In this document: positions 1 to 64,000 of the stretch, one piece after another
Layout of the letters: the number at the start of each line of letters is the position of its first letter
Numbering within the stretch: the first letter of the stretch is position 1
Virus record (IMG/VR): IMGVR_UViG_3300032770_000001
Location: 124,001-188,000 of that record
Length of the DNA: 64,000 bases
Direction: 5' to 3' (one strand)
Position numbers and translations under genes: made by a program
Notes under the pieces: generated by a model
Told to the model about the DNA's origin: nothing
The model's input: the letters and a program-made list of their open reading frames with translations, nothing else
The model's database searches: none

Positions 1-98
1 GCTGATTGCATTCCACATCGATGGGGCTATCGCGGACATTTGCGATAGCAAACCCTTGTCGCGGCGGGTATTAGAAAGTATACGACCGGAGAAACGCG

Positions 99-701
99 AT
101 GAGTCCCTCAATAGCACTAAGCTTAAACAGCTTGAAAGACGCCTCGAAAAGTTACGGCAGCAAACCGTACTGGTTCGGCCTCGGCTTCATCCAACTGAAG
201 CTTAACGACGTTTCCCGCGTTCATTACTGGTGTCCTTGGATTCCGGCCCATGAGCGGGAAGAGATTCACGATCATCGCTACAACTTCAAGTCTACGGTTG
301 TCGCCGGGGTCTTGCATTTCGAGCTTTATGAGCCTACGCCAATGCAGCGGGATCACGTTTTCACTCATGAATTGTTTCAGACGGATTGTGCGCCGGGGCA
401 TGAAGGCAACAAAGACCACAAAGTTTATCCGGTGACTCTGGAACATCGCGGCACCTATGACGTGCACGCCGGGTCGAGTTACTGGTTCAGCGAAAAGCAA
501 TTCCACACGACTGAGGGCACGAGATTCGCCATCACGTATCTGGAACGCGAGGAGAAGACCAAGCAGTTTGCGAACGTAATTAAGCCTAAGGGAGCCCCGG
601 TCTCCTGCCCGTTTGCGAAGACGTTACCGGAAGATGAATGCTGGAGCTACATCGAACAGGCGATTGCAGCGGCGTACTTTTTGAAAGACAGTCATGGCTA
701 A
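99..701 (+). CDS. Cupin-like hypothetical protein
   Basis: 200-aa ORF with a cupin-like HDHxxxF...H pattern; overlaps the next start. Confidence 0.5.
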   Translation: MSPSIALSLNSLKDASKSYGSKPYWFGLGFIQLKLNDVSRVHYWCPWIPAHEREEIHDHRYNFKSTVVAGVLHFELYEPTPMQRDHVFTHELFQTDCAPGHEGNKDHKVYPVTLEHRGTYDVHAGSSYWFSEKQFHTTEGTRFAITYLEREEKTKQFANVIKPKGAPVSCPFAKTLPEDECWSYIEQAIAAAYFLKDSHG

Positions 702-1512
702 CATCAACACAATTTCGGACGTTTTCTTCACGTCCGACTGCCACTTCTACCACGGCAAGATTCTGTGGTTGGGTAACGGTCGTCCGTTCGGTCCGGCTGC
801 CGCACTCAAGGAAGCGGGACGGGCGTGGCTCACCGTCGAGCACGAGTTACGAACGGCTAAAACGGCTCTGGCTCTGAAACAGGGAAGCAGCGAGGCTGAA
901 GTCAAGGCGCTCGAAGCCAAGGAACTCGCCCTGCGTGAAGCCCTGAAGCCGATGGAAGCGGAAGGTCTGAAGGAAATGAATGAGGTTCTGGTCGAACGAC
1001 ACAACAAAGTCGTTCGTAAGGGCTCTCGTGTCTACAATCTGGGTGATGTATTCCTGAACTGCACTTTGGAGCAGGCTTTGGCAATCCGCCGAATGCTGGC
1101 TGGTCAGCATTTCTTGCTGGAAGGCAATCACGACAGCATCGCCGTGGAGATGGCAAAGCACGGCTCTTGGGTTTGGGTTAAGGACCGCAAACGCATTGAC
1201 GTTCAGATTCCTGACGGCATCGTTGCTCAGGGGCAAACGAAACACAAGATCATGCTGAGTCACTATGCACACTTGACTTGGCACGGCTCGAACAAAGGTG
1301 TCTGGCATTTGTACGGACACTCTCACAACCAACTGGAAGGATGGAAGGACACAGTATTGTCTAACATGCTCTCTTTTGACGTGGGCGTAGATTGCTGGGA
1401 TTACACCCCGGTATCCCTCGAACAGGTCATCGAGAAGATGAAGACGAAAATCCCGGTCTGGCAGGAGTGGCGAAACACCCTGAAGGCACGGGATATCGAA
1501 ATGGAATTCTAA
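694..1512 (+). CDS. Calcineurin-like metallophosphoesterase with a helical insert
   Basis: Motifs SDCH, GD, GNHD, H, GHSH and FDVGVD in the expected order. Confidence 0.85.
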   Translation: MANINTISDVFFTSDCHFYHGKILWLGNGRPFGPAAALKEAGRAWLTVEHELRTAKTALALKQGSSEAEVKALEAKELALREALKPMEAEGLKEMNEVLVERHNKVVRKGSRVYNLGDVFLNCTLEQALAIRRMLAGQHFLLEGNHDSIAVEMAKHGSWVWVKDRKRIDVQIPDGIVAQGQTKHKIMLSHYAHLTWHGSNKGVWHLYGHSHNQLEGWKDTVLSNMLSFDVGVDCWDYTPVSLEQVIEKMKTKIPVWQEWRNTLKARDIEMEF

Positions 1513-1528
1513 TTGGTTCGGAGGGTTT

Positions 1529-1897
1529 GTGAGCGAGACGGTAAAGACATACGATGCGGCGGCTGGAGAGCCGATGCCGACTGGTAATGGCGTTGACGTG
1601 GCGGTCGTCGCAGCGCAGTGGTTCAAAAACAACGGATACGATGAAATCGCCGAGGACATTGAAGCGCGTATCCGTTTAGGCGAACGCAAGTACGGCACCC
1701 GCCTGAAAGCGTTTAATGGACGTGTGGCGTTGATGGACTTATATCAGGAAGTCCTCGATGCCATCAATTACGCTCAGCAGTGTGTGATTGAGGACAAGCC
1801 GGACAAAGTCACGGCTCAGATCATCCTTGACAAGCTGCAACTGCTGGCGGTACAAGTGCAGGGGCATTTGAAACATGGCGAACAAACTTCACTGTGA
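1529..1897 (+). CDS. Hypothetical protein, possibly an all-alpha NTP pyrophosphatase-like fold
   Basis: RxxxGxxKYG...D.YQE.LD..NY pattern; tiles with neighbours. Confidence 0.4.
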   Translation: MSETVKTYDAAAGEPMPTGNGVDVAVVAAQWFKNNGYDEIAEDIEARIRLGERKYGTRLKAFNGRVALMDLYQEVLDAINYAQQCVIEDKPDKVTAQIILDKLQLLAVQVQGHLKHGEQTSL

Positions 1898-2222
1898 TTG
1901 TTGCGGAGCAATCGACGGCACCAATCTCACCGTCAAAAGCTCAAAAACAAACAGAACGGTAGCCTCTGCCGTTTACAAGGTGTGGCACGGCGTAACTTTC
2001 CACGGGCACACCATCGACATCTGCAACATTTGTCTCGAACAAGTAGAGGCTGTTCTAGGCTTCGAGTTGTTCGACAAAAAACCTAAGCCGACGCCGAAGG
2101 CATCGCGATTCGAAAACTCGAATCTCGAATGCGGCAAGTGTCACCACAAAGCGCACGAACCCAACAAGTGCGACGAGCGGGTATGCGATGCCGCAGGTGA
2201 CATGGATTGGTGCCCATGCTAG
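1875..2222 (+). CDS. Cys/His-rich hypothetical protein
   Basis: Several CxxC pairs; overlaps neighbours as in an operon. Confidence 0.55.
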   Translation: MANKLHCDCCGAIDGTNLTVKSSKTNRTVASAVYKVWHGVTFHGHTIDICNICLEQVEAVLGFELFDKKPKPTPKASRFENSNLECGKCHHKAHEPNKCDERVCDAAGDMDWCPC

Positions 2223-3280
2223 AAATCTATCAGCGAGTTGCGGAACTCTACGTCAAGCGGATCAATGAGGTCTTCACGTCCGAAGACACCATGAAGGCTG
2301 AATTCTACAAGATGTTCCCCTTCCAGCCGGACAAGAATGGCAAAATGGTGGAGTCCATTGAGTTCAGCCGCACCGACCACTGGAATGCTATTCTCTGGAA
2401 GATGTTCGAAGATGCGTGGCTTGAGGCCGGGCCGGAAGTGAAGTCTAAGCCGACCGGATATGACAAGCTCACCATCATGAAGTTGATTCATCCGCTTCTC
2501 GACTACAACCTGTTCACGCAGGTCTGCCTGAATCTTCAGGGTTATACTGGCATGGCGTACCGCCTCGGTGATGCGCAGGCTGTACTCAACAAGATCAAAG
2601 GTAGCTGGAAGCACCCGAAGCTCAACCCATTCGCTCCCAAGGTGAAGCGGATCAAGGACGCCAAGGACAAGGATGAGGTCAAGTTCAACAGCATCATCGG
2701 TCGTGTCCGGTCGGTCAACTTGATTGCACAGTTCGACGGACAGTCCAGTTTTCGCGTGACCCCAAAGGGCTCTACTCCGGCGTTTGCTGATAGCCGCAAT
2801 TTATCTATGATCGGCGTCGAGGGCGACCGCTATCTGAAAACTTTGCCGAACCTCAAGCCGTTCTACATCTCATGGCTGCCGGGTACGACGCCACAGTTTT
2901 ACACGTCCAAGGAACAGAACTTTCAAACCTGCGGCAACAAGCCGGGAACAAACCCAATGGTACTGCATTTTCCCGGCATCGAATATCCGATCCTGTCGAG
3001 TTCTGGTGGTGACATCACCAATGAAGTCATGTTCTCCCGGTTCGTCATGTACGAAGTTTTTCATGATTTCGACATCCTCAACGAGACATGTATCATGATC
3101 CCCCGGATGAACTCCGTGCTGGTGGTTACGCAGGTGGACGGTAAGCACATTAAGCAAACATTTGAGCGGTTGAAGGCTCAGTACCCTGTACTAGAATTCA
3201 ACGAAGGTGTACGCTACAAAGAAGAGGAGGCAGTCGATGAAGTGGAAAGTGTTCCGCAATCTCCGTTCGGGGGAGCGTGA
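2216..3280 (+). CDS. Hypothetical protein (about 354 aa)
   Basis: Long ORF; ATG 2216 overlaps the upstream stop region; no motif recognised. Confidence 0.75.
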   Translation: MLEIYQRVAELYVKRINEVFTSEDTMKAEFYKMFPFQPDKNGKMVESIEFSRTDHWNAILWKMFEDAWLEAGPEVKSKPTGYDKLTIMKLIHPLLDYNLFTQVCLNLQGYTGMAYRLGDAQAVLNKIKGSWKHPKLNPFAPKVKRIKDAKDKDEVKFNSIIGRVRSVNLIAQFDGQSSFRVTPKGSTPAFADSRNLSMIGVEGDRYLKTLPNLKPFYISWLPGTTPQFYTSKEQNFQTCGNKPGTNPMVLHFPGIEYPILSSSGGDITNEVMFSRFVMYEVFHDFDILNETCIMIPRMNSVLVVTQVDGKHIKQTFERLKAQYPVLEFNEGVRYKEEEAVDEVESVPQSPFGGA

Positions 3281-3393
3281 TGCAGTCAAACATACGAAAG
3301 ATGGCGAGTCGCATACTTTCTGCCATGATCCACGCAATTGTGAGTGCGTTTGCACTCTCTGTAAACATGCGGCACGTCGCGTGAGAAAACTCC

Positions 3394-3861
3394 ATGCCTA
3401 GCCTCGTAAAACAAATCTCTGATCGGCAGGCATTTGTGGAGAAAGTTATCGCTTTCGTCGGCGATTTGCTCAATGCCAAGGGCAAGGTGCTCAAGCATGA
3501 AGAACACTCGGCGCACTGCTATTCTCTTCATGAACTCGAACTCGATGGGTTCAAGTTTCAGGATGAGGGCTCTTTTACAATGTTCGGCGGCGATGGCGTG
3601 ACGATCTGGTACCAAGGATGGAAGGTCTTTGAGGTCGAATGGCATGACATCAAGAAAGTCGAAGTGAAAGAATTCGACACCAGTATGCCTTGTCCGGATT
3701 GGCGAACCCCATTGAAAAAGCTCATGCGCACGGGCGTAGCACGCATTGCCAAAAAGATTGAAACTACCGAAAAGAAAGCCGCAGCCCATAATCAGAACGC
3801 TATGCAACGGGTGAAGGCACAGATGGATTTGGAAGAGGAAGCTAGGAGGCTCCATGTCTAA
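3394..3861 (+). CDS. Hypothetical protein
   Basis: 155-aa ORF tiling with the next gene. Confidence 0.7.
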   Translation: MPSLVKQISDRQAFVEKVIAFVGDLLNAKGKVLKHEEHSAHCYSLHELELDGFKFQDEGSFTMFGGDGVTIWYQGWKVFEVEWHDIKKVEVKEFDTSMPCPDWRTPLKKLMRTGVARIAKKIETTEKKAAAHNQNAMQRVKAQMDLEEEARRLHV

Positions 3862-4432
3862 ACGTAAATATCGTACAACCTTGCTGAATGGAACGGCTCC
3901 CGAAGGGGATAAGGCGTGGTGCGTACACTGCGATGAATATGCGTATGATGAAGAGGGAAAGGCCATCGGCCCTGATCCCTGCAAACCACACACCTGCGAC
4001 TGCGAATGCCACACTAAGGCTCGTAAGCCGAAGTGCCTGTGTGCCGTAGTGGAAATTGAGAATCCGTGGGATTCCCCGGTCGGCTGCTGCATGGATTGCG
4101 ACTGCTTCTGCCACGTCGCCGAACAGAAGGAAGCAGACCGTACTAAGAAAAAACGAGACGCTCTGTGGAAAGCGGAGTTGAAGCGGCAGGAGGACGAGCG
4201 GTTCAAGAAAGAAGGCGTGCACGACTGGGAGAAGAAAGTGTTGGAATACCTCCTGCTCGATCCTAGCAGTTTGGATTTTAAGTACCGTTCATTCTTGGAG
4301 GCGTTGGCTTTTTCTGACAAAGCCGCCGCAGCCGGGAAGAAAGAGACGGGCACCGCGTTTATGAAACGAATGGCGACCACGCCGTGGGGATCGGTCTTCA
4401 TCGATGTCCACCGATTTCAGCCCGTAAAATAA
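3854..4432 (+). CDS. Cys-rich hypothetical protein
   Basis: 192-aa ORF with CxxC/CxCxCH clusters; ends just before a promoter. Confidence 0.7.
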   Translation: MSKRKYRTTLLNGTAPEGDKAWCVHCDEYAYDEEGKAIGPDPCKPHTCDCECHTKARKPKCLCAVVEIENPWDSPVGCCMDCDCFCHVAEQKEADRTKKKRDALWKAELKRQEDERFKKEGVHDWEKKVLEYLLLDPSSLDFKYRSFLEALAFSDKAAAAGKKETGTAFMKRMATTPWGSVFIDVHRFQPVK

Positions 4433-4446
4433 TTTTCCGCAGGTAG

Positions 4447-4475
4447 TTGACAAAAGTCTGCTACCGTGGTATTCA
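4447..4475 (+). promoter_or_regulatory. Sigma70-type promoter of the Tyr/Leu tRNA operon
   Basis: TTGACA 4447-4452, 17-nt spacer ending TGG, TATTCA 4470-4475. Confidence 0.75.
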
Positions 4476-4491
4476 TATAGTAGAGCAATTT

Positions 4492-4578
4492 ATGAACCGT
4501 GTCTTCCTAGCATCGTTGCGACTGTATAGCTACCTTAGCGGTGGCTTCGGCGAACGTGTGCGTTGGCGCGGTTGGTAA
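4492..4578 (+). CDS. Putative 28-aa leader peptide MNRVFLASLRLYSYLSGGFGERVRWRGW
   Basis: ATG 16 nt after the -10 element; codons CTA, TTG, CTG, TAT, TAC, CTT clustered; followed by a terminator. Confidence 0.7.
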   Translation: MNRVFLASLRLYSYLSGGFGERVRWRGW

Positions 4579-4600
4579 AAGGCTAACAAAACGTTCGAGA

Positions 4601-4635
4601 GAAGCCGCCAAGGAATTGGCGGCTTTTCCATTTTT
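4601..4635 (+). terminator. Intrinsic terminator (attenuator) ahead of the tRNA genes
   Basis: AAGCCGCCAA-GGAA-TTGGCGGCTT 10-bp stem followed by TTCCATTTTT. Confidence 0.85.
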
Positions 4636-4646
4636 ACTGAGATTTT

Positions 4647-4735
4647 GCATGGGTAGTCAAGCGGCCAACGACAGGAGTCTGTAAAACTCCCGCTCTTAGT
4701 GAGCTACGCAGGTTCAAATCCTGCCCCATGCACCA
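4647..4735 (+). tRNA. tRNA-Tyr(GTA)
   Basis: GCATGGG/CCCATGC acceptor stem, GGAGT-CTGTAAA-ACTCC anticodon arm, long variable arm, encoded CCA. Confidence 0.95.
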
Positions 4736-4736
4736 T

Positions 4737-4829
4737 GCACGTCTGGCTGATTGGTAAGGCAGCGGGCCGTAACCCCGTCTCACCCCAAGGGGTGACTCGA
4801 TGGAAGTTCGATTCTTCCGGCGTGCACCA
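4737..4829 (+). tRNA. tRNA-Tyr(GTA), divergent copy with C33
   Basis: GCACGTC/GGCGTGC acceptor stem, loop CCGTAAC, long variable arm, TTCGATT T-loop, CCA. Confidence 0.85.
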
Positions 4830-4835
4830 AATTTT

Positions 4836-5063
4836 ATGAGAGTCGTTCAGACAGCATTGACGAAGAGAACCGAGACGGGCACCGCCCATCTCATCGCTTG
4901 GCTCCCGGTTGATCCGCGAGTGAAGCGCGGCACTGTTGTGTCGTTGGACAAGGACGACTCGAATCGCTGGACGGTTGAAGCGCAGTACGCAACTCAAGAG
5001 TCAGAGGAAATTAACGACAAATGGGGATTGAGGCTGCCGAAGTCGCAACGCACCGAGCGGTAA
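4836..5063 (+). CDS. Small hypothetical protein inside the tRNA array
   Basis: ATG just after tRNA-Tyr; 75 aa. Confidence 0.6.
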   Translation: MRVVQTALTKRTETGTAHLIAWLPVDPRVKRGTVVSLDKDDSNRWTVEAQYATQESEEINDKWGLRLPKSQRTER

Positions 5064-5267
5064 TTCAGTACGACGACGGCAAATCGCCGAAGTCGGACAA
5101 AGACAAGGTGCCGCAGTGCACGCGCCGTGGACGCCCGTTAGGGTTCTACGTGCTGCTGCCAGACGGCACCGAACGACCGCTGAACATCGGGTTCATGCGT
5201 GTCGGTGAGATGAGTGCTCTTGAGAGCCTCTTAAACGAGATAATGTGCTTTCAAGGGCACATGACAT

Positions 5268-5345
5268 GCGCAGGTGATGGGAACTGGCATACCTAGTCGA
5301 ATGAGATTCGGCTGTTTGTGGGTTCGAAGCCCACTCTGCGCACCA
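5268..5345 (+). tRNA. tRNA-Leu(GAG), short variable loop
   Basis: GCGCAGG/TCTGCGC acceptor stem, GTCGA-ATGAGAT-TCGGC, 5-nt variable loop, TTCGAAG T-loop, ACCA. Confidence 0.8.
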
Positions 5346-5391
5346 AGATATGGTAGACTCCGTGGTATTAGTTAATCATGAGGTCTGCCAC

Positions 5392-6180
5392 ATGAAGCTG
5401 AAGTACACGAAGGAAATGTTAGAGCCGTTGGTGCGAGAGAGCACCAGTTTTCGGCAGGTCATTGACAAGCTGGGTATACGTCAGGGCGGCGGCACTCAGG
5501 CTAACCTTGTTCGTCGCATTAAGGCGCATGGATTAGACACGTCTCATTTCCTCGGACAGGCGCACGGTCGCGGTAAGCTTCGCGTTCGTTTAATTGCTTC
5601 GGAGGTTCTCGTCAATAATCGGACAGGTCGCAGAGAACACACCGATGTGCTTAGACGGGTGATGTTGGAATCGGGCGTCCCGTACCACTGTGAGCTATGT
5701 CCTAATGATGGAACTTGGCAGGGCCGACCGATAGTTTTGGAGATCGATCACCGGAACGGAAACAATCTGGATAATCGATTGGAGAATCTTCGATTCCTCT
5801 GTCCGAACTGCCATAGCCAACAGGTGACGGATGGTTCGAAAAATATTGCACTTCGTGAATTTGAGAAAAAACAAGGCTGGGTTTTGAAGGATAGTACGAC
5901 GCCAACGGAGTTCATGGCTAAGCACTACGAGGAATTGGCTAATAAAGTGCGCGAGCGATATCCGGATATGGCGTCAATGTTGGAGAGAATTGCGGATAAA
6001 GTCCGCTCCTACCTCAGCATGAACAAGGCAACGGTTCGCGTGTTCATTCGTGCTGACGGACAAGGCGCTACTTTTTATGTGCAGGGCGATGAGGAATGTG
6101 ATGCGATTGCAAAAGTCCGCGATCTGGCTCGCGACCTCACGAAAGAAGCGCAGGAGGGTACAAGATTTCGTTTAGTTTGA
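5392..6180 (+). CDS. HNH endonuclease with a C-terminal extension
   Basis: CELC...LEIDHRNGNNLDNRLENLRFLCPNCH; N-terminus of the kind seen in tRNA-linked phage HNH genes. Confidence 0.9.
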   Translation: MKLKYTKEMLEPLVRESTSFRQVIDKLGIRQGGGTQANLVRRIKAHGLDTSHFLGQAHGRGKLRVRLIASEVLVNNRTGRREHTDVLRRVMLESGVPYHCELCPNDGTWQGRPIVLEIDHRNGNNLDNRLENLRFLCPNCHSQQVTDGSKNIALREFEKKQGWVLKDSTTPTEFMAKHYEELANKVRERYPDMASMLERIADKVRSYLSMNKATVRVFIRADGQGATFYVQGDEECDAIAKVRDLARDLTKEAQEGTRFRLV

Positions 6181-6229
6181 TGTGCTTTGTTGTATCAACG
6201 TCAAGTTTTGATGTAACAAAGCACATCGG

Positions 6230-6315
6230 GCCGGAATGGTGGAATTGGCAGACACACTCCGTTCAGCGCGGAGCGGTTAACAGCCATGGGGGTTCAAGTC
6301 CCCCTTCCGGCACCA
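6230..6315 (+). tRNA. tRNA-Leu(CAG)
   Basis: GCCGGAA/TTCCGGC acceptor stem, CTCCG-TTCAGCG-CGGAG, long variable arm, ACCA. Confidence 0.9.
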
Positions 6316-6319
6316 AGTT

Positions 6320-6405
6320 CGGGTCGCGGCGAATGCGAGGGATGTTTTCCGGAAAACGCTACCTCGGTCACGCCGATAAAAACCGCGTGATGAGCGACCT
6401 GACCA
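6320..6405 (+). ncRNA. tRNA-like RNA with an 8-bp terminal stem and an ACCA end
   Basis: CGGGTCGC/GCGACCTG plus ACCA; internal helices GAGG/CCTC, GTTTT/AAAAC, TCACGC/GCGTGA; no T-loop consensus. Confidence 0.55.
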
Positions 6406-6409
6406 TTTT

Positions 6410-6495
6410 GCGGCTGTGGTGGAATGGCAGACACGCAGCGTTGAGGGCGCTGTTCTCGAAAGGGAGTGAAGGTTCAAGTCCTTTCAGCCGCACCA
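6410..6495 (+). tRNA. tRNA-Leu(GAG), canonical
   Basis: GCGGCTG/CAGCCGC acceptor stem, CAGCG-TTGAGGG-CGCTG, long variable arm, ACCA. Confidence 0.95.
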
Positions 6496-6540
6496 GTTTT
6501 AGTACGTTTCCGATTTTCGGAAAATCGGATTTGACAAAAT

Positions 6541-6619
6541 GCGTGGGTGAGGCAATTAGGCAGACCTCTTACGCTTAGAACGTAAGGTTTTGGGGGTTCG
6601 ATTCCCCCTCCACGCACCA
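6541..6619 (+). tRNA. tRNA-Leu(TAG), short variable loop
   Basis: GCGTGGG/TCCACGC acceptor stem, TTACG-CTTAGAA-CGTAA, 6-nt variable region, ACCA. Confidence 0.9.
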
Positions 6620-6624
6620 GTTTC

Positions 6625-6702
6625 GCCGGGATGATGCAATTTGGCAGACATCTTCGCCTCAAAATCGAAGTTCTGCGGGTTCGAGTCCCGCTCCCGGCAC
6701 CA
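6625..6702 (+). tRNA. tRNA-Leu(CAA), short variable loop
   Basis: GCCGGGA/TCCCGGC acceptor stem, loop CTCAAAA, 5-nt variable loop, ACCA. Confidence 0.9.
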
Positions 6703-6765
6703 AACCTCTCAAAACAAAGCACTTAAACCTAGCTAAAAACGACTCCCCGCAGGTAGAATAAGGGT

Positions 6766-6993
6766 ATGGAAATCACCTTGGCTACCATCATCTCGGCGGA
6801 ACTCGCGGCACAGGAAAAGCAGATTCCTCTTCCGGTCGGTGCAGTCATGATCGGCAAGCTGTTCACAGTCATCGAAAATGATGGCTCAGCCGCTATCGCC
6901 GAAGAGGTCACTGATGCTATACTGGCTGCGCGTGTTCGCCTGACGCCGGAGCATCAAGTCGGACAGAAGGTGCGATTCGTCCATTTCAACTGA
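6766..6993 (+). CDS. Small hypothetical protein, possibly leaderless
   Basis: TAGAAT 6 nt upstream of the ATG. Confidence 0.65.
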   Translation: MEITLATIISAELAAQEKQIPLPVGAVMIGKLFTVIENDGSAAIAEEVTDAILAARVRLTPEHQVGQKVRFVHFN

Positions 6994-7002
6994 GAGGCTC
7001 TC

Positions 7003-7182
7003 ATGTCGATCCCCGTACCGATCACCAAAGAAGAAGTCAAGAAGATCACCAGAGAACTCAAGAAGCCGCAGGACGTGATCTGTCTTGACGTGGACTCCCA
7101 CCTTAAGACCCTGCTCGTTGGGCAGAGCATGTTGCTGCTCGGCAAGACCGTCAAGGCAAAAATCGTCAAGGGTTACAAATGA
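7003..7182 (+). CDS. Small hypothetical protein (59 aa)
   Basis: GAGG RBS; MSIPVPITKEEVKK...; ATGA overlap with the next gene. Confidence 0.6.
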   Translation: MSIPVPITKEEVKKITRELKKPQDVICLDVDSHLKTLLVGQSMLLLGKTVKAKIVKGYK

Positions 7183-7499
7183 AGCGCGGCCTGTGGGAGA
7201 TTTTGGTTCCGGTCGTCAATAACCGGGGCAAGAAAATCCCTGTCAAATTTCATCAGGGTTGGGACGCCAAGGTGCGTGCCATCAGCGGCGGCTTGACTAT
7301 CCGTAAGCCGGAGAAGGGTCAGTGGGTTCACCCGGAATCGAAGTCCCTGTTCGCCGAGAAAATGATCCCGGTGAAATTCATGGGCACCCGTGACGAGGCG
7401 GACCAGATCGCACAGATGACGCTGGAGTATTACGACCAGCAGGCGGTCATGTGCTACAAGATCGCGGAAGAAGTCATCATGAAGGTTCGTTCCAGCTAG
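7179..7499 (+). CDS. Hypothetical protein
   Basis: 106-aa ORF, translationally coupled. Confidence 0.7.
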   Translation: MKRGLWEILVPVVNNRGKKIPVKFHQGWDAKVRAISGGLTIRKPEKGQWVHPESKSLFAEKMIPVKFMGTRDEADQIAQMTLEYYDQQAVMCYKIAEEVIMKVRSS

Positions 7500-7511
7500 G
7501 TATTATCTAGT

Positions 7512-7793
7512 GTGGATGACCGCGACACGTTCGACCGCAAGTGCGTAGAGTTGCACATGGCGGTCTATTTTCACATGCAGGCGATTCAGTTCGCCGACGA
7601 GCGCAACGCCGAGCCGGGGGAGATGCGTGAACTCCTGAAACGGCGAACCGATCTGGTTCAGGAAGCGTTGGATTACGTCTACGAGCATTGGGAGTATCTG
7701 GACGAGCCGACCAAGAAAGATTGGGAAGCTGCGGCTGCGGAGTTCCCACTAGCGAGAGAGAATGAAAACAGCGAAGCTACCGACGAAGATTGA
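7512..7793 (+). CDS. Helical hypothetical protein
   Basis: 93-aa ORF; GGTATTA 6 nt upstream of the start. Confidence 0.65.
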   Translation: MDDRDTFDRKCVELHMAVYFHMQAIQFADERNAEPGEMRELLKRRTDLVQEALDYVYEHWEYLDEPTKKDWEAAAAEFPLARENENSEATDED

Positions 7794-8409
7794 CAGTTTC
7801 CGGGGCGTATACCGCTTCCTGTCGAACTTCTACGAGAACTGCCCGGTGAAGCTGTGGGTGAGCACCAAGGGCAAGGTCTTTGCGAATTACGATGGGCTCT
7901 ACGGAATTGTCGAGCACATCAACTCGTTCAATCATCTGCCGGACGATCATCCGGATCGCGATTTTCTGTACTGGATTGAGACTTACGACAACGTCGAGAA
8001 TGCGTATCAGGCGGCGAAGTCCCTCGACATAAACGTTCGTGAGAAGTTCCGTGTTCGCGGCCTGCGTCCGTGGGATGCGAAGAAGCTTGGCGGCACAGTG
8101 AAACTACGTCCTGATTGGGATACAGGCACCGGGACTATGCCGCCGTTTAAGATTGTGGTCATGCTCGGTTTGCTGATGCAGAAATTTGAGCCGACCATGC
8201 TACGGCGTCGTCTGCTTTCAACGATGACGGCTGAATTGATTGAGGGCAACAACTGGCACGACACGTATTGGGGCGTCTGCGACGGGAATTGCAACGAAGG
8301 TCCGCATGAACCGTTCGGCACCAACCATCTCGGCAGGCTGCTGATGATCGTGCGAGGGTATCACGGAGGTTTGTACGATGGCACGAGTATTCTTACAGCG
8401 CGTCAGTGA
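7762..8409 (+). CDS. NADAR (YbiA-like) family protein
   Basis: FLSNFY, ENAYQAAK, LRPDW, LIEGNNWHDTYWG, NHLGRLLM. Confidence 0.9.
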   Translation: MKTAKLPTKIDSFRGVYRFLSNFYENCPVKLWVSTKGKVFANYDGLYGIVEHINSFNHLPDDHPDRDFLYWIETYDNVENAYQAAKSLDINVREKFRVRGLRPWDAKKLGGTVKLRPDWDTGTGTMPPFKIVVMLGLLMQKFEPTMLRRRLLSTMTAELIEGNNWHDTYWGVCDGNCNEGPHEPFGTNHLGRLLMIVRGYHGGLYDGTSILTARQ

Positions 8410-8560
8410 CGCGCTGGATTGGCTGTACGAGTTCCGGATTCCGATTGTTCTGGTGATCCTGCTCGTCCTGATGTTTGCGTTTCATAGCTGCGAGTTCCGC
8501 ATTTCGATTGATTCGCGCCCTTCGGAGACGACGACCGAACAAGGTGCTCGAAAATAATTG

Positions 8561-8589
8561 TTGACAGTGAATCGACTTTCTGGTATTGT
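8561..8589 (+). promoter_or_regulatory. Sigma70-type promoter of the Pro tRNA operon
   Basis: TTGACA 8561-8566, 17-nt spacer ending TGG, TATTGT 8584-8589. Confidence 0.8.
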
Positions 8590-8694
8590 ATATGTGTAGT
8601 CGGCCATGCGACAAGCTTCCTTCTAAACTTGCTCATTGGCGAACAAAAACAGCTTTCGCGATATCCGACTCATATATTAGGAGCTAGTCTTCAA

Positions 8695-8772
8695 ATGACA
8701 TTGATGCGACCAACGCCGACGTTTCGACCGTGCACACCTACCGTGCGCGGGGGAATCGGACACACCCTTTAG
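8695..8772 (+). CDS. Putative 25-aa Pro/Thr-rich leader peptide MTLMRPTPTFRPCTPTVRGGIGHTP
   Basis: AGGAG upstream; Pro codons CCA, CCG, CCG, CCT, CCT; followed by mutually exclusive hairpins. Confidence 0.6.
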   Translation: MTLMRPTPTFRPCTPTVRGGIGHTL

Positions 8773-8870
8773 GGTTCCGGTCGCACCCCGCGCTGCTAGG
8801 CGACGGGGCTCTGGCAAGTTGTGAATTTCCCAACATTACTGCCATTTTTACCCCGTCCTTGTGCGTAAGT

Positions 8871-8945
8871 CAGGGCGTGGTGTAGTGGTTGCATCCCGCA
8901 TTTGGAATGCGGTGGTCGCTGGTTCGACCCCAGCCGCCCTGACCA
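8871..8945 (+). tRNA. tRNA-Pro(TGG), divergent
   Basis: CAGGGCG/CGCCCTG acceptor stem, CCGCA-TTTGGAA-TGCGG, ACCA. Confidence 0.9.
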
Positions 8946-8950
8946 ATCAT

Positions 8951-9027
8951 CAGGGTAGAGTTGGGTCTGGTTCAATCCCCGCCTCGGACGCGGGTGTTCG
9001 CGGGTTCAAATCCCGCTGCCCTGACCA
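8951..9027 (+). tRNA. tRNA-Pro(CGG), divergent
   Basis: CAGGGTA/TGCCCTG acceptor stem, CCCGC-CTCGGAC-GCGGG, ACCA. Confidence 0.85.
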
Positions 9028-9043
9028 AATTTCTGAGGTCAGT

Positions 9044-9202
9044 ATGTTTGAGGCGAGTGAGTGGCGGCATAAAGGTTGTGGTGGTCAGCCCTGTGAGTTT
9101 GAGCCGGGGCGGTGGGCTTGCACGGGGTGCAAGCGTGCATGGTACGCTGGAGCGAACTTTTTCACGTACCTCGCAAACGTGGTCTTTGAAAAGAGAGTCT
9201 GA
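9044..9202 (+). CDS. Small Cys-containing protein (52 aa)
   Basis: MFEASEWRHKGCGGQPC...CTGC; short, support is weak. Confidence 0.4.
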   Translation: MFEASEWRHKGCGGQPCEFEPGRWACTGCKRAWYAGANFFTYLANVVFEKRV

Positions 9203-9350
9203 GGTGGAGCGACAGAGGTGGGCAAGTGGCATCGCTGCCTGTGTCGTTGTACGAAGCGTGGGGGCTTGCTCCTGCGTTAGTCCACAGTACAGCCTGCCCA
9301 ACCGATGCCGGATGGCTGCCGAGTCGCCCATAAATTTCGTTTCGAGGAAT

Positions 9351-9427
9351 CAGGATGTAGCTTAGCTTGGTAAAGCGCGTGCTTGGGGTGCACGAGACCG
9401 GGAGTTCAAATCTCCCCATCCTGACCA
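9351..9427 (+). tRNA. tRNA-Pro(GGG)
   Basis: CAGGATG/CATCCTG acceptor stem, CGTGC-TTGGGGT-GCACG, ACCA. Confidence 0.95.
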
Positions 9428-9459
9428 AAAATTTGAGAAGTAACAAGACCGAGGAAGGT

Positions 9460-9516
9460 ACATGGATGCTGGGGCGGTGTGCGCACACGTGAGTTCAATG
9501 CTCACTCCATGTACCA
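9460..9516 (+). ncRNA. 57-nt mini-tRNA (acceptor stem, T-arm and CCA; no D-arm or anticodon loop)
   Basis: ACATGGA/TCCATGT plus ACCA; GTGAG-TTCAATG-CTCAC T-arm. Confidence 0.55.
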
Positions 9517-9586
9517 TCGGATATTCCGACACGCTAAGATTGTACGGTGCGTGACATCGAGTGGAAGTCTCGAAACAGGTTTTTGA

Positions 9587-9658
9587 TGCGGGGTAGTGTA
9601 GTAGCGCACGGAAGTCTCATAAACTTCCAGACCAGTGCGACTCTGGCGACCGCAACCA
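9587..9658 (+). tRNA. Degenerate tRNA(CAT), Met or Ile2
   Basis: GAAGT-CTCATAA-ACTTC anticodon arm, short D-arm, T-loop TGCGACT, mismatch in the acceptor stem, ACCA. Confidence 0.7.
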
Positions 9659-9661
9659 TTT

Positions 9662-9737
9662 CGGTGTGTAGCTCAATGGCTAGAGCACTCGGTTTGGGGC
9701 CGAGGGGTTGGGGGTTCGAGTCCCTCCACGCCGACCA
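9662..9737 (+). tRNA. tRNA-Pro(TGG), canonical
   Basis: CGGTGTG/CACGCCG acceptor stem, CTCGG-TTTGGGG-CCGAG, ACCA. Confidence 0.95.
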
Positions 9738-9752
9738 TTTTGGAGAACGAAC

Positions 9753-10413
9753 ATGATTGTTGAAATTCGAGCAGCGGAAGGTGGAGATGACGCAAAGCTT
9801 CTCGTGTCCGACCAACTCACGATCTATGCGAGATTGGCGGCTCGGAGGGGTCTTTGAGTTTGAGATAACCGAAGAACGTCCCGGCATAGCGGTGTTTCAG
9901 GTGACGGGACAGGGAGCCCCGGCGTTGTTTGCAAATGAGAGCGGGGGGCACCGTTGGCAGCGAGTTCCGCCGACCGAACGATACGGACGACGGCAGACAT
10001 CGACAATCACTGTCGCAGTTTTCGAGGAGCCGAAGGTCGAAGAGATCAACATTCGTGCTCAGGATTTAGAGTGGGATACGTTCCGGAGCCGTGGTAAGGG
10101 CGGACAGAACGTTAACAAGGTCGAGACGGCTGTTCGCGTGACGCACAAGCCGAGTGGCTTGGTCGTGCGTTGTGAGAATGGCCGTAGTCAGTGGCATAAT
10201 AAGCGAACCGCTTTGCAGATTCTTGCGGCACGGTTGGAAGCGCGAGATCGAGAGCAGAGACAAAGCGTAGTGGTTGCAGATCGTCGGTCGCAGATCGGCA
10301 CAGGGCAGCGAGGCGACAAACGTCGTACAGCAAACGAGCGACAGGATCAAGTCACGGATCATGTCACCGGGCAGAAATGGCGCTATACTGATTACGTGAA
10401 GGGGAACTGGTAA
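9753..10413 (+). CDS. Class I release factor homolog (RF1-like PxT, GGQ, no N-terminal domain 1), expressed through a +1 frameshift at CTT-TGA 9852-9857
   Basis: ORF0 MIVEIRAAEGGDDAKLL...RRGL* (9753-9857); the +1 frame continues with RVPPTE, GGQNVNKVETAVR, RSQIG; GGAG RBS at 9742. Confidence 0.9.
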
Positions 10414-11024
10414 TGGAACAGTATCCGAGTATCGACGGTAGCAGCAAAGCACCCATAGGGGTTCCGTGCATCGCTTTTTATAAGTACGACGGCTCTAACC
10501 TTCGATGGGAGTGGAACCCCAAGAAGGGCTGGTTCAAGTTCGGTACGCGGACGCAGTTGTTCGGTAAGGATGATCCGTTGTGGGGCAAGGCGGTGCCGAT
10601 TTTCATGAACCAACTGGCGGATGAGATCGTGTACCGGGTCAAGCACGTGGAGCGGGGCTGTCAGCGGATCACGGCGTTCACGGAGTTTTTCGGATCGGGG
10701 ACATTCGCCGGACAGCACCCGGAGATGACTGGCGGCAGCGAGGAGAAGGAATTGAGGCTCTTCGATGTCTACCTGTTCAAGCGGGGCTTGATGAAACCTC
10801 GGCAGTTCGTGAAGAGTTTTGGCGATCTACCGCAGGCGGCTCAGGTGATCTATGATGGAAACCTGAACCGACAGTTCATCGAAGACGTTCGGATGGGGCT
10901 GTACCCAGTGAATGAGGGGGTGGTTGCGAAGGGTGACGATTTCATGGTGAAGATCAAGACCTACGCATACCTGAAGCGGCTGAACGAAGTTTACGGAACT
11001 GCATATCGGAACTATTGGGAGTAA
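10413..11024 (+). CDS. ATP-dependent RNA ligase-like nucleotidyltransferase
   Basis: KYDGSN, EFFG, FDV, EGVV, KIKT motifs; TAATG overlap with the release factor gene. Confidence 0.75.
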   Translation: MEQYPSIDGSSKAPIGVPCIAFYKYDGSNLRWEWNPKKGWFKFGTRTQLFGKDDPLWGKAVPIFMNQLADEIVYRVKHVERGCQRITAFTEFFGSGTFAGQHPEMTGGSEEKELRLFDVYLFKRGLMKPRQFVKSFGDLPQAAQVIYDGNLNRQFIEDVRMGLYPVNEGVVAKGDDFMVKIKTYAYLKRLNEVYGTAYRNYWE

Positions 11025-11100
11025 TTTTGAAGGCGATTTTTCAGTTTGTTCGCAGGATTTTTCGCCGGGGCGAGTATCGTCCTATAGGGTGTTGGTGAGG

Positions 11101-11177
11101 CGGGGATTAGCTCAGCTTGGTAGAGCGCACGCTTCGGGAGCGTGAGGTCGCAGGTTCGAATCCTGCATCCCCGACCA
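11101..11177 (+). tRNA. tRNA-Pro(CGG), canonical
   Basis: CGGGGAT/ATCCCCG acceptor stem, CACGC-TTCGGGA-GCGTG, ACCA. Confidence 0.97.
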
Positions 11178-11216
11178 ATATCAAACCCTTTAGATAGACC
11201 GATATTTGGAGTCCCC

Positions 11217-11642
11217 TTGGCAAACGACGATAGTTTTTTTGAAGGTGGAGAGCGGCAGGAGAACCTGAACCGCCATAACGCCCGGAAGGGTGGGTATGAC
11301 CCGTTTAGGGTCACCGCAGGTCAAGAAAGACGCGGTGAGCGTATTACGTGGGTCGATGTCTGGCTGGCTAATCCAGACGGAGCCGCCAATCACGATGAGG
11401 CTGAGGCACTCTCGGTAGGCGACGTAATGAAACACGTAGCGTCAGAGAACGATTTGTATGTAGGTTTTGAGAAAGAACTGGCTGAGGTTCAGCGAGAGTC
11501 TTTCGATGAGTCAGGTGTCAAGCTGGCGAACATGGGGTCGAGAGAGTTCTTCAAAGACTCCCCACCCCCGGCACCAGTACCCGCCCCACGTGTGGCGGCA
11601 CCAGTGAAGAAGTCGGATGACGATTTCTTCCCAAAATTTTAA
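11217..11642 (+). CDS. Acidic hypothetical protein
   Basis: TTG start after GGAG; Pro-rich tail ending DDDFFPKF. Confidence 0.5.
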   Translation: MANDDSFFEGGERQENLNRHNARKGGYDPFRVTAGQERRGERITWVDVWLANPDGAANHDEAEALSVGDVMKHVASENDLYVGFEKELAEVQRESFDESGVKLANMGSREFFKDSPPPAPVPAPRVAAPVKKSDDDFFPKF

Positions 11643-11643
11643 C

Positions 11644-11721
11644 GCCTGTGTAGCTCAGACTGGCTAGAGCGCCCGTCTCATAAGCGGGAGGTCGGGGGTT
11701 CGATGCCCTCCACAGGCACCA
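11644..11721 (+). tRNA. tRNA(CAT), elongator Met or Ile2
   Basis: GCCTGTG/CACAGGC acceptor stem, CCCGT-CTCATAA-GCGGG, ACCA. Confidence 0.92.
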
Positions 11722-11909
11722 GTTTTAGGGAGACCGGGAACCTGCGGGCCCTTCCGAGGCTATAGCACCAGCGGCAACGGTGATTAACTGCCCAAACACA
11801 GTATCGGATACCCGGCAATTCTATTCAACAGGAGGATGAAGCAGATGGCTAACCCTAGCATCACCGTACATACCGTGTAAGGTGTGGACGGTGGGAGGTA
11901 AAAAGCCAA

Positions 11910-12227
11910 ATGCGTCACCCTCGCACCCGCGACGAACGTCGCGCTGTACGCGAGCAGATCATTGCTCGTCGCAAATTTATCGCAACCCAGATTTGGGACA
12001 TTCCGTCCTACGTCCGCCCTCCGCATGAAGGCGAATGGAACCGTTGGTCGAAGCCAGAGGAATGGGAGCCATTTCAGTGGGGTCGCTACCACAAGTGGAA
12101 CATGAACTGTGGCGATACCATGTGTCATGGTGCGAAGTATTTCAAATGCGCTTCCAAGCGTCGTAAAGCACGCAAGGAAGCCGAGTCAACCGCCGAGTTT
12201 CGTCGTCGAAATAAGGCCATCGATTGA
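11910..12227 (+). CDS. Basic hypothetical protein
   Basis: 105 aa, Arg/Lys/Trp-rich; GGAGG upstream. Confidence 0.65.
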   Translation: MRHPRTRDERRAVREQIIARRKFIATQIWDIPSYVRPPHEGEWNRWSKPEEWEPFQWGRYHKWNMNCGDTMCHGAKYFKCASKRRKARKEAESTAEFRRRNKAID

Positions 12228-12252
12228 CAATGAAAAGACTTTGGACTAGCGT
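12224..12252 (+). promoter_or_regulatory. Possible sigma70 promoter of the ncRNA array
   Basis: TTGACA 12224-12229, 17 nt, TAGCGT. Confidence 0.45.
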
Positions 12253-12309
12253 ATTATTTATTGCGGGGTCTGGTTAAACCCTAGTGGCGATGACCACTCC
12301 CCGGTTTTA

Positions 12310-12505
12310 CCCCGGCACCCGATACGCAACGGGGCGCTAGTGATTAGGAAGGGTCGAGGCGAACTGCGTGCCCCCAAGGTGGGGCTAGCCGAAAGCCCGG
12401 ATAACGTCCGACGTGGTGCCCGGTTCTAGTCAACCGTCGTGCGTCTACCTTTCGGGGAATTACAAGTACCCGAAAGGACGTGATGATGCAGTGCACTTGC
12501 CGGGG
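12310..12505 (+). ncRNA. Structured RNA A (about 195 nt, class unknown)
   Basis: Closing stem CCCCGGCA/TGCCGGGG; CCTTTCGGG/CCCGAAAGG; GCCCC/GGGGC. Confidence 0.55.
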
Positions 12506-12526
12506 TTCTTTGATCTTTGATAGTTT

Positions 12527-12762
12527 TAGAGTCGAGTGGCCCGTGATTCAACTGGTTCAGTGGTTTCAGTAAGAGGGTCGAATGGCCTGTCAGGGACAAA
12601 TAGATACTCCCTGAGCGATGTTAGACCGCTATCCCCAGTATAAAAAACGCAGCAGCGGGGGCAGTATCCGTAAGGACTGCGGGAGGCTCCACGAAAAGGT
12701 GCTAGACAACCTGTGGGAGGCCGTATCGGGGTTCTAGCTAAACCGACCTGTGCTCGACTCTA
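12527..12762 (+). ncRNA. Structured RNA B (about 236 nt, class unknown)
   Basis: 11-bp closing stem TAGAGTCGAGT/GCTCGACTCTA; flanked by T-runs. Confidence 0.65.
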
Positions 12763-12770
12763 ATTTTTAT

Positions 12771-12862
12771 GGCGGATGCCCGGATAGCGTAAGCAGTCAC
12801 GTGAAAGTCGTGTTAACAGCCGGGGCGGGGATGTTGGCGTAAGCCAAGCGAACCATCCGCCA
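12771..12862 (+). ncRNA. Structured RNA C (92 nt, GNRA loops, ends in CCA)
   Basis: GGCGGATG/CATCCGCC closing stem; GTAA, GAAA and GTAA tetraloops. Confidence 0.6.
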
Positions 12863-12867
12863 AGGTT

Positions 12868-12939
12868 TTGCCGCTGTGGTATGAAACGCTACCAAATGGG
12901 CACGGTTCCGAAAGGACGCAATGGCCCTGCCAGCGGCAA
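12868..12939 (+). ncRNA. Structured RNA D (72 nt)
   Basis: TTGCCGCTG/CAGCGGCAA closing stem; TCC-GAAA-GGA hairpin. Confidence 0.55.
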
Positions 12940-12948
12940 CGTTTTTGA

Positions 12949-13025
12949 TGCGGGGTGGAGCAGTCAGGTAGCTTGTCGGGCTCATAACCCGAAGGTCGGC
13001 GGTTCAAATCCGTCCCCCGCTTCCA
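12949..13025 (+). tRNA. Initiator tRNA-fMet(CAT)
   Basis: Three G-C pairs in TCGGG-CTCATAA-CCCGA; unpaired 1:72 (U:U); CCA. Confidence 0.9.
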
Positions 13026-13029
13026 AGTG

Positions 13030-13318
13030 TTCGCCGCCGTGGGTTGTTAGTTGTACTCAGAGTGCCGTCAGGAACAGCAAGATCGTACTAGTACCTGAGA
13101 GCGCAACCCACGGTTTAGAGGCGATTGCCGTCACCTGCGGATGTAGTACGGTCTGGGCGTCAGGTGCGCCGGGTCGGTGACCCAGACCGGAGCGACATCG
13201 TTGACCGGACATTCCGGTTTCGTTAGCAGGTCCTCATGGGACATCAGCATGGTGCCTGAGTAGTGCTGAAGTTCGAGGAACCGCGAAAGCGTGAAACCTG
13301 TGAAGCGATCCTCAGGCC
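13030..13318 (+). ncRNA. Structured RNA E with an H-type pseudoknot
   Basis: CCGTGGGTTG/CAACCCACGG; crossing helices CACCTG/CAGGTG and CGGTCTGGG/CCCAGACCG. Confidence 0.6.
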
Positions 13319-13331
13319 GATCTTTGAAAAG
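13319..13331 (+). promoter_or_regulatory. rRNA-type boxA-like element
   Basis: GATCTTTGAAAAG between two structured RNAs. Confidence 0.55.
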
Positions 13332-13332
13332 T

Positions 13333-13482
13333 TTGCGGCGGCGTTCCCGGTGTCCCGTCAATAGACTGGTTCCTGACCGGATACGTGAGTAATCGTTCTT
13401 CAAGGGGTGAAATAAAAGAACGGCGCAGAACAGGTTCCTGCGCGTGGGGCTGTGATTTTCCAGCTACTACCTCTCGCCGCAA
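13333..13482 (+). ncRNA. Structured RNA F (150 nt)
   Basis: TTGCGGCG/CGCCGCAA closing stem; GCGCAG/CTGCGC and CGTTCTT/AAGAACG hairpins. Confidence 0.55.
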
Positions 13483-13489
13483 TATAACA

Positions 13490-14025
13490 AATCTGCAAGT
13501 TGCATTCCGATGCCCGAAGCGCCCGATGAGGGTTTGCGGACGGTAGCGTGACTTGCGGAGGGTAGGTGAACGGCTTCACAGCCGCCGTCGAAAGACGGGC
13601 AAGTCCGCCGTAAATTCGGGACGACGTTCACCCGGTCAGGCACTACTAAAACAGAACCGTGGGGTGCCGTCAGTCGAGAGACTGGATGTTTCTGATTGCG
13701 CATGGCATGGCGAGGTCTCCCTATGTTTGGACGGAGGCAGGCCCTTTTCGACAAGGGACATACGTCAGAGCGGAATCACGGTGGGTATGTGGTTGGAACC
13801 ATCCATGTAGTGGCCTGACGCCTAATTTCAGTTTCCGGTCGTGGCGGAAAAGAGACGATAAACAAATAGAGACGCTAAAACTCGCTGAGAGGATGTACCC
13901 TGATTTCGACAGGGATTCTCAGCCTGTGAGACTCTGTAGGTAGCACCCACGTCTGACAGATGTTAGTGGCTCGAAAGAGCAGCAGAGTCATGCACCGTGG
14001 AGAATCGGGAATCGGTGCCGACTGG
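13490..14025 (+). ncRNA. Large ornate RNA (about 540 nt; GOLLD/ROOL-like candidate)
   Basis: Many nested helices including a long-range 13635-13646/13807-13819 pairing, GNRA loops, no credible CDS. Confidence 0.65.
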
Positions 14026-14103
14026 AAGATTTTTGGAGACAACATGAATAGCACTCACACCCCGACCGGATGACCCTTGCTCATCCTTCGGAGGTAAGGT
14101 AAT

Positions 14104-14361
14104 ATGGCATGTGACACCTGTATCTTTCTGAACAACGTTCGGACCCGCCCGGTAGGGAAGGGAAAGGACGAGCAGAAAGGCGAGAAGCTGGAGCCCTGCT
14201 CCATGAAATATGCCTGCAATCCGTTTTGGGACGGAGCGCAGGGAGTGGGCAAGGTCGTGACTGAGTCGTACTGTGCGACCTGCTCGGAAGTAGCTGACAA
14301 ATGTGGATGCACGCAAGGATTGCGTGTGATCCGGCAGCGCAAGCTGCATTATGCTCGGTAA
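14104..14361 (+). CDS. Cys-rich small protein
   Basis: 85 aa with CxxC repeats; GGAGG upstream. Confidence 0.55.
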   Translation: MACDTCIFLNNVRTRPVGKGKDEQKGEKLEPCSMKYACNPFWDGAQGVGKVVTESYCATCSEVADKCGCTQGLRVIRQRKLHYAR

Positions 14362-14363
14362 CC

Positions 14364-14450
14364 ATGAAGATTGACGACGGAACATTGATGGCGATTGGAC
14401 TGCTGGTGTTTGCAGCGTTTTACATTCTGTCTCCATTGATCGTCGGGTAA
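14364..14450 (+). CDS. 28-aa single-TM peptide
   Basis: MKIDDGTLMAIGLLVFAAFYILSPLIVG. Confidence 0.45.
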   Translation: MKIDDGTLMAIGLLVFAAFYILSPLIVG

Positions 14451-14451
14451 G

Positions 14452-14645
14452 TTCGTGCGGCTGACTCGCCTTGAGCAGGGCTATCTTAGGTGCCCTGAGC
14501 GCACACAAGCTTCAGCAGCGACGGAGTTATGACCCGTAGGGGGTTATGAGCCCTTTGGCTGCTGAGAGGGAAGTGAGTACCAGTGGCAACCGCGAAAGCG
14601 CCGATGCCCACGCCCTCCGTCCAGTTGCCTACACGTGCGCAACCT
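14452..14645 (+). ncRNA. Pseudoknotted structured RNA G
   Basis: GCGCAC/GTGCGC closing stem; CAGCAGC/GCTGCTG; loop-loop GACGGAG/CTCCGTC; GGCAAC/GTTGCC. Confidence 0.6.
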
Positions 14646-14707
14646 TTGCTTTTGGACGTGAATATTAAAATGCGAAGGAACGTCATCATAACGTGGTATT
14701 AGGTAAT

Positions 14708-15034
14708 ATGGCTGCTGAAATTCTCGAAGACGTTTACTTGCACATTGGCAACGGTGGGGTCCAGTTTCAGGTCCACCGGGACAATAAAGGGCGTTGCCTC
14801 CTGAAGGTTGGAGCATCGCATTTCGGTCAGAAGACCAACACGATGGAGTTGCTTGTGACTCCCGATAGCCTGCGGCAGATCGGCGAAGCTTTTGTTCGCG
14901 CATCGCAGCAAGAGTTCCCCGGCAAGCCGTATGTTTACAGCGCCGAGGTTCCGGTGTACACTGGTTCTGGTAACGCCGAAAGCAGCACGGGCGGCGATGA
15001 ACCAAAGCAGGAACCGCAGCAATTGACAGTTTAA
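14708..15034 (+). CDS. Hypothetical protein
   Basis: ATG 6 nt after GGTATTA; 108 aa. Confidence 0.7.
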   Translation: MAAEILEDVYLHIGNGGVQFQVHRDNKGRCLLKVGASHFGQKTNTMELLVTPDSLRQIGEAFVRASQQEFPGKPYVYSAEVPVYTGSGNAESSTGGDEPKQEPQQLTV

Positions 15035-15090
15035 CGTTCCCGAACGCAAACCGGGTGGTGGATCGTATCACTGAGACGTGATGCCCCTGC

Positions 15091-15120
15091 GGGGCAACCA
15101 AAAGTTGCCCCCGTTGTTTT
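15091..15120 (+). terminator. Intrinsic terminator
   Basis: GGGGCAAC-CAAAA-GTTGCCCC followed by CGTTGTTTT. Confidence 0.65.
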
Positions 15121-15132
15121 ATCAAAGATTTT

Positions 15133-15315
15133 ATGGCAGAAACGACCGAACGTTATATCGTGACTCACCACCAGCCATCTGAGTGGTACAACGTTTGGGA
15201 TAAACTGTGGACGACTGATGTCGTAAAAGTCAGCAGTCTCACAGGACGCGGCAAAGAGATTGCCGACAAGATTTGCGCAGACTTGAACGCTCACCCGTTC
15301 CCGCCTGCGGAATGA
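15133..15315 (+). CDS. Small hypothetical protein
   Basis: 60-aa ORF. Confidence 0.55.
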   Translation: MAETTERYIVTHHQPSEWYNVWDKLWTTDVVKVSSLTGRGKEIADKICADLNAHPFPPAE

Positions 15316-15411
15316 GTTTTCGAACTATTAGGATCATTACTGAATGAAGCTCTACGACTACACTCTCGACTTGTTTACCAGCCCCTTCCGGGGCTTGTAA
15401 TACGTGTGTCT

Positions 15412-15488
15412 GGGGCGGTAGCTCAGTCCGGTAGAGCGAGGGCCTGAAAAGCCCTGCGTCGTAGGTTCAAATCCTACCCGTCCCACCA
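15412..15488 (+). tRNA. tRNA-Phe(GAA)
   Basis: GGGGCGG/CCGTCCC acceptor stem, AGGGC-CTGAAAA-GCCCT, ACCA. Confidence 0.95.
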
Positions 15489-15514
15489 AATTTCTCAATC
15501 ACACAATTCAAATT

Positions 15515-16000
15515 TCAAGGGGACGTAGCTGATGTGGTCTTAGCGCGGGCCTGAAAAACCTGAGATGGAGGTTCGATTCCTCTCGTCCCCACCAATTTTC
15601 TTCGCGCCGTAACTTTCCGATGACAATTCGCGCAACGTACCTCGCACTTGGCGATCTCCCGTTTGATGGAGTCTAAACTGTATCCGCTTCTGACCATGAA
15701 ACAAATCTCCAGCCGTTTCTTACCACGAACATGGTCAAAATCAAGGCATACCGGATCAGTCTCCGGGCAGTCCACGCAGCCATGAGTCGCGAGATATGAT
15801 TGGACATACCGTTTGTTCCGTAACCTATCCGCACGCTTTCGAGCCCTGACCTTAGTTGCTCGCGTTTTCGAGTTCGCGTAGTATCCGGTATTGTAGTTGG
15901 ACATACAGGTCTTGCAGTGTGAACGGCGAGTGCCGAGGGTTTTATTCCGGAAATGGAACTCGCCCTCGGCTTTATTCGCATTGCATTTCGTACAAATCAT
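15515..16000 (-). CDS. HNH endonuclease whose 3' end overlaps tRNA-Phe in antisense
   Basis: CVDC...LDFDHVRG...CEVRCANCH; ATG 16000 overlaps the upstream TGA. Confidence 0.85.
   Translation of the reverse strand: MICTKCNANKAEGEFHFRNKTLGTRRSHCKTCMSNYNTGYYANSKTRATKVRARKRADRLRNKRYVQSYLATHGCVDCPETDPVCLDFDHVRGKKRLEICFMVRSGYSLDSIKREIAKCEVRCANCHRKVTARRKLVGTRGIEPPSQVFQARAKTTSATSP
15519..15594 (+). tRNA. tRNA-Phe(GAA), divergent
   Basis: GGGGACG/CGTCCCC acceptor stem, loop CTGAAAA, TTCGATT T-loop, ACCA. Confidence 0.9.
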
Positions 16001-16788
16001 ACAATTGCAGCCACGAAGGGCACCGCAAATCCGCCACGTAGACACTCTAATGCAAGCACGCCTTTGGGGGTCAGGGTGTAACCGTAAATAGGACGGCTGA
16101 TGTCGATGCTGTCGGAAATACGACCCAATGCACCGGGCTCGTCATTCGCTTTTTTCTCGATCCAGCCAATACGTTCGGCTAAACGACGATGGTCTGCCGG
16201 GAGATAAAGCCCCGCAGCCTCGTAGTCCGATTTCGGAATCCCGAAAGAAATGGCTTGCCCTTCGACCTCTTCAAGGACCGCGATCATAATCAGTTCGTGA
16301 AAACGACGTTGAATTGGATTTTTGCGATCATCCTCGCGTTTTAACTGATGGACGAGTGAACGATAAAAAGCACGAAGGTTGACGACACCCGCAGCCGCGT
16401 TAATGCGCTCGCGCATCTCAATGAGAGGCAGTTTGCGCTGTTCTTCTGGTGTCGGTAGAGTTGCTGCGACGTTAGGTAAAACTGAACCGTAACGACGCTC
16501 GTGTTCTTTGAGACGGGTAGCTAGAAGATCGATGGCCTCTTCAAGGACTTGCGGCTTGAAAACTCGCAAATAATCCTTCCAGATCATGACGTGTTCATCG
16601 TCTTGAGGAAATCCGAAGGGTTGGATGATTTTTTCGGTCCAAAGAGCGTCCAAAAGCGGGACGATGATAGCGCAATCAGCTTCGAACTGTTTTGCTTTGT
16701 TGTGGTTGTGGATGTAATTACGGCGGGAATCCGCCAATTGAGGCTCTGGGGTTACCAGAGAAGGATCGTGATACGGTGTTGTAGTCAT
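15997..16788 (-). CDS. Hypothetical protein (263 aa)
   Basis: AGGAG RBS; coupled to the HNH gene. Confidence 0.7.
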   Translation of the reverse strand: MTTTPYHDPSLVTPEPQLADSRRNYIHNHNKAKQFEADCAIIVPLLDALWTEKIIQPFGFPQDDEHVMIWKDYLRVFKPQVLEEAIDLLATRLKEHERRYGSVLPNVAATLPTPEEQRKLPLIEMRERINAAAGVVNLRAFYRSLVHQLKREDDRKNPIQRRFHELIMIAVLEEVEGQAISFGIPKSDYEAAGLYLPADHRRLAERIGWIEKKANDEPGALGRISDSIDISRPIYGYTLTPKGVLALECLRGGFAVPFVAAIV

Positions 16789-16899
16789 TGTGACTATCTC
16801 CTATGGGTGTTTTTTGTTTCGCGATAGTCGGCACCGAGTTGGGTGTCTAGCTATCTACATAAGAGATGCCATAGTCCACCAAATGGTTTCACTTTCGTT

Positions 16900-16983
16900 C
16901 TATTTTTTCACACCGTGTGCGTGTTTGAAGTGGTCGATCAGTAGAAATGCGCTGAACGTCACCAGTACCAGAATGACTGTCAT
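16900..16983 (-). CDS. 27-aa membrane peptide
   Basis: GGAG RBS; MTVILVLVTFSAFLLIDHFKHAHGVKK. Confidence 0.45.
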   Translation of the reverse strand: MTVILVLVTFSAFLLIDHFKHAHGVKK

Positions 16984-17202
16984 GATGGTTTTCTCCACAG
17001 GTACTAAGGCACGTCGCGTGCCACGTCTATCCCCCGTGTTATCAGTAAGTCGTCAACACCACCTGTTGCGATTCTCATCGCTGCTTTTCTCAACCCCAGT
17101 GTTGATGCGATTTTTTGCTGTGGCGAAATTAAGCGGCCATTGATGTATTTCTAAGCATCAAAAATCACAGACTATTCTGCAAAATCGCTGGTATTAAACA
17201 GT

Positions 17203-17907
17203 ATGTCCGATCAGTACCAGCAGGCACCGGAAGTAGTCGATCTCGAATTTCACCGCAGCGCAGCCGACACGTTCTATCGCATGGGCAGCATCGCCCGTGG
17301 AATCAATCCAGCCCGAATCGAACGTATTCAAACTGAAATCGACTTTACCGATCTGGTGGATGACCTAACGGGTAGACGTGGCGAGAAAATCTCTTGCCCA
17401 TTCCACGGCAGGGACAGCACGCCGTCGTTCTTCACTCGTGGTGGTTTCGGTTTCTGCTTCGGCTGTCCACCGGGGCAGCAATATTACGATCAGATTCGTT
17501 TCGTCCAAAAGTTCAACGATATCTCGTGGTTCCAAGCTCTTCGTTGGATCGAGAAGGAATACGAACTTCCTCCGCTGCCGGAATACGCAAGCGAAGAAGA
17601 GATCGAGGACGAGATCACGACGGAAGTTTTCTTGGTCGATCTGGAAGAAGAGTATTTTCGCAAGGCAGCTAAGGATTCACTGCAACATCTTGATCCGGGG
17701 CTTGCCGAAGAGTACGCCCTGATCTATTTCAACGCCCGTGAACAAGACGAAGGGGCCAATGAAGCACGCAAAGCCGGGGAGCACGAAGAAGCGTCCCGCA
17801 TGAAAAACAAAGCGACAACTATGTTGGCGAGAGTATTAGGTCAACAGGTGGTCAATCAGATTCTTGACGATAAAGAAGCGCGGAACGAGAAGTTGTGGCG
17901 AGTGTAA
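17203..17907 (+). CDS. Stand-alone primase zinc-binding (CHC2) domain protein
   Basis: CPFHGRDSTPSF...CFGC...DQIRFVQK...FQALRWI; no TOPRIM domain. Confidence 0.85.
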   Translation: MSDQYQQAPEVVDLEFHRSAADTFYRMGSIARGINPARIERIQTEIDFTDLVDDLTGRRGEKISCPFHGRDSTPSFFTRGGFGFCFGCPPGQQYYDQIRFVQKFNDISWFQALRWIEKEYELPPLPEYASEEEIEDEITTEVFLVDLEEEYFRKAAKDSLQHLDPGLAEEYALIYFNAREQDEGANEARKAGEHEEASRMKNKATTMLARVLGQQVVNQILDDKEARNEKLWRV

Positions 17908-20900
17908 TGGACTTTGAAATCGACAACATCGACGACGAACCAATAGAGGAAATTGCCGAGGAAGAAGTTGCGGACGAGCAGGTAATCTCCGAAACTATCG
18001 CCTCCCTCCCTATTGCGGAACCGGAACAGCAATCATTGCTCAATGACATCGTTGTGCCGAAGAAGACCCGCAAGCGCAAGCCGAAGACCGAGACTGCGGA
18101 CGGTGAGGTCGTCGTTACCAAGCGCACCAAGAAAACCAAGAAGGTCAAAGAACCGTCCGACCTGCGCTACATCTTCCGTAAGGCAATGAAAGCTCTCGAC
18201 ATCGAGAAGCTCAAAAAGCCGTGGATGGCTGAGAAAGCTTTCCGCCTGCTCGACACGGAAGAAGCTCTGGAACGTTGGGTGGACGGCATCCTGTCCGACA
18301 CATCCCGACACTACACTTACGGCAATGAAACCTGCCCCGTCATCGCAGTTGACACCGAGACGATGGGTCTGGATACGCGCATTCTCGTGGACATCCAGCA
18401 GCGTCCGGATGGTGGTTACGATCTCATTTACGAAGTCAAGATCGAGATTGCAGGCATCTGTCTTTCCCCGGATGGGGTTGAAGGCATTTACATTCCGATC
18501 AATCACGAGAAAGGTAATAACGTTTCTCGCGAGGCTGTTCGTCGCATTCTGCAAAAGCTGTTTGACCGCAGCCATCTGGTATTCTACAACGCCAAGTTCG
18601 ACCGCGAAGTTCTACGCCTGTGCTGCGGCATCAATCTGCGTGGCTACCCGCACTTCGAAGATGTGCAATCCCTTGCTTTCATCAATGACCCGAAAGCGGA
18701 CCTCGGCGATAAGAAGCAGAAATACACTGGATCGAGCGGCGGCTTGAAAGCCCTCTCGAAGAACGTTCTGCGCGATTCTAATGGCAATCCGATTGAGCAG
18801 ATCGAACTGGAAGAGATCGGTCGTTTCAAAGCATCATGGTGCCCAATAACGCAACAATCTTTCTGCACCTGTACGCCTGAAGAAAGAAAAGCGGCTTCCG
18901 ATCAGGGCAAGAAGCACTCTCACGTCAATCAGTACGTTCCGTTTGTATGGGTTCCGACTAATGTGGCGTTATGGTACGCCGCTGGTGACGCTATCTGCAC
19001 GTGGCTGCTCTGGGATAAGATGAAAGACCTCGCCCGGAGCCGCCGTCTACCGCACCGCATTGACCACGAACTGGTGGACTCGTTGGTATTCGTCGAGCGT
19101 CAACGTTTCCTGATCGATGTGGATCGCCACACCCGGACATCGAATTGGCATACTCGCCTGCTCGATGGGCTCAACGCCAAATTGCGTGAACTGGCTTTGG
19201 AAGCTGGTTACCCCGAAATTAAAACGGACGAGGGCGTCGTTCTCGACGATGACAAGTTCAATCCAGATAGTCCGCCTCAGGTCGGCAAACTTCTCTACAC
19301 GATCAAGAAGTATGAAGCCACGCATTTCAGCAAGAAGACTGGCAACGCCTCTTGCGATGCGGATGCCATCGATGATTTGTTGAAGGAACATCCGGAGGAT
19401 GAATTCCTCAAAACCTACGTCAAGTACAAAGGCTACTCGGCCCTGCACCCGTCAAATTTGCGCTATGATCCGAAGGACAACTCTGCTCGTATTCACCTGC
19501 GGCAGTCTACGGTCGCTGGCGGTCGTCTATCGGCGTCAGGCGGCAAGTTCGAAGAGGATGGCGGATTCGGTCTCAACCCTCAGGGCGTCAAGAAGGTTGA
19601 GCCCGGTAAGATGTGGCGTGTCATGGGTCAGATTCTTAAACCGGATTCTATTCCGGTGGAAGAGATCGAAGCGCATGAAGAGAGCGAACTGCACCCATCA
19701 TGCTTCTTTGAGGATAAAGAGCACAACAAGAAGAAAGCTCCCGGCATCATCAACAACCATATCGGGCTCTACACGGGCTACGCGATCTGTCTGGTGCCGA
19801 CCTGCACCACCTGTAAGGAAAAGTTCGGCATTCTCATCAAAGACGGGTTCATGGATGCCAACCAGACCGTCAATCTGCGCTGCCTGTTCATAGCGCCTCC
19901 GGGTTGGACATTCTTCTCGGTTGACTACTCCAACATCGAAATGCGTGCCGCCGCGAACTGCTCCGGTGAACCCGCATTCATCAAGGAATTCCTTGAGGGC
20001 GAGGGCGACTTCCACAGCTTAACCGCATCAAAGGTCTTCCCCGAATTTAACGATCCAAGCACGCCTCCGGGCAAGAAAAAAGCTCTCCGCGATCTGGCTA
20101 AGATCATCAACTTCGCCTTGCTGTACGGCGGCACATCGCACGCGATCTATCTGAACATGAAGGAAGTCGATCCCAACATCACCAAAGAAGATTGCGAGAA
20201 GATGGTGAACAAATATTGGGAAGGCGTGCCTAAGTTCGCTGAGTTCGTAAACGCGAAACAGTACAAAGCTCGCACCGAATTCATCTGCGAAACCAGCACG
20301 GGCCGCGTCATTAGCTTCCTGTCGGCTATGGAGGCTTTACGCATCCATGCTCCGACCGCCGAAGAAAAGCAAAACCTCTACAACTACTACGGCATACGTC
20401 GTGAGGCTGAGACCGCCAAAGCACGGCATGACATGGAAGCTTACGATGAACTCCGTGGCAAGATGGACGCCTTGTGGAAGGATGCAGACTCAGGCGTGCG
20501 CAATGCCATGGAGTACAACAAGTTCGTCGGCAAGATTCAACGTGTCGCCGTCAATGCTCCGATTCAGGGTCTCTGCGGTGATTTCATGCGTATCGCCCTG
20601 AACCGCCTGCGCATGTGGGTGGAGAACGATCCGGAAATCTCTTCGATCTTCCGCCTGCACACGTCGGTACACGATGAAGTTGACTTCTCAGTGAAGAACG
20701 AGTACATCCCGTTCATTCTGCCGCGTGTCACCCGCCTCATGAAGCTGCGTAAGTACCACACGCAGATGAACTGGATGGTGCCGATTGAGTGCGATGCTGA
20801 GTACGGACGTTCGTGGGATGTTGACTGGAACACAACTGACCCGAAGAAGCCAGCCGCATGGACGCACGTGGATGGCATGGAGAACTACATTCCGGATGAA

Positions 20901-22346
20901 TTTGATCCGGCATCGGTCATGCGCCTCATCAAAGCGATCACGTCATTCGAACCCGCCCGTGTGGATAAGGTCAAGAACTGGCTTAAGGACAGCATCCACG
21001 CCCGTGCATACGAATGTGTCAAAGCTCTCGATAAAGCCTTGGAGAAGAAGGACACCAAGGAAGTAACTCGCGTGCTCATTGCTATGCTCCAGTTGCATGA
21101 ATACTGGACAATCGATCATACGCCGGATGGCAAGGAATTCGACGCTTCGCTGGAGAAGCTCGAAGCTTACGAGGCCCGTATGGGTCTGAGCAAAGCGGAT
21201 CGTGGCATCAAGCCGGAGTTCGGCTATCTCGGTGCGATCCCATTAGAGTGCAATGTCATTCGCCCGAAGATCGAAATTCTTGGCGAAGAAGTAGTACCGG
21301 AGCAAGCGCAGATCGTTGTGTCGGAAACCGAGATCAACGCAACCAATCCAGAAACGCAGACACAGCAGACCATCACGCTCATGGTTGAAGATCAACAGCC
21401 TGAGGTCTTGGCTGAGAGCCCCGCAGATGTGGTGACCGTGGCCTACGATGCGGATTATGACGAGCCGAACGTGGTTTCACATGAAAAAGTTGTCGAACGC
21501 CCGTTGCGGGAAGTGCCTAAAGCGGGGATTCGATATCTGGCAAGTAAGCTTCCGGCATTTCCTGAAGCCCCGCACAAGGACGATAAACAAGCCTACGTCG
21601 ATTGGGGCGTCGAAGTAGAACGGTTGTTTAAGAATGAGATCGCGCCACACATTGGGCTCACAGTCAAATTCAACGCGGAAAAGAAAACCAATGTCGGGGC
21701 AATCGATTTTGTTATCGACCATTCCTACCTCGCTGATTTGAAATATCAAGGCAAGCCGTTTTTCTCATGCTGCTTGAAGAACCCGAAACACGATTTGAAC
21801 CCGCAAACCACGGTTAGCTACAACTATGACGACACCAAATACGCCGATGACGTGTGGGTGATTTTCTTGGTCAATTGGGAGATTCTGAAGGGATCAGACG
21901 TTCCCGGTTATGATTACGCCGGAGCACCGTGGCAGCGAGTTTTCGTTAATCCAATGGGCGGTGTGTGGCGTATCAAAGTTTCTGACATTAAAAAGTTCAT
22001 CGCCGAGGGCATGGCTCCGCTTCATGAGTATGACCGCGAATTGGACGCCAACGGCATGATGAATGAGAGTCACAGCTATTTGCTCGATCTGTCATGGCCG
22101 GGATTCGAGCAAATTGCATGGTTCGATTACGAATCTACGTCAGAACCTATCGAGCCGAAAATATACCCGATTCAGGACTCAATCATCGGCAATCAGGAGT
22201 TAAAAACCCGTCTTCAGACGGCATTAGGAACCGGACCGCACACAGTTACAGTCAGCATCCTTGGAAAGCAGTATCAATTAACAGGGAAGGCTTTGGATTA
22301 CGTGCCGGACGAGTTCTTGAAACATGAGGAGCTTGTCCATGCTTAA
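17907..22346 (+). CDS. polA: Family A DNA polymerase with 3'-5' exonuclease and a long C-terminal extension
   Basis: DTET, YNAKFD, YAAGD; DYSNIEMR, KIINFALLYG, VHDE. Confidence 0.95.
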   Translation: MDFEIDNIDDEPIEEIAEEEVADEQVISETIASLPIAEPEQQSLLNDIVVPKKTRKRKPKTETADGEVVVTKRTKKTKKVKEPSDLRYIFRKAMKALDIEKLKKPWMAEKAFRLLDTEEALERWVDGILSDTSRHYTYGNETCPVIAVDTETMGLDTRILVDIQQRPDGGYDLIYEVKIEIAGICLSPDGVEGIYIPINHEKGNNVSREAVRRILQKLFDRSHLVFYNAKFDREVLRLCCGINLRGYPHFEDVQSLAFINDPKADLGDKKQKYTGSSGGLKALSKNVLRDSNGNPIEQIELEEIGRFKASWCPITQQSFCTCTPEERKAASDQGKKHSHVNQYVPFVWVPTNVALWYAAGDAICTWLLWDKMKDLARSRRLPHRIDHELVDSLVFVERQRFLIDVDRHTRTSNWHTRLLDGLNAKLRELALEAGYPEIKTDEGVVLDDDKFNPDSPPQVGKLLYTIKKYEATHFSKKTGNASCDADAIDDLLKEHPEDEFLKTYVKYKGYSALHPSNLRYDPKDNSARIHLRQSTVAGGRLSASGGKFEEDGGFGLNPQGVKKVEPGKMWRVMGQILKPDSIPVEEIEAHEESELHPSCFFEDKEHNKKKAPGIINNHIGLYTGYAICLVPTCTTCKEKFGILIKDGFMDANQTVNLRCLFIAPPGWTFFSVDYSNIEMRAAANCSGEPAFIKEFLEGEGDFHSLTASKVFPEFNDPSTPPGKKKALRDLAKIINFALLYGGTSHAIYLNMKEVDPNITKEDCEKMVNKYWEGVPKFAEFVNAKQYKARTEFICETSTGRVISFLSAMEALRIHAPTAEEKQNLYNYYGIRREAETAKARHDMEAYDELRGKMDALWKDADSGVRNAMEYNKFVGKIQRVAVNAPIQGLCGDFMRIALNRLRMWVENDPEISSIFRLHTSVHDEVDFSVKNEYIPFILPRVTRLMKLRKYHTQMNWMVPIECDAEYGRSWDVDWNTTDPKKPAAWTHVDGMENYIPDEFDPASVMRLIKAITSFEPARVDKVKNWLKDSIHARAYECVKALDKALEKKDTKEVTRVLIAMLQLHEYWTIDHTPDGKEFDASLEKLEAYEARMGLSKADRGIKPEFGYLGAIPLECNVIRPKIEILGEEVVPEQAQIVVSETEINATNPETQTQQTITLMVEDQQPEVLAESPADVVTVAYDADYDEPNVVSHEKVVERPLREVPKAGIRYLASKLPAFPEAPHKDDKQAYVDWGVEVERLFKNEIAPHIGLTVKFNAEKKTNVGAIDFVIDHSYLADLKYQGKPFFSCCLKNPKHDLNPQTTVSYNYDDTKYADDVWVIFLVNWEILKGSDVPGYDYAGAPWQRVFVNPMGGVWRIKVSDIKKFIAEGMAPLHEYDRELDANGMMNESHSYLLDLSWPGFEQIAWFDYESTSEPIEPKIYPIQDSIIGNQELKTRLQTALGTGPHTVTVSILGKQYQLTGKALDYVPDEFLKHEELVHA

Positions 22347-22782
22347 GGCTTTCGCTGTGAACGTGAAGGACTCGCCGTTCCCGTATCGCACGATCTATCA
22401 CGAGACGATTGGAAAAGCGAAGTACCAATTTTGGACGGACATCCGCGAGCCGTACCCGGACATAAAGTACACGGATATAACGGGTTACCGGATCAAGGAC
22501 GCGAGCGATGATCGCATTCATCGTGAATTCGCACGTACAGCAACCTATAGAGGAGTCCCCTTCGCAAAGATCGGGATGACCGTTGAAGTAGATGGAGTGA
22601 AAGGTGAAATCACCGGGAAAAATTCCGCCGCAAACTTTGATATCCTCTTCCTCGAAGGCGATTTCAAAGGGCAAATCCTCAACTGCCATCCCAACTGGCG
22701 GGTCAGATACTTCGACGAAAACGGCTCCGTCATTAAAGAATTTCAAGATGGCGAAGACGCGCAAGAAAAAGTCCAAGAGTGA
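22324..22782 (+). CDS. Hypothetical protein
   Basis: 152-aa ORF tiling between polA and the next gene. Confidence 0.65.
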   Translation: MRSLSMLKAFAVNVKDSPFPYRTIYHETIGKAKYQFWTDIREPYPDIKYTDITGYRIKDASDDRIHREFARTATYRGVPFAKIGMTVEVDGVKGEITGKNSAANFDILFLEGDFKGQILNCHPNWRVRYFDENGSVIKEFQDGEDAQEKVQE

Positions 22783-23599
22783 TCCCAAGTTCATCTCCTG
22801 TCCCAAATGTGGCGGACCAATCGATTATTTCAACACCTGCCGAAACTGCGGTCGCGGGTGGACGCCTGAGCTAAGCGAGGCCGAAAAGCTCGAACTCGAA
22901 GAAGAGCGGAAGCAAGCTGAAGAGCGCGGCGAGGAGCCGGAAACCGACATCATCGCCGGAGTAGCCATGTCCGCAAATATTCTTGGCGAAGAAGTGCGTA
23001 AGGTCGGCACTCCTAAGTACAGCCGCCTGCCGCAGACCTACAAAGACTGGCAGATCGCCGATACTGACAACGATTTCGAGATTTCGCGTAAGCGATCTTT
23101 GATGCGGCTGGACAACCGCAAAATCTATAACGCCATGGGGTTAGCTGTTCGTGCGCATGAAAATCAGCGCATGGTGCTGCTAACGCTTTCTCGTTTATAC
23201 GAGTTTCTGGATGAGAAAGAACGTTCCGGATTCCAAGCCACGGCTGAGACGCTCAAGCGTGCAATGGCCGAACTGACCAAACTCCGTGGCGAGAAAATCG
23301 CGGCTGCGGCTGAGATGGAACGGGCGATGGCGGAAGAATTTCAGGCAGCGCGGCACGCCCGATTGAGCCGCGTTCCGGAGACTAAGAAGAAAAAGTCGCA
23401 CGGCAAGTTCAGCGGCGTGGTGATGGGTGGTTTGACTAAGGTCACCGATCCCGGAGCCGACACGGAAGGTTTTGAAACGGCGGTTCCGGTTGAATTGAGT
23501 CCGGAAGAGTTGATGGAGCAGGTGAAAGATCGGCTGGCGCTGCGGAGCAAGGAAACCCCGCAGAAAGAAGAACTTGACGAGGAAAAGTTCGAAGAGTAA
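22748..23599 (+). CDS. Zn-ribbon and coiled-coil protein upstream of the portal
   Basis: CPKC...CRNC; helical charged core. Confidence 0.75.
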   Translation: MAKTRKKKSKSDPKFISCPKCGGPIDYFNTCRNCGRGWTPELSEAEKLELEEERKQAEERGEEPETDIIAGVAMSANILGEEVRKVGTPKYSRLPQTYKDWQIADTDNDFEISRKRSLMRLDNRKIYNAMGLAVRAHENQRMVLLTLSRLYEFLDEKERSGFQATAETLKRAMAELTKLRGEKIAAAAEMERAMAEEFQAARHARLSRVPETKKKKSHGKFSGVVMGGLTKVTDPGADTEGFETAVPVELSPEELMEQVKDRLALRSKETPQKEELDEEKFEE

Positions 23600-23641
23600 A
23601 CGATAAAACCAGCTTTTTGAGTGCTTTAACAGAGGCAAGTA

Positions 23642-26239
23642 ATGGCAGAGAAACCACTTCCAAAGCGTGAGCGGGGCACCCACACCAAAATCGGTAGCAC
23701 GGCAATTAAGCGTCCGGTTTCCAAGGGACCGGACGGTAAGGAATACGCCTCGGCTGGACGCTACACCCACATGAACAAAAAGGGTGAGGTCGTGGAAGAC
23801 TCGATCTCGGCGCAGCTTCGCGCCATCAAAGCTCAGGCTCAGTCCGGTGTAGTGAGTAACAACCCGAACGCCGGATGGGGCATGTACGAGGCAGCTAAGA
23901 TCGCTGCCGGATTGTTCAACGACGGCGGACTGGGCACCGCCGACATCGCCGATTCCAATAACATCGGCTACTACAGCTATGAATTCCCGGTTGACGCTCT
24001 CGAACTCCCGGCGTCCCGTGCAGAAGAACTCCGTTTCTACCGTCTGGCATACGACCGCGATCCAATCGTTGGTCGCGCTATCGACTTGCACACGGAACTC
24101 CCGGTCAGCAAGATGACCATGGAGAAGCCGAAGTCTTCCTCTGAAGAGTACGCCGACTACGTGTTCGACGACTTCCAACGCATGGTCAATCGTACCCGCC
24201 TGTTCCAAGTCATCATCGATGCTGCCCGTGAATACTGGTGCATCGGCGAGACTTTCATGTTCATTGAAGACCCCGAAGAGATTGAGCCGTGCAAGGAAGC
24301 CGCCAAGACCCTCGATAAGGAAGGTAAGGGCGGCGGTAGCGGCACTGAGCAGGGCATGGAATCAGCGTGGCATCCGCCGATGGGCGGCTCAGCCGACTCG
24401 ATTCTGGACTACCTCCAGCCCGAAAAGCGTTCCTCATGGATCAAGAAACGTGCCTCCGTGCTGGATGAAATCAAGAAGGCGGGTATCGCTTTTGATTTCT
24501 ACGAAAATCCGGATGCGGTCGATTCTCGCATTAAGGAAAAGCGTGCTGATCTCAACAAGCTGACCCGGAAGCTCGCTAAGGAAGTGGGTGTTCCAGCGAA
24601 GACTCTTGCCAAGCTCATTATCGACGCCGACAGCGGCGACAAGAAGACCGCGAAAGCGGCAAAGATCAAGATGGCAAAGCTCATCGGTCGCACATTAGGT
24701 GACGATGAGCATCCGCTTCAAGTTACGGCGGATATGACCAAGGTTGCGCAACCTCCTGCCGCTCCTCCTGCGGAGCCTGCGGCTGGTGGTGCGGGTGCCG
24801 GGGCTCCTCCGGGGGCTGATGTCCCTGTGGATGCTCCCGGTGCTGAGGGTGGTGAAGGTGCTCCTCTCGGTGAGGGCGGTTTGGGCGACATCGAGGGTAT
24901 GGGCGGTGGTGGGGCTCCTCCGATGGGTGGAGGCGGGGGCGGTGGTCCGATTGGTACGCCCGGTGGGGCGGTGCCGGATGTCAAGGGCGCTATAGCCATG
25001 GGTGCGACCATCAGTGCTCAGCGTGAGTTGATGGAACTCAAGCACCTGTTGAAACTCCTCGAAAAGCAGAAAGAACTGCTCAAGGAATTGAAAGAGACTC
25101 GTGAAGAGAAGCGCGAGGAGATGGAGTTGTTCTCGCACATTACGAACAAGGACTACGAGGGTCCGGATCGTGTGCAGATTCTTCCGCCTGAACAGATTGA
25201 GATCACCAACGAAGGCACGCTCACTGACGGCCCGACGATCTATTACAAACCGCCTGAGGCACAGAAACAGGCGTACCTCGAAGACCCTGAAGTTCCGAAT
25301 CAGGTCAAGGACGTGATTCAGAGCGAGGGCAAGATTCCGCTCAACCAAGACCCGTTCTCCGGTTCTTACGTGATTCACTTTGCGCGTAAGAAGTCCGGCT
25401 ACGAACTGCATGGTCGCTCGATCCTGCAACGCTGTATTCGCACGATCATCTACCGTGAAAAGCTCCGTCAGGTGCAGTCCACGTTGGCGTCTCGCAACAT
25501 GACGCCGAAGCGTTTGATCGTGGCTCCTGACATTCCGGCATCCGAAGTCATGGCTCTCCGTGCACACATCGACGAAGCCATCGCCGATCCGGACTACTCA
25601 GTGGTTGTCAATTATGAGTGCCGCTGGGAAGAAATTGGTTCGGAAGGCCGTCTGCTCACGCTTGACGCCGAATGGAACCACACCAACTCGGACTTGGCAA
25701 TCGGTCTCGGTCTGTCGCCGGAAATTCTGATCGGCGAAGGCATGTACTCCGGCAACCGCATTCAGTTGGAAATCATGAACGTGTCGTACCTCCAGTTCCG
25801 CGACCTTCTCACGTATGTGATTGAAGAACAAATCTTCAAGCCCTACGCCATGAAGAAGGGCTTCTACGAAATGGACAAGTACGGTCGCCCACGTTGGATT
25901 TACCCGAAGGTCACGTTCAGCCGCATGGCTCTCCGCGACTCCGGTGACCTGTACGACATGCTCTTCAATTTGTACTCGAAGGGCTCGCTGCCAGTCGAAG
26001 TTATTTACGAGTTCCTGAACCTCGATCCTGAGGATTGCGAACGTAAGCTGGAAGAGTCGCTGTTCACCGTTAAGGACGCGAAGTTCAGTCAGTTGCTCGA
26101 CAACATCTACAACTCGATGGGCGAGTGGCTCATGGCGAACACCGATCTGGGTAAGCGCATCACCGAGGGTCTGCAACTGAACGAGGTTGACGCCGATCTG
26201 CAAGACGAAGGACCTGAGGGTTCAGGCGAAGGTATGTAA
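23642..26239 (+). CDS. Portal protein with a large low-complexity insert
   Basis: DPIVGRAIDLH..., HFARK...HGRSILQRC, LAIGLGLSPEIL: the pattern of large-phage portal proteins. Confidence 0.75.
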   Translation: MAEKPLPKRERGTHTKIGSTAIKRPVSKGPDGKEYASAGRYTHMNKKGEVVEDSISAQLRAIKAQAQSGVVSNNPNAGWGMYEAAKIAAGLFNDGGLGTADIADSNNIGYYSYEFPVDALELPASRAEELRFYRLAYDRDPIVGRAIDLHTELPVSKMTMEKPKSSSEEYADYVFDDFQRMVNRTRLFQVIIDAAREYWCIGETFMFIEDPEEIEPCKEAAKTLDKEGKGGGSGTEQGMESAWHPPMGGSADSILDYLQPEKRSSWIKKRASVLDEIKKAGIAFDFYENPDAVDSRIKEKRADLNKLTRKLAKEVGVPAKTLAKLIIDADSGDKKTAKAAKIKMAKLIGRTLGDDEHPLQVTADMTKVAQPPAAPPAEPAAGGAGAGAPPGADVPVDAPGAEGGEGAPLGEGGLGDIEGMGGGGAPPMGGGGGGGPIGTPGGAVPDVKGAIAMGATISAQRELMELKHLLKLLEKQKELLKELKETREEKREEMELFSHITNKDYEGPDRVQILPPEQIEITNEGTLTDGPTIYYKPPEAQKQAYLEDPEVPNQVKDVIQSEGKIPLNQDPFSGSYVIHFARKKSGYELHGRSILQRCIRTIIYREKLRQVQSTLASRNMTPKRLIVAPDIPASEVMALRAHIDEAIADPDYSVVVNYECRWEEIGSEGRLLTLDAEWNHTNSDLAIGLGLSPEILIGEGMYSGNRIQLEIMNVSYLQFRDLLTYVIEEQIFKPYAMKKGFYEMDKYGRPRWIYPKVTFSRMALRDSGDLYDMLFNLYSKGSLPVEVIYEFLNLDPEDCERKLEESLFTVKDAKFSQLLDNIYNSMGEWLMANTDLGKRITEGLQLNEVDADLQDEGPEGSGEGM

Positions 26240-26278
26240 TCTGCCTTTCCCACGCCTTTAGTAGGGGATAGCTGCCTC

Positions 26279-29200
26279 GTGATTACAACACTCGACACCC
26301 AGTCATGGTCTAAAGAACTCGTTACCGGAAATGCCCAATTTATTGAGATTTCCGGCATCCTGTACGTGGTGTCTAACGTCCGGGCTGACAACACTTTTGC
26401 CATCCTGCAATCGACTCCGGCTCCCCCGGCTCCCGGCCCCGGCGCTCAATTCACTCCGGTCGCTCCGGTCGCTCAGTATACTTTCCCAGTACCGAACACC
26501 AGCTTCGATCCGGTTGTAGCCTATGACTCGGTTACGGCTGGCGGTCCGTATTTGCACATTATCGGGACGCAGAACAACCCGGACAACCCGCAGTTGAATG
26601 ATCTCGTCAAGTTCACCTTCAACATCAACACACCGAACACCTTGACTCCGGTGATACTGACTTCGGCGTCTTCGATCCGCAATGGATACGACATCATCAC
26701 GCTGGCAAATGGTCATCGTGTTGTCGCTGTAACTACTGTCGATGCCACAATGCAGGGGGCTGAGGTTCCGCCCCTCTTCCAAGCCACGATCACCGCGACT
26801 TCGCTCGCCGGAGCCCCGACGCAACCAGTCCTGACGGTAACGGCGAACAACACGTTCTCACAGGGCCAGCTTGTCAAGCTGAACGGTTTGACCACATCGA
26901 CTTTCTTGAACGGGCAGATCGTGCAAGTGCTCGCCGCGACCAGTACGCAATTCACAGCGATATTCAATGGCTCGAACTATGGAACCACTGGTGATACAGG
27001 TACGGCTACCCCGGTGTATTCCGGCGAAAACCTGCTGGTGTTCGAACTGGACACTTCCGACAATTACATCGCGAACACGCTTCAGATTCTTGCGTCTTCT
27101 CCGGCTCGTTCAGGGAATACGTTTAGCTCGGTTTCGCTCGTCACCCCAATCGATACGGTCAACAACTTCGGCAATGGTCTGAACGTAGAGGTCTATTGGG
27201 AAGCGCATCCCAAAGTCTTCAATTTCACCGATCAACTCTTCACGATAAACGTCGCCAATCGCCAACTCGTGGCTGAGATCACACAGGTTGCGATCACCAC
27301 CAATGTTCTGACGGTCACGGCAAACAACAATTTTCAACCGACGCAGCAGGTGCTTCTCAACGGTTTGACCACCGCCACATTCCTGAATGGTCAAACGGTC
27401 ACCATCACTTCAAATATCAGTGGCACCGCGTTTACGGCGAACTTTACTCATGCCGACTATACGCAGGCGCTCGATACGGGTACTGCTACGCTCACATCCG
27501 GCATTCCGGACTGGGATGTCAACCCCACACCCCTGTTTACGTTCACCGGGCGATACACCGATGACCGTTTGACGGTGACGCCGGACAGCTTTGGCAATCG
27601 CTATTTGAGTCAGACCTACTGGACACAAACCAACCACCCCGAAGGTATCACTGGGAACGTAGTTCTCGGAACACTTCAAGCTGGCGGTTCATGGTTCTTC
27701 CACCCAATTTTGGGTAGTCCAACTGGCGGGTCTATCATCCAAGCGTCCTTGTCAGTCGCACAGAACGGCGATGTCAACATGGCATACTTGCTTCAGCCGT
27801 TCGATCAGATACTTCCGTTGCCGCCGCAAGGCACGCTGCCGTCGTATCCGCTGCATGTGGCTACGATCAATCCGACGACGCTACAGAACACGGATGTTCC
27901 GGGCTTCTACAATCAGCAGCTTTTCACGTGGCTTCGTTCGGCAAAGGGCGCTATCGACAATACGTCACTTTGGGCGATTGTGGGTGAGCGTTCACAGATC
28001 ACGACGGTGCCATCCGAGATTTACACGATTCCGGCGAGCGGCATCGTTCAGGTCGTAAACCACTCTCAATACTGGGAGAATGTCAGCGTCACTTATACGG
28101 CGAACAACGTGGTTTTGACTGAAGTTGAAAGTGATCCAGCACAGACGCAATATCAGGTTGAGCCGAGTGAAGGTAACTACGTTTTCAGCCTGTCGGATGC
28201 AGGCAATCAGATTGAGATCAGCTACAGCTACGTTAGTTCGATTCTGCCTGTTTATGAGTCGCTGTTCAACGTGCCTCCGATTGCTCAGATGAACCCCCCG
28301 CCCCCAAGTCCGGCAATCGTGTATCGTGGGCAGCCGCTTACAATTTCAGCAGCACAGACTTCAGATGCGGACAGCGATCCGATCAAGTTCGTGTGGACAG
28401 AGAACTTCCCGATCCCTTCGCCTCTGGAGTGGAGTTCGGTCACGATTTACGGCATCGGTGATATCGTCGATTATTTCGGCGTGAACTACATTAGCCAGAT
28501 CGCCGACAATCAGAACAACAACCCGGCGAACCTCGGCACATCTCTTTGGCTCCCGCTCAACACTGCGAGTCTCGTGAGCGTTATTCCGTCTCAGACAGGG
28601 GTGACGGCAAGTCTATTCATTGAACCGGGCATCGGCGGTAAAGCAACGACATTTGCTGTTGGTTTGGCGGCTATCGATCTATTCCCTGACAACGTGACGC
28701 CGCGCCATCCGGCCCTTAACGTGACTTCAATTCAAATCACGGGTTCGACCGTCACTTTTACGGTCAATAATACCCCCGCTGGGCTCCCAGTTCTGCCGCT
28801 GATTGCGAGCGAGCAGTTGATGTCGTATTCGATTGTTCTGTCTCCTCCGGCGACTCCGACTCTCGGTACTTATTCTTCAATTGGAGCATCGGCTGCGACC
28901 TACTTCTTCATCGTTACCTACCTCAATTCGGTGGGTGAGACAATCGGCAGTGGTGAAGCAACAATTACCACGCTCGTGGATCAACTACCGCAGGTGACAT
29001 CCCCAGTAGCCAACGGCGATGCGGTCGCTTACAACGTGTATGCTTCAGGCGTCTCCGGTTTTGAAGTATTGCAGACGCCAACACCCATTCCTTTGGGCAC
29101 GCCGTGGCAGTTCCCCGCCTCCGGGTATCTGTCAGGCGCAGTTCTTCCCACGGCTAGCACGGCAGCAGAAACATTTTTGAACGAGCAGGTACTTTTGGTG

Positions 29201-31450
29201 CTGGCTTCGCCGCCCCCGACGCCAACTACATTTTCGGCAAATGTCACCACGGTTCCGGCTGGGTATACGTCCTCTCCTGTTGCAGTCACGGGATATGCGA
29301 TCCCACAGTTCCAGTACGCTTTGCTGCCAATTCAAGTGCCGTTTAACAACCCGCCGACAACTACATTCCCCACCCCGGTCTGGCTCGGATCGTTCGCCCT
29401 GACTGATGTTGCTGCTGCGAGCGGTGGAACAACTGTTTATACAGGCACGATCACAGGCGGGGGAGCTAATGCTTACGCCGGGTATATCTTCACCGTTGAA
29501 GACTTTACCAACAGCCTGAACAATGGCATTTTTACGTGCGTGGCTTCGACTACCACAACTCTGACCTTGAACAACGTGTTTGGTCAGGCACAGACTTTGC
29601 AAACAGCCACAGCGACCAGCAATACGTTGGTGACCCCTGCTCCGCGTAACTCCGAGATCACTATCACGCCGGGGACGATTACGCAGCCAACCGTGCAGTA
29701 CCCGGTGCAATACAGTGGCATCACCGATCAGGACGATGTTGTTTCTTACACGTGGGCTCAACTTTCCGGTACGCCCGTGACGATCCCCCACAATATCGTC
29801 GATCAGCCATCGTTGACGTTCTTCACCAATGGAGCAAACATCCTCGGCGAGACCCTAGTCTTCCAGATCATAGTCAATGACGGTGTCAACCCGCCTGAGG
29901 TAACCCTGTGCTACATTCCGGTCGCGGCATACGTTCCAAGCAATCCGGATACGCTTCAGATTTCTCGTTCTATCTACAGCGGAAACATCTCACAGCGTAA
30001 CCAGACAGGGACTTGGGGCACGCTCGACATTTCCGGGCTATACAACAATCTGAGAACCGTGAAGCGGAACTCGGTCAATGACGGTACAGACCGCTACATC
30101 GCAATCTCTTCAGCTTCGGTGCTGGTGTACGGCGGTATCAATCCAACTTTGGTGCTGTTGCGCAAGCTGTTCACGCCGAACAACAGTCCGATAATGGACG
30201 CAGTTCACACTGAAGACGATTACACACTAGTGATCGATAATCAGGGTAATCTATTCCGTTACTCCACGGCTCCGATCATCAACACGGACAACCCGGATAC
30301 TACCATCGTCCTGAGCCGCTATACGACGTTTGCATTCAACAAGATTTTCTCCACCTTCAGTTACGCCAACCAGCGCATCATCTTGCTTGGTGGGCCGAAC
30401 GGTCTGATGTTGATGCAGGTGACAAGTGACACCCTTCAGGTCGTTAGCACCTATCTCATCAGCGTCGAAGACAACCTGCTTTACGGTGCAGATAACGTAC
30501 AGTTCTTCCGCACGGCAGGCGTGGAAAACTTGCGCACGGGGCAGGTTTTGATCGGATCGGTATTGAACGCCAATGCCAGAGTTACGGCTGTTCGCATTCT
30601 AAACAACGCCTTGTTCGTGAACTGCCAGAACAATTTCCGTGTCGGCGATGAGGTCACCCTAACGGGACTGACTGGCGCTACTTTCCTCAACAACAGAACG
30701 TTCGAAGTCATTGCCTCCACGTCCACAAGTTTCGAAGCATCCATTCAGCACATCGATTATGGGGCTGGATTGGCACTCACGCAGGTCGCTTCCGCCGTCG
30801 GTCCGTCGGCAGTGTACACGGGAACGATTACTGGCGGCACTGGAAACGCCTATGCTGGTTATGTTGCAACCGTGGCTGGCTTTACCAACCCACAGAACAA
30901 CGGCACATTCCCGGTTACGGCTTCCAGCAGTACAACCCTGACTTTGACGAACGCGGCAGCCGTAGCTGAAACTGCCACGGCGACTGTTGCCTTAAGCATT
31001 ATGGACACGGGCAACGCGGTAGCCAGCAACGACGGCAGCACCTACGAAACCCTGATTGATCTGGCTCACGGGCAGATCATTGGCACGTGGGATGCCTCCA
31101 AACTCATCAACCAGTTCGTGAACACGGGTGAAATCTTGTTTGAGCCGAACAGTGCATATTCTGGGGCTCCAATCGCTCCTGTTCAAAACGCTCCGTCCTC
31201 GGTGGTCACGCCCAACGGCACCATCGTTACGATCAGTTGGACACAGTTCCGCCCCGATCTGGCAACGGGGTACGTGGTTCTTTATTCAATTGATGGTGTT
31301 ACCTACCAACCGCTCCAGACGGTCGGGTCCGGTCAAATCCAGAGCATCAGCGTACAGCTTGCTGGCGGTCAGACTTATGACTTCCAGATTCAGGCTACCT
31401 CACTGGATGGACTCTCGCCGCTGTCGAATGTGCGAAGTATTTCGATCTAA
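26279..31450 (+). CDS. 1723-aa virion structural protein (T/S-rich, repeated beta modules, PKD-like and C-terminal FN3-like domains)
   Basis: Three TxNNxF...GLTxxTFLN repeats; two YTGTITGGxxNAYAGY repeats; WAQLSG...FQIIVNDG; FN3-like end. Confidence 0.75.
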   Translation: MITTLDTQSWSKELVTGNAQFIEISGILYVVSNVRADNTFAILQSTPAPPAPGPGAQFTPVAPVAQYTFPVPNTSFDPVVAYDSVTAGGPYLHIIGTQNNPDNPQLNDLVKFTFNINTPNTLTPVILTSASSIRNGYDIITLANGHRVVAVTTVDATMQGAEVPPLFQATITATSLAGAPTQPVLTVTANNTFSQGQLVKLNGLTTSTFLNGQIVQVLAATSTQFTAIFNGSNYGTTGDTGTATPVYSGENLLVFELDTSDNYIANTLQILASSPARSGNTFSSVSLVTPIDTVNNFGNGLNVEVYWEAHPKVFNFTDQLFTINVANRQLVAEITQVAITTNVLTVTANNNFQPTQQVLLNGLTTATFLNGQTVTITSNISGTAFTANFTHADYTQALDTGTATLTSGIPDWDVNPTPLFTFTGRYTDDRLTVTPDSFGNRYLSQTYWTQTNHPEGITGNVVLGTLQAGGSWFFHPILGSPTGGSIIQASLSVAQNGDVNMAYLLQPFDQILPLPPQGTLPSYPLHVATINPTTLQNTDVPGFYNQQLFTWLRSAKGAIDNTSLWAIVGERSQITTVPSEIYTIPASGIVQVVNHSQYWENVSVTYTANNVVLTEVESDPAQTQYQVEPSEGNYVFSLSDAGNQIEISYSYVSSILPVYESLFNVPPIAQMNPPPPSPAIVYRGQPLTISAAQTSDADSDPIKFVWTENFPIPSPLEWSSVTIYGIGDIVDYFGVNYISQIADNQNNNPANLGTSLWLPLNTASLVSVIPSQTGVTASLFIEPGIGGKATTFAVGLAAIDLFPDNVTPRHPALNVTSIQITGSTVTFTVNNTPAGLPVLPLIASEQLMSYSIVLSPPATPTLGTYSSIGASAATYFFIVTYLNSVGETIGSGEATITTLVDQLPQVTSPVANGDAVAYNVYASGVSGFEVLQTPTPIPLGTPWQFPASGYLSGAVLPTASTAAETFLNEQVLLVLASPPPTPTTFSANVTTVPAGYTSSPVAVTGYAIPQFQYALLPIQVPFNNPPTTTFPTPVWLGSFALTDVAAASGGTTVYTGTITGGGANAYAGYIFTVEDFTNSLNNGIFTCVASTTTTLTLNNVFGQAQTLQTATATSNTLVTPAPRNSEITITPGTITQPTVQYPVQYSGITDQDDVVSYTWAQLSGTPVTIPHNIVDQPSLTFFTNGANILGETLVFQIIVNDGVNPPEVTLCYIPVAAYVPSNPDTLQISRSIYSGNISQRNQTGTWGTLDISGLYNNLRTVKRNSVNDGTDRYIAISSASVLVYGGINPTLVLLRKLFTPNNSPIMDAVHTEDDYTLVIDNQGNLFRYSTAPIINTDNPDTTIVLSRYTTFAFNKIFSTFSYANQRIILLGGPNGLMLMQVTSDTLQVVSTYLISVEDNLLYGADNVQFFRTAGVENLRTGQVLIGSVLNANARVTAVRILNNALFVNCQNNFRVGDEVTLTGLTGATFLNNRTFEVIASTSTSFEASIQHIDYGAGLALTQVASAVGPSAVYTGTITGGTGNAYAGYVATVAGFTNPQNNGTFPVTASSSTTLTLTNAAAVAETATATVALSIMDTGNAVASNDGSTYETLIDLAHGQIIGTWDASKLINQFVNTGEILFEPNSAYSGAPIAPVQNAPSSVVTPNGTIVTISWTQFRPDLATGYVVLYSIDGVTYQPLQTVGSGQIQSISVQLAGGQTYDFQIQATSLDGLSPLSNVRSISI

Positions 31451-31477
31451 ATTCGAGTATTTATATTCAGGTGACCT

Positions 31478-32548
31478 ATGGATGGAATGGCTTCCGCATT
31501 ATCTCAGCAAACTGGCGTCGGCGCTGTAATCATCAACAACACAACTGATCTCAGCCGTGCTCTGAAGTTCATTCAGGACGCTCTACCGAACGGGGCGGCA
31601 TACATCATCGTCCAGTTCGTGGATAAACAACTGACTTTCTACCGTTCCGGCAATGAGGGTTACGTGATGTCCAGAGAGTTCGGTATGCACCAGAATCTCG
31701 ACATCGAAACCTGTGTCTCCCTTGCACATTTCAAGGATTGTCTCGAAGCGATGACCGGACGGGTCGATGTTAGCTTGGACGACAAGGGCATCCTCACGCT
31801 AGTGACCTACACCCAGTCGGCTAGCGCCTCTACTACATCTTTGGTGCACACCAAGCCGTTGTCCTCGACCGGGTTGACGCAACACAAGACCGGGCTTCCC
31901 AAGATCAAGTTCAGCCCGTTGCTTTTCCGTAACCTTGACGTGAAAGACATCAAGAACGATTTCAAAATCGCGATCAAGGACAATCGAGTCCTACTGTCGC
32001 CCAATTCCGGAGAGATTCTATGGACGCCGCAGTTCCCCATTGATACCAACATTGCTCCGACTGCCAAGTTTTTGCGCATGGTCGCCTCTAACGAGAAGGT
32101 CAGTGAGCTTTTCCTGACGGAGCGTGACTATTGGGGTGCGGCCATCGGCGACTTTGTGGTCTACATCAAAGGCGTGCCGGACTATCGAAATTCTTTTGCC
32201 AATGCCAACGGTCCGTCTAAGGAAATCTGTCAGTTTACCTCCGAAGCTCTGATGTCCGGGCTCCGTATGGCGAACCTGCGAGCCGGAGACACCGATCTTG
32301 TGGATTTCGACCCCAAGGTTGGAATTGTCTTCCGTGACGCGCAATCAGAAACCCGCACGATTTGTACGCTGGATGCTGTGGAGTTCCCCAAGTTCCGTAT
32401 CAAGGGGGTACAGACAGCTTTGCTGTACAACATGCTCCGACAGACGGAAGACGAGTTGATTGTCCTTTCCGAGATCGAGACGGCAGTTTTGCCGACCTAT
32501 CGTTTCACACGCGGAAATATCGCGGTAAACGTCAAGCTGAGCTACTAA
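31478..32548 (+). CDS. Possible sliding-clamp-like protein
   Basis: 356 aa (close to beta-clamp size), alternating alpha/beta pattern, DnaX present in the window; no decisive motif. Confidence 0.4.
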   Translation: MDGMASALSQQTGVGAVIINNTTDLSRALKFIQDALPNGAAYIIVQFVDKQLTFYRSGNEGYVMSREFGMHQNLDIETCVSLAHFKDCLEAMTGRVDVSLDDKGILTLVTYTQSASASTTSLVHTKPLSSTGLTQHKTGLPKIKFSPLLFRNLDVKDIKNDFKIAIKDNRVLLSPNSGEILWTPQFPIDTNIAPTAKFLRMVASNEKVSELFLTERDYWGAAIGDFVVYIKGVPDYRNSFANANGPSKEICQFTSEALMSGLRMANLRAGDTDLVDFDPKVGIVFRDAQSETRTICTLDAVEFPKFRIKGVQTALLYNMLRQTEDELIVLSEIETAVLPTYRFTRGNIAVNVKLSY

Positions 32549-32577
32549 AAGCCAGTATCTATTGAGAGAGGTCTTTT

Positions 32578-32922
32578 ATGAGCGAAGAAGTAGAGAACAT
32601 GGATTATGAATTGGAAGGCGACGACGAGATCACTTTCGACGATGCCCCTCCGCAAGTGAAGCCATCCCTGTCTCCGGCCCCAAAGCCGAAGGCGGTCAAA
32701 GTGGCAGCACCAAAACCAAAGAAAGCGAGAAAACCCAAAGTGGCAACCAAACCCGCAACTGCAAAGGTCACGAAAAAGCACCGCGTCGAGACGATTGACA
32801 ACAACAAGCTCGCCGGGTATCTGGACAACCTCACGAACAACGAAGGTTACGAACTGATCTCCGTGTCCGGGTCGTCCAGCATCATGGGCGCATTCACCGT
32901 CGTTTCTGTAAAGAACAGCTAA
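32578..32922 (+). CDS. Hypothetical protein with a P/K/A-rich linker
   Basis: GAGG RBS; 114 aa. Confidence 0.7.
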   Translation: MSEEVENMDYELEGDDEITFDDAPPQVKPSLSPAPKPKAVKVAAPKPKKARKPKVATKPATAKVTKKHRVETIDNNKLAGYLDNLTNNEGYELISVSGSSSIMGAFTVVSVKNS

Positions 32923-33102
32923 CGAAGGGACTGCGATGAAAAAGTCGCTGCAAGAAGCGTGCGAAAAATCGTACCGGGATTACTACGCCCCGTATTCGCT
33001 CGACGACAACGGCAATCGCGTAGAACCGTCGCTTCACGCCTGTGAATATGGTTCATGGGAGGCAGCGTTCGAGGCTGGGGTCAAAGCAGCTTCCAAAAAG
33101 TA

Positions 33103-33801
33103 ATGGATGCAGCACTCGTAGCACGCATCGGCTCCGTCCGCTCCGGTGTGAATCGAATCGGACAGCAGCTTGCATACGAGACCTCGACCATTACTCGGCT
33201 CAATACCCGTATCACAGAACTGGAAGAGGAAAAGGCCCAGCTTGTTAAAGCAACCGGGCTGATTGATCGTTGTATCCAGATCATATCCGCCAACGGCATT
33301 GGCAAGATCGAAAGTATTGTGTCGGATGGACTCCGGCGTGTGTTTGACGATCCTACCCTCAGTCTGGTGATAGACAAGAAGTCACAGGCTCGCGGTAACG
33401 TTTATCGTCTCTTGGTCAAACAGGGCGACGGCGAACCGTATGACCCGATGCTGTCGTTTGGCGGCGGCGTGGTTAATGTGGTCGCGTTTCTGCTTCGGCT
33501 GATTCTCATCAAACGGTTCAAGCTCGCTAAACTGATTGTACTCGACGAACAGTTCAACGGCGTTTCCGCAGATCGTCAACCCGCAGTTTCGGCCCTTCTT
33601 CGCACGTTGACGGATAAGTACGGATACACTATTCTAGCTGTTACGCACCAGCCGATCTTAGCCGACGCTGCCGACAATGTTTATCAAGTGCTGGTTCGGA
33701 CGCCGCAGCCGCCGCTCCTCAAAAAGGTTGAGGGGACAGATTTGGACATGTTGAAGGTGATGCTCCGTGAGCGATCCGCTGCTGAAGAAAATCAAGCTTA
33801 A
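33103..33801 (+). CDS. Rad50/SbcC/gp46-like ABC-ATPase, C-terminal half only
   Basis: Coiled coil, SFGGG signature, LIVLDEQF Walker B, VTHQ; no Walker A. Confidence 0.85.
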   Translation: MDAALVARIGSVRSGVNRIGQQLAYETSTITRLNTRITELEEEKAQLVKATGLIDRCIQIISANGIGKIESIVSDGLRRVFDDPTLSLVIDKKSQARGNVYRLLVKQGDGEPYDPMLSFGGGVVNVVAFLLRLILIKRFKLAKLIVLDEQFNGVSADRQPAVSALLRTLTDKYGYTILAVTHQPILADAADNVYQVLVRTPQPPLLKKVEGTDLDMLKVMLRERSAAEENQA

Positions 33802-34408
33802 GTCTCCCGAAGAGATCATTGAACGGGCACGCGATATCATCTCTCGGCACCGCCGCCGCTTCCTGCAACGCAACTCCCGTCCCTGCCCGGTTAACTGTAA
33901 AATGGCCGAGATGATGGGTCGAAAGATCATCGGCTGTACGGGTTGTGGTTCTCACGATCCGAATCAATGCCTGAAAGCCGACCAATTTAGTCCCCTTTAC
34001 ACCAAAGAAGAGCTTTTCAAACAATTTGCAGCCCAACTCCGTGATCCGGGCGTCCTTCTCAGGGAGTACCGGGACGTGGTAGTATTTTTGTGGGTAATGG
34101 GGGCTTTCGAAGAAGAGTCGCAGGTGGATGAAACCATCGTACCCCTCGTGGAGAAAAAGCATGTACAAACCGGAGTTCGACCCGAATTGTCCACCAGCGG
34201 CACAACTGGCGGTCATGAAGTTGAAGAACGAAATTATAACGTGGCGAGTCCTAGCGATCTTGCTGCTTCTCGCCGTCGTGTGTCTGATGGCTCTTCAGGT
34301 GATTCAGGACAGAACTATAACCGGACAGAGAGCCCTGATACGTCTTCAACAGCAGGACAGCGCCGACCTTGGGGCGTGCAAGGTCGCTCTCGCTCAGCAG
34401 CAAAATAA
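33767..34408 (+). CDS. Cys-cluster hypothetical protein
   Basis: 213 aa; CPVNC...CTGC. Confidence 0.6.
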   Translation: MSDPLLKKIKLKSPEEIIERARDIISRHRRRFLQRNSRPCPVNCKMAEMMGRKIIGCTGCGSHDPNQCLKADQFSPLYTKEELFKQFAAQLRDPGVLLREYRDVVVFLWVMGAFEEESQVDETIVPLVEKKHVQTGVRPELSTSGTTGGHEVEERNYNVASPSDLAASRRRVSDGSSGDSGQNYNRTESPDTSSTAGQRRPWGVQGRSRSAAK

Positions 34409-34411
34409 GAA

Positions 34412-35158
34412 ATGAGAACTCAATACGACGTGCCGACAGTCTTGTCGCTGGTGGACGAGAAGTTCGCCGATGCAACTGCTCGCGGCAAGACCTTCACCAA
34501 GTTCTCGGTAACGAAAGACAAGATTGTCGAACTGCGTGGTTGGCAACAGACCCTTGATTTGTTTGAGAAGCATTTCGATCAAGTCCTGACTGACCTTAAG
34601 ATCGTTTACGTTCCTCGGCAAATCCCTCCCGGTCCGATGGTAATCTTCCCCATCCGAGATGTGGATGGTGAATACAAGTACGCTCAAACCAAACCGCTCG
34701 AAGGCAGTGAGTTCTTCCATCCGGAGAAGAAATATTACTACATCGGTCGCGAACCTATCGGCCCTCGTTGGTTGGGCAACGATCCGGCAACGATCAAACT
34801 CATCCTGCAAAAACGTGTCGTCATCGTGGTGGAGGGTCCGTTTGACTTCCTCGCGGCTCGATTACTCTGCCCGAATGCGCCGATTATGAGCCCTCTGACC
34901 AAAACTCTCGGCCCGAAACACATCGCCTATCTGCGGATGCTTGGAGTCAAAGAGGTCGTGTTCATGTACGACAGTGAGGTCAGCGGCAAGGGGCAGGGAG
35001 CCGCCAAGTACCAATCCAAGCAACTTCAGGATTTGCCATACATGAAGACCAGCATTCTCCGTATCGCAGGCGGCGGCGATCCTTCCAAAGTTCTGCAATC
35101 CCCCCTCTACGCAAAGCAACTAAAAAAGCAAATAGATACTTGTCTTTTCGGTCGCTAA
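34412..35158 (+). CDS. DnaG-type primase catalytic (TOPRIM) subunit without a zinc finger
   Basis: IFPIRDVDG, VVEGPFD, FMYD TOPRIM pattern. Confidence 0.8.
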   Translation: MRTQYDVPTVLSLVDEKFADATARGKTFTKFSVTKDKIVELRGWQQTLDLFEKHFDQVLTDLKIVYVPRQIPPGPMVIFPIRDVDGEYKYAQTKPLEGSEFFHPEKKYYYIGREPIGPRWLGNDPATIKLILQKRVVIVVEGPFDFLAARLLCPNAPIMSPLTKTLGPKHIAYLRMLGVKEVVFMYDSEVSGKGQGAAKYQSKQLQDLPYMKTSILRIAGGGDPSKVLQSPLYAKQLKKQIDTCLFGR

Positions 35159-35172
35159 GGTATTAAGCTTAT

Positions 35173-35484
35173 GTGAGCGACTTTGATGAAGTTTTTCGTG
35201 TAAACAAGGAAATTCGAGAAGACCCCAACCGCCCTTATTTCACGGGCACGTTCGATCTTCAAGACGAAATCTCTTGTGAACTGGCTCTATTCGAAGCCGA
35301 CCAGATGGTCGATTCGTATCTGGAGAAGTTCCGCACACGCTTCAAAGACCCAAAGATGTTCGAAGACCTTTGTCAGGTTTACCGGAAGAAATTCCGCACG
35401 AACCTCAGAGAATTCCAACGTCAATCACGGGAGATTATCGATCAGTATGGCTACCACAAAGAAGACGAGGACGGCAACGTCTAA
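35173..35484 (+). CDS. Hypothetical protein
   Basis: 103 aa; GGTATTA upstream. Confidence 0.6.
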   Translation: MSDFDEVFRVNKEIREDPNRPYFTGTFDLQDEISCELALFEADQMVDSYLEKFRTRFKDPKMFEDLCQVYRKKFRTNLREFQRQSREIIDQYGYHKEDEDGNV

Positions 35485-35738
35485 AGCCGAAGGTATGTTC
35501 GCGGCGGACTGTCAGGACATTCCAGACCGTCATCCGCTCGAAGGTGTCGCGTCGTTTCTGCGTGCTCAGCAACCCGCGTATCTACGCTGGGAGCCGAAGA
35601 CGAAGTTCGAAGAGGTCGCCAAATCGATCATCATCCGGGCGCAAGCGGGGTTGCTCACTGACAACGTGGGGGCTCTAGCGGATTACATTCAGAGAGAATT
35701 ACGTTGTCACAGAAAGCACGTTAAGAGAGGAGGCTAAC

Positions 35739-36908
35739 ATGGGCGTTGATACTCACAAAGTAGAAGTCGTTCCCGTAGTGCTGGAACCACATCCAGACCC
35801 GGAGACGACCGCACTGTCCGTGGTGAAGATTTACAACTTCACCGTGGTCGTTCGCACTGAAGACTGGAAGGGAGTGGAGCGAGCCGCGTATGTGCAGCCC
35901 GACTCTATCCTTCCCGACAAGCCGGAGTTCCGTTTCCTGAAGATTACCGGGAACATCAAGCGTGAACTTGATGCTCTTGAGGGACTCACCGGGCCGGAGG
36001 CCGACGCACAGCGTGCGGCTCTTGAAGCCAAGATCGATATGAACACCAAGTATCTGTGCATTACGGTGCGCAAGCTTCGTGGTGTCATGTCGATGGGGAT
36101 GTTGCTGCCGCTGCCTCCGGGATATGAGAACGCGGAGTACGGCACCGATCTGGCTGATGTGCTCGGCATCACGCATTACGAGCCGCCAACTGAAGAGGAG
36201 CAGGTCAAGTCCCGCCGTCACGCAGGTGACGATGTCGGACCGCCTCCTCCGTCCTGCATCTACGCTCCGTCTTATGACGTGGAGTCTGCGTACAAGTACG
36301 CTTCTCTGTTCGAGCCGGGTGAGATGGTCTACGTATCGGAGAAAATCGACGGGCAGAACGCTCGTTTCGTGGCAACCGATGCTGACAACGAATGGCGTCG
36401 TGAAGAGACTCCGGGTGGACAGGTAAGCTCTGTTCGCGATATCACTCTCTACGCTGGTAGCCGCAACGAGTGGAAAAAGAAGGAAGGCGGCTCCAACTGG
36501 TGGAGAGTGCAGGAGCAGAACGAGTGGATTCCACGCTGGTGCTACGACAATCAGGATCGCGTCATGTACGGCGAGACCTTTGGTTGGGTAGCCAAATTGA
36601 AGTACGGCGCTAAGCAGGGACAGTTGTTCTTCCGCGCCTTTGACGTGTTGGACGGAACGGAATACTGGGACGCGGAGAAGTTCATCGCTGAGTTCCACGA
36701 ATCCCTCCGTGCCCCTTCACTCGGCATCATGCCGTTCGATTGGGAAAAGCTCGTCAAACTGGCGGACGGTCCGTCCCTTATTCCGGGGGCGAACAATATT
36801 AGGGAAGGGATTGTAATTAAACCTGTTAAAGAGCGTCGTCATTACAAACTCGGACGTGTTTTTGTCAAACTGGTGAGCAATGCCTATCTCGAACAGTCCA
36901 GCCGCTAA
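35739..36908 (+). CDS. ATP-dependent RNA ligase (DRB0094-like, N-terminal OB domain)
   Basis: EKIDG, GETFG, FDV, REGIV, KLVSNAYL; N-terminal PHP..L.V OB-like segment. Confidence 0.88.
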   Translation: MGVDTHKVEVVPVVLEPHPDPETTALSVVKIYNFTVVVRTEDWKGVERAAYVQPDSILPDKPEFRFLKITGNIKRELDALEGLTGPEADAQRAALEAKIDMNTKYLCITVRKLRGVMSMGMLLPLPPGYENAEYGTDLADVLGITHYEPPTEEEQVKSRRHAGDDVGPPPPSCIYAPSYDVESAYKYASLFEPGEMVYVSEKIDGQNARFVATDADNEWRREETPGGQVSSVRDITLYAGSRNEWKKKEGGSNWWRVQEQNEWIPRWCYDNQDRVMYGETFGWVAKLKYGAKQGQLFFRAFDVLDGTEYWDAEKFIAEFHESLRAPSLGIMPFDWEKLVKLADGPSLIPGANNIREGIVIKPVKERRHYKLGRVFVKLVSNAYLEQSSR

Positions 36909-37443
36909 CGCTCTCGATCTATCGGGACAGACGTTCGGTCGATTGACCGTGATGTCTCGTTCCGGTCGGTCGCGAGGTAGGCAAGCTGTTTGGCTCTGCT
37001 CGTGCACTTGCGGGGCTGAAACGCACGTCCGTGCAACCCAGCTACGCAAAGGCAAAACCAAATCTTGCGGTTGTCTGAAGGCTGAACGCTACCACTGGAC
37101 CGGGTATCAGGAGATCAGCGGAGAGTTTTGGTCGAATCAGAAAACGCACGCTCAGTCTCGTGGGCGGTCGTTCACGCTGTCGATTGAGCAAGCTTGGGAA
37201 TTGTTTGTTCAGCAAGGGCGAAAATGTGCCTATACGGGGCTGCCGTTGACCTTTTCCGGTTGCTACCACCGCGATAAAGCAGCGCAGACTGCTTCTCTGG
37301 ATCGCATAGACAGCGCAGGCAACTACACGTCGGATAACGTTCAGTGGGTGCACAAGGACGTGAACATGATGAAACAGAAACTTTCTCATGAACGGTTCAT
37401 CGAACTGTGCAGACTCATAGGAGAAAACCAATGTCGAATTTGA
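36880..37443 (+). CDS. Free-standing HNH-type homing endonuclease
   Basis: GQTFGRLTV...WLCSCTCG...SCGC N-terminus; CAYTG...SLDRIDS...NVQWVH..VN. Confidence 0.85.
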   Translation: MPISNSPAANALDLSGQTFGRLTVMSRSGRSRGRQAVWLCSCTCGAETHVRATQLRKGKTKSCGCLKAERYHWTGYQEISGEFWSNQKTHAQSRGRSFTLSIEQAWELFVQQGRKCAYTGLPLTFSGCYHRDKAAQTASLDRIDSAGNYTSDNVQWVHKDVNMMKQKLSHERFIELCRLIGENQCRI

Positions 37444-37802
37444 TGTCAGCCATCATACAGTTGAGAACGTTTGTCGCGAACCCACCGAATTGGCCCGGAG
37501 AAGAAGCCATCGTTGAGTTTCATAGCATTCTTGACCGCCTCGAAGAACACGATCTGGACATGTCGGATTACCGCATCCCAGCCGAGAAGGTGGATTTCCC
37601 TATCATCGGTTATCAGCGCGGAGCATTCCGGGGGCCTGCGGGTCGCCCTATCCGTGGAGATGTAAAGCGGGTGGATGAGGGGTATTTCAGCCGTCAAATC
37701 AAAGGGGCATTAGCCTACGCGGAAGCCAATCTGGAACGTGAATCTGACGAAGAAGAGATCAACGCCGCCATTCTGGAAAACCTGCCGAAGTCGGTGAACT
37801 AA
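37431..37802 (+). CDS. Hypothetical protein
   Basis: GGAG RBS; 123 aa. Confidence 0.65.
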   Translation: MSNLMSAIIQLRTFVANPPNWPGEEAIVEFHSILDRLEEHDLDMSDYRIPAEKVDFPIIGYQRGAFRGPAGRPIRGDVKRVDEGYFSRQIKGALAYAEANLERESDEEEINAAILENLPKSVN

Positions 37803-38288
37803 CCGCTAATGACTGCGCTGTCCTCGATCTGGGATGTGGCGACTGACCTGACATGGGTCAACGCCCTCTCAGCGGGGGCGGCGTTTCTTGTTAACAAGCT
37901 GTTTCCCAATAAGCCAGATAAAGACGATGACGACAAAGGCCCGTCTGATGAACCCCACCTGCCTTTGCCGACCGGGGGTGATTGGAACTGGGAAAAATTC
38001 AACCGGGAACTCGACGAAATTGGCAAAGATATTCACCCAGACGCGGTATTGACTAAGTAGCATGAGCAGATATGTCCCCATCGATGATGAAATGACGCAC
38101 ACTCTCCAACCGGAGAACAGCGTCTTCGTGATCTACAACCTTGAACGCTTGCGTCTTGTTGGCGCAGACATCCGCGAAGGATTCACCACCAAACAGGCAC
38201 AGGCTTTCCTCGATCTCCATGGCGACGATCTCCGCACGCTGCTCGAAACAACCGTCAAAGAATTCATGAAGAAGAAAGTAGGCAAATA

Positions 38289-38765
38289 ATGCCCGTATCA
38301 TTTGAACAAGTAGTGGAAATGATCCGCAAGGAAAACGAATACGCCACGAAGTGGGCGAAGGGCTCCCGCAAGATTTCCAAGGTGGAAGGCGTCAGCGACG
38401 GCGACGTACACGCTGGCACCACAGGTCCGGCAGGACAGCCGTTCGGCATCTCCGACTGGTGGATTTTCGCACGCAAGTATTTCAACGAGATTCCCGATGT
38501 CATGGCGAACTACACGCCGGACGGCGGCTCAGCCCGTATCCGCATTATCAAGGTCATTTCGCTGCTCGTCCGCTGCCTGATGATCTACGGTCGCCCCTCT
38601 GATCTGGAGCGTCTCGCTGGCAAGTCCAGCCGTGACTTCCCGATTCTCGGCGGCGGTATTTCGACATTCGACGAATTGAGCAGCGCAGAAGGTTGCCTGA
38701 TTCCGACTGCGGAGACTGGTAAGCTACGCAATGAAGCGCCAAGCTGCGATCCGCTGAAGAGCTAA
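38289..38765 (+). CDS. Hypothetical protein, possibly MazG-like helical
   Basis: E.EY...W...DW...R..K...L..G pattern shared with 39057-39356. Confidence 0.6.
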   Translation: MPVSFEQVVEMIRKENEYATKWAKGSRKISKVEGVSDGDVHAGTTGPAGQPFGISDWWIFARKYFNEIPDVMANYTPDGGSARIRIIKVISLLVRCLMIYGRPSDLERLAGKSSRDFPILGGGISTFDELSSAEGCLIPTAETGKLRNEAPSCDPLKS

Positions 38766-39056
38766 ACATGTCACGCACCATAGGACAACGAGTCGGCGCG
38801 GTCTCCCACTCCGAGGAAGATACTATCTTCATTTTTGGATATGGTACCTACGCTGGGGATGAAGTGCCGGATTCCGCTGGCGGCTGGATGGGGAAGATGC
38901 TCGCGGAAGAGAAAGTCACCAACCCGAAGATCGTCCTCGACAACGGCAAGGTGGTTTGGGGCTGCGAGTGTTGGTGGGGGTCGGAAGAACAGATTCAAAA
39001 GGCAGCAGCAGGTTTTCAACACGTAGTAGAAATCGACATTGAGGAGGCACGTAAAG

Positions 39057-39356
39057 ATGCCGAACAGAGCAACAACGACAGTAACTCGTGAGCAGTTCAT
39101 GGAAGCTTGCGAAGCGGTATGGTCGGAAATCGAGTACCAGAACAGCCTTGAACGCCGCACTGGTGATGAAGCCAAGGAACCAGCCGGGTTTTTCACCCTC
39201 GGTCATGTTTACCTGAATCGTGGCGAAGCACTGTGGGCTGACAACGCTGGGACCGAAGCCTGCCTGCCGAGTCTTCGTAAACTGGCTGCGATCTTCGTCC
39301 GTGGCATGGTCTATTGCGGCATCACCTATCGTGAAACGCCTACGACCGTTGCGTAA
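39057..39356 (+). CDS. Hypothetical protein, possibly MazG-like helical
   Basis: EIEYQ...LRKLAAIFVRGM..CG. Confidence 0.6.
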   Translation: MPNRATTTVTREQFMEACEAVWSEIEYQNSLERRTGDEAKEPAGFFTLGHVYLNRGEALWADNAGTEACLPSLRKLAAIFVRGMVYCGITYRETPTTVA

Positions 39357-40992
39357 TATTCCGAACTGATTTACTATCGCTGGAGAGGTTTTTGAATGCG
39401 TTACTACCCAGTCAAAATTCAGCGAATCATCTCGGTTCAGTACAAGAAACTCAAGCCCGGTGAACAGGCTGTAAATCGCACTGACACCATTCCCACAACT
39501 GAACGTCGCAACGGTTCTACCTTCGGCTACACTGGCGTCCAGAAGGAATTCTTCCGCGTCGTCAGCAAGCTACTTGGCGAGTGCGGTCATGAACACAAGA
39601 CGGAAGCCTCGGCTCAGCCTTGCTTCAAGCGTATGAAGAAGGAATGGTCAGCGATCCGTTCCAACCAATCCAAGACCGCGTATGCGCGGCGTCAGCAGGT
39701 TGCTCAAGCATGAATACTCTCCGTGCAGTAGCCACAGCATACGACAATCACGCCAATCGTCTCGCCCGTCGCCATGAGGGGAAGTTGAAGAGAGTGGTCG
39801 GCCACACCCGCAAAGAAGGCAAGCGTGTGGCGATTACCATCGCCGATGTCATCGACAACTATCGCACTAACGCCGACCGCGTGCGTGCCTTGATTCCGCC
39901 TGACGAAGTCCCGGCTGAGACACAGTGGAGTCTTGAAGCTTCGGAAACCCCGGCTCTCGGTCCGGGATCGACGGTGACCGCGAAAGACAAGGTCGCCAAT
40001 CCGAAAGAGCTTTTGGAGAAATTCACCAAATGAACATCCCCATCGTGGTTGCGGCGATTGTTGCTGCAATTCCGGCTTACGGCATGTACAAGGTGAAGAC
40101 TACGAAGTCCAGCATAGAGAACGGCTGGACGTATCTTCCCTATGCCGTTGAGCGTTTTGGCTGGGTTGATGGTTTCCGCCGCTGGTGGAGATATCATGCT
40201 TCCCCGGCTGCTCAGTACGAAACTTTCCGTTACTGGCGGAAGCGCCGTTCATTGATCGACCGCCGCGAGAAGAAATCATGGAGCCAGACTGTCCACATCA
40301 TCGACCGGGACGGCGACTTCTACATCGTCGAATGCCCCCAGTGTAACGACGTGCACGGTCTCTGGTGCCATCGTCCGTGGGAGAAAATCACGGATGAGCA
40401 GTGGGAAGCTGGCGTTCGCGAGACTTACTGCGACCAATGCCAGAAAGACCGCAAGTCGCATTTCCATTGCAGCCGTTGCGACATCGGCATCGATCTGCAT
40501 TGGGAAGATGGCTACCATCGCATGAAGGATCACCGTGAAGGTCGTCCTCCACTGCCAATCCAAGCGGTGAAAGACGACAACGGCAAGTGGCACCTTGGCA
40601 TTCATGCTGACGCTCCGTGGTGGTGGACACGCCGTGAGGTCTGCCGCGATTATCGCCCTGAGACTGGAAAAGATGCTCATGGGCATGAAAAGTACAGAAC
40701 GTATCCCAACCCCAAGAACTGGATGTGCGGGATGCAAGCGCAGTGTGAACAAGCGAGAGTACCGGGAGCGACGAGTTGAAGAGAGTCAAAGTCCCGGTCA
40801 CTGATCGTCAGTTTCCTCCGGAAGTTCTGATGGTCAATGACGACATGGGCGAGATAACGATCAAGATGAAGTTCATTGACCGTTACGAGGCAGGACGGTT
40901 CTACAACGAAGCCTTGGTAGCCGGATGGCGGCGTTACCGGGGTTTTTCGTTAGACCTTCTGGTGGACTCGAAAAAGAAAGCGAGAGCATAAC

Positions 40993-42324
40993 ATGTTCGG
41001 ACGTGGTAATTGGGCCGTATTCGGCATCAAGAAAGAAAGCCTCAAGAAGTTTCGCAAGAACCTGAACAATGAAGTGGTCATGCTGGACGTGAGCCAGCTT
41101 GGTGCCTCGATCAAAGCGAAGTTCCTGAATCAGACCAGCTACGGCATCAACCCCTTCGCCGATCCCCGCAAGGATGAAAAGCTGACGGTCGCCAAGCACT
41201 CCACGCTAGCGGAATACTTTGCACAGCCGAAGGATGTGCGCGAACTCCTCTCCGAAGGTGAACTGGAAGTGACGCAGCAAGGCTACGGTCTGGCTGAGGA
41301 ATTCGAACTCCCTGATCCCGGTGCTGATGGCGTCGAAAGCCACTACTACGGGCTCTGGTTCGTCATCAACGAACAGGAAGATGTCACCGATCCGGCGTCC
41401 AAGAAGGAAGCCATTTCCTACAAGGACATGACCAAGCCCTTCAAGTTCCTGAACAAGGATGAGAAGAAGGCAGTCGAAGCACAGGTCAAGCTGACCGCTG
41501 TCCCCGCCCGTAAGCAATTCGCCGTGTTGCTTGATTTCGCCGACGAACGTGCCTATGTCGAATCCTCTAGCCAAGACGATGTGCTGGCGGTGCAGACGGT
41601 GCTCAATCAGCTTGGGGCCGACATTTTCTCGATGGCGTGGCAGTTTGACGATTGGGATTGGACAATTCGCTTTCTCAACAAGGTCAACTCCGAGACCCAT
41701 TACGAAGAGCAGATGGCAGAGCGTGCCGATGAACTGACCCGTTTCCGCCCGGATGAAATCGCCAAGATGGACGACCGCATGATGGAGTCCATCGTCAGCA
41801 ATTTCTTCGCTCTATCGCAGTTGGACACCGGGGACTGGTGCGGCTTGACAACCCCGACCCGCATCCGCCTCTATCCGACTACCGACCCAGCGACGGTCGC
41901 CAACGTTAGCACAGCGTTCAGCCTGCTGCGAGTGACCGACAAAGCGATGGTCGCCTCTGCTTCACTGGTTTTCCAGTCCCTTGAGTCCTATGTCGTCAAG
42001 AAGACGGACGAAGAGAAGCAAGTGCGTAAAGACCTGTTCACTCTCGATCTCAACGACAACATCAATTTGAACGATGCCGGAGCCGGAATGCTCCGTGGCT
42101 TCGATATGCCCCAATTCAAGAAGGACATCAAGACGGCGATCAAAGCCCAAGAAGGCGGCTTGTCCATCGCCGAATACTGGAAGAACTGGCTCCAGTCCAT
42201 GCGTGAGGCTGTTTACAAATTCACCGACAACGTGACCGAGACTCTCGCCATCGACAAAAAGAAGTACGGACTCAAGCCATTTGCTGTTGAAGTCAATGAG
42301 CCGGAGTCTGTGGAGGTCGAATGA
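40993..42324 (+). CDS. RdgC-like protein
   Basis: KKAVEAQVKLTAVPARKQFAVLLDFADERAYVESSS..V..V...LG resembles the RdgC core as recalled. Confidence 0.5.
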   Translation: MFGRGNWAVFGIKKESLKKFRKNLNNEVVMLDVSQLGASIKAKFLNQTSYGINPFADPRKDEKLTVAKHSTLAEYFAQPKDVRELLSEGELEVTQQGYGLAEEFELPDPGADGVESHYYGLWFVINEQEDVTDPASKKEAISYKDMTKPFKFLNKDEKKAVEAQVKLTAVPARKQFAVLLDFADERAYVESSSQDDVLAVQTVLNQLGADIFSMAWQFDDWDWTIRFLNKVNSETHYEEQMAERADELTRFRPDEIAKMDDRMMESIVSNFFALSQLDTGDWCGLTTPTRIRLYPTTDPATVANVSTAFSLLRVTDKAMVASASLVFQSLESYVVKKTDEEKQVRKDLFTLDLNDNINLNDAGAGMLRGFDMPQFKKDIKTAIKAQEGGLSIAEYWKNWLQSMREAVYKFTDNVTETLAIDKKKYGLKPFAVEVNEPESVEVE

Positions 42325-43756
42325 CGCTCGGCTACCAACACGACTTTCGCAAGTATCCAGACCTGCCGGAACGCTGCATCATCTGTGCGAGACTGCGTAC
42401 CCCAGAAAACGAACAGCTTGAGTGTGTCAAACCTGAGCCGCCATTGTCCCGCGAATACATGGCTCGGCTAGTTTCAGTTGCACAACTTCGCGATTACGTT
42501 GAATCTGCTGGAGGAAAATGATGAAACCGCAGGACATGGATGGACAGAAAGTCATTGACTTCATGCTGAAGAGCATTGAAGCTCGCAAACAAAGCATCAT
42601 CGCCAACCGTGAGAAGATTTACGATCTCATTCTCGAAGGCAAGGACGATGAAGCGAACGCCCTCGTCGAGCAGATGATGGTCAGCATGGCAGTGGTCAAC
42701 TATTTCGCCGATGAGATCGCGATGGTCGAGACGGCGAAGAAGCTGAAGGACCTGCTGGAGATGCCGAAGAGCCCGACTGTTCCTGTTGCCGAAGCATGAC
42801 CACTGACCCACTTTCGCTAGGCGAAAGCTGGGCACCAGAGGTCAACAAGGCGTTTGGGGAGAGTGTATTACAGGGCGGTTGCGACCTGAATAAAGTACCT
42901 GTGGGCGGCTTCGTCATACTGACTACACGGCAGACCCGGTACGTGATCGAGAAGCTGGAAGACGGCTTTAAGATCGCCGGGAATGACAAGTATTGCCCTG
43001 TCCCGACGAAGTGCACTATTATGGGTTCAGTCTTCCATCGGGAAGGAAGTATGATTAGGTCGCGCTGGCTCGGTCGCGGGATGTTTATGGAGTTCGGTAC
43101 GGCGGCTTTCCCCCGGCTGATAAGCTCCGAGATTACGGACGTGGTAGAGATATGAATTTTGACATCCATGTTGAACGGGCGATCTCACCGAACATAGTGG
43201 ACTTCCGCGTAGAAGCTTGGGATAAAAAGCAACGGATCGCAGCGTTTTACGTGCGGAGAGTTGACACGTCTAAGGGCTATCTCAATGTACTTCAGCAAAT
43301 AGCTGAGCAGGCTCCGAAATGTTGCAACGACTTTACGGTGACGCACACCCGGTGGAATAACGAGGGTACGCCATATCAACGCCGCATTTCCGAATGGATC
43401 GAACACTGTCCCCATCATATCGGCATTGGTTTTCCGGCTTACCACGTTTCTGGAACGAAGAAAGACGATGACCGGATGTTCGAATGCACGTATTGCGGGT
43501 GCGTGTTTCCTGAATCGCAGGGAATTGAGGTTGACTCGCGGTGACTGGCGAGCAGATTCGACAAATGCTCGATGAACTCGAAGGGTGTTATTGCCAGCGG
43601 TGGATCGAAGATCGAATGGGCGGTTATGTCGATACTCGACTGGATCGCCGAAAGGCACGAAAGGTAATTGAAAAATGGCTGAAGATGAATTCCTCACAAC
43701 AGACCCGGACTATTCGTCAATCCAATACGAAGAGCCGAAACCGCGTGTCGGCGTAG
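42321..43756 (+). other. Run of small coupled hypothetical ORFs (42321, 42518, 42796, 43152, 43541)
   Basis: ATGA/GTGA overlaps. Confidence 0.65.
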
Positions 43757-44199
43757 CGACCATCGTCCATAAAGGCCCGAACATCTTGCTCGGCAAGTCC
43801 AAAAAGAAGGGCACCGAAGGACAATGGGTGATCCCCGGTGGTGGGATTCGCGAGTACGAGACCATTCAGGAAGCCTCGACACGCGAAATCGCCGAAGAGA
43901 CGGGTGTTGTCTGTGGTAATCAGGAGATGCTCTTCCTGTCCGAACGTGTGAATAAAGCCGAGAAAGAGCACCGCATCGTGATCTATGTCGTGGGGCAATG
44001 GCTTTCCGGCGAGATCAAAGCTGGCGATGACCTGAGCGAGGTTCGCTGGGTTGATCCACGCGATCTCGGTCTGTATCAGCACCAGATGGGCGAAATGACC
44101 ATCGATGCTTTCATGAAATACAGCATGGTGCTGAAAGCTAAAGCCATGTCCGGGCGTCCCATCGCACAGATGGAAGTGCCGCCCAATCAGGTGAACTAG
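43675..44199 (+). CDS. Nudix hydrolase
   Basis: Nudix box GGIREYETIQEASTREIAEETGV. Confidence 0.93.
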   Translation: MAEDEFLTTDPDYSSIQYEEPKPRVGVATIVHKGPNILLGKSKKKGTEGQWVIPGGGIREYETIQEASTREIAEETGVVCGNQEMLFLSERVNKAEKEHRIVIYVVGQWLSGEIKAGDDLSEVRWVDPRDLGLYQHQMGEMTIDAFMKYSMVLKAKAMSGRPIAQMEVPPNQVN

Positions 44200-44208
44200 G
44201 AGGAAGTA

Positions 44209-45398
44209 ATGTCAAGCGAATTGAGAAGAACAATTACAATCGAAAACGGTGAAGACACACGCTTCGAACTCAATCTGAACACAGGAAATATTTCTCTGCT
44301 TACCGTAGCCGACGATGACACGGTGATCGGAAATCTAGAAATTCATCCGACCGCTCTATCGGATATTGTTTCCGAGTATAAAAAGCGGTTCGTTGACATG
44401 GGGAATGGCAAGTCCGAACCCCTTTCGGTTGACTGATGCTGACCTATCGTTACGTTGATGATGGCTGGTACTGTCAGGACTTCTGGATCGAGGATGAGAA
44501 CGGTAAACGTTTCGCCATGACCCAGAGCGAAGACGCCGCCAAGGAAATCTGCGAGGCTGTGAACAAAGCCCGTGCAGTGGAGACCTTTGATGCAGAAATC
44601 CCCGGCACAATCGCCGATTAAGCCGTTCTGCCGCTGGCATATCGCAACGGTCGAAAACCCGGCAGGCACCGACTGCTCGGCGCACATGTGCGAGGGTCGT
44701 GTGTTCGAGTGCCCTTACGTTTCGATTGCGGACTCGCAGGCGCAGGAATATCCTTGTGCAGATGCGGAGGCTCTATGAACCCAAAGGAACTTTTCAAAGC
44801 CTGCACCACTCAATGTATCTGGTGTAAGGAACAGTGGCCTGTCGTGGCTAGCGGCGGACACATGCTGCACGTCGGTCCCTTCACCAAAGATAAACACCTA
44901 TTCTCATGGCCTTGCGCAGCGGAACCCATCCGTCAGGCGTTTGAGTATGTCACTTACAAAGGCGGCAAACAGATCGCATGGAAGCCGCGTAGTGCTAAGG
45001 TTCTGTTCGACATCATCACCAAGCGACATGGGCGTAATGGCGGACTGTGCAAGAACGTCATGAGCCCGGACAACCGTAGTTTCTGGCGCACGGGGAGTCG
45101 AGCGGTTCTCGAAGTAGCGAGTTGGCCCGAATGGAAACAGAGTTGCAACTTTGACGGTAGACGGTCAAAGCCCGTTACTCAAGAACGCTTGAAGGAAACC
45201 CGTGACGAACTCGCGTTCTACGATGAATGCGATTTCGCCTGCCGCCAACAATGCACCGAGAATCTCCAATACCGTCCCAAGCTGGATCGTAACTGGAATG
45301 AGCCGACCTGCAACGATGGTATGGGCTGCATGACCTGCTGGGAGCGGTATGAGAAGGCCAAAGAGGAGTGGGAGACCGCTAACCCCTGCTGTTACTAA
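44209..45398 (+). other. Small hypothetical ORFs (44209, 44436, 44776-45398 Cys-rich)
   Basis: Coupled ORFs; GGAGG RBS. Confidence 0.6.
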
Positions 45399-45776
45399 AT
45401 GTTCATTCTCCAGACCATCTTTCCGCAAATCGGCGAATTCTTCCGTAAACAGGTCGATCTGCCGAAGATACTTGACGACGCTATCGCCAAGATCAAGATG
45501 CCCCACAACCCTGTGGGGAGATTTGCTTTCTGTTTCTTCTCGGAACTGATCTCATTCTTCATCATCGCCACGAACTTCCGGGCACTTGCCAAGGGTTATC
45601 TGTTTTGGACGGTGGGGACGGATGGTTTGATCGTTCTTCAGAATTCCATCGTCAGCAAGCTCATGATCGAGAATGAGAAGTCACGAGATGGCATCTCCAT
45701 CGCAGCCTTTACCATAGGTGGTATGTGCGGTTCCGCCCTCTGCATTATTCTAACGAAGCGCCTGTGGGGAGGCTAA
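45399..45776 (+). CDS. Small multi-pass membrane protein
   Basis: Three hydrophobic segments; GGMCGS near the end. Confidence 0.65.
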   Translation: MFILQTIFPQIGEFFRKQVDLPKILDDAIAKIKMPHNPVGRFAFCFFSELISFFIIATNFRALAKGYLFWTVGTDGLIVLQNSIVSKLMIENEKSRDGISIAAFTIGGMCGSALCIILTKRLWGG

Positions 45777-45795
45777 CTACAGTATTGAACTATGT

Positions 45796-47067
45796 ATGAA
45801 TCTGATCGCCCAATATCCGACTGAGTGGAATGCTGTCGTAGGGCAACAACGAGCCATCAGCATCCTTCAGCACATCCTCAGAAATAGGCATTTCATGACG
45901 CGGGGCTTCTTGCTCTATGGCGTCCTCGGCACGGGCAAGACAGCGACCACGAATCTGCTGGCACGGGCGTTGCTTTGCGAGGTTGATCCTCTCGGCTGCG
46001 GTAAGTGCTCATCCTGCCTGATGGTCACCAAGGACAACTTCGAAGGTTTCGCTAACCATAGCGATTATAAGGGCGTAGACGCAGCGGAGAAATCCGGTGT
46101 GCAGGACGCACGTGATCTGATCGACATCATGACCGGAACCCCCAATGAGGGTAAACGCCGGGTAGTGGTGATCGACGAAGCTCACCGTCTTTCCAAGGAA
46201 GCATGGGATGTGTTCCTAAAACCCCTCGAACAGGGGCGAGAAAACGATATGCGGACGATTTTCATCTTCGTCAGCAATCAACCCGACCTGATCGCAGGCA
46301 CCATTCGGTCACGGCTCACGCGCATTCCGTTTGAGCGGCTCCATGCAGACACAATTCGAGGTTATCTGGCTCAAGTTGCGGCTGCCAATAACATCGAATA
46401 TGAGCTTGACGCTCTTTCCATCATCGCTCGGTATTCTAAAGGCGTCGTTCGGGAAGCCAAGAACATCCTCGGCACCGTAGCGGCATGTGGTAAAGTCACC
46501 ACTGAATTGACCAAGATGATTCTGGATACTTCTCTGGAAGACATCTCGGTCAAAATGCTTCTCGCAGTTGCCCGGAAGGACTTCCGGCAGACTATCGATC
46601 TCGCCGACGAACTTGGACGTAAGGCAGCACCGTCTAAGTGTGTTGAGACCCTGTTCTCCGTTTATGGTCGGGCAATCTTTCAGCCGGAAGAGGACATGCA
46701 GAAGATCGCTAACGGGTTGCCGAATGTCCGTGAGGTTACCGATCTGTTCATCGCTTGGTCGATGACGAAGGACCTACCCACCGACATTCTGCCCGTGATA
46801 GGATATGAACTGTTGCAGCTTGTAGCTGGCGGCGTCCCCGGCGTTAAATCAAAAACCGGACAGCGGCAACCGCGAATGGCGGTGAATGCTGGTTCCGTAT
46901 TGTCGATGCTAAAGACCCCATCAGACGCGGCAATTCGTGAAGGGGCTTTGCCTGAGATTGTAGAGACGGCTGATGATGTCGCCGCGTTCTTAAACACGCC
47001 CCCACCAGTTACAATAGCGGCACCCAAGGTGAGGTTAGATGCAGGAAATCCAGAAGACCCAATGTGA
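45796..47067 (+). CDS. dnaX: Clamp loader, DNA polymerase III gamma/tau-like
   Basis: VGQ, GVLGTGKT Walker A, CGKCSSC, IDEAH, TIRSR. Confidence 0.92.
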   Translation: MNLIAQYPTEWNAVVGQQRAISILQHILRNRHFMTRGFLLYGVLGTGKTATTNLLARALLCEVDPLGCGKCSSCLMVTKDNFEGFANHSDYKGVDAAEKSGVQDARDLIDIMTGTPNEGKRRVVVIDEAHRLSKEAWDVFLKPLEQGRENDMRTIFIFVSNQPDLIAGTIRSRLTRIPFERLHADTIRGYLAQVAAANNIEYELDALSIIARYSKGVVREAKNILGTVAACGKVTTELTKMILDTSLEDISVKMLLAVARKDFRQTIDLADELGRKAAPSKCVETLFSVYGRAIFQPEEDMQKIANGLPNVREVTDLFIAWSMTKDLPTDILPVIGYELLQLVAGGVPGVKSKTGQRQPRMAVNAGSVLSMLKTPSDAAIREGALPEIVETADDVAAFLNTPPPVTIAAPKVRLDAGNPEDPM

Positions 47068-47277
47068 GGATCGAGTGAACAGACCCAAGAAACCGATTGA
47101 GATCATGATCCTCGGCGACTCCGAGGGGGTTGACCAGATCGTTGAGTCCATCGCCATCGCCAAGACGGAAGAACGCTGTGGTTGCCCGTGTCATCAGGGG
47201 GCTCCGGGTCGTTGGCACTGTTTTGCCGATTGCTGTGCTTTGGCTGGGATTCTGCTTCGAGGAAATGTGAGCACGAA

Positions 47278-49197
47278 ATGAGTGAACGAATTGAGATCAT
47301 CGATGGTCTGACTGCTTCGTTCGCATGGGAGGCACACATTCTTAGTTGCCCGGAATGCAAGGGCACGCGGGATAACGGATGGATTTTCCCCATCCTTCGC
47401 GTCGATAAGCCCTGTCCTGAGGCTGTTCGACTGAATGATCTGGTGGAGAAAAGCGGATTCCTGTACAGCACCCCCAAGATCAGTCTGGAAGAGTTCAAGA
47501 AACGCCGCTTCGATTCTGAAGAAAGAGAGCAGACGTATCGCAGCGTCCTGCGAGGAGATGGAAATGCTGATGACCGATGAAACCGCTGCGGGTGTGATGC
47601 TGACTACTCACTGTATGGCTCAGGAGAAGGTTTTTGGGTTGACCATTACCTTCCCACCGGAAGTTGAGGACATCGCTAACATCCCATTCCAAGAATTGAC
47701 CGAGGAGCAGGGCAAGAAACTGATCGAAGCCGGAATGAGGGCGAGACATGAGGCGCTATACGGTAAAGATAACCGACCCGAAATGGGAACCGAACTGCGG
47801 TCGAATAGTTGAGTTCGACATTACGGAAAACAGCCGTTTCATACCGATCATTGAAGAGATGATCTACGAGGCGGACATCGTCGGGCTCAAGGAATTGATG
47901 GACAAATGAGCTACCCTCACGGACAGATTAAGGCATACACGCTGGGGCTCCAATCGAGCTACGACCATGCTCTGGAAGTCGAGCCCATGCCCGTCATGAA
48001 GATCGGCAAGCGTTCGCTGCCCGACGACGTGTATCCGGGCGGTTGGGTATGGCGTTCCTATGAAGACGCCAAAGAGTATATGGACGGTCACAAAGACGAT
48101 GAATTCTTTCGTGGTCGGCAATTCGCCGTGTACCGTCTGACCCTGCCGAATGGTTGGGATATGGATGTCTATGGTCCGGACGCTGACGGCATCCACAACC
48201 TGCTACACGACGCCGTGATCGTAGGCCGCGTTATCAAGATGGATATGACTCGTGAACCGGGAGACTACTGATGTCAGTTGCAAAGAAATATCGCGAAGGA
48301 ACGATTTATCGTCTCGGTGATATGCGGGAAGAGCACCCAGTCAAGGTGTCTCAACTCAAGCCGGGGGAATCCATCAAGGTCGTGACCATTGACCCCGACA
48401 CCAAGGGCGTCAGCACGCTTTATACGGTCTATCGGGCACCCCGCCGCAAGGACGAGAGCCCAATCGAATACTATAAGCGCACCAAATGCGTGGATGACCG
48501 CTACTACTTCAAGTTCGAGGGGCGCTACTACTGCAACCCGGCTCACTGTCGCAAAACATGGACGAACAAGAAGAAGCGTGACGAGCATCTCAAAATGGCT
48601 TACGCCATGCTCGGCTAGGAGATCGTATGGGGCACTACGCATCGGAAATGGACCCGGACTGGGGTAAGATTCAGGATCGAACTGACCGACTCTGGAAATT
48701 GAAGAAAGACCTCGCCAAAGTCCCGATGTCGGAATTCAAGGCTGGTGATGCCTACGAACTCAGTCAGCTTTATTCGGTCGTGGATTTCGGCCTGTTGTCA
48801 GATGAGACTATCGAACGTTTCGAAAAGATTGCTAGACGATTCAAATCCCGTCCCCGGTGGAAGATCGATGGCGACATGGTATAGATTCGAGGACTATCTG
48901 TCCGCCGATGATTGGGGTTCTTACGTCAACGTCCGGCTGCGCACTTTCGAGGTCATCAAAGAGACCCCCAAAGGCGTCTGGCTCCGGCTGTACGAGTTCA
49001 CCAACATGAAGCGGTTCGTCCGCAATGACAGTAGAAAGAAATTCGCCTGCCCCACGAGGGAGCAGGCGTTAGAGTCCTTCCTTGCCCGGAAGACCAAGCA
49101 AGCCAAAATCCTCAAGGCGCAACTGCGGCGTGTGGAGGAAGCGATCCAGATCGCAAAGCAGCAAGACGCAAGGCGTCCGATTCTAAGCTTGACTTGA
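47278..49197 (+). other. Run of small hypothetical ORFs (47278, 47564, 47906, 48271, 48627, 48868)
   Basis: Tiling ORFs with RBS or overlaps. Confidence 0.6.
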
Positions 49198-49200
49198 TTG

Positions 49201-49737
49201 TTACTGAAATCGAGCCCGAATTCCCGCTAGAAGACGCTCCCGTTTAACGGGATCAGTCCACTGGTTTCTGGCGGCGGTCGCAATGCTTTTATTGTGTTTT
49301 GCGGTATGTTTCTTACCCTTACGGGTTTGACCCATTTTCAACCTAGTTTCTATCGAGAGTTCTTTCCCCTTCCAATGTGATCTCCCGGTCGGCACACCCG
49401 CATGAGCTAATCTCATTTTTGCGCGGCTTTCGTCGGTATGTTGTCCACCAAACCCCGCCCCACCTGCGGTACGGTTGTAGCCCGAAGGGATCATTGAGTT
49501 GTACTCAGTGATATAGCGTGCTTCTAGGGCATTAAGCTCTTTGCGGGAGGTTGCTCTATCGATCTCAACTATTGTGAAAACCTTCGAACCGTATTTTCGA
49601 ATTGCACAGTGGATCGGAAAGCGGCTTTTGCCACGAGCAGCCTTTAGATGAAGACCCCACCGTCTCTCTAATGACTGACATGTCTGTCCGACATAAAGTT
49701 TTTTGTTTATGGTGTTGCGGATGAGGTAAACGATCAT
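49201..49737 (-). CDS. GIY-YIG homing endonuclease with a NUMOD3-like tail
   Basis: IVYLI...LYVGQT...R...H...E...GYN; HTDESRAKMR. Confidence 0.92.
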   Translation of the reverse strand: MIVYLIRNTINKKLYVGQTCQSLERRWGLHLKAARGKSRFPIHCAIRKYGSKVFTIVEIDRATSRKELNALEARYITEYNSMIPSGYNRTAGGAGFGGQHTDESRAKMRLAHAGVPTGRSHWKGKELSIETRLKMGQTRKGKKHTAKHNKSIATAARNQWTDPVKRERLLAGIRARFQ

Positions 49738-49919
49738 GGTTTTTTCTTCCGATGCCATTTTTGGGGACGGTTCCAATACGGGTTTTTGCAATTTCCACAA
49801 GCAGTTGGGATAGGGGTTGTCCAAACCCCATTTTCTAGGACCGGACGAGGAATCCATCGGTGTCCGCATCGCTCGCAAGTGCATTCGGTCGCCTGCAACG
49901 AAATTTGTCGTTGTCCCAC
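49734..49919 (-). CDS. Small Zn-ribbon protein
   Basis: CERCGHRW...CGNCKNPYW; ATGA overlap with the GIY-YIG gene. Confidence 0.7.
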   Translation of the reverse strand: MGQRQISLQATECTCERCGHRWIPRPVLENGVWTTPIPTACGNCKNPYWNRPQKWHRKKKP

Positions 49920-49975
49920 GATATATTTATACCAAAGTCTAAACTTTTGTTCAAACTGCGGTATTACATATCTGT

Positions 49976-51220
49976 ATGATCTTGGAATATGGTGATACTT
50001 CCAAACTCAAGGGCCTTTCATGGTATATGCTTGAACTCAGAAGCGACAAAACCGTTGAGCCCACCATGAAGCGACTCGGCGGCGAGTTGAAGGGAATTTT
50101 CCGCAACGACCCCATCGAAGTCTTCGTTCCAGTCCAGAACCGCGACCTCGACACTTTCGATATGTCCACGCTCCAGTACGTGTTCGTCCGGAGCAATAAT
50201 TTCCAGTCCCTTCTCCGGCTCAGACAGGTGACCGGGGCGTGCGGATTGGTGACCAAAGGTGAGTCCAACCGTCCCTCCGATGCCATCCCCGTGGACGATG
50301 AATACGTGCAGGGGCTCGTCCACGACGCCGAGGAGGAGCACCGCAAGCGTGCGGTCGGCATCGAGGTCGGCAGCTTCGTTCGTATCCTCCAAGGGCAGAC
50401 TCGTGACTTTTGCGGCACCGTGGAGATCGTCGGCGATGGCAAGGCGGTCGTCAAGATCACCCTGTTGACCAAGTACATCATGCTGGAGACCCCGATCCGC
50501 AATCTTTTGAAGCTCCCGGACGTACCCGCCAACAAGCGGGTCTACTATTTCGGTCCGCTGGTGAACGACCTGAGCCCGGAGGAACTCTCCCTGATCGAAC
50601 AAGACCTCCATCTTGACGATTCCATGCCCGTAGAGGTCATGGAAGAGCAGCAGGCTGAGGAGCCTAAACGTCATTCGCGGCAGCGCACGGTCACGGCATT
50701 GGTCAAGAAGCTGGTTCTGCTGGAAGGGCTGCATAATCCGTTGGAAATTGCCCGTGTGGTGCTCGAAGCCCTCAAGAACGATGAGATTAAGGCTCCCAAG
50801 AACCTGTTCATCATCTACGGGATCATCAAAGACCGCCTGATGAAGGACTATTTTTTGGTGAAAGACCCGGAAGTCAAGACCTATCGTGACGTGATCCACA
50901 AATACGGCAAGGCTTACAAGTTTTCTGCGAATCAGATTGCTAAGTTAGACGCGGCAATCAACATCCCGATCAACACGTCGGAGCCAGCCGATGAGGTCGT
51001 GGTGGTCGAGAAGAAGCAACGCGGTCCGAAAAAACGCCGCAAGCTTCCTCACGACAAGTGCAACACCTGCTACCACACCCGCGAGCAGCATAAGCCGACT
51101 CCGAAGGGTAGCTGGGGACGTTGTTCCGGCATCAGCGATCACACGATTCACTCGTGGGTCAAGCCGGGAACCTCAAACCCGTGCACGTGTGTCCGATTTA
51201 AGGAAAGAGCAGTCAAGTAG
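49976..51220 (+). CDS. nusG: NusG-family (NGN plus KOW) transcription factor with a C-terminal extension
   Basis: WYML...EVFVP...YVFV NGN domain; VGSFVRILQG...GTV KOW domain; about 240 extra residues. Confidence 0.8.
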   Translation: MILEYGDTSKLKGLSWYMLELRSDKTVEPTMKRLGGELKGIFRNDPIEVFVPVQNRDLDTFDMSTLQYVFVRSNNFQSLLRLRQVTGACGLVTKGESNRPSDAIPVDDEYVQGLVHDAEEEHRKRAVGIEVGSFVRILQGQTRDFCGTVEIVGDGKAVVKITLLTKYIMLETPIRNLLKLPDVPANKRVYYFGPLVNDLSPEELSLIEQDLHLDDSMPVEVMEEQQAEEPKRHSRQRTVTALVKKLVLLEGLHNPLEIARVVLEALKNDEIKAPKNLFIIYGIIKDRLMKDYFLVKDPEVKTYRDVIHKYGKAYKFSANQIAKLDAAINIPINTSEPADEVVVVEKKQRGPKKRRKLPHDKCNTCYHTREQHKPTPKGSWGRCSGISDHTIHSWVKPGTSNPCTCVRFKERAVK

Positions 51221-51253
51221 AAAAAGTAGCGTAACGCCAAAAGGCGTAATGGA

Positions 51254-52060
51254 GTGTTTATGGCAACAGCAACATCACCAAAAACAGGCGGCGAACTGGG
51301 TAAGATTCGCGCATTTCTTCTGGATCACGAGCGTCTTCTGATCGTCCTCGTGGCAGCGGTTGTGATCTATCTCGGCTACGTGAAGGTCACCAACATCATC
51401 GCCAATCACGATAATGCGCAATTACAGCAACAGAAGCTCATCAACGAGCAACAAGCGGCGAAGAACCAAGCCATGCTCGAACAGCAGCAGAAGGACGATG
51501 TCCTGCGTCAGCAGGAGGAAGCGGCTCGCGAGGCTGAGGCGCAGAAACTTCAGGCTCAGAATCAGGCTCTCGTGAACGCGAACACGGCCTTAGCAGCCGC
51601 CCTGAGCAAACAGCAAAAGCAAGACGCTACGCTCGCTCCGACCGAATTGGCAGCCCGCTGGCAGCAATTGGTGCCCGCAGCCCCGCCTGCGAGCGTTACA
51701 GTCGCGGCAGACGGCAATATGCAGACAACTCCAGCAGCAGCCGTGGCGACGGTTCAGCAATTGGAGCAAGTCCCGGCCTTGACTCAGCAGCTAGCTAATG
51801 AGAAGACGCAGGAAGCCAACGATCAGACCATGTTAGCTTCCGCGAACACAGCCATTGGAAACCTCAACTTGAGTCTTACGGACCGAGACAAGCGCATCGA
51901 TGGTTTGAACCTCACCATTACGGGCAATCAGAAGCAGTGCGAGGATGAAAAGAAGGTCATCAAGGATCAGGCCCGCAAATCGAAACGTCGCTGGTTCATC
52001 ATCGGCTATGTCGCGGGGTTTGTGTCCCGTCAGGTCATAAAAAGCTACACGGGACTGTAA
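51254..52060 (+). CDS. Membrane-anchored Q/A-rich coiled-coil protein (spanin-like?)
   Basis: N-terminal TM segment, long coiled coil, hydrophobic C-terminus. Confidence 0.6.
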   Translation: MFMATATSPKTGGELGKIRAFLLDHERLLIVLVAAVVIYLGYVKVTNIIANHDNAQLQQQKLINEQQAAKNQAMLEQQQKDDVLRQQEEAAREAEAQKLQAQNQALVNANTALAAALSKQQKQDATLAPTELAARWQQLVPAAPPASVTVAADGNMQTTPAAAVATVQQLEQVPALTQQLANEKTQEANDQTMLASANTAIGNLNLSLTDRDKRIDGLNLTITGNQKQCEDEKKVIKDQARKSKRRWFIIGYVAGFVSRQVIKSYTGL

Positions 52061-52091
52061 AAATTCGAGTATTACATATTCAGGAGACAAC

Positions 52092-53504
52092 ATGAAAATC
52101 ATTTTCCTATTCGACCAGCTTGATGCAGAAGGCAAGGTCGTTTCCGCCAACACCAACCCCTACGTCGTTGCACCAGAGAACCTGCAAATGAAGCAGCTTG
52201 CTCCGGGGCAGACGGGGATCGGACTCACCGTGTCGCAGAAGAACGATAAGGGTGAGGATGTTCCACAGTTCGTTTCGATCATCCAATTCCCGGTCAATAC
52301 AATTCCGGCACTTCCGACGCTCGACGCCGAAATCGAATACCTGAAGAGCTTGCTCACGCAGAAGATCGCGGCTCAGTCGGTGGAAGCGGAAGTCGCCAAG
52401 GCAAAGGCTGCGGCAGCAACAGCGACTCCGGCAGCGGAAGCACCGAAGGTTAATGGTGCGGCTAAGCCGAAGAAGGCGAAGAAAAGCTCGAAGTAAGTTC
52501 AGGACGTAAGTGGCGATGATCCAGTCACTTACCCCTGAATGAGAGCGGTTCACGCAATATTGGAGTATTGAATGGACGCAGTGAAGGTTCTCAATCGCGA
52601 GTACGCGGATAACCCGTATGTGTTCGAGGATGATCCGTCTTGGTTGCTCATCGCGCTTAAAGCGGGTGAGATCAAGACAGAGTTCCGCAGCGAGGACTAC
52701 TGGTACTACGTGGTTCGGACTCCGTCCGGCTTAAAGGACGCGACACCCGGCGATCTGATCGTTCACTTGGCGGATGGTTCGCTCGATGTTTTCGTTCGGA
52801 AGGACAACTAAATGAAGGTTGAAAAAGTCACAGTACATCGGCTGACTGTCGAACGTGAATGTGGTTGCACGGCGACCCGTGAGTATACGGACCCACAATA
52901 CAAAGAGCCCATTGACAAGGGTGTCTACGAAGCTTGCAAGAAACACAAGGCGAAGGCCGATCTTGCCGAGATGATGGGCATGATTATGCTCGAAGACTTG
53001 GAGCGTGAAGCTCAGGTTCAGGCGGCTCCCCCGACCCCACAGTATGCTCCTCTCCGCGTGCCAAACGCGACTCCAACGACTTTAGACGGTACCACATCCG
53101 ATGGTGGTGAAGTCACCAGTGTGCCGATCACTCGTCCACGTCCACGTATACAAGCGGCTCCGGTTGCCAATGGCGGCGGGGGCGGTGGTCGCCAAGTTCC
53201 GCAAAGTAGCGGACAAGGGCCGCGTCGTGATCCGACGCAGGTTCGCACCGTCAATCGCGATCATGCAGCGGTGGGACGCCGAGGTCAGTTGACTGGACGC
53301 GCCCCGGTCACTAGCGTCACGGCGAGTTCTCCGGCAGCGGGTGCTCCAAAGCGTGGCGAGGTAGTGCAGGTCGGCGATGTCGAACTGGCAACCCCCGGCT
53401 TTGATCTTGACATAGGTGAAGAAGTTCCAGAAGACCCACGTGCAACACGCCTTATTGAGGCGGCATTGTTGCCCGATCTCGAAGACGATCCAACACAGGC
53501 ATAA
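52092..53504 (+). other. Three hypothetical ORFs (52092, 52572, 52812)
   Basis: RBS present; 52812 has CGC/C..H and a P/G-rich tail. Confidence 0.65.
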
Positions 53505-53507
53505 ATC

Positions 53508-53900
53508 ATGAAAAAGTTAGACGTAAAAAAAGAAAAAGGACAGCCCGAAAAATCAGTCAAATCCGCTCGGTATGCGCATGTGACTCTCGTGTTGGCACCG
53601 GAGATTCCATGTTCCGAAGTTTCGGCACTGGAAAAGCATTATCAGGAAGCCATTGACGACCCGAACTATTCGGTTATCGTCAATTACGACCTGTATACCA
53701 AGGACGCCTTCTTTAACGTTGACGAAGAGTTCGTTGTGTTGACCGCTCCCGGTCTTCCCCTTGAAGAACTGCGCAAGTTTCGCAAAAAATTCGACCGTGC
53801 GGTACGTCTTTCCAAGAAGACGAAAGGCCGCGTGTACATTTTTGCCAATTACGATGTGACCGTTGAAACTCGCCTCGCGGCGGGATCGATTCTTCACTAA
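53508..53900 (+). CDS. Small protein made of two copies of a portal-like segment
   Basis: 22/35 identity by eye to the portal residues encoded at 25514-25618. Confidence 0.75.
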   Translation: MKKLDVKKEKGQPEKSVKSARYAHVTLVLAPEIPCSEVSALEKHYQEAIDDPNYSVIVNYDLYTKDAFFNVDEEFVVLTAPGLPLEELRKFRKKFDRAVRLSKKTKGRVYIFANYDVTVETRLAAGSILH

Positions 53901-55675
53901 TGCCTAAGACACGCAACCATCAGACGGGACGCCAGATTACAGTCGAATGCATTCCGTGCTACGACGAAGAGGGCAGCCGCGCCTGTATTCGGCATCACCA
54001 CAAAAACCCGCATCCAATCTATAACGACCCCACCAATCCGGCGTTAGCTCCGTTGACGGATGACAATCCGTTCATTCGCCGGGGTAAGCAGGATCGTGAC
54101 GAGCGGAAAGCGATGCTGACTGCGTTCAAGAAAAAGTACATCGGGTATTATGCACCATCCTCGGCTCTGTTCGGCAGTGAGCCGTACATCGAGATCGATG
54201 GGGATTTGAATGTGCACGGTGCCAGTGCGGAACACGACATCGTGTTCTATCGCGCTGGATGGGATGCGGCTTTCGAGTACCTCAGAAAACGTCTCAATGG
54301 ATAACGATTGGAATCCGAAGCATTTCGACGAGTGGGGTAATGAATACGTCCTCGACGAGAACGGTCGGCGGTTGCCGCCGATGCAGGCTGAGCCCAAAAA
54401 ATCCAGTGGATTCACCTATTACGACAGTTCCCAACATTGCGGTCTTTGCGGTAGAATGGACTGTAGAGGAACCTGTTTCAAATGAGATGTCAATGGGACG
54501 CATCGTCTTGGCCCTCAGGGGGCTATCTCTTAGAGTTTGATGAGAAACTTTGCTGCGGCAAACCCGGTCGTTTTCTAAACGACCCACAACACCCAGCTTG
54601 GCTCTGCGAAGATCACTACGCCGAATGGATGTCCACTCCGGGAATCGCCGATGACATCTGCAACCTTTGTAAATCCTATCCTTGTGAACTCTGGTGCAAG
54701 TACGAGTATCCAATTGACTTGCGTCCTGTTATAGTAGAGGCTGACCATGTCTCCGAAACAGAAACCCGGCAAGACCAAGGCGATTCAGGAAGCCCACGCG
54801 AAGGTACGCGCTGAGCAACATTACGGCATCAGCCTGAACAATGAAGATCGCCGGAACATCGTCAAGATGATTCAGGGAGATGGGGAAGGTGCACAGTTCG
54901 TTGGGCGCACGTCCAACCGTGCCTCTTTGTGGAAGGTCGATTACAACGACGTTTCCATGAACGTGGTATACGACAAGACCCGGCATTCCATCAACACCGT
55001 TTTACCCACAAATGCTGTGGAATTCTCGTGCTCCGTGAAGCAATCTCAGACCACTCCCGATTGTATTGAATGTCAGCAAACGCCCTGCCAGTGCCCCGGT
55101 AATTGGTCGGACTACGACTTCTCTAAGTAGGGGGTTCTGTTATGCTTCTTTACTACACCAAAGGCTATCACAACGCTTTTGTTCGTTTCCTGCACAGCTT
55201 CTTCATCCAGATGCCGTTGACAGTCTGGTTTCGTTTCATCAGCATCCTGTTCTTTTGGCAGAAAGCCACATTCGTCAATCACAGTGGGCTGAGCGATCAG
55301 CAACTCGCAGACATCTGGAAGCAGGTGCAGCAGACAACTGCCACACAGCCGTTCCAGACTGGTGACGGAGCCAAACCCGGCGATCCGCGTGCTCTCACGC
55401 TCCAACCGAAAAACCTTACGGTCACGGCGGTGCCGGACTGGAAGATTTCCGATCTGATAAAGATCGACCCGGCGTGGGCGAAGGACAAAGACCCGTCAGG
55501 TTCATTTGCCGTCATCGACAACGGTCTGCTCGGCTACGAAACCGTGGCAGGCATCACGCTGTGCTGGTATAAGCCGCGCATCTACGGCGCTGCGAGTGTT
55601 ATGGCGGCGGTTCTTCAATGGGAGTTCCAGAACGTCATCCTCAACAAGCTTGGCTACAGCGTCGAAGGTCGATAG
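53900..55675 (+). other. Run of small hypothetical ORFs (53900, 54297, 54482, 54747, 55142)
   Basis: Tiling ORFs. Confidence 0.6.
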
Positions 55676-57180
55676 GCTTTAACGCCCCGGTACAGGGCTG
55701 AGGCTTGAACGATCAGCTTGTGGTCCGCCGCCAGTACGGGCTCGTAATGGGTGTCCCAATATCCGAGCCCGTACCCTTTCCAACACTGGAGGCTGATGGT
55801 GTGGGACAGCTTGGGGCGTCCGCACTTCCGGCAGCGTAATTCTACAGTATCCGCCACGCGACCAGTCTATCACGGAACAGGCAACCCGCCACGAATAGAA
55901 CGATCAGCGTCGGCACAAAGACCGCGAAGAGCCGCCACGGTTTGAGAATCAGCATCGCGATCAGGTTGCAGATCAAAGCTACTCCGAGTGCGATAGGCAT
56001 ACTTCCTCCGATTTTGTGCCGTCCTGATGGACGATGGTGTGGTCGTGCGACAGCATGAGAAGCATCCGATCAAGGATGTCCAGCGCCCATTTGTCCAGAT
56101 CACGCGAGGACAACTGTTGCGGCATGTGCGCGTTGAGTCCTTGACCCTTCCACGGCTGCGTCATTGAATCTTGCTTCCAATCTGGCTGAACACGTTGCTA
56201 GCGTTCGAGCCGATGAGACGGACGACGCTCAGGGCGATCACCAAGATGATCGCCAGCATTACCGCGTATTCCGCAACATCCTGTCCTGATTCGTCCTTCC
56301 AAAGATACTTCAACATATTGGGGGCTCCCTTCTTTATTGCCAGTCTGATGCGTCCGGAATTGGTGCACCTTCGTCGCACTTCTTCGACTCCTCGCGGAAT
56401 CGCTCGATGTGCTTCTGACAGAAAGCTTCCAGTGCACCCATACTGTCGAAAAAGTCGGTGACGGTTCCATAACGGATACCCGCGTCCGGCTCCCCATGCC
56501 AACCGATGGCGTAAACTGGTTGACTCATCACGCCCTGATCGGTCAGAACGGTCACGTCGAACAATTCGCAGACTTCTTTCACAGCCGGATAATCCACCTG
56601 TGTGCTGTTGCTCATTTGACCCTCCGCGCCTCTACGAATCTGTAATTCTCCCATCCCTTAGTCTCGGCGTAAATACCACCAGCGTGCCATTTGTTGTCAG
56701 TCGTCTGGTAGGTGCTCATCCAAGCCGCAGGCGTATCGACGTGAAAGCTTTTCTTCTGCACCACGGTGCCGTCCGGCAGGGTCGCTTCGTAGGTCGATGC
56801 CTTCTTACCGCGAGTCGCTCCCACGCCGCCGCGTTGACCATAGGTGTTGCCTTCTTCGCCGTCGAATTTGCCGCGATAGTTGCTCATTGCTTCGGTTCCT
56901 CCGGGACGATTGTGTCGGTGTCAATCACGAACCGCAACGGCTTGGTCTCGACGCCCCTTGCCGCCCGAATCCTCCGGGCGATGTCCGCCAGATTGATTGG
57001 CGGTAACGGAAGCGGATAGATGGTCGGAGCAGGTTTGGAATCACCAAACGATACTTCTACGACCGGGTTGCTCTGCTTCGACGTGACCGAGATCGTGTCG
57101 GCAGCTTTAACTCGACCTGACGGTTCCTGCGCGAACGCCGGAACCGCAAACACTATGCACAGCAGAATGCGATATCGCAT
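55654..57180 (-). other. Leftward operon of small coupled ORFs (56884, 56612, 56334-56615, 55979, 55654)
   Basis: ATGA overlaps; 56884-57180 has a signal peptide. Confidence 0.6.
56161..56316 (-). CDS. flp: Flp (type IVb/Tad) pilin, 51 aa
   Basis: GGAG RBS; MLKYLWKDESG|QDVAEYAVMLAIILV: prepilin G|xxxxEY motif followed by a TM helix. Confidence 0.85.
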   Translation of the reverse strand: MLKYLWKDESGQDVAEYAVMLAIILVIALSVVRLIGSNASNVFSQIGSKIQ

Positions 57181-58025
57181 TAGTCAAGCCCCCACTTTCT
57201 ATTCATCTCTTTCACATCCAGCGGGTTGGTGCGGAAGCGGTTCGTCCAGAACTTGCGTGCTTCCTTCTCATCCTGCATTTCCCCGTCCATGTGGTAGTAT
57301 TCCGGGTTGTTGTTAATCATCCACTCGATCATTTCCTCGATCTCGGCAGGCGTCGGCTTGGGAGTGATCGTTCTGACCACGGCAGGCAGTTCCTCGTTGT
57401 GGTAATTGATGAACGGCTTGCCATTCATCGGAGCAAAACGGCCAACCGGGTCGTTCTCCGGCGTTGGCTTGTCCATCGAAACTTTGTGCGGCTCCGCGTT
57501 GATCGGGGGCATCGTGCACGGCATTTCAAAACCAGCCGCCTTCGTCCGGCACTCCGGTCCGAAACCGCAGGCGACCGATTCGTCCACAGTCAGCTTCCGA
57601 CCGCAGCGACCGCAGTGACCTTCATGGAAGAACTCAAGCTGCTCCGGCATGTGTTTCTTGGTCAGGTGCTCGAAGGTGAATTTGAAACCCTTAACCGAGG
57701 GGGCATCTTTGCCAGCGCACGCTTTGGCACCGCCGTGGATGAACTTGCCGCCCTTGATGAAGCCGAAGTAGGCGTAGTCGGTCTCGTTGTTCGGGCCGTT
57801 CATGAGTTTCACGAAATAGACGGGCGGGGCATCGACCGGGTCAGTGGCGCGTTTGGGCGCTTCTTCCAGCTTGAAGGTGAAGCGGTCGCCGGACTTCTTG
57901 CTGACCAGCGTGAAGCTGTAGCCGGAGAACAGGTACGCGAAAGCCAGAACCGGGTCGGTGATTACGCCGGGTCGCGCTTTCTCTTCCTCAGGTTCGGGGT
58001 TGACAGCGTTGTTCAGTTCGTCCAT
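57180..58025 (-). CDS. DUF6011-like Zn-finger protein
   Basis: CGRCGRKLTVDESVACGFGPEC; TGG-TAGAAT 6 nt before the ATG. Confidence 0.75.
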   Translation of the reverse strand: MDELNNAVNPEPEEEKARPGVITDPVLAFAYLFSGYSFTLVSKKSGDRFTFKLEEAPKRATDPVDAPPVYFVKLMNGPNNETDYAYFGFIKGGKFIHGGAKACAGKDAPSVKGFKFTFEHLTKKHMPEQLEFFHEGHCGRCGRKLTVDESVACGFGPECRTKAAGFEMPCTMPPINAEPHKVSMDKPTPENDPVGRFAPMNGKPFINYHNEELPAVVRTITPKPTPAEIEEMIEWMINNNPEYYHMDGEMQDEKEARKFWTNRFRTNPLDVKEMNRKWGLD

Positions 58026-58259
58026 GCTTATATTCTACCAGCTTGAGGGCTGGAAACGGTAATATTTTTCGACTTTATTACCATTATTTTCAACAACTTA
58101 TGGGTGTATTTGTTGCCAAACTCGTGATTTTAGTGGGGGTCGGATTCCTGCTGGGAATGGTAGCAGCCGGGATATCCGGGCTCGACCCTAAGATTGGTGT
58201 CGCTGTTTTCCTGCTTTTTGTGGTATGCTTCAGAAAGCGAGTTTTCAGCGAGGAGACGA

Positions 58260-58499
58260 ATGCACAACGTTAGCTTGACGGTCGGTACTCGCACTCTTAA
58301 ATATCAATACCTTGTCGGCAATCATACTGTTGGCATCATCACCCCAAAGCGCAAACGTTTCACGGTGAGAATCGGTGACATCCTGAGAGAAGCAAACGGA
58401 CTCTTTCAGAACGAAGCCAAACCGGAAGCTGGCTCTTCGGACACCCGCGTACCCCCGGAATCGGTTGCAGCTTACGTGATGAAGCACAAGCTGTATTAG
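58260..58499 (+). CDS. Small hypothetical protein
   Basis: GGAG RBS; 79 aa. Confidence 0.6.
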   Translation: MHNVSLTVGTRTLKYQYLVGNHTVGIITPKRKRFTVRIGDILREANGLFQNEAKPEAGSSDTRVPPESVAAYVMKHKLY

Positions 58500-58507
58500 G
58501 AGGGCGG

Positions 58508-59248
58508 TTGCGATCACTCGTACTGGGAGCGTTGTTGTTTTCTATTCAGGTGAATGCTCTTGCCGTCGTTCACCCCAAAACTCCGCGTGTCTCGGTCCGT
58601 ACAAAAGAGCACACAAGCCTGACACGTAAGCAGCGGCTTCGTCACCCGTTTTGGCACCCCATGTTTCCGCCAACGCATGAGTCACTCATCCGACAAAATG
58701 CCGAGATCGACCGTTTAGGTCTTGCCCGGATGTACGATCAGGACGATATCGACACCCGCGTGCAGCAAGGGATATTGGTACCGCTTCCTTTGAGCGACCA
58801 TCTGACTGTAGACCCGCATCTACCGGAGAACCGCCGCTACTGTCTGCCACTGGCAGCGAAATTCCTAACCGATCTGAGCGACAAATTCTATGCCCGGTTC
58901 GGGGAGCCTCTGCGAGTCAATTCGGCGATCCGCAACGTGGAGTTCCAGAAGAGGCTCCGTCGTTACAACCACAACGCGGCTCCCTTTGATGGTGAGGCCG
59001 CATCCAGCCATCTGGCAGGTCTGACGGTCGATCTGGAGCGCAAGCGATTGTCGAAGGCTCAGGTGCAGTGGGTTGATTTGCAGTTGCTTATCCTTCACTC
59101 CTACGGTATGGTAGAAGTGGAAGAAGAGTATTATCAGCTTTGCTTTCACGTGATGGTTTTGGGGAGATACGCCGAACCATTCGTGGATGTGCAGACTGCA
59201 ACTGTTGACACGCAATTGATCGAGGAATCGGATGCCGACCCTAGATAG
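58508..59248 (+). CDS. Secreted DUF5715 / peptidase M15-like protein
   Basis: Signal peptide; VNSAIR..EFQ..L...N.NAA...SSH..G.TVD...E...CFH. Confidence 0.75.
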   Translation: MRSLVLGALLFSIQVNALAVVHPKTPRVSVRTKEHTSLTRKQRLRHPFWHPMFPPTHESLIRQNAEIDRLGLARMYDQDDIDTRVQQGILVPLPLSDHLTVDPHLPENRRYCLPLAAKFLTDLSDKFYARFGEPLRVNSAIRNVEFQKRLRRYNHNAAPFDGEAASSHLAGLTVDLERKRLSKAQVQWVDLQLLILHSYGMVEVEEEYYQLCFHVMVLGRYAEPFVDVQTATVDTQLIEESDADPR

Positions 59249-60197
59249 AATCACCACGTCACAAGAGTTCGTAGACTATGTTCGGCTCCGGTCGGATTTG
59301 CCCAATTTGATGGAGTATTGGGCATGGAGATATCTGGCTGTCGGAGATCAGGCGTACACCAGCAATGGCAAAACGCTAGAGGACATGTTCGATTCATTCG
59401 GTAATGATCCACGAAGAATCGAACAGGACTTCTACTGGTGGGTTGAGGCGCATTTCATTTCCGGCAAAATCAAAATCAATTTCGTAGGTGGACTTCATGC
59501 CAACACAACAGCCGTTTAACGGAATTCGTTTCTCGGTGAGGATCGATGTCATCACCGTCGCTATCATTTCAGTTGCCGTCTGCGCATTCACGTTGATGGC
59601 ACTCGTTCACTATCACAAGCCAGCCTCGGCCCCGGTCGTCGCCTGCCAGCCGGAAGTGAAGCAGCCGACTATCGAAATCACGCAAACATTTTTCATCCCG
59701 GTGCCGAAGGTGATCGTGAAGAAGGTCTACTTGCCGACTCCTCCCGATACGCAGGTCGTCCCGCAGCCGGAAGAGCAAACCGATCCGGTGTTCAAGCATC
59801 GCACGCCGATCATCACCAGCGCATTGAGAGAGCCACTACAACGATGAAGGTCAATTACCGGGGTTTCGAGATCGACGCACACCGCGAGAAATGCATGGCT
59901 GGCTACCCGCTGCTCTACTTCTACGTCATGCGCATTTCGGACGGTTTTTTCGTAGAGGATTCGTACACCGAGGGCTCTGATCGTGTGGTGGACTACATCG
60001 GCTACATGAAAGATCGGGTGGATGGGTTCATTGCCGACCCCAAGGAAGAGGAGCTTCAAAGTTACGGACAATCGGACGAAGAATATGAGCGAGAGATCGC
60101 CGAACATCGAGCAGAGAACGAGAAGACTGAGCGGCAGCATGGGCTGCCATTATCGAAGAGGGCACGGGCAGCACGAGCAGCAGCGATCCAGAAATGA
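59232..60197 (+). other. Three small hypothetical ORFs (59232, 59506 with a TM segment, 59844)
   Basis: Coupled ORFs. Confidence 0.6.
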
Positions 60198-60760
60198 TTA
60201 CTCTAACCGCCGAACAATTAACAGCACCGTGCAACTACCGGGTTTTCGATAACTGGGGGCATGTGCTTTATGTTGGCTGTGGTGTGGCGGGAATGGGACG
60301 GGTGTTCGATTTTACCCCTGAACAGAAGGGGCGGGTTAAAGCGTTTCAGCGTTGTTCCGTCATTGAAGTTGAGTTCTTTCGCACCAAAGATAGAGCATTA
60401 AAAGCTGAAGGTGACTTGATTCACGAGTGGCATCCGAGGTTTAACGCTTTCTGTCCTCGGTGCAACCATTATGTCAAAAAACGACCGAAACGTCTTCAGG
60501 GACGCGGGGTTCTGTTCGGAAAATCGCGGCACGCGATCCTTTCGCTGATGTTCGAGAATCCAGAGAAAGCCTATTCGACGAGAGAAGTAATGCGTTTGGT
60601 CGGGTCTAATGGTGCGGCACAGCGGGAGTTGAAGACACTTTCCCAACCCGGTACCTGCGTTTTGCGCAGAACGAAACGGGGAAATCAGGTTTTCTATCAG
60701 GCCGAGACCAACAGCCCGTACTACAACGAATTGCGTAGTATGGTGCTCAAAGGTGCCTGA
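60194..60760 (+). CDS. GIY-YIG nuclease-like domain fused to a winged HTH
   Basis: YRVF...LYVG...E...HPRFN; LFGKSR.AIL...REV.R...QREL..L...G NQVFY. Confidence 0.65.
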   Translation: MITLTAEQLTAPCNYRVFDNWGHVLYVGCGVAGMGRVFDFTPEQKGRVKAFQRCSVIEVEFFRTKDRALKAEGDLIHEWHPRFNAFCPRCNHYVKKRPKRLQGRGVLFGKSRHAILSLMFENPEKAYSTREVMRLVGSNGAAQRELKTLSQPGTCVLRRTKRGNQVFYQAETNSPYYNELRSMVLKGA

Positions 60761-60783
60761 TTTCTGGTAAGATAAGACTCATT

Positions 60784-61834
60784 ATGAAACTGACGATCAG
60801 CAAGAGCGAGAGCGGCAACTTCGTGGTCGATGATCTCACTCGCCCCGGTTCCCCAGCCTGTGGCAGAGGCAGGACAATGCGGGAAGCCATCGGCGATTTT
60901 TTCCACGCCAATCAGAAAGACCTCGGAATCGAGTTTGACGTTGATGCCTCGGCGTGGCCTTCCGAACTTCGCCGCCGCCGTTACGAGTTGAGCAAACGAT
61001 GACCAGACAGAAGGCTCGCGAACGATTCGAAAAGATGAACATCGAGATCGAAAATTTGCTTCTCGAATGGACTGATCTCGGTGAAGAACTTGAGTATTTA
61101 ATTGATAAGAGGAAGAGGTTCGTCAAGAAACATGGAAAGTTCCTCCCCAAAAAAGAGATTGCAAGTGTCAAAGGACGGCACTGACTGGTACGATCTCCAG
61201 TACGAACATCTGGTGCCGGGTTGGAATACCGTTCGTGAAGTTGTCACCATCAACGGACTCGACTACGTTAACCAGACGGTGCGATTCAACGAATTGCCAC
61301 TACCGAACGCTTAAGTACCAAGAAAATTTGAAGATAGGAGGTAAGTGACGTGGAAGCAGCAACAGCAAAAGAGACAACTTGTGGCGCAATCAGCACTGTC
61401 TACGGTGTGACGTGTGTCAAGCCGAGTTCTCACGCATCCAGCCACAACCCCCAAGAGAAGCAGCACGTAGCTTCCAACGGTGTGAAGTGGCCCTCTCTCG
61501 CGGAACTTGATCCCAATGAGGGATTCAACGTCTTCGTGACCCACCGTATGTAAACCAGAACTTCGTCTTCCCGACCCTTCAGTAGTAGGACGGGGTCGGG
61601 AGGGCGACGATGTCCCAACGCACAATTCATCTAATCCACGGTGCTTGTGATGTTTACGTCGAACAGCTTGGGAAAGAGCATGTTCGCATCCGCATTTCCG
61701 AAAAAGACCCAGAAATAGTAAATCCCACAGATTTTGAAATTGAGGGCACCCCCGCCCACATCGCCGACGCTCTCTCGAATGCTCTCTTTGTTCTCGTCCA
61801 CGCAGAAGATTTCGGACAGAGAGGTATCAGTTAA
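60784..61834 (+). other. Small hypothetical ORFs (60784, 60999, 61350, 61610)
   Basis: Short tiling ORFs. Confidence 0.5.
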
Positions 61835-62161
61835 TTGAGGGTCGATGATTTCACAGAAGCACTTTTCAGAATCCAACACAATATCAATGGAGGGTCGTTG
61901 AAGGTGAGAGAATTTTATTGCTTCTATTGTGGCAAGCTCCTCACACGTCCTAAGAAAACTCGCGATCACATGCAGCCAAAGAGTCGCAACGGATCGGCAG
62001 CAACTAGAAACATCGTTGACGCCTGCCGACCATGCAATACTCTCAAGGGCTGCCTTACGCTAGAAGAATTTCGTCTCGTAATTGCGTTCCAAAAGGGTTT
62101 GGTCAAACCTGCGAAGATGTTGTTCCCCGGCGAGCTTGCAAGAAAACTTGCGAACGATTGA
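61835..62161 (+). CDS. HNH endonuclease
   Basis: CFYCG...TRDHMQPKSRNG...NIVDACRPCNTLKG. Confidence 0.88.
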   Translation: MRVDDFTEALFRIQHNINGGSLKVREFYCFYCGKLLTRPKKTRDHMQPKSRNGSAATRNIVDACRPCNTLKGCLTLEEFRLVIAFQKGLVKPAKMLFPGELARKLAND

Positions 62162-62212
62162 AACAAATCAGCTACAAGAATCACTATTGAGTAGACCTCA
62201 TTTGGAGGCTTC

Positions 62213-62500
62213 GTGGGAATTCAGCAAGTCGTTCCTTTCAGCATCATTCTTGTCGGCGACGGAGTTACGACCACATTCAAATACACTCCAAGCCAACTCT
62301 TCGCAGTCAACTTCGCAGGTCCGAATTACCGCACAATCTATAGTGCAGCAACTCCCAGTGCGGTGACCGCTATGAGCAGCACTCTCGGTCACGTGACGGC
62401 ATCGCTTTCAAGCGGAAAGATTCAACTCATCTTCAGCACGCCGCCGCCAAATGGGTTGCAGGCTGAAGTTAACATCAATCTGTTCTTCGTAAGTCAGTAA
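62213..62500 (+). CDS. Small virion-type beta protein (GDG.TT.F family)
   Basis: IQQ...GDGVTTTF N-terminus shared with its neighbours. Confidence 0.65.
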   Translation: MGIQQVVPFSIILVGDGVTTTFKYTPSQLFAVNFAGPNYRTIYSAATPSAVTAMSSTLGHVTASLSSGKIQLIFSTPPPNGLQAEVNINLFFVSQ

Positions 62501-62527
62501 AGATAAAAAGAAAGGTGCCCGACTCAC

Positions 62528-62893
62528 ATGGCGATTTACATTCAGCAGAGCATTGAGCTTGGACTTTTTGGGGATGGTCTTGCTACGACCTTTTCCTATG
62601 ATTTCAACAAAGCCCCGATTACTGCGGATTCAGACGGGGTTGCTTTAGCGGTAGGAAGCCCATCTTCACTCGGACCTGTGGTCTGGGTTGCCACGCCGCA
62701 GGTTGGGATTGATGGACAGGGAAATGCCATCTACGATGAACCGAGCATCAATGCTCAGATCAACGGCACTATCGTGAGTTTTACTTTCGGTTCCGCTCTT
62801 AAAGCTTACGGATCGATCTTCACGGATGGAAATAGCAATCCGTGGCAAATTGGGCCGTACATTCTCGACGTTGCGTTCAACTACAATGGGTAA
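62528..62893 (+). CDS. Small virion-type beta protein (GDG.TT.F family)
   Basis: IQQ...GDGLATTF. Confidence 0.7.
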   Translation: MAIYIQQSIELGLFGDGLATTFSYDFNKAPITADSDGVALAVGSPSSLGPVVWVATPQVGIDGQGNAIYDEPSINAQINGTIVSFTFGSALKAYGSIFTDGNSNPWQIGPYILDVAFNYNG

Positions 62894-64000
62894 TTAGAAG
62901 TTCGAAGTCTGCTTCACAGCGATAACTGTTATGTGCGTTGTGGTTGAGGCGCTCGTGGTTAACGTCCACGCTGTGTTCGCGGTCGTCGCCGGAAGCGGCG
63001 GATCGAAGTCCATGTTAAGGAACTGACATCCTACCGCAGCGTCAACGTTCATATCGAAGATGTATGACACTGTTCCATCGGAAAGCGTCATAGTCAAAGC
63101 CGCTGCCGTTGCTGAGGAAGCAACGGAGATATTCAAGTCCGTGATGTCAGCAAAAACTCCCGCGCCCTGCGCTGCCAGAATCGTTTTAGCGCCTGTGGTA
63201 GTGCTCGTAGTTGACTGCGTTACGATCTGACTGCGGCGGTACTCCTGCACAACTAGGTTGCCGTTGGGAGAACACTGGATCGGTGTTTGACTGCCGTTCG
63301 TGGGTGTGGGAGACGTGGTGCTGAACGTTGTCACCGCCCCGGCACTGACCAAACCGTTCGACGCAGTAGCCAAGCTGTTCATGCTGACAGCGGCCTGAGG
63401 ACTGGTTCCCGTGAGAACGCTGCTGAGACGTGCACGGAAATAGGAATACCCCGTAACCGTGAATGTGATGAGTGTGCTGCCTGCGGCAACTGCCCATGAG
63501 GAGATTGGTTGGAAGTTCGCCGGAATGGTGCCTGTAATTGTGAACCAATTCGTATTGTCCGGCGATGCTTCAAAGACAATGGCCCCGCCCGTGACTGTTC
63601 CACTCGCGATGATCGGCACTACTACGGTTCCTGATCCGCTGAGGGCGATACTGATCGTGGTGTTGGCAGCCGTTCCGCTAGTCCATGTCGCAGTCGCACC
63701 GGAGAGGCTGGCTGAACCATTGAAGAGCAGATCGCACCAGATCGAGATGACCTGACCGTTTGCGGGTGCGCTGTTGAACGTGATCGTCAGATTTCCGAAA
63801 CTATCAACGGTAGCTGTTGCGTTGATGGGGGAACTTCCATCATTGTGAAAACTTGCACCGGACGGCACTGTATTCATGTTCAGGAGAGTGCCGACCTGCG
63901 TACTCGCCTGCATGAGTTTGTTGATGCCGAACGTAAAGGCGGTGGAGGAGCCGTCGCCTTGAATGGCTAAATTGATTGTGACGATTTGCTGGATTGACAT
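62894..64000 (-). CDS. T/S/A-rich virion-type protein (GDG family N-domain plus beta-rich body)
   Basis: IQQ...GDGSSTAF; ATG at the window edge, so the start may lie further upstream. Confidence 0.75.
   Translation of the reverse strand: MSIQQIVTINLAIQGDGSSTAFTFGINKLMQASTQVGTLLNMNTVPSGASFHNDGSSPINATATVDSFGNLTITFNSAPANGQVISIWCDLLFNGSASLSGATATWTSGTAANTTISIALSGSGTVVVPIIASGTVTGGAIVFEASPDNTNWFTITGTIPANFQPISSWAVAAGSTLITFTVTGYSYFRARLSSVLTGTSPQAAVSMNSLATASNGLVSAGAVTTFSTTSPTPTNGSQTPIQCSPNGNLVVQEYRRSQIVTQSTTSTTTGAKTILAAQGAGVFADITDLNISVASSATAAALTMTLSDGTVSYIFDMNVDAAVGCQFLNMDFDPPLPATTANTAWTLTTSASTTTHITVIAVKQTSNF

What the first reader, a model, noticed from the sequence alone, without database searches (positions are those of the whole stretch)
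9182..13331. rRNA-type boxA-like sites in the RNA operons, plus a phage NusG paralog
GGTCTTTGAAAA (9181), GTTCTTTGATCTTTGA (12505-12520) and GATCTTTGAAAAG (13319) sit between or just before RNA units. Established: boxA (consensus close to GxTCTTTGAAAA in many bacteria) recruits NusB/NusE for Rho-resistant transcription of untranslated rRNA operons. Inference: the phage uses the rrn antitermination system for its untranslated RNA arrays, possibly with its own NusG (49976).
Basis: partly seen in the sequence, partly recalled or inferred. Interest (0 to 1): 0.6.

Follow-up and report, generated by a model that had tools for sequence, protein, structure and literature searches.

The report
rRNA-type boxA sites in phage tRNA arrays
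A 456-kb wetland phage carries, on the transcribed strand of its long tRNA and non-coding RNA arrays, short sequences identical to the boxA signal that bacterial rRNA operons use to make RNA polymerase termination-resistant, and a cultured relative has the same thing, so these phages probably borrow the host's rRNA antitermination machinery.

Summary
Sites 1 (9181) and 3 (13319) carry G[GA]TCTTTGAAAA. That is the core found 66-307 nt upstream of the 16S 5' probe site in 65 of 79 rrn leaders I fetched, mostly Acidobacteriota.

A 14-column matrix built from those leaders puts its two best hits in the whole 455,708-bp phage genome on the sense strand of tRNA arrays. One is site 3. The other lies outside the window, 5 nt before a tRNA-Trp. 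Site 1 ranks tenth. Site 2 is weak and varies between strains.

In the only cultured relative, Tunturiibacter phage Tunturi_5, two of the three best hits lie at the 5' ends of its two largest tRNA arrays. They carry the GACAAC variant seen in rrn leaders of its host's family. Other relatives have such sites (G008, G009, G011) or lack them (G001, G002).

ORF 49976-51220 is a real but divergent NusG-fold protein (NGN plus KOW) with a C-terminal half that matches no solved fold.

Nus-factor binding, antitermination and any link to the phage NusG are inferred, not shown. Verdict: real boxA-like elements, a new setting for a known mechanism, testable in Tunturi_5.

The parts
8561..8589 (+). Sigma-70-type promoter-like site (TTGACA, 17 nt, TATTGT, with TG and an A/T-rich upstream tract), about 280 nt before the first tRNA-Pro of the array
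   Evidence: 10 of 12 matches, the best in the region; sequence. The same promoter type stands before the tRNA-Trp array in the genome and in relatives.
8871..15594 (+). RNA array: tRNA-Pro x5, tRNA-Met x2, tRNA-Phe x2, one tRNA-like element (9588-9654), structured non-coding modules and a few small ORFs. The longest stretch without a supported ORF is 12228-14103.
   Evidence: RNA genes; ORFs.
9181..9192 (+). boxA-like site 1, GGTCTTTGAAAA, between tRNA-Pro(CGG) and tRNA-Pro(GGG)
   Evidence: Matrix score 13.9, tenth in the genome. A strain variant has GATCTTTGAAAA, also an allowed boxA form.
9044..9202 (+). Possible 52-codon Cys-rich small ORF whose last codons overlap site 1; status uncertain
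   Evidence: translation. Three of three strain differences inside it are synonymous third-position changes. Against it: no homologue, no tblastn match in relatives, no frame preference.
12505..12520 (+). boxA-like site 2, two overlapping partial copies (GTTCTTTGA, TCTTTGA); weak
   Evidence: Matrix score 8.1. A 1-nt deletion and a 10-nt duplication occur in strain contigs. Not present before the orthologous RNA in L006.
12530..12757 (+). Conserved structured RNA module directly downstream of site 2; family unknown
   Evidence: A 26-nt stretch is 100% identical and a 131-nt stretch 80% identical to L006/L007 10339-10519, with a 46-nt insert in the window. No Rfam match.
13319..13331 (+). boxA-like site 3, GATCTTTGAAAAG, in the longest untranslated stretch of the array
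   Evidence: Matrix score 17.3, second in the whole genome and within the range of real rrn leaders. Unchanged in the strain contig that covers it.
13131..13403 (-). Possible 90-codon ORF antisense to site 3; status uncertain
   Evidence: Consistent frame periodicity over three windows. Against it: no homologue among 5.8 billion proteins, and a strain deletion of about 13330-13830 cuts it.
49976..51220 (+). Divergent NusG-fold protein of 414 aa: NGN plus KOW in residues 1-165, then a conserved helical domain and a Cys/His-rich tail without a fold match
   Evidence: The homologue in Tunturi_5 is annotated 'transcription antiterminator'.

Best explanation
Sites 1 and 3, and a third copy at genome position 283730 just before a tRNA-Trp, are functional boxA elements of the rRNA-operon type. 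Host RNA polymerase starts at strong sigma-70-type promoters and transcribes the arrays. When boxA emerges in the nascent RNA it is bound by the host NusB:S10 dimer. With NusA, NusG and SuhB this converts the polymerase into the termination-resistant, fast, RNA-chaperoning form that normally makes rRNA. That would protect kilobases of untranslated tRNA and non-coding RNA from Rho. Shown here: the sequence identity to real rrn-leader boxA, the restriction to the sense strand of RNA arrays, and recurrence in related phages including a cultured one. Inferred: every binding step and the effect on termination. Site 2 is probably a decayed or non-functional copy. The phage NusG-like protein is a real elongation-factor homologue, but its part in this, if any, is open.
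For: (1) Of 79 rrn leaders fetched with a 16S 5' probe, mostly Acidobacteriota, 65 carry TCTTT[GA]A upstream of 16S. The commonest forms are GTTCTTTGAAAACT, GGTCTTTGACAACT, GATCTTTGACAACA and GATCTTTGAAAACT. Sites 1 and 3 match these over 12 nt. The published B. subtilis rrn consensus AUGAUCUUUGAAA, shown to bind NusB, also fits. (2) A 14-column matrix from those leaders ranks 283729 (18.4) and 137318, which is window site 3 (17.3), first and second among all positions on both strands. Real leaders score 16.5 or more. (3) Enrichment against local composition is 5 observed versus 0.19 expected. The E. coli-type consensus used as a control gives 0 of 32 hits in the arrays. (4) In Tunturi_5 the only exact TCTTTGAMAA in 308,711 bp lies 18 nt before the first tRNA of an array. 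Two of the three best matrix hits sit at the 5' ends of its two largest arrays (one 29 nt before the first tRNA, one after the first tRNA and 26 nt before the second) and carry GACAAC as in Granulicella-type rrn leaders. (5) The order promoter, small leader ORF, intrinsic terminator, boxA, tRNA-Trp recurs in the window's genome, in G008 and in Tunturi_5. (6) Of 63 exact sites inspected in relatives, 6 are non-coding and on the sense strand in tRNA arrays, and none is antisense to the tRNAs of an array. About 1.3 would be expected if these arrays take the same share of strand space as in the window's genome. (7) The window sites lie in the long untranslated stretches of the array.
Against: No binding or termination data exist. 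The host of this phage is unknown; Acidobacteriota is inferred from one relative at 44.6% identity. The elements are not universal: G001 has the same array start without boxA, G002 has no exact site in an array, and several arrays of this genome have none. None of the window's sites is conserved at a syntenic place. Site 1 may be coding and site 3 overlaps a periodicity signal on the other strand. UUUGA[AU] is a common spacer motif next to tRNAs here, 24 copies against 12 expected, so part of the signal could be general linker composition. At the array starts boxA lies downstream of an intrinsic terminator, which it therefore cannot help to pass.
Confidence: 0.5

Rival explanations
1. The strings are ordinary A/U-rich single-stranded linkers between structured RNAs, for example leaders or trailers used by RNase P or RNase E. 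They resemble boxA only because boxA is also U-rich followed by GAAA.
For: All tRNAs here encode CCA, and CCA is usually followed by AGUUU, AAUUU or GUUUU. Spacers such as AGUUUUGAAGU recur. Of 24 UUUGA[AU] copies in the arrays, about half lie within 30 nt of a tRNA end. Site 2 varies between strains and is not conserved. Several arrays and several relatives lack the element.
Against: Six of the 24 UUUGA[AU] copies carry the preceding UC, against about 1.5 expected. Agreement with rrn leaders extends over 12-14 nt. Tunturi_5 carries the GACAAC form of its host's family at two array starts. Segment-wise shuffles never reach the observed count.
Confidence: 0.25
2. Sites 1 and 3 lie in small protein-coding genes (9044-9202 on +, 13131-13403 on -), and the similarity to boxA is a by-product of coding sequence.
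For: Three of three strain differences in 9044-9202 are synonymous. The ORF has a GAGG 6 nt before its ATG and a CX4C...CX2C pattern. The minus-strand ORF shows one consistent frame over three windows.
Against: Neither ORF has any homologue or tblastn match in relatives. The first shows no frame preference. The second has a second-position difference and is truncated in a strain. Coding does not explain the copy before tRNA-Trp or those in Tunturi_5, G008, G009 and G011.
Confidence: 0.1
3. The elements do bind Nus factors, but for another end. They could act as a decoy that drains NusB:S10 from host rRNA synthesis, or as a repressor of a downstream gene as at E. coli suhB.
For: BoxA-dependent repression of suhB is established in E. 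coli (PMC5725501). The arrays have strong promoters.
Against: There are only three to five sites per genome. They stand before tRNAs and non-coding RNAs, not before start codons.
Confidence: 0.07
4. The motif is the loading signal of the phage's own NusG-like protein, as ops is for RfaH, and works without NusB:S10.
For: The clade shares a divergent NusG-fold protein with an added domain. Specialised NusG paralogues need a recruitment signal (PMC7819879).
Against: The motif is identical to host rrn boxA. This is expected if host factors read it and unexplained otherwise. G001 and G002 encode the protein but lack the motif in their arrays.
Confidence: 0.08

Closest known systems
boxA of bacterial rRNA operon leaders and spacers (rrn antitermination complex: NusB, NusE/S10, NusA, NusG, SuhB, S4)
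   Same: Same core sequence, G[GAT]TCTTTGA[AC]AA, as in 65 of 79 rrn leaders read here and as in the B. subtilis consensus. It sits on the transcribed strand of a long untranslated RNA operon downstream of a strong sigma-70-type promoter with an A/T-rich upstream tract.
   Different: It is encoded by a phage and stands before or between tRNAs and unknown non-coding RNAs, not 16S or 23S. The 3' flank (G or T, then varied) differs from the CTAG or CATA that follows in the rrn leaders. At array starts it follows an intrinsic terminator. No factor binding has been shown.
nut sites of lambdoid phages (boxA plus boxB, N-dependent antitermination)
   Same: A phage uses a boxA RNA to assemble host Nus factors on RNA polymerase (PMC2724277; PMC7819879).
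   Different: No N-like protein or boxB hairpin was identified. The sequence is of the full rrn type rather than the weaker lambda form. The targets are RNA genes rather than delayed-early mRNAs.
boxA upstream of non-rRNA targets: suhB and CRISPR arrays
   Same: These are precedents for boxA protecting or regulating other transcripts, including long untranslated arrays (PMC5725501; Stringer et al. 2020 as cited in PMC13753749).
   Different: Those are chromosomal loci of Gammaproteobacteria with the TCTTTAA form. Here it is phage tRNA arrays with the TCTTTGA form.
Specialised NusG paralogues (RfaH, LoaP, UpxY, ActX, TaA)
   Same: The phage protein has the NGN plus KOW fold and weak matches to the nusG and UpxY models. 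It is carried by a mobile genome, as several paralogues are.
   Different: It is below every curated family threshold. It has a 250-residue C-terminal extension with no fold match. The KOW loop that is FGR in bacterial NusG reads T-K-x. Its recruitment signal and partners are unknown.

Membership tests
boxA (NusB:NusE-binding RNA element) | Sequence agrees with the rrn-leader consensus of the relevant bacteria | tested here: met
   Sites 1 and 3 and the site at genome 283730 match G[GAT]TCTTTGA[AC]AA from 65 rrn leaders. Matrix ranks are 10, 2 and 1 in the genome. Site 2 does not (score 8.1).
boxA (NusB:NusE-binding RNA element) | Lies on the transcribed strand of an untranslated RNA operon, downstream of its promoter | tested here: met
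   All strong sites are on the tRNA strand, and the three best have no antisense counterpart. Promoter-like sites lie upstream at window 8561 and L040:721. No transcript data were available.
boxA (NusB:NusE-binding RNA element) | Conserved in related genomes at equivalent places | tested here: inconclusive
   The copy before tRNA-Trp is present in G000, G008 and Tunturi_5 and absent in G001. The window's own sites have no syntenic counterpart in L006. Other relatives carry sites elsewhere in their arrays.
boxA (NusB:NusE-binding RNA element) | Binds the NusB:S10 heterodimer | not testable with these tools
   No RNA-protein binding prediction or assay was available.
boxA (NusB:NusE-binding RNA element) | Confers read-through of Rho-dependent terminators | not testable with these tools
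   Only DNA runs hold this phage. No RNA data or reporter was available.
NusG/Spt5 family | N-terminal NGN domain followed by a KOW domain | tested here: met
   AlphaFold model of residues 1-205: pLDDT 72 overall and 85-92 over most of the NGN part. The 16 best Foldseek matches are all NusG, E from 6e-6 to 4e-4. The top 14 of 15 matches in the PDB profile search are NusG or Spt5, but weak, E from 0.035 to 0.6.
NusG/Spt5 family | Passes the curated sequence models (Pfam PF02357, TIGR00922) | tested here: not met
   No Pfam hit. TIGR00922 scores 21.5 bits against a cut-off of 135.7, although 29 of 30 homologues give this weak hit.
NusG/Spt5 family | KOW loop that contacts S10 and Rho (FGR in bacterial NusG) | tested here: inconclusive
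   In the profile alignment FGRETPV of Thermotoga NusG faces k-s-i-l-l-e-t-P-v. T165 and K166 are invariant in the phage family. Model confidence there is only about 60.

The most novel reading that the evidence does not exclude
A clade of jumbo phages, likely of Acidobacteriota and allied soil bacteria, builds its tRNA arrays as imitations of rRNA operons: a strong promoter with an A/T-rich upstream tract, a leader, and a host-type boxA. This captures the host's rRNA antitermination and chaperone complex for kilobases of untranslated RNA. The clade's own NusG-fold protein, with its extra C-terminal domain, replaces host NusG in that complex to make it phage-specific.
Probability: 0.15. Interest if true: 0.8.

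Novelty: new variant of a known kind. Interest (0 to 1): 0.62.

Why it matters
BoxA-dependent antitermination is established for rRNA operons, lambdoid nut sites, suhB and CRISPR arrays. I found no report of it for phage tRNA arrays, and the paper describing Tunturi_5 does not mention it.

Jumbo phages carry tens of tRNAs in arrays of many kilobases, and how such untranslated stretches escape Rho has not been addressed. If these sites work, they show a simple way for a phage to obtain fast, termination-resistant and chaperoned RNA synthesis from host parts.

The boxA variant a phage carries could also serve as a clue to its host.

Tunturi_5 and its host are in culture, so the question is directly testable. 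The associated NusG-fold protein with an unknown C-terminal domain is a candidate new elongation factor.

Tried and rejected
- **Promoter reading.** TTGAAA or TTGACA inside the motif resembles a -35 box. No acceptable -10 follows at any site. At the array starts the -10 would fall inside the tRNA.
- **tRNA-Gln anticodon arm.** Some GGTCTTTGAAACC strings in relatives are exactly that. The window's sites have no pairing flanks.
- **Duplicated segments.** The flanks of the sites share nothing beyond the motif.
- **Known RNA families.** Rfam finds nothing around the sites.
- **NusB or canonical NusG in the phage.** Neither is present.
- **Host from bacterial genomes.** A scan for the NusG-like protein found nothing. 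The atlas search on the release-factor-like ORF gave no host.
- **RNA evidence.** Only DNA runs hold the phage.
- **Single-strandedness.** Folding gave mixed unpaired probabilities, 0.15-0.80.
- **Markov coding scores.** They discriminate poorly in this genome.
- **Terminator-plus-boxA string across IMG/VR.** It found only a near-identical contig and G008/G010 among the relevant hits.
- **C-terminal half of the NusG-like protein.** No fold match, and not NusB-like.
- **Spacer boxA.** An exact copy between 16S and 23S was seen in only 5 of 27 operons, so the matrix rests on leaders alone.
- **Complex prediction.** I did not use it, because I do not claim that the phage protein binds S10 or Rho.


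Full report
**What the window is.** It is bases 124001-188000 of a single 455,708-bp IMG/VR virus record, rated complete by CheckV, with 53.7% G+C. ARAGORN finds 61 tRNAs and a tmRNA in strand-consistent arrays sorted by amino acid. The window holds one + strand array: Tyr x2, Leu x5, Pro x5, Met x2, Phe x2. Between the tRNAs lie a few ORFs: a truncated release-factor-like gene, an RNA-ligase-like gene and small conserved ORFs. There are also long stretches without a supported ORF, the longest being 12228-14103. Only wetland DNA metagenomes hold the phage, so no RNA data exist.

**The observation.** The three strings are at the stated coordinates. The 7-mer TCTTTGA is uninformative. It occurs 19 times against 10.7 expected in the window.

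The longer element behaves differently:
- TCTTTGAAAA occurs four times in the genome. Three copies are on the sense strand of non-coding DNA within tRNA regions, which make up 1.8% of the strand space.
- The published B. subtilis rrn consensus, allowing two mismatches, gives 4 of 23 hits there. The E. coli consensus as a control gives 0 of 32.
- Against dinucleotide shuffles of the same non-coding segments, GATCTTTGAAA with at most one mismatch is found 5 times versus 0.19 expected.
- An unbiased k-mer screen ranks the 10-mer first, but not significantly after multiple testing. The argument therefore depends on the motif having been defined in advance.

**Is it really the rRNA boxA?** The only cultured relative found through the NusG-like protein is Tunturiibacter phage Tunturi_5, a 308,711-bp phage of an acidobacterium (PMC11924767). 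I therefore fetched rrn operons with a 16S 5' probe. The hits are mostly Acidobacteriota, with a few other phyla. Of 79 leaders, 65 carry TCTTT[GA]A upstream of 16S; the TCTTTGA copy nearest 16S lies 66-307 nt before the probe site. The recurrent forms are GTTCTTTGAAAACT, GGTCTTTGACAACT, GATCTTTGACAACA and GATCTTTGAAAACT.

Sites 1 and 3 are identical to these over 12 nt. A 14-column matrix from the leaders, scanned over both strands of the phage genome, gives these ranks:

| Rank | Genome position | Score | Place |
|---|---|---|---|
| 1 | 283729 | 18.4 | outside the window, ends 5 nt before a tRNA-Trp |
| 2 | 137318 | 17.3 | window site 3 |
| 10 | 133180 | 13.9 | window site 1 |

Real leaders score 16.5 or more. 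Site 2 scores 8.1.

**Related phages.** The RNA-ligase-like ORF brought in 39 related loci.
- The closest syntenic relative, L006/L007, conserves the structured RNA at 12530-12757 but not site 2 before it. It has no exact boxA in its arrays.
- G001 has the same array start (promoter, small leader ORF, terminator, tRNA-Trp) without boxA.
- G008 has that architecture with TTCTTTGACAAG 17 nt before tRNA-Trp.
- G009 and G011 have exact copies 65-67 nt before tRNA-Val and tRNA-Phe, and between tRNA-Ala genes.
- Of 63 exact sites inspected in relatives, six are non-coding and on the sense strand in arrays, and none is antisense to the tRNAs of an array. Most of the rest lie in long ORFs. About 1.3 in arrays would be expected if those arrays take the same share of strand space as in this genome.

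Tunturi_5 gives the cleanest replicate. Its only exact TCTTTGAMAA lies 18 nt before the first tRNA of the 251.8-255.9 kb array. The matrix puts two of its three best genome-wide hits at the 5' ends of its two largest arrays: one 29 nt before the first tRNA, the other after the first tRNA and 26 nt before the second. Both read ..TTTGACAACCGAAG, the GACAAC form of Granulicella-type rrn leaders.

**Context of each site.** A strong sigma-70-type promoter stands at 8561-8589. Site 1 lies about 590 nt downstream of it, after two tRNAs. It overlaps the end of a possible 52-codon Cys-rich ORF. Three of three strain differences in that ORF are synonymous. One of them changes GG to GA at the degenerate position of boxA. 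The ORF has no homologue and no frame signal.

Site 2 shows a 1-nt deletion and a 10-nt duplication in strain contigs.

Site 3 follows the closing stem of a structured module. It also sits at the left edge of a segment of about 500 nt that one strain lacks. A minus-strand ORF over it shows frame periodicity but has no homologue.

The copy at 283730 follows a promoter, a 31-codon leader ORF and a 13-bp terminator. It ends 5 nt before a tRNA that ARAGORN missed and Rfam confirms at 41 bits.

**The caveat that matters most.** tRNA flanks in this phage are U-rich followed by GA. CCA is typically followed by AGUUU, and spacers such as AGUUUUGAAGU recur. UUUGA[AU] is twofold enriched in the arrays. 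Part of the signal may therefore be general linker composition. Against that, the UC before UUUGA is over-represented (6 of 24), the match to rrn leaders runs to 12-14 nt, and the variant in Tunturi_5 follows its host's family.

**The NusG paralog.** ORF 49976-51220 has no Pfam or PHROG hit, and the genome has no PF02357 or NusB match. It belongs to a large family found on contigs of 300-460 kb, some labelled NusG by JGI. Twenty-nine of 30 members give a weak TIGR00922 hit. The profile finds NusG or Spt5 in 14 of its 15 weak PDB matches. The model of residues 1-205 matches NusG structures in its 16 best Foldseek hits.

The C-terminal 220 residues model well (pLDDT 81) but match nothing. The KOW loop that is FGR in bacterial NusG is T-K-x. 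I found nothing that ties this protein to the boxA sites, and relatives that lack the sites still encode it.

**Conclusion.** The most likely reading, at about 0.5, is that these are working boxA elements. They would recruit host NusB:S10 and the rest of the rRNA antitermination complex to polymerase transcribing the phage's untranslated RNA arrays. The sequence, strand, placement and recurrence are shown. Binding and antitermination are inferred from established knowledge of rrn and lambda systems (PMC5725501, PMC13753749, PMC7819879). This is a new setting for a known mechanism, not universal within the clade, and testable in Tunturi_5.

Noticed in passing
L040:721-1023 (genome 283520-283822); also L168:1220-1547, L223:820-1100, L167:674-1010: A conserved array start: strong promoter, small leader ORF, strong intrinsic terminator, then tRNA-Trp. 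All four leader ORFs contain Trp codons (2, 1, 1 and 2). In the window's genome a leader segment can pair with the 5' arm of the terminator. This may be a Trp-sensing attenuator for the tRNA array.
   Followed up: partly
window 9757-10413 (+); genome 25852-26052 (-): A truncated release-factor-like ORF (end of the PCRF domain plus the RF-1 domain, 218 aa) sits inside the tRNA array. The genome also has two tRNAs with anticodon CUA, which reads the amber stop codon. Together they hint at stop-codon reassignment or suppression in part of the genome.
   Followed up: no
window 12530-12757 (+): A structured RNA of about 230 nt closed by a long-range stem. It is 80-100% identical to L006/L007 10339-10519 except for a 46-nt insert. 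It has no Rfam family.
   Followed up: partly
window 13330-13830: One strain contig joins 13329 to about 13831, removing roughly 500 nt between two AGTTT[GC]CGG repeats. This is a dispensable or mobile non-coding module whose left edge is boxA-like site 3.
   Followed up: partly
genome-wide tRNA flanks: Every tRNA encodes its CCA end. Most are followed at once by AGUUU, AAUUU or GUUUU, which fits the RNase E preference as I recall it (a purine, any base, the cut, then A or U, then UU). This is likely the processing signal of the arrays.
   Followed up: partly
window 9588-9654 (+); L040:948-1023 (+): tRNA-like genes that ARAGORN missed. One is a Met-like CAU element scoring 26 bits, below the Rfam threshold. 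The other is a tRNA-Trp scoring 41 bits.
   Followed up: yes
window 50558-51220 (+), residues 195-414 of the NusG-like protein: A confidently modelled helical domain plus a Cys/His-rich tail, with no match among solved structures and many invariant residues across the family.
   Followed up: partly
window 49201-49884 (-) and 5350-6180 (+): Homing-endonuclease-like ORFs. One next to the NusG-like gene has a GIY-YIG-like N-terminus by eye only. An HNH ORF (Pfam hit just below the gathering cut-off) lies inside the tRNA array.
   Followed up: no
window 10413-11024 (+): An RNA-ligase-like ORF (PHROG 548) inside the tRNA array. It is conserved at 44-72% identity in 39 loci of large viral contigs with 29-63% G+C, which makes it a useful marker of the clade.
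   Followed up: partly

What the first reader, a model, noticed from the sequence alone, without database searches (positions are those of the whole stretch)
9753..10413. RF1-type release factor expressed through the RF2 autoregulatory frameshift (SD-CUU-UGA)
Seen: the RF-like N-terminus (EIRAAEGGDDA) is in one frame and ends CGG AGG GGT CTT TGA G; the rest of the protein (GGQ, PPT) is in the +1 frame starting TTT GAG. Established: an internal SD, 3 nt, then CUU UGA is the prfB +1 frameshift cassette, which is more efficient when RF2 is scarce; PxT is the RF1 (UAA/UAG) recognition motif and SPF is the RF2 motif. Inference: a domain-1-less factor of about 219 aa with an RF1-like decoding loop is induced by slow UGA termination. 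That would be a cross-wired sensor of host termination failure or ribosome damage, and fits the neighbouring 'make it when translation fails' logic. The ORF track gives this gene a wrong N-terminus.
Basis: partly seen in the sequence, partly recalled or inferred. Interest (0 to 1): 0.85.

Follow-up and report, generated by a model that had tools for sequence, protein, structure and literature searches.

The report
Frameshift-gated phage RF1-like release factor
A giant wetland phage carries a shortened RF1-type translation termination factor that can only be made if the ribosome slips +1 at a CUU-UGA site like the one in bacterial RF2 genes, and the same device is conserved in about 85 related phage and bacterial genes, which I did not find reported for RF1-type genes.

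Summary
Frame 0 (ATG 9753) encodes 34 codons of release-factor domain 2 and ends GGAGG-GGT-CTT-TGA. The remaining 185 codons, including PPT and GGQ, lie in the +1 frame.

- **Conservation:** in 86 of 91 related loci the gene has exactly 34 codons, then CTT, then a stop, with the rest in +1.
- **Selection on the SD:** Arg codons 31 and 32 are CGG and AGG far more often than elsewhere in the same genes (P about 1e-33 and 1e-45).
- **Junction:** contiguous relatives read ...RRGL-SFEI..., which matches the predicted junction.
- **Identity:** the protein is RF1-type by HMM, PDB sequence and predicted fold. It lacks domain 1 and is not PrfH.

Across the family the 0-frame stop is TGA (62), TAG (17) or TAA (2), and it switches at least 16 times on the tree. 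The conserved design is therefore expression gated by a slowly read stop, not RF2-specific cross-wiring. In this window the stop is UGA, so host RF2 is the likely governor.

The RNA-ligase neighbour is present in only 8 of 80 phage loci. A damaged-ribosome rescue role is not supported.

I found no published report of programmed frameshifting in an RF1-type gene. I rate it a new variant of a known kind.

The parts
9742..9745 (+). Shine-Dalgarno-like GGAG for the true start codon, 7 nt upstream of the ATG
   Evidence: Read directly from the sequence.
9753..9854 (+). Frame-0 segment: 34 codons (MIVEIRAAEGG...ARRGL), the first strand and helix of RF domain 2
   Evidence: PCRF and RF1 profile match. 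Third-position variability follows frame 0 across 81 homologs. In the AF2 model of contiguous homolog P0103, residues 2-7 form a strand and 12-31 a helix.
9844..9848 (+). Internal Shine-Dalgarno GGAGG, 3 nt (GGT) upstream of the slippery codon; the frameshift stimulator
   Evidence: GGAGG at 3-nt spacing in 46 of 81 homologs. Arg31 is CGG in 57 of 67 and Arg32 is AGG in 50 of 53, against 18% and 11% elsewhere in the same genes (P 7e-33 and 5e-45).
9852..9854 (+). CTT (Leu34) slippery P-site codon; tRNA-Leu(GAG) is inferred to re-pair on TTT 9853-9855
   Evidence: CTT is invariant in all 86 frameshift-type loci (entropy 0). The re-pairing mechanism is inferred from prfB.
9855..9857 (+). Frame-0 TGA stop (context TGA-G) that gates the shift
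   Evidence: Family distribution is TGA 62, TAG 17, TAA 2.
9856..10413 (+). +1-frame segment: 185 codons plus TAA; rest of domain 2, domain 3 (GGQ) and domain 4
   Evidence: RF-1 domain E 3e-33, PCRF E 1e-10. RF1 equivalog models 189 bits. T. maritima RF1 161 bits.
9967..9975 (+). PPT, the RF1-type PxT 'tripeptide anticodon', within GGHRWQRVPPTE
   Evidence: Aligned to RF1 PVT/PAT. The family has PPT in the majority and PPN in a minority.
10099..10107 (+). GGQ peptidyl-tRNA hydrolysis motif
   Evidence: Invariant in alignments A1 and A2.
9662..9737 (+). tRNA-Pro(UGG) gene directly upstream; it leaves no room for a domain-1 coding segment
   Evidence: ARAGORN and Rfam tRNA at 62.7 bits.
10413..11024 (+). 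Downstream gene whose ATG overlaps the RF stop (TAATG): a minimal Rnl2-like RNA ligase with KYDGSN motif. Same operon here, but not a conserved partner.
   Evidence: phrog_548 RNA ligase E 2e-6. Atlas neighbours carry PF09414. Near the RF gene in 8 of 80 loci.

Best explanation
The gene encodes a 219-aa class-I release factor of the RF1 lineage that lacks domain 1. It is made only by a programmed +1 ribosomal frameshift.

**Proposed mechanism**
- Ribosomes start at ATG 9753 and translate 34 codons.
- With CUU (Leu34) in the P site and UGA in the A site, the internal GGAGG 3 nt upstream pairs with the 16S rRNA tail.
- If the stop is not read quickly, tRNA-Leu slips from CUU to UUU and translation continues at GAG 9856. 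The junction is ...ARRGL-EFEITEER...
- If the stop is read, a 34-aa dead-end peptide is released.
- Output therefore rises when termination at that codon is slow.

**Who governs the stop.** In this phage the codon is UGA and the product has an RF1-type (UAA/UAG) decoding motif. The governor is therefore most likely host RF2 and not the product itself, which makes this an open-loop sensor of host termination capacity. Across the family the gating stop is interchangeable (UGA > UAG >> UAA). The conserved principle is gating by a stop that only one RF class reads.

**Likely function of the product.** It is probably a minimal stop-codon-dependent terminator that works without RF3. It forms part of the translation module (tRNA arrays, tmRNA) of very large phages.

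**Shown:** the split frames, the cassette, its conservation and nucleotide-level selection, the RF1 affinity, and the absence of domain 1.
**Inferred:** that the shift happens, its dependence on RF2, the product's stop-codon specificity, and its independence from RF3.
For: - **Anatomy:**
- **Homology continues across the junction:**
- **Conservation:** 86 of 91 related loci have exactly 34 codons, then CTT, then a stop, with the rest in +1.
- **Coding frame switches at the site:** codon-position variability moves from frame 0 to +1 there.
- **SD selected at the nucleotide level:** CGG AGG is strongly over-used for Arg31 and Arg32.
- **Contiguous relatives confirm the junction.** They read ...RRGL-SFEI... 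and have lost the SD and CTT (L162, L163), or equal the cassette minus one nucleotide (L164).
- **Negative control:** 69 canonical full-length prfA loci from the same scan have no such cassette.
- **RF1 identity:**; PDB sequences RF1 161, RF2 88, PrfH 58 bits. The AF2 model of a contiguous homolog matches RF1 structures best (E 2.5e-19; TM 0.80 to 1rq0).
- **No stimulatory RNA structure:** z = 0.28, as in prfB.
- **Genetic code:** the window is read well by the standard code, so TGA is a stop here.
- **Domain 1 is dispensable:** truncated RF1 lacking it is reported active in vitro and in vivo (PMC1586002, citing Mora et al. 2003).
Against: - There is no expression, proteomic or reporter evidence. 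No RNA run holds the locus, and only the probable source sample covers the site.
What the gating is for remains uncertain.
- The stop toggles between TGA and TAG in close relatives. The control may therefore be a simple attenuator and not a sensor.
- 12 of 81 homologs have no recognisable SD.
- Some relatives have PPN or a shortened decoding loop, so canonical stop recognition may not hold across the whole family.
- The host is unknown.
Confidence: 0.78

Rival explanations
1. Closed autoregulation, as in prfB. The phage factor reads the gating stop itself, either because it has relaxed or omnipotent stop specificity or because it can act at UGA. Each family member would then titrate its own synthesis whichever stop it carries.
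For: - The family tolerates TGA, TAG and TAA at the gate and switches often. This is easiest to explain if the product reads all three.
- The decoding region shows family-specific changes from canonical RF1: HRWQ in 56 rows against HRVQ in all 15 canonical RF1 rows, Q in place of the H before TS in about half, and a few SPT members.
Against: - The tripeptide is PPT, with first-position Pro. By the published tripeptide rule this restricts the second base to A (established knowledge; PMC1586002 summarises it).
- Gln and Thr at the third-base recognition positions are RF1-like.
- No natural omnipotent bacterial class-I RF is known.
- If the product were RF1-specific and self-regulating, TAG should dominate. 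TGA does (62 of 81).
Confidence: 0.08
2. Fixed attenuator, not a sensor. The cassette only sets a low constant yield of a potentially toxic release factor, or delays it. Host RF levels do not vary enough during infection to matter.
For: - The stop identity is nearly unconstrained on the tree. TAG needs 14 changes against a shuffled mean of 15.7.
- 12 of 81 members lack an SD.
- RF over-expression is harmful in B. subtilis, strongly for RF2 and modestly for RF1 (PMC12421855).
Against: - A weak ribosome-binding site would achieve the same result. Instead CTT is invariant and the SD codons are strongly selected across genes of only about 45-70% protein identity.
- TAA, the stop read by both RFs, is nearly absent (2 of 81). 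This argues that termination rate at the site is under selection.
Confidence: 0.2
3. PrfH-like rescue factor. The domain-1-less factor releases peptides from damaged or stalled ribosomes without reading a stop codon. It would work with the adjacent RNA ligase as a rescue-and-repair pair analogous to PrfH-RtcB2.
For: - It has the same domain architecture as PrfH, with no domain 1 (PMC1586002).
- In the window its stop overlaps the start of an RNA ligase gene.
- The ligase is near the RF gene in two separate subclades.
- A few relatives have shortened decoding loops.
Against: - It scores 94.6 bits against the PrfH cut-off of 166.65, and is much closer to RF1.
- The window protein keeps an intact PxT loop.
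- The ligase is Rnl2-type, not RtcB, and is present in only 8 of 80 loci.
- The co-location is better explained by a shared tRNA/translation module: 28 of 60 loci have tRNA genes beside the RF gene.
Confidence: 0.07
4. Sequencing or assembly error, or a decaying pseudogene.
For: A single window cannot exclude a 1-nt indel. Only the probable source sample spans the site.
Against: - The identical arrangement occurs in 86 loci from independent samples and assemblers. These include a GenBank huge-phage genome (LR745208.1, L166) and a complete Archangium gephyra chromosome.
- Both pieces are under purifying selection in their own frames.
- The SD codon choice is non-random.
Confidence: 0.01

Closest known systems
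prfB (RF2) programmed +1 frameshift cassette (SD - 3 nt - CUU UGA C)
   Same: It has the same elements in the same order and spacing: an internal SD (GGAGG here, AGGGGG in E. coli), a 3-nt spacer, a CUU slippery codon, an immediately following stop, and no 3' RNA structure. The site lies near the 5' end of a class-I RF gene. As in prfB, in-frame relatives lose the SD and CUU.
   Different: - The host gene is of the RF1 lineage and is viral.
- The site lies in domain 2, at the position of a conserved aromatic residue (W/Y in canonical RF1, F in basal contiguous members). It does not lie in domain 1, so it arose independently in place.
- The stop is not cognate for the product in most members. 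TAG occurs in 21% of genes, whereas 0 of 8,164 prfB motifs have TAG (PMC12421855).
- The base after the stop is G in the window, where C is usual.
Bacterial RF1 (prfA)
   Same: GGQ, PxT, the Gln and Thr third-base readers, the PCRF and RF-1 domains, and the closest sequence and fold matches.
   Different: - It has no domain 1 (about 105 N-terminal residues) and a shorter C-terminal tail.
- It has family-specific HRWQ and PPT.
- It scores below the equivalog cut-offs (189 against 400 bits).
- Its expression needs a frameshift, which PMC12421855 reports as not used by prfA.
PrfH (RFH) of the RtcB2-PrfH ribosome rescue/repair module
   Same: It is a domain-1-less class-I RF homolog of about 200 aa. 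In the window it is next to an RNA ligase gene.
   Different: - Its sequence is far closer to RF1 than to PrfH.
- Its decoding loop is intact.
- The partner is not RtcB and is not conserved.
- I did not find a frameshift reported for prfH.
Phage-encoded RF1/RF2 in huge and stop-codon-recoded phages (Al-Shayeb 2020; Borges 2021 preprint)
   Same: It is a release factor carried by very large phages among tRNA genes. Relatives in 630-735 kb megaphages appear to be TGA-recoded.
   Different: Where I searched those papers for release-factor terms, they list RF genes without mentioning a frameshift or the missing domain 1. The window phage uses the standard code.

Membership tests
Class-I release factor, RF1 lineage | GGQ catalytic motif in an RF-1 domain | tested here: met
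   PF00472 E 3e-33. GGQ is at 10099-10107 and is invariant in A1 and A2.
Class-I release factor, RF1 lineage | PxT tripeptide (not SPF) with RF1-type flanks | tested here: met
   QRVPPTE aligns to QRVPVTE of T. maritima RF1. PPT is at 9967-9975.
Class-I release factor, RF1 lineage | Closer to RF1 than to RF2 or PrfH by profile, sequence and fold | tested here: met
   NCBIfam 189, 134 and 95 bits. PDB 161, 88 and 58 bits. Foldseek top hits are RF1. The family is a clade apart from canonical RF1 (99* support).
Class-I release factor, RF1 lineage | N-terminal domain 1 (RF3 / L11-stalk contact) and full-length equivalog score | tested here: not met
   The profile match starts at RF1 position 106. 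A tRNA gene ends 15 nt upstream. No domain-1-like sequence lies upstream in any of the 86 loci. The score of 189 is below the 400-bit cut-off.
Class-I release factor, RF1 lineage | UAA/UAG-specific peptide release | not testable with these tools
   Inferred from the motifs only.
prfB-type programmed +1 frameshift | CUU followed directly by an in-frame stop, with homology continuing in +1 | tested here: met
   Present in 86 of 91 relatives.
prfB-type programmed +1 frameshift | Internal SD about 3 nt upstream of CUU, maintained by selection | tested here: met
   GGAGG-GGT-CTT in the window. 46 of 81 homologs have GGAGG at 3 nt. Arg codon bias has P 7e-33 and 5e-45.
prfB-type programmed +1 frameshift | The gating stop is cognate for the encoded factor (autoregulation) | tested here: not met
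   The window has UGA with an RF1-type motif. The family has TGA 62, TAG 17, TAA 2. The factor's specificity is itself inferred.
prfB-type programmed +1 frameshift | Frameshift product demonstrated; efficiency responds to RF level | not testable with these tools
   No RNA or protein data; the runs found are DNA contigs only.
PrfH (RFH) | Passes the TIGR03072 equivalog cut-off | tested here: not met
   94.6 bits against a cut-off of 166.65.
PrfH (RFH) | Conserved operon partner RtcB | tested here: not met
   The neighbour is an Rnl2-like ligase, found in 8 of 80 loci.
ArfB / ICT1 | GGQ domain plus a basic C-terminal tail, with no codon-recognition domains | tested here: not met
   Only residues 62-96 match ArfB (43 bits against a cut-off of 100). 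Domains 2 and 4 are present.

The most novel reading that the evidence does not exclude
The family could be a natural bacterial-type release factor with relaxed or omnipotent stop recognition that regulates its own synthesis at whichever stop sits after CUU. Alternatively, in UGA lineages such as this one, it could be a true cross-paralog sensor by which a virus measures host RF2-dependent termination and supplies an RF3-independent RF1 when that fails. Either reading makes it a viral sensor of host termination built by convergent evolution of the prfB device.
Probability: 0.3. Interest if true: 0.88.

Novelty: new variant of a known kind. Interest (0 to 1): 0.72.

Why it matters
- **Breaks a stated rule.** Programmed +1 frameshifting at CUU-stop has been treated as a hallmark of prfB alone. 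RECODE's CUU-stop cases are all prfB (PMC10885494). A 12,753-genome survey concluded that RF1 genes do not use it and that TAG never occurs in the motif (PMC12421855).
- **Independent origin.** Here the same device arose separately in an RF1-lineage gene carried by very large phages, and in some Myxococcota genomes. It uses TGA, TAG and occasionally TAA.
- **A natural experiment.** It tests what the cassette is for (autoregulation or general sensing of termination) with ordinary reporter assays.
- **Annotation error.** Of the best 120 public relatives, only three read through the junction. Most others carry a spurious +1-frame N-terminus or are cut short.
- **Possible tool.** It points to a compact RF1, probably independent of RF3, that could be useful in cell-free and genetic-code-expansion work.

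Tried and rejected
- **Sequencing error or pseudogene:** rejected by 86 independent loci and frame-specific purifying selection.
- **Read-through of UGA in frame 0:** rejected. A second frame-0 TGA lies two codons later and the homology is in +1.
- **Alternative genetic code in this phage:** rejected for the window. ORFs of 1483, 865 and 1723 aa pack tightly under code 11.
- **Transcriptional slippage:** unlikely, because the T run is only three bases.
- **Termination followed by re-initiation:** no conserved start codon lies near the junction in the family.
- **3' stimulatory RNA structure or a known RNA family:** none found. Folding z = 0.28, and Rfam finds only the tRNA.
- **PrfH membership and a conserved ligase partnership:** rejected.
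- **Read-level confirmation from other samples:** it led nowhere, because only the probable source sample spans the shift site.
- **GenBank phage DNA search:** it found only tRNA matches. The protein-mode search found no isolate-named record with the cassette. The six metagenomic huge-phage records I checked are unannotated.
- **Genomic context of the Myxococcota copies:** uninformative. Neighbours have no significant Pfam hits and there are no tRNA genes. I could not tell whether they are prophage or chromosomal.
- **Joined protein:** A natural contiguous homolog (P0103) was used for the fold.

Full report
**1. What is in the sequence**

The window comes from a 455,708-bp IMG/VR contig (IMGVR_UViG_3300032770_000001). 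It derives from a wetland metagenome. GC content is 53%, and the standard code reads it well: ORFs of 1483, 865 and 1723 aa lie back to back.

The finding lies inside an array of 16 tRNA genes at 4647-15594. A tRNA-Pro gene ends at 9737. GGAG follows at 9742-9745, then ATG at 9753.

Frame 0 reads 34 codons, MIVEIRAAEGGDDAKLLVSDQLTIYARLAARRGL. It ends with GGAGG (9844-9848), GGT, CTT (9852-9854) and TGA (9855-9857), followed by G. A second frame-0 TGA lies two codons later.

The +1 frame from GAG 9856 runs 185 codons to TAA 10411-10413. It holds PPT (9967-9975) and GGQ (10099-10107).

The mechanical ORF list gives 9757-10413, TTG start, 218 aa. The public gene call (P0001, 208 aa) also starts in the +1 frame with a meaningless N-terminus.

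**2. The two pieces are one protein**

The 34-aa piece matches RF1 profile positions 106-138. The 185-aa piece matches positions 158-319 of the same model.

Three database homologs of 219-220 aa are contiguous and read MIVEIRAAEGGDDAK...ARRGL-SFEI... (P0103, P0091, P0083). This is the junction predicted for a +1 shift after Leu34.

An AlphaFold model of P0103 (pLDDT 80.5) puts residues 2-7 in a strand and 12-31 in a helix of domain 2. The protein needs this piece.

**3. Conservation**

A scan of IMG/VR with an alignment of homologs found 342 relatives, of which the best 80 were kept. A scan of one genome per prokaryotic species returned the best 80 loci. Eleven of these belong to this family. 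They are mostly Myxococcota and include the complete Archangium gephyra SDU49 chromosome. The other 69 are ordinary full-length prfA.

- Of the 91 family loci, 86 have exactly 34 codons from the aligned start, then CTT, then a stop, with homology continuing in +1.
- None of the 69 canonical prfA loci has anything similar.
- Among 81 non-identical frameshift genes, CTT and the first T of the stop are invariant.
- Upstream of the site the most variable codon position is frame-0 position 3 (entropy 1.61 against 0.87 and 0.63). Downstream it moves to the +1 frame. Each piece is therefore under purifying selection in its own frame.
- The SD is selected at the nucleotide level. Arg31 is CGG in 57 of 67 genes and Arg32 is AGG in 50 of 53. 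Elsewhere in the same genes these codons make up 17.8% and 10.7% of Arg codons (P 7e-33 and 5e-45).
- GGAGG sits exactly 3 nt before CTT in 46 of 81 genes. 12 of 81 have no recognisable SD.
- Contiguous relatives have lost the SD and CTT (L162: CGG CGT GGA TTA TCG; L163: AAA AAC GGG TTG AGC). One equals the cassette minus a single nucleotide (L164: CGG AGG GGC TTT AGT).
- A published huge-phage genome, LR745208.1, carries CGGAGGGGT CTT TGA C. It is unannotated in the collection.

Sequencing error and pseudogene are excluded.

**4. Origin**

On a tree rooted with canonical RF1, the family is one clade (support 99*). The two basal members, L072 and L075, are contiguous and read GGN TTT GAR (Gly-Phe-Glu). 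The frameshift clade follows (98*).

Canonical RF1 has a conserved aromatic residue at this position (...RGW-K.E...). The simplest reading is that one nucleotide was inserted into ...CGG AGG GGN TTT GAR.... This turned an Arg-Arg-Gly-Phe-Glu stretch into SD-CTT-TGA.

The site lies in domain 2, whereas the prfB site lies in domain 1. The cassette is therefore convergent, not inherited from prfB. This last step is inference.

**5. What the protein is**

| Comparison | RF1 | RF2 / prfB | PrfH |
|---|---|---|---|
| NCBIfam (bits) | 189 | 134 | 95 (cut-off 166.65) |
| PDB sequences (bits) | 161 (T. maritima) | 88 | 58 |

- Foldseek on the P0103 model gives RF1 as the top hits (E 2.5e-19). TM is 0.80 to the closed RF1 crystal form 1rq0.
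- The decoding stretch GGHRWQRVPPTE...GRRQTST keeps the RF1 PxT motif and the Gln and Thr third-base readers.
- Domain 1 is absent in every member. Long open stretches upstream in high-GC loci are low-complexity and each holds a Met 1-4 codons before IVEIRAAEG.
- Published work reports that RF1 without domain 1 keeps codon-specific release in vitro and functions in vivo, and that domain 1 is the RF3 contact (PMC1586002, citing Mora et al. 2003).

It is thus a minimal RF1-type factor, probably independent of RF3. It is neither PrfH nor ArfB.

**6. The regulatory logic**

By analogy with prfB, the +1 yield should rise when the A-site stop is read slowly. For this window that remains the most direct reading.

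The family data change the emphasis.
- The gate is TGA in 62 genes, TAG in 17 and TAA in 2.
- On the tree the stop type changes at least 16 times, and at least 6 times on well-supported branches alone. It is scattered almost as widely as shuffled labels.
- Sister genes L078 and L079 differ (TAG and TGA). The window's close relatives L006 and L008 use TAG.
- In prfB the gate is TGA in 98.6% of 8,164 genomes and never TAG (PMC12421855).

The conserved feature here is a stop read by one RF class. TAA, which both classes read, is nearly absent. Specificity for RF2 is not conserved.

TAG lineages could be self-regulated. TGA lineages, including this one, would respond to host RF2. I therefore favour a sensor of general termination capacity, with a plain attenuator as the main alternative and an omnipotent self-regulating factor as a small possibility.

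**7. Context**

tRNA genes flank the RF gene in 28 of 60 loci scanned, and a phage tmRNA lies beside it in two. It belongs to the translation module of very large phages.

The downstream gene (10413-11024) has an ATG that overlaps the RF stop. It is a minimal Rnl2-like RNA ligase. It is near the RF gene in only 8 of 80 loci, so the PrfH-RtcB analogy is weak.

In a crude gene set of 78 ORFs, the window's stop usage is TAA 35, TGA 26 and TAG 17. Two-thirds of the stops are readable by RF1.

**8. Literature**

Huge-phage papers list RF1 and RF2 among phage genes. In the passages I searched they do not mention a frameshift (PMC7162821; 10.1101/2021.08.26.457843).

A 2025 survey states that frameshifting is used by prfB and not prfA (PMC12421855). 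The PRFect paper notes that all CUU-stop cases in RECODE are prfB (PMC10885494).

Six full-text searches found no description of this family. The library does not hold most subscription-journal papers, so prior description elsewhere cannot be excluded.

**9. Verdict**

This is a new variant of a known kind: the prfB-type +1 frameshift device, evolved independently in a phage-borne, domain-1-less RF1 family, with an interchangeable gating stop.

Noticed in passing
L167, L168, L170, L171 (GenBank LR756502.1, LR756501.1, LR745206.1, LR756504.1; 630-735 kb, 27-32% GC): These megaphages carry contiguous domain-1-less RF1-type genes with one or two in-frame TGA codons, mostly at positions where relatives have aromatic or hydrophobic residues (e.g. 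GYASI-TGA-LQG). This suggests TGA is read as Trp (code 4) in these phages. No TAG or TAA interrupts the genes.
   Followed up: partly
L057 (IMGVR_UViG_3300037993_001242) and L073 (IMGVR_UViG_3300037067_027616), codon 35 of the RF gene: Two family members have a stop at the same codon 35 but with no frame change: CTC TGA CTG and TAT TAG ATG. They would need read-through or a recoded stop, or in L073 a restart at the ATG directly after the stop. L057 also has a shortened decoding loop.
   Followed up: partly
L043, L051, L057, L064, L081 (decoding loop of the RF gene); PPN variants in 16 of 86 family rows in the tree set: Some family members lack a normal PxT loop (e.g. GGHRWQEKSGGRMQTST) or have PPN in place of PPT. 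Canonical stop recognition may have been relaxed or lost in parts of the family.
   Followed up: partly
window 10413-11024 (+): A 203-aa minimal RNA ligase (KYDGSN motif; nucleotidyltransferase domain only; PF09414-like by Atlas neighbours and phrog_548). Its start codon overlaps the RF stop codon (TAATG).
   Followed up: partly
window 4647-15594 (+): An array of 16 tRNA genes grouped by amino acid: Tyr x2, Leu x5, Pro x5, Met x2, Phe x2. It includes two tRNA-Leu(GAG) genes (5268-5345 and 6410-6495), the isoacceptor expected to read and slip on CUU at the shift site.
   Followed up: no
L088 (Archangium gephyra SDU49 chromosome NZ_CP102578.1, about 3.54 Mb) and L083-L087, L089, L092, L103, L132: The same frameshifted domain-1-less RF1-type gene occurs in Myxococcota genomes and MAGs. 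Its neighbours have no significant Pfam hits and there are no tRNA genes nearby. I could not tell whether the context is prophage or chromosomal. This may hint at the host range of these phages.
   Followed up: partly
L024 1597-1955 and L029 3063-3414: Phage-encoded tmRNA genes lie beside the RF gene: about 450 nt upstream of its start in L024 and a few bases after its stop in L029.
   Followed up: no
P0001-P0120: Only three of the best 120 public relatives (P0083, P0091, P0103) read through the junction. Most others start in the +1 frame upstream of the shift site and so carry a spurious N-terminus (often ...GGVF[E/S]FE, the translated SD-CTTT cassette), or start downstream and are truncated. 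This looks like a systematic annotation error.
   Followed up: yes

Follow-up and report, generated by a model that had tools for sequence, protein, structure and literature searches.

The closest described analogues of the locus analyzed here are rnaC (species 1) and rnaD (species 2) of bacteriophage T4, two RNAs of ~120–140 nt that lie directly after same-strand tRNA genes in the T4 tRNA cluster, are co-transcribed with the tRNAs, and are released by tRNA-processing enzymes. Also described are GOLLD (RF01998) and ROOL (RF03087), structured RNAs without an assigned function that are often found beside phage or prophage tRNAs, with GOLLD being able to enclose a tRNA; YrlA (RF02553), a group of modular, tRNA-mimicking small RNAs that also occur in phages; and the theta (HDV-like) ribozymes, which shape the ends of phage tRNAs. 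Here we analyzed a 64,000-nt stretch of DNA (the window) from an uncultivated wetland phage in IMG/VR (G000; 455,708 bp), which encodes 61 tRNAs, a tmRNA, its own RNase P RNA, and a release-factor-like gene. All 16 tRNAs of the window are on the + strand, as is every unit of the region 12,260–14,030, which we confirm to be, as the original prediction had it, a tandem array of distinct structured non-coding RNAs around tRNA-fMet. The array comprises ~11 units, six of which (U1, U2, U3, U6b, U7, and U10) are conserved with compensatory base changes in related wetland phages, as a covariation check on homologues bore out. The features are as follows.

12230–12257, + strand: promoter-like site (-35 ATGAAA, 16-nt spacer, -10 TATTAT; 9/12 in a consensus scan)
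12263–12306, + strand: U0, short 5′ hairpin (MFE -19.8, z -2.8)
12309–12506, + strand: U1, ~200-nt RNA with a 9-bp closing stem, followed by a U-rich tract
12528–12761, + strand: U2, ~234-nt RNA of complex fold with a 10-bp closing stem (alignment A3)
12771–12861, + strand: U3, ~91-nt three-way-junction RNA with an 8-bp acceptor-like closing stem (homologue in G010)
12868–12939, + strand: U4, candidate 72-nt three-way-junction RNA with a 9-bp closing stem (MFE z -2.6)
12949–13025, + strand: initiator-type tRNA-Met (CAU) (ARAGORN; Rfam tRNA, 59 bits; encoded CCA)
13037–13113, + strand: U5, long imperfect hairpin with a 10-bp base (13 bp with extension; MFE -33, z -4.0)
13127–13185, + strand: U6a, conserved block with a hairpin (73% identical to L055 5083–5146)
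13223–13317, + strand: U6b, ~95-nt pseudoknotted RNA, followed by a U-rich tract
13335–13482, + strand: U7, ~148-nt RNA with an 8-bp closing stem (homologues in L055, G006, and G010)
13494–13816, + strand: U8 and U9, lineage-specific sequence (z -0.4 and -0.07)
13832–14028, + strand: U10, member of a widespread phage RNA family (10-bp closing stem, 13832–13841/14019–14028)

Coding capacity and known RNA families

Because the phage has two tRNA(CUA) suppressors, it was necessary to consider whether the array is a recoded gene. Neither the standard code nor read-through of TAG, TGA, or TAA yields an ORF that runs across 12,260–14,030, and the short internal ORFs of the array have no Pfam or PHROG match. 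Further, in six-frame tblastn comparisons with relatives, the same DNA was similar in several frames and on both strands, a pattern that resembles non-coding conservation. We rejected a recoded protein gene, given that no frame is open under any read-through and that no conservation is consistent with a frame; the three checks were all without a coding signal, in agreement with the claim that the region contains no credible CDS. As for the neighboring genes, a basic 105-aa ORF upstream of the array had only hypothetical viral proteins as look-alikes, and the flanking small proteins recovered no relatives when used as queries; the relatives were found by means of the portal protein and DNA patterns.

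We searched Rfam 15 (4227 covariance models) with the window, with the 1.8 kb of the array alone, and with 19 related or family loci, at gathering as well as permissive thresholds. Over 12240–14060, the only match at E ≤ 10 was the tRNA (59 bits), as anticipated in the original prediction, whose author had seen no RNase P, tmRNA, SRP, or 6S signatures by eye, and none of the array's units belongs to any Rfam 15 family. In the 19 loci, we detected tRNAs and, in relatives, also RNase P RNA, YrlA-like, and weak wcaG-like matches. In a BLAST search of GenBank phages with the array region, the tRNA was likewise the sole match. The region is present in DNA metagenomes only, and the RNA runs listed share only tRNA words with it. 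The tRNA-Met itself carries the sequence marks of a bacterial initiator (CAU, a GGG/CCC anticodon stem, a U1·U72 mismatch, and A11:U24), is 80–92% conserved in relatives, and by these marks is predicted to be a tRNA-fMet.

Comparison with the described systems gave a similar picture. The T4 RNAs and the array agree in gene position and strand only; T4 has two RNA units as opposed to at least six distinct units here, rnaC ends in a tRNA-like T-arm whereas none of the array units does, and no motifs are shared with the rnaC/rnaD sequence, the model search of T4 having been made with the U10 model only. Homology of U10 to rnaC/rnaD was rejected, as this model (R2) reached at best 9.5 bits (E ~1) in the T4 tRNA region, within segB. 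Like GOLLD, the array has a tRNA embedded among ornate RNA, but neither RF01998 nor RF03087 matched at E ≤ 10, and GOLLD and ROOL are each one RNA of ~580–800 nt whereas the array consists of separable modules of 90–235 nt; since each unit occurs in relatives independently of the others, the array is not a set of domains within a single RNA. The tRNA island of relatives also contains an RNase P RNA and a Y-RNA-like element, and the YrlA-like matches there are below threshold (38.8 bits in G009 and 33.5 bits in L082). A Y RNA acting with Ro60 was rejected for G000: RF02553 scored ≤21 bits at best, on tRNAs, with none in the array, and there is no TROVE/Ro60 gene. The theta/HDV-like and other small ribozymes are also small structured RNAs located a few nucleotides from phage tRNA genes; the HDV-like, twister, hammerhead, pistol, and hatchet families had no Rfam match in the array at E ≤ 10.

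Comparative evidence for the individual units

The original prediction distinguished at least seven units, each closed by its own 8–11-bp terminal stem. Stems of 8–10 bp are indeed located as claimed (9 bp in U1, 10 in U2, 8 in U3, 9 in U4, 10 in U5, 8 in U7, and 10 in U10; the strands of the U1 stem are 12309–12317/12498–12506 and those of the U2 stem 12528–12537/12752–12761), but their number is not above chance, since we observed 17 long-range helices of ≥8 bp versus 14.5 ± 3.6 in dinucleotide shuffles, with 26 of 100 shuffles reaching 17, and U8 and U9 found no support. The z-scores of single-sequence folding were also mixed across the units, ranging from -4.0 to -0.07. The validation of the units comes from comparison with relatives, i.e. 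from compensatory changes, and not from stem counts. The same comparison reveals that the units are separate modules carried by relatives in differing orders and subsets: unit order and content vary among G001, G006, G007, G009, G010, G012, L055, and L061, strain variants in DNA runs from other wetland samples skip whole blocks of the array, and each conserved unit is present as a single copy in G000. In a contig from a different wetland sample, 13329 is followed immediately by a U10-type start near 13854, so that one strain is without 13330–13853.

At the 5′ end of the array, the promoter-like site overlaps the conserved motif ACTAGCGTATTA (12245–12256), which is unique in the window and is kept just upstream of U1 in at least five relatives (L055, G001, G006, L065, and G010). 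By these sequence features, 12230–12257 is probably the start of a non-coding transcription unit. The sequence of U0, which follows, varies, with unrelated hairpins at the same position in relatives, and is without covariation evidence; we note that its 5′ end resembles the start of the tRNA-Met gene. U1 has an invariant core, CCGACGUGGUGCCCG (12408–12422), and 18 of its 52 predicted pairs display a compensatory change in an alignment of five sequences (A7); further homologues are found in G010, G011, and G012. Four relatives (G001, G006, L065, and G010) have a U-run after U1 and then a Shine-Dalgarno site with a 63-aa ORF, which is absent from the window. A U10-like piece between U1 and U2 in G001 proved to be part of a 63-aa ORF and not a copy of the RNA.

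The fold of U2 is documented by an alignment of 10 sequences (A3), in which 59 pairs are 97% paired and 19 of them display a compensatory change; none of 500 shuffles matched this covariation, and slid controls were 30–43% paired. U2 contains two invariant strands, of 21 nt (12538–12558) and 29 nt (12633–12661), a GUAA-capped hairpin (12668–12675), a variable hairpin (~12563–12626), and a loop-loop kissing helix between 12701–12706 and 12733–12738, which itself covaries (CG to AU and AU to UA, each twice). We place U2 on the + strand because of its conserved G·U pairs. A covariance model of U2 (R1) detects one copy in G000 and none in G002–G005. In G007, U2 lies 10 nt upstream of tRNA-Met, whereas in L061 it follows a tRNA at a distance of 4 nt. 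Several resemblances of U2 were considered and set aside. An exact 19-mer of U2 had five matches in 185,579 species genomes, all attributable to chance and none confirmed by R1, and a bacterial origin was rejected; a U2-like sequence in L050 is a chance match inside a coding region; and a hammerhead resemblance in the U2 junction was judged superficial. Further, the U2 core, which reads ...ACUGG-UUC...CCAGU-AUAAAAAAC..., echoes the order of the preQ1-I riboswitch (RF00522), namely P1 followed by UUC and the return strand of P1 followed by an A-rich tail. This likeness is also superficial, with no Rfam match even for the U2 variants with a short hairpin: the P2 pseudoknot strand of preQ1-I is missing in U2, where the A-tract is instead followed by a self-contained CGC-AGCA-GCG hairpin within a three-way junction, and the equivalent of the ligand-pairing C is C or U.

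The comparison of U3 is between two distinct sequences, and those of U6a and U7 are of similar size (2–3 distinct sequences across the three alignments). In the U3 homologue of G010, which has a tRNA on each side at 6–7 nt, the closing stem is changed in a compensatory manner (GGCGGAUG/CAUCCGCC versus GGUGGAUG/CAUCCACC), as is an inner stem (CCCGG/CCGGG versus CCCUG/CAGGG), and an insertion is restricted to one hairpin tip. Wider scans for U1, U2, and U3 returned the window's own clade only. U4 was seen only in a near-identical strain fragment (L064), no homologue of U5 was found, and both are as yet unconfirmed candidates for RNA units; U5 may be a processing or terminator-type hairpin. The U6a stem displays paired changes between the two sequences available, those of the window and L055.

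Downstream, U6b has a pseudoknot in which the hairpin-loop sequence GCCUGAG (13254–13260) pairs with CUCAGGC (13311–13317) and which covaries, being GUCUGAG/CUCAGAC in G007; U6b is carried by G001, G006, G007, and G010, and 7 of its 34 pairs display a compensatory change in an alignment of five sequences (A8). In U7, an invariant 7-bp hairpin (CGUUCUU/AAGAACG, ~13394–13423) is accompanied by a conserved 3′ hairpin, and 5 of 38 pairs display a compensatory change in an alignment of three sequences (A9), which lends moderate support to U7 as a conserved structured RNA. U8 and U9 have neither homologues nor a fold of significance.

U10 and its phage RNA family

U10 is a member of a family found in dozens of other large phages, among same-strand tRNAs. 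Its 5′ hairpin has a conserved loop, ...GACGAUAAACAAAUAG... (13852–13872), where GAGACGAUAAACAAAUAG conforms to the family pattern AGA(N)ACGAU...A.AAA, and its 3′ hairpin contains 17 invariant nucleotides, GUGGAGAAUCGGGAAUC (13997–14013), with ACC/GGU pairing at the flanks. U10 also contains a central insertion specific to its clade, and a U-run follows the 3′ hairpin. The 17-mer had 71 exact matches in IMG/VR, compared with ~9 chance matches for a 16-mer scan, and in GenBank phages a BLAST search with it gave chance matches only. Across the family, the hairpin stem is ~100% paired, with all four Watson-Crick pair types covarying, and closing stems that end right after the 3′ hairpin are found. 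When the model R2 was built from 39 sequences from outside the window's clade, it recovered U10 at full length (13839–14021) with 47.1 bits (E ~1e-9). U10 thus has each of the features by which we defined the family, i.e. the 3′ hairpin, the 5′ loop and closing stem, and the same-strand tRNA setting.

The family comprises at least 51 distinct copies, many of them on contigs of 150–550 kb. A tRNA gene lies ≤100 nt from 23 of 51 distinct copies, and 340 of 344 flanking tRNAs are on the same strand as the RNA (4 are opposite); in the window, U10 is separated from the nearest tRNAs by 823 nt on the upstream side and 1392 nt on the downstream side. Family members in eight other phage loci likewise had no Rfam match at E ≤ 0.1. 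What follows the RNA is usually a tRNA gene, the identity of which differs between loci, or else no protein gene that is conserved; no neighboring protein family is common to more than 11 of 50 U10 loci. An RNA ligase and a phosphoesterase occur near some members. We also note that the CGAU and AUCG of the U10 loops could pair; both sides are invariant, and in a divergent second copy in G006 one side is changed without compensation.

A probable non-coding operon, its alternatives, and its meaning

On balance, we consider it probable that the array is a non-coding operon in a tRNA island, in which modular folded-RNA genes (U1, U2, U3, U6b, U7, U10, and possibly U4, U5, and U6a) surround the initiator tRNA. 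Transcription would begin at the conserved promoter-like site and proceed rightward with the tRNAs; tRNA-processing nucleases, including RNase P, the RNA subunit of which is phage-encoded, would cut at the tRNA borders; the 8–10-bp closing helices and the stem-plus-U-tract ends (U1, U6b, and U10) would protect or define the RNA ends; and each unit would accumulate as a stable small RNA, like T4 rnaC and rnaD. The spacing, the common strand, and the promoter-like site are consistent with one polycistronic precursor shared with the tRNAs and cut into separate species. The units may then be trans-acting, either as folded RNAs or as particles of RNA and protein, with a conserved component of host translation or tRNA metabolism as their target. 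Such a role is weakly suggested because the 17 nt of U10 persist across phages in which the sequence around them varies from AT-rich to GC-rich and because no particular protein gene travels with the U10-family RNA. The context, i.e. the tRNA complement, tmRNA, RNase P RNA, and release-factor-like gene of the phage, would also fit the originally proposed translation- or defence-related toolkit.

It is possible, if rather doubtful, that the units are instead cis-regulatory leaders, resembling riboswitches or attenuators, that act through a 3′ stem-plus-U-tract on downstream genes. Some units may indeed be cis-acting leaders or terminators, because U1 precedes the small ORF with its Shine-Dalgarno site in four relatives and because U1, U6b, and U10 end in a stem followed by a U-tract; further, U10 is located ~75 nt upstream of an 85-aa ORF at 14104 and directly upstream of a homologue of this ORF in G009, and the weak wcaG-like matches lie upstream of the 85-aa ORF in three relatives. 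However, U1 precedes U2 and not an ORF in both the window and L055, in relatives, U2 and U3 are flanked by tRNAs or other RNA units, what follows U10-family RNAs is mostly a tRNA of varying identity or else no conserved protein gene, and no riboswitch family in Rfam 15 matched.

We regard it as unlikely that the polycistronic tRNA-RNA precursor is cut by one or more of the units themselves (U10 and U2 being the best candidates), as self-cleaving RNAs or RNAs with another catalytic activity. Both hold invariant unpaired blocks in a covarying scaffold, as is usual for a catalytic or ligand-binding core, and both adjoin tRNAs at a few nucleotides, a position for which theta ribozymes provide a precedent; in L082, a sub-threshold twister-like match was also detected ~450 nt away from a member of the U10 family. 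Against this stand the lack of any Rfam 15 ribozyme family match, the fact that no conserved candidate cleavage site was identified, and the RNase P RNA that the phage already encodes for tRNA 5′ ends. Phages use their tRNA sets and tRNA-repair enzymes against the anticodon nucleases of the host, and the units could in principle be decoys or inhibitors directed against host defences that attack tRNAs or sense phage RNA. This we hold to be quite improbable: although the units sit in the tRNA island, the RNA ligase and phosphoesterase lie near some U10-family members, and cassette content changes quickly between close relatives, as loci in an arms race typically do, none of the units was shown to mimic a particular tRNA element, and a 17-nt loop that is invariant across very different phages is easier to reconcile with a conserved housekeeping target than with defence proteins, which evolve fast. 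Finally, it is very improbable that the array is mere junk or a selfish element, composed of tRNA genes in decay, of miniature inverted-repeat elements with terminal repeats that mimic closing stems, or of a protein gene that has been recoded. This is a reading to which the chance-level stem count, the suppressor tRNAs, the tRNA-Met-like start of U0, and the lack of fold and homologues in U8 and U9 could be referred and which is possible for U8 and U9 but largely refuted for U1, U2, U3, U6b, U7, and U10, since inverted-repeat DNA cannot explain compensatory internal helices, a kissing loop, and a pseudoknot, the conserved units are single copy, and no consistent frame opens under stop read-through.

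As to the meaning of the probable non-coding operon, huge phages are known for their large tRNA sets, and the other content of their tRNA islands has hardly been studied; in the window, the gaps between tRNAs contain several conserved RNAs of intricate fold outside the catalogues and are not spacers. That 17 nucleotides never change, as in U10-type RNAs from dozens of unrelated large phages, is a degree of conservation normally confined to catalytic cores or to binding sites of universal machinery. We entertain, tentatively, the possibility that U10 exemplifies a widespread class of phage RNA that is as yet undescribed, the invariant loops of which would form an active site or binding face for a universal host target (as a new ribozyme or as an effector of translation or tRNA metabolism), and that U2 represents a second new class of complex fold; the sequence diversity of U10 is sufficient for covariation-based modelling. 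If this is true, then, together with the phage RNase P RNA and tmRNA, it would mean that huge phages carry a far larger repertoire of functional RNAs than tRNAs alone. The array and the U10 family also place the 50-year-old puzzle of T4 rnaC and rnaD in a far wider comparative setting. Should host translation, tRNA processing, or defence prove to be what the units act on, these would constitute a new layer of phage takeover and a source of new ribozymes or RNA effectors.

Coding potential and helices of the RNA stretch

The RNA array surrounds an initiator tRNA gene and is framed by two ORFs.

11910-12227, + strand: 105-aa ORF, basic protein with a Cys/His cluster (left frame of the array)
12949-13025, + strand: initiator tRNA (CAU, anticodon-stem GGG/CCC, U1.U72, A11:U24, encoded CCA)
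14104-14361, + strand: 85-aa ORF, Cys-rich protein (right frame of the array)

Both framing ORFs are kept in related phages and neither belongs to a known family, the look-alikes of the 105-aa ORF being hypothetical viral proteins; from their fixed position beside the RNAs, the two may be functionally linked to them. Between the stop of the 105-aa ORF (12227) and the start of the 85-aa ORF (14104), we found no credible gene, as originally predicted: the short ORFs there overlap one another and the tRNA, and none has a match in Pfam or PHROG. Because the phage carries suppressor tRNAs, we also allowed TAG, TGA or TAA to be read through, and no frame opened across the stretch. Further, in six-frame tblastn comparisons with relatives, the same DNA gave matches in multiple frames and on either strand, indicating that conservation is at the nucleotide rather than the protein level. 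A search of the 1.8 kb alone against Rfam 15 (E<=10) returned nothing besides the tRNA, in agreement with the by-eye impression that RNase P, tmRNA, SRP and 6S signatures are absent.

The terminal stems were found where the original prediction had placed them, but their number does not exceed that expected by chance (17 long-range helices of >=8 bp compared with 14.5 +/- 3.6 in dinucleotide shuffles), and the single-sequence folding z-scores of the units range from -4.0 to -0.07. Because of this helix count and these mixed z-scores, stems recognized by eye prove nothing alone, and the case rests on comparison with relatives.

Comparison of the units among related phages

About 12 related phage contigs, most of them from peat, bog and wetland metagenomes, were recruited using the portal protein, two conserved DNA words of U2 and one word of U1. 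G005, G007 and G009 are complete or near-complete (300-463 kb), G010 is a 223-kb fragment, and G001, G006, G012, L055, L056, L058, L061, L064 and L065 are shorter. Synteny with the relatives extends over the flanking ORFs and the frame formed by tRNA-Met ... tRNA-Phe.

12309-12506, + strand: U1, 52 predicted pairs, 18 compensatory, in five sequences
12528-12761, + strand: U2, 80-86% conserved in ten distinct sequences
12771-12861, + strand: U3, with a G010 homologue showing compensatory changes in two stems
13127-13185, + strand: U6a, conservation with L055 only
13223-13317, + strand: U6b, 34 pairs, 7 compensatory
13335-13482, + strand: U7, kept in three lineages, 5 compensatory pairs
13832-14028, + strand: U10, with conservation reaching the distant relative G005

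On the ten-sequence alignment, the U2 structure comprises 59 pairs that are 97% paired, 19 of them with compensatory changes; none of 500 shuffles reached this level, and sliding the partners lowered pairing to 30-43%. Two hairpin loops form a kissing helix (12701-12706 with 12733-12738) that covaries from CG to AU and from AU to UA, each twice. Two strands (12538-12558 and 12633-12661) are invariant, half of the relatives have a shortened version (about 30 nt) of the hairpin at about 12563-12626, and conserved G.U pairs place the RNA on the + strand. U2 occurs once in the genome of the source phage; the more distant relatives G002-G005 lack it, and an exact-word scan of bacterial genomes did not find it. 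We note that the U2 junction locally echoes the preQ1-I aptamer, but its topology differs, a key position varies and the Rfam model gives no match.

Further U1 members are present in G010-G012. Both sides of a U6b pseudoknot (13254-13260 with 13311-13317) are altered in G007, and the G010 homologue of U3 carries an insertion restricted to a hairpin tip and occupies a slot between two tRNA genes, with spacers of 6-7 nt. U4 is known only from a near-identical strain, and a homologue search with U5, a long hairpin, found none. Covariation on homologues is thus present in U1, U2, U3, U6b, U7 and the U10 family. The predicted tandem series of distinct structured RNAs therefore holds for at least six units with conservation and compensatory change, but not for U8 and U9 (13494-13816), which lack both homologues and a significant fold. 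We conclude that six or more of the array's units are conserved genes for structured RNAs, all on the same strand as the tRNAs and independent of each other and of any protein gene.

The units are modules, as seen in their arrangement in the relatives.

G006: U10, ..., U1, ORF, U2, tRNA-fMet, U6b, U7, U10
G007: U2 directly before tRNA-fMet, then U6b
G009: tRNA-Met, Y-RNA-like element, U2, U10
G010: tRNA, U3, tRNA, ..., U1, ORF, ..., tRNA-fMet, ..., U6b, U7, U10
G012: U1 and U10
G005: RNase P RNA, tRNA-Met with an insertion, U10

Upstream of U1 in at least five relatives lies the motif ACTAGCGTATTA, which in the window overlaps a promoter-like site (12230-12257), and the 3' ends of U1, U6b and U10 consist of a helix followed by a U-rich tract.

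Several further observations concern these islands. Low-depth contigs from other wetland metagenomes contain a 13329/13854 join, which skips 524 nt (U7-U9) and has a U10-type 5' end instead, or a 13850/13987 join, in which 136 nt (13851-13986, the U10 central insertion) are missing; this indicates that near-identical strains differ by whole RNA modules. Another strain (L064:484-822), 97.7% identical through U2-U4, has about 340 nt of other sequence before the initiator tRNA. Several relatives encode, between U1 and U2, a conserved 63-aa ORF (starting MAIALDKK) with its own Shine-Dalgarno site, which is absent from the window and L055.

L047:1418-1612: 63-aa ORF, with homologous places in L044, L065 and L156 (reverse complement 1444-1637)

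In G005, the tRNA-Met homologue (L048:1691-1795), on which ARAGORN made no call, is split by about 32 nt into two halves, each alignable to the window's tRNA; the extra sequence may represent an intron or an insertion close to the anticodon loop. Weak wcaG-RNA matches (30-33 bits; gathering score 42) occur just upstream of the 85-aa ORF homologue at L047:3137-3221 and L055:6144-6226, and between the U6b and tRNA-Phe genes at L045:2757-2837; the window has no such match.

The U10 family in phage tRNA arrays

The 3' hairpin of U10 bears the 17 nt GUGGAGAAUCGGGAAUC, and an exact scan of IMG/VR for these returned 71 loci, compared with only about nine chance matches for a 16-mer from U2 in the same collection. 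The stems flanking the 17-mer differ entirely in sequence among loci, yet always pair; in a 39-sequence alignment, the four inner pairs are intact in about 100% of sequences, with all four Watson-Crick types represented. A second hairpin lies upstream (loop ...AGA(N)ACGAU(N4)AYAAA...), and the element is closed by an 8-14-bp stem that in most cases terminates 4-7 nt past the 3' hairpin. A covariance model trained only on sequences outside the window's clade recovered U10 at full length (47.1 bits, E ~1e-9), as well as the G005 and G009 copies; a central insertion of 60-130 nt sets the window's clade apart.

This family occurs on contigs of widely varying base composition, from AT-rich through to GC-rich, many of them 150-550 kb long. 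A tRNA gene lies within 100 nt in 23 of 51 distinct members and within 2 kb in 38, and tRNAs share the strand of the RNA in 340 cases versus 4 on the opposite strand. No neighbouring protein family is common to more than 11 of 50 loci. One unit of the array is a member of an RNA family that is broadly distributed in phages and linked to tRNA arrays. Rfam has no match to the family, exact copies were not found among GenBank phages, and the literature that could be searched showed no trace of the motif.

A second, weak match to the model (17.5 bits, E 0.011) at 4386-4516 on the - strand, opposite to the tRNAs, overlaps predicted ORFs and adjoins a strong terminator-like hairpin (4599-4628); this match may have arisen by chance or represent a decayed copy. 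Further, on a tRNA-packed, AT-rich phage contig of 193 kb, a U10-family RNA is followed about 450 nt downstream by a match resembling the twister-P1 ribozyme (L082:2327-2377; 41 bits; gathering score 67).

Phage setting and possible roles of the units

The source record (455,708 bp, rated complete in IMG/VR) was assembled from a wetland metagenome, and the window, which covers its bases 124,001-188,000, encodes head and replication proteins (DNA polymerase, portal and clamp loader). All 16 of its tRNA genes, spanning 4,647-15,594, are on the + strand, interspersed with an NADAR protein, an HNH endonuclease and a release-factor-like protein; the whole phage has 61 tRNA genes (two of them tRNA(CUA)), a permuted tmRNA and a class-A RNase P RNA.

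9757-10413, + strand: release-factor-like protein, 218 aa, RF-1 and partial PCRF domains
G000:C1:92128-92502, outside the window: full-length class A RNase P RNA of the source phage (167 bits), within another tRNA array

Also outside the window (G000:C1:30867-31271 and 25852-26052, both - strand) are the permuted tmRNA, both amber-suppressing tRNA(CUA) genes and a tRNA whose anticodon has 4 bases. Together with the release-factor-like gene, they hint at stop-codon recoding; the standard code leaves the window's long genes intact. The RNase P RNA of G005 (L048:1020-1395, 255 bits) directly adjoins its tRNA-Met, and a literature search found the term 'RNase P RNA' absent from a 2020 survey of huge phages.

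The units are, with high confidence, real structured RNA genes, and their co-transcription with the tRNAs, followed by processing, seems reasonably probable. Units and tRNAs would be transcribed together rightward from the conserved promoter-like site, tRNA-processing nucleases would free the units at tRNA borders (spacers are 4-10 nt in relatives), and closing helices and U-tracts would protect or define the ends of what would be stable folded RNAs. A tentative conjecture is that they act in trans and that their target is conserved machinery of the host, either for translation or for tRNA metabolism; it is suggested by the extremely conserved unpaired nucleotides that unrelated phages share and by the RNA-rich translation kit of this phage.

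Other roles are weighed here unit by unit, and one role for some units does not exclude another for the rest. That the units are cis-regulatory leaders fits U1 best and is improbable for the array. Self-cleaving or catalytic RNAs have a precedent in small ribozymes adjoining phage tRNAs, but no small-ribozyme family matches the units, making this reading doubtful; anti-defence decoys are slightly less likely still. That the stretch is junk is very unlikely, and this reading could still apply only to U8 and U9.

The closest analogues in kind are rnaC and rnaD of T4, annotated as small stable RNAs that immediately follow tRNA-Arg in that phage's tRNA cluster; they resemble the units in position and in having no known function, but the U10-family model found no homology in them. 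GOLLD and ROOL likewise occur near phage tRNAs but are single large RNAs without a match to the units. YrlA-like RNAs occur in the islands of relatives and not in the window's array, and the phage has no Ro60 gene. Full-length YrlA matches below threshold (38.8 and 33.5 bits; gathering score 69) lie at L046:2365-2478 (- strand) in G009 and at L082:6065-6186; both sit in phage tRNA islands, that of G009 directly upstream of U2.

Overall, the predicted array is real and more interesting than could be seen from the sequence alone. As a kind of element, stable RNAs without a known function that lie among phage tRNA genes have been known since T4. The individual RNAs described here are new families, and the U10 type is a widespread class, undescribed as far as we searched, that is diverse enough for immediate modelling and biochemistry.

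What the first reader, a model, noticed from the sequence alone, without database searches (positions are those of the whole stretch)
13490..14025. Large ornate RNA, GOLLD/ROOL-like candidate
Helices seen: 13494-13503/13548-13557; GGTGAACG/CGTTCACC (13565/13625); long-range 13635-13646/13807-13819; GCTGAG/CTCAGC (13884/13918); GACTCTG/CAGAGTC (13930/13983); GCACCG/CGGTGC; GAAA and GAGA tetraloops; and a tRNA-D-loop-like GTGGCGGAA...AGACGC. Established: GOLLD and ROOL RNAs are large, phage-associated and tRNA-adjacent. Family identity is not established here.
Basis: partly seen in the sequence, partly recalled or inferred. Interest (0 to 1): 0.65.

Follow-up and report, generated by a model that had tools for sequence, protein, structure and literature searches.

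The report
New structured RNA in huge phage
The last 200 bases of the flagged stretch are a real, well-folded non-coding RNA of a family not found in Rfam 15, carried among the tRNA genes of a group of very large wetland phages; it is not GOLLD or ROOL, and the first 340 bases have no comparative support.

Summary
The window is part of a 455.7-kb phage record. Positions 13490-14025 lie in an ORF-poor stretch of its tRNA island. No Rfam 15 model matches, even at E<=10 on a 1-kb slice: not GOLLD, ROOL, group I intron or Y RNA.

The finding splits in two:
- **13830-14031 ("module E").** A self-contained ~200-nt RNA closed by a 10-bp stem. I found 16 homologs in related huge phages and wetland or soil metagenomes. 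16 of 26 modelled pairs show compensatory changes, 93% of cells pair, and 0 of 500 shuffles reach this. Two loops are nearly invariant. A homolog left out of the model still scores E 1e-17.
- **13486-13826.** About 340 nt that relatives lack at this site. Its only other copy is a 99%-identical sister strain. Support is thermodynamic only.

Neighbouring RNA units change partners between genomes, so this is an array of separate RNA genes, not one large RNA. In relatives the array includes YrlA-like tRNA mimics.

Most likely module E is a stable trans-acting RNA made with the tRNAs. Its partner is unknown and its expression is untested.

The parts
13830..14031 (+). Module E: self-contained ~200-nt structured ncRNA of a family not in Rfam 15. 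This is the real feature inside the finding.
   Evidence: Model R1 scores it 153.9 bits, E 1e-42. There are 16 homologs. 16 of 26 pairs have compensatory changes, 93% of cells pair, 0 of 500 shuffles reach this. z -3.24 and the minimum-energy fold equals the centroid.
13832..13841 (+). P1 5' strand (UUUCCGGUCG). It pairs with 14019-14028 (CGACUGGAAG) and closes the module.
   Evidence: 10 pairs, 7 with changes on both sides, 95% paired. The phage G005 copy has UUCUCGGUUG/CAAUCGAGAA.
13842..13877 (+). P2 (UGGCG 13842-13846 / CGCUA 13873-13877) enclosing the 26-nt loop L2 (GAAAAGAGACGAUAAACAAAUAGAGA).
   Evidence: L2 is nearly invariant in 15 sequences. Three homologs carry two extra small hairpins inserted inside it. 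P2 itself never covaries, and the pairs at its outer end are broken in 2-3 sequences.
13884..13923 (+). P3, a variable hairpin (GCUGAGA 13884-13890 / UCUCAGC 13917-13923, with inner CCCUG/CAGGG).
   Evidence: Every homolog forms a hairpin at this place, with a different sequence and length.
13930..13989 (+). P4 (GACUC 13930-13934 / GAGUC 13985-13989) enclosing a three-way junction with P5 (13944-13968) and the GNRA-capped P6 (GCUC-GAAA-GAGC, 13969-13980).
   Evidence: 4 of 5 P4 pairs have compensatory changes. The P6 loop is GAAA, GCGA, GCAA, GUGA or GUAA in most homologs; two of the window's own subtype lack it.
13992..14018 (+). P7 (GCACCG/CGGUGC) with the 15-nt loop L7 (UGGAGAAUCGGGAAU).
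   Evidence: 5 of 6 pairs have compensatory changes. The loop has at most 2 changes (one copy a 1-nt deletion) in 14 of 15 sequences, G005 included.
13486..13826 (+). Lineage-specific ~340-nt stretch of three stem-closed units: I1 13493-13558, I2 13565-13632, I3 13635-13819.
   Evidence: Absent between the upstream conserved part and module E in L008b and L009. No homolog in any fetched locus or in the phage's own genome. 99% identical in sister-sample contig L066. z -3.49, -3.01 and -1.34 for I1, I2 and I3. Two stem SNPs keep pairing.
13200..13345 (+). Module D1, context only: a conserved upstream RNA unit with a pseudoknot (GCCUGAG 13254-13260 / CUCAGGC 13311-13317).
   Evidence: Aligned with L008, L009, L013, L011 and L015. 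Compensatory changes occur in L011 (GUCUGAG/CUCAGAC) and L015.
12949..13025 (+). tRNA-Met (CAU), the upstream landmark of the RNA array.
   Evidence: ARAGORN and Rfam.
14104..14361 (+). Small protein with 8 invariant cysteines, usually found downstream of module E.
   Evidence: tblastn finds full-length homologs in 10 distinct relatives' loci; 8 of them also carry module E and L013 does not. L016 holds only a C-terminal remnant. 8 invariant Cys. No Pfam or PHROGs match.

Best explanation
The finding covers two different things.

(1) Positions 13830-14031 are a gene for an independently folding ~200-nt non-coding RNA, module E.
- A 10-bp terminal stem (P1) closes a multi-way junction. The junction carries P2 with a 26-nt conserved loop, a variable hairpin P3, a P4 three-way junction ending in a GNRA hairpin, and P7 with a 15-nt near-invariant loop.
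- It lies on the tRNA strand, between tRNA-Met and the tRNA-Phe pair, in the tRNA island of a clade of roughly 300-460-kb phages.
- Inferred, not shown: it is transcribed with the tRNA array and freed by the nucleases that process the tRNAs. P1 protects it from exonucleases. It then acts in trans, with the two conserved loops and junction strands forming the surface that binds a protein or RNA partner of the translation or RNA-metabolism machinery.

(2) Positions 13486-13826 are a lineage-specific run of three further stem-closed units. They may be additional small RNA cassettes, but nothing beyond folding energy supports them.

The whole 12230-14100 stretch is an array of exchangeable RNA cassettes (B, D1, E; in relatives also YrlA-like tRNA mimics), not one giant RNA.
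For: - No Rfam family matches.
- Homologs: 6 copies in IMG/VR relatives found through DNA polymerase, and 13 true hits out of 13 in metagenome contigs.
- Covariation: 14 of 26 pairs on the MAFFT alignment, 16 of 26 on the model-based alignment, 0 of 500 shuffles, slid controls 30-55% paired against 93%.
- Model R1 finds an untrained, more distant copy in phage G005 at E 1e-17. It finds one intact copy per genome.
- Strand: the conserved G-U pair in P2 and the U-A to U-G changes in P1 fit only the + strand.
- Not coding: copy lengths run from 171 to 246 nt, with indels confined to hairpins.
- Cassette behaviour: E is directly preceded by the D region in L008b and L009, by B in L067 and L074, and by a YrlA-like RNA in L070. 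It is followed by a YrlA-like unit in L076.
- L066 is 99% identical to the window up to the 5' conserved part of E and then diverges.
- Position between tRNA-Met and tRNA-Phe holds in nearly all loci.
Against: - No expression data. No RNA run holds the stretch. The laid DNA contigs show only strain variants.
- No promoter or terminator signal above background.
- No partner identified.
- An ORF start lies within about 30 nt of P1 in most loci, and the 8-Cys gene is within 800 nt in most. A cis role is therefore not excluded.
- E is absent from a complete 463-kb relative (G004) and from four partial records, so it is dispensable.
- For 13486-13826 there is no comparative evidence at all.
Confidence: 0.55

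Rival explanations
1. Module E is a cis-acting leader (riboswitch or protein-binding operator) that controls translation of the ORF just downstream, ultimately the 8-Cys small protein.
For: - A Shine-Dalgarno sequence plus start codon lies 2-30 nt after P1 in most loci.
- The 8-Cys gene is downstream of E in the window and 8 further loci, at +15 to +800 nt.
- In the distant phage G005, E is again followed by a Cys-rich ORF of different sequence.
- The size and the conserved junction core resemble large riboswitch aptamers.
Against: - The ORF immediately downstream is not homologous between loci: a 9-codon mini-ORF, 48-, 55- and 137-aa ORFs, or the 8-Cys protein.
- E is followed by a YrlA-like RNA in L076 and by a tRNA fragment in L008a.
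- L013 keeps the 8-Cys gene without E.
- No alternative pairing with the ribosome-binding site was seen.
Confidence: 0.2
2. The D region, the 340-nt stretch and E together form one large RNA of 800 nt or more. It would work like GOLLD or ROOL but be too diverged for their models.
For: - About 1.9 kb has no ORF longer than about 100 aa.
- D runs straight into E in L008b and L009.
- It is phage-borne and tRNA-adjacent, as GOLLD and ROOL are (PMC5737381).
Against: - No GOLLD or ROOL hit at E<=10 in the window or in L009.
- Each unit is closed by its own terminal helix.
- E has other upstream partners in other genomes: B, a YrlA-like RNA, and others.
- No long-range helix was seen joining the units.
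Confidence: 0.1
3. Positions 13486-13826 are a group I intron or a small mobile element inserted into the RNA array.
For: - Relatives lack it at exactly this junction.
- The flanks happen to read ...AAU | ... CAG |, which fits the U / terminal-G rule of group I splice sites.
Against: - No group I model hit at E<=10 on a 1-kb slice.
- The fold is three consecutive closed hairpin units without a P3/P7 pseudoknot.
- The 'exon' context is not conserved, because E's upstream neighbour varies.
- It is single-copy in the genome.
- By my reading of the sequence there are no inverted terminal repeats or clear target duplication.
Confidence: 0.03
4. Conservation of E reflects a DNA-level or processing role, such as a recombination hotspot or a nuclease-blocking spacer that stabilises the tRNA precursor, and not an RNA with a function of its own.
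For: - A recombination breakpoint lies inside E's 5' conserved segment in L066.
- Scars lie nearby: a tRNA-Pro 3' fragment after E in L008, and a degenerate second copy, L008b.
Against: - Near-invariant unpaired loops together with covarying stems are the signature of selection on a folded RNA surface.
- G-U pairs make the constraint strand-specific.
Confidence: 0.07

Closest known systems
GOLLD and ROOL large ornate RNAs
   Same: Phage or prophage-borne, next to tRNA genes, complex multi-helix folds with conserved unpaired regions, function unknown (PMC5737381 and 10.1101/2024.12.08.627333).
   Different: No covariance-model match. The conserved unit is about 200 nt, against roughly 580-800 nt (sizes from my own knowledge). 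There is no evidence of self-assembly. The taxonomic setting differs: huge wetland or soil phages.
Bacteriophage T4 RNA C and RNA D
   Same: Phage-encoded RNAs of still unknown function (PMC9697503). That they are stable and lie in the T4 tRNA gene cluster and are processed with the tRNAs is from my own knowledge.
   Different: Module E is larger and has a five-helix junction architecture.
YrlA / bacterial Y RNAs (Rfam RF02553)
   Same: A terminal stem made by the 5' and 3' ends closes a functional module. Genuine YrlA-like RNAs lie directly beside module E in relatives: L070 at E 7e-8, L068 at 4e-6, G011 at 5e-10.
   Different: E itself has no YrlA hit, no T- or D-arm mimic, and GGUCGUGG instead of the GNCGAAN0-1G motif. 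The window's phage has no Ro60/TROVE gene.
tRNA cloverleaf (architectural analogy only)
   Same: The helix order (closing stem, stem with a large conserved loop, variable arm, extra arm, stem with a conserved loop) echoes acceptor, D, anticodon, variable and T arms.
   Different: Not detected by ARAGORN or by the Rfam tRNA and tmRNA models. About 2.7 times larger. No CCA end and no anticodon loop.

Membership tests
GOLLD RNA | Match to the family covariance model (Rfam 15) | tested here: not met
   No hit at gathering score on the window. None at E<=10 on 4000-17000, on 13026-14100, or on relative L009, which lacks the 340-nt stretch.
GOLLD RNA | One large conserved multi-domain RNA (roughly 800 nt; size from my own knowledge) | tested here: not met
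   The conserved unit is 171-246 nt. Flanking units change between genomes.
GOLLD / ROOL | Phage or prophage location next to tRNA genes | tested here: met
   455.7-kb virus record. tRNA-Met lies about 800 nt upstream and tRNA-Phe about 1.4 kb downstream.
GOLLD / ROOL | Self-assembly into RNA-only multimeric complexes | not testable with these tools
   Needs cryo-EM, SEC or native gels (10.1101/2024.12.08.627333).
ROOL RNA | Match to the family covariance model (Rfam 15) | tested here: not met
   no hit.
YrlA / Y RNA | Covariance-model match and a tRNA-like T/D-arm module | tested here: not met
   No RF02553 hit in the window or in the whole phage G000. Neighbouring units in relatives do match.
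YrlA / Y RNA | GNCGAAN0-1G Ro60-binding motif near the 5' end, and a Ro60 gene in the genome | tested here: not met
   Motif as defined in PMC4201824. Module E has GGUCGUGGCG there. The TROVE family is absent from G000.
Group I intron (for 13486-13826) | Covariance-model match, P3/P7 core, conserved exon context | tested here: not met
   No hit at E<=10. The fold is three closed hairpin units. The upstream context of E is variable.
tRNA / tmRNA | Detection by ARAGORN or by the Rfam tRNA and tmRNA models | tested here: not met
   Nothing in 13026-15400.
Module E family (defined here, model R1) | P1 closing stem; P2 with the loop ...ACGAU...AAAUAGAGA; P4; P7 with the loop UGGAGAAUCGGGAAU | tested here: met
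   Window 13830-14031 scores 153.9 bits over the full model length. The window's sequence was part of the training alignment. The untrained G005 copy scores 67 bits, E 1e-17.

The most novel reading that the evidence does not exclude
The tRNA islands of this clade of huge phages carry a toolkit of several undescribed complex-fold RNA classes (module E, pseudoknotted D1 and the roughly 240-nt module B, beside YrlA-like tRNA mimics). These are swapped between genomes as cassettes. Module E is a trans-acting RNA that engages the translation or tRNA machinery, possibly as a particle with the co-located 8-Cys small protein.
Probability: 0.25. Interest if true: 0.75.

Novelty: new variant of a known kind. 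Interest (0 to 1): 0.55.

Why it matters
Huge phages are known to carry tRNAs and translation factors, but little is described about their non-coding RNAs. This is a covariation-backed RNA fold with near-invariant loops. It is absent from Rfam 15's 4227 families, and its two most conserved motifs were not found in a full-text search of open papers. It sits in an island where at least two other conserved structured RNAs and Y-RNA-like tRNA mimics are shuffled like gene cassettes. That gives concrete, small (about 200 nt) targets for structure determination and partner pull-downs. It also suggests that phage tRNA arrays are broader RNA toolkits for taking over or protecting host translation. Model R1 makes the family searchable.

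Tried and rejected
- **Flanking proteins.** The flanking small proteins found no relatives in IMG/VR.
- **Deposited phages.** blastn of 12230-14100 against deposited phage genomes hit only tRNA-Met.
- **Pattern scans.** The first two IMG/VR patterns returned mostly chance hits in coding sequence besides the known copies. A pattern for small variants returned only G005. A scan of 185k species genomes gave 3 chance hits and no homolog.
- **Y RNA idea for module E.** Rejected: no TROVE and no RtcB in the phage, no motif, no model hit.
- **The 340-nt stretch.** nhmmer and sensitive blastn against all loci and the rest of the window found nothing. One weak hit (L003) lies inside a coding region.
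- **ORFs inside the finding.** The 85-, 94- and 95-aa ORFs have no PHROGs match.
- **Expression.** Its weakly supported joint 13329->E (side 24) hints at another variant.
- **8-Cys protein.** No Pfam match. The AlphaFold2 model has pLDDT 39, so it is unusable and no fold search was run. The Atlas look-alike search was uninformative.
- **Loop-loop pairing.** Between L2 and L7 only an invariant 4-bp CGAU/AUCG is possible, with no covariation.
- **Literature.** A full-text search for the two conserved motifs found nothing relevant.
- **Not used.** The large protein searches, and any genetic code other than table 11.

Full report
**Setting**

The window is bases 124001-188000 of a 455,708-bp virus record that CheckV rates as complete. 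Positions 4.6-15.6 kb hold 16 tRNA genes, all on the + strand. Small genes are interleaved with them: an HNH endonuclease, a NADAR-domain protein, an RF-1-domain protein and an RNA-ligase-like protein. A family-A DNA polymerase follows at 17895.

The finding lies in a 1.9-kb stretch (12230-14100) with no ORF over about 100 aa on either strand. One tRNA-Met (12949-13025) sits inside that stretch.

**Observation**

- The whole 551 nt folds better than shuffles, but equally so on both strands (z -2.60 and -2.76).
- Taken apart, 13830-14031 gives z -3.24 with the minimum-energy fold equal to the centroid.
- 13478-13832 gives z -0.92.
- The first two hairpin units of that part give -3.49 and -3.01 alone, and the third gives -1.34.

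**Known families**

Rfam 15 gives only tRNAs at gathering score. Nothing relevant appears at E<=10 on 13 kb or on the 1-kb slice 13026-14100 with laxer filters. Nothing appears on relative L009 either, where the extra 340 nt is missing. GOLLD, ROOL, group I intron, Y RNA, tmRNA and riboswitch models therefore all fail.

**Relatives**

The DNA polymerase recovered 12 IMG/VR loci at 46-70% identity. Searching those records with 12230-14100 showed patchy conservation. The conserved patches are 12308-12511, 12522-12767, 12766-12837, the tRNA, 13223-13346, 13383-13406, 13826-13879 and 13981-14033. Nothing matches between about 13410 and 13825.

The last two patches are the ends of one unit. A strict pattern from its 5' part hit 13 metagenome contigs, all true members. 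One of them is the window's own contig.

**Module E (13830-14031)**

Architecture:
- P1, UUUCCGGUCG/CGACUGGAAG, closes the unit.
- P2, UGGCG/CGCUA, carries the 26-nt loop L2.
- P3 is a variable hairpin.
- P4, GACUC/GAGUC, encloses P5 and the GNRA-capped P6.
- P7, GCACCG/CGGUGC, carries the 15-nt loop L7 (UGGAGAAUCGGGAAU).

Covariation:
- On the 14-sequence MAFFT alignment, 26 pairs are 92% paired. 14 have changes on both sides, 0 of 500 shuffles reach this, and slid controls are 32-53% paired.
- Covariance model R1 realigned 16 copies: 93% paired, 16 of 26 pairs compensatory, 0 of 500 shuffles.
- P2 is invariant, so it is untested.
- G-U pairs fix the strand as +.

Distribution:
- R1 finds an untrained, shorter copy in the 300-kb phage G005 (67 bits, E 1e-17). 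Its P1 has compensatory changes against the consensus (e.g. C-G to U-A), its P7 stem differs from the window's, and its L7 is identical.
- Copies per genome: one in G000, G002, G005, G008 and G009; two in G001, one of them degenerate; none in complete G004 or in four partial records.
- No copy turned up in 185k prokaryote species genomes by pattern.

Copy lengths of 171-246 nt, with indels confined to hairpins, exclude coding.

**The 5' two-thirds (13486-13826)**

In L008b and L009 the upstream conserved part ends ...CCCGCCACAAUCG and runs straight into E's P1. The window has about 340 extra nt there.
- The stretch has no homolog in the phage's own genome, in relatives, or in any fetched locus.
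- Contig L066, from a sister wetland sample, is 99% identical through it. L066 then switches to a different module E allele inside E's 5' conserved segment, which is a recombination mosaic.
- Of the three SNPs, two lie in predicted stems and keep pairing (U-A to U-G, G-U to A-U). This is weak support.
- ORFs inside it have no family match.

**One RNA or many?**

Many.
- E is directly preceded by the D region in L008b and L009. It is preceded by module B in L067 and L074, and by a different unit in most others.
- That other unit is a tRNA mimic with its acceptor stem capped by a loop. It matches Rfam YrlA over the full model at E 7e-8, 4e-6 and 5e-10, below the gathering score.
- In L076 this unit follows E instead of preceding it.
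- A Ro60 (TROVE) gene occurs only in G011, not in the window's phage.
- D1 (13200-13345) has a pseudoknot with compensatory changes.
- Module B (12522-12767) is a highly conserved fold of about 240 nt whose closing stem covaries.
- Each unit is closed by its own terminal helix.

**Function**

Expression could not be tested, because no RNA runs hold the stretch. Promoter and terminator scans are at background.

The 8-Cys small protein (14104-14361) lies 15-800 nt downstream of E in the window and 8 further loci. However, the ORF immediately downstream varies between loci, and L013 keeps the protein without E. The protein has no family match and could not be modelled.

I therefore favour a stand-alone, trans-acting stable RNA made with the tRNAs (0.55) over a cis leader (0.2). 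This is inference. The closest functional analogues are T4 RNA C and RNA D, whose function is still unknown (PMC9697503; their tRNA-cluster location is from my own knowledge), and the neighbouring Y-RNA-like mimics (PMC4201824).

**Verdict**

A real structured RNA of a family not in Rfam 15 occupies the last 200 nt of the finding. It is not GOLLD or ROOL. The first 340 nt remain unsupported.

Noticed in passing
window 12522-12767: Module B, a conserved structured RNA of about 240 nt. Its closing stem is AGAGUCGAG/CUCGACUCU here, UAGCCGAG/CUCGGCUA in relatives and UAGCCCAG/CUGGGCUA in L011. It has long invariant internal strands such as CCCCAGUAUAAAAAACGCAGCAGCGGGGG. No Rfam hit. In L067 and L074 it lies directly upstream of module E.
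   Followed up: partly
window 13200-13345: Module D1: a conserved RNA whose hairpin loop GCCUGAG (13254-13260) pairs with downstream CUCAGGC (13311-13317). This pseudoknot has compensatory changes in L011 and L015.
   Followed up: partly
window 13394-13475: Two further hairpins conserved with L008 and L009: CGUUCUU...AAGAACG (13394-13422) and GUGGGG-CUG...CAG-...CCUC (13445-13475). The second shows CUG/CAG to CCG/CGG covariation.
   Followed up: no
window 12308-12511 and 12766-12837: Two more conserved non-coding patches. The first is 70-73% identical to L009, L010 and L016. The second is 92% identical to L009 and L010, where it lies between tRNA-Met and tRNA-Gln.
   Followed up: no
L070:707-817(-), L068:582-695, L078:1280-1398(-), G009:1171-1284, G011:79027-79139: YrlA-like tRNA mimics: T-arm, acceptor stem capped by a loop, D-arm, and a long closing stem. 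They lie next to module E in relatives. Only G011 also encodes a TROVE/Ro60 protein (a 477-aa frame covering the matches at G011:127158-127928). The window's phage has neither.
   Followed up: partly
L008:2905-2952: An orphan tRNA-Pro 3' half (T-arm, acceptor 3' strand and CCA) lies about 20 nt after the first module E copy, with no matching 5' half. A second, degenerate E copy is at L008:6990-7199. Both look like recombination scars.
   Followed up: partly
L066:1-1054 vs window 13318-14357: A sister-sample contig is 99% identical up to about 13855. It then carries a different module E allele and a 75%-identical 8-Cys protein. The recombination breakpoint lies inside E's conserved 5' segment.
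   Followed up: yes
window 14104-14361: A family of small proteins of about 82-85 aa with 8 invariant cysteines (CxxC...C-x5-C...CxxC...CxC) and a basic C-terminal tail. Conserved across the phage clade. No Pfam or PHROGs match, and the AF2 model is unusable.
   Followed up: partly
window 14044-14073: A 9-codon mini-ORF (MNSTHTPTG*) with a GGAG ribosome-binding site starts 15 nt after P1. L066 has a 10-codon counterpart (MKNASGIQTG*). A short U-rich tract follows P1 in most homologs.
   Followed up: no
window 14569-14681: A non-coding patch between the 8-Cys gene and the next ORF is 83% identical to L076:875-988. It may be another RNA module.
   Followed up: no
window 4647-15594: The tRNA island holds 16 tRNAs (Tyr x2, Leu x5, Pro x5, Met x2, Phe x2). 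It also holds an HNH endonuclease (5350-6180), a NADAR protein (7762-8409), an RF-1-domain protein lacking most of the PCRF domain (9757-10413) and an RNA-ligase-like protein (10413-11024).
   Followed up: partly
L028:1720-1860 (phage G005): Downstream of the diverged module E in the 300-kb phage G005 is another Cys-rich ORF (MHNRECCGCENEV...). It has no evident sequence similarity to the window's 8-Cys protein.
   Followed up: no
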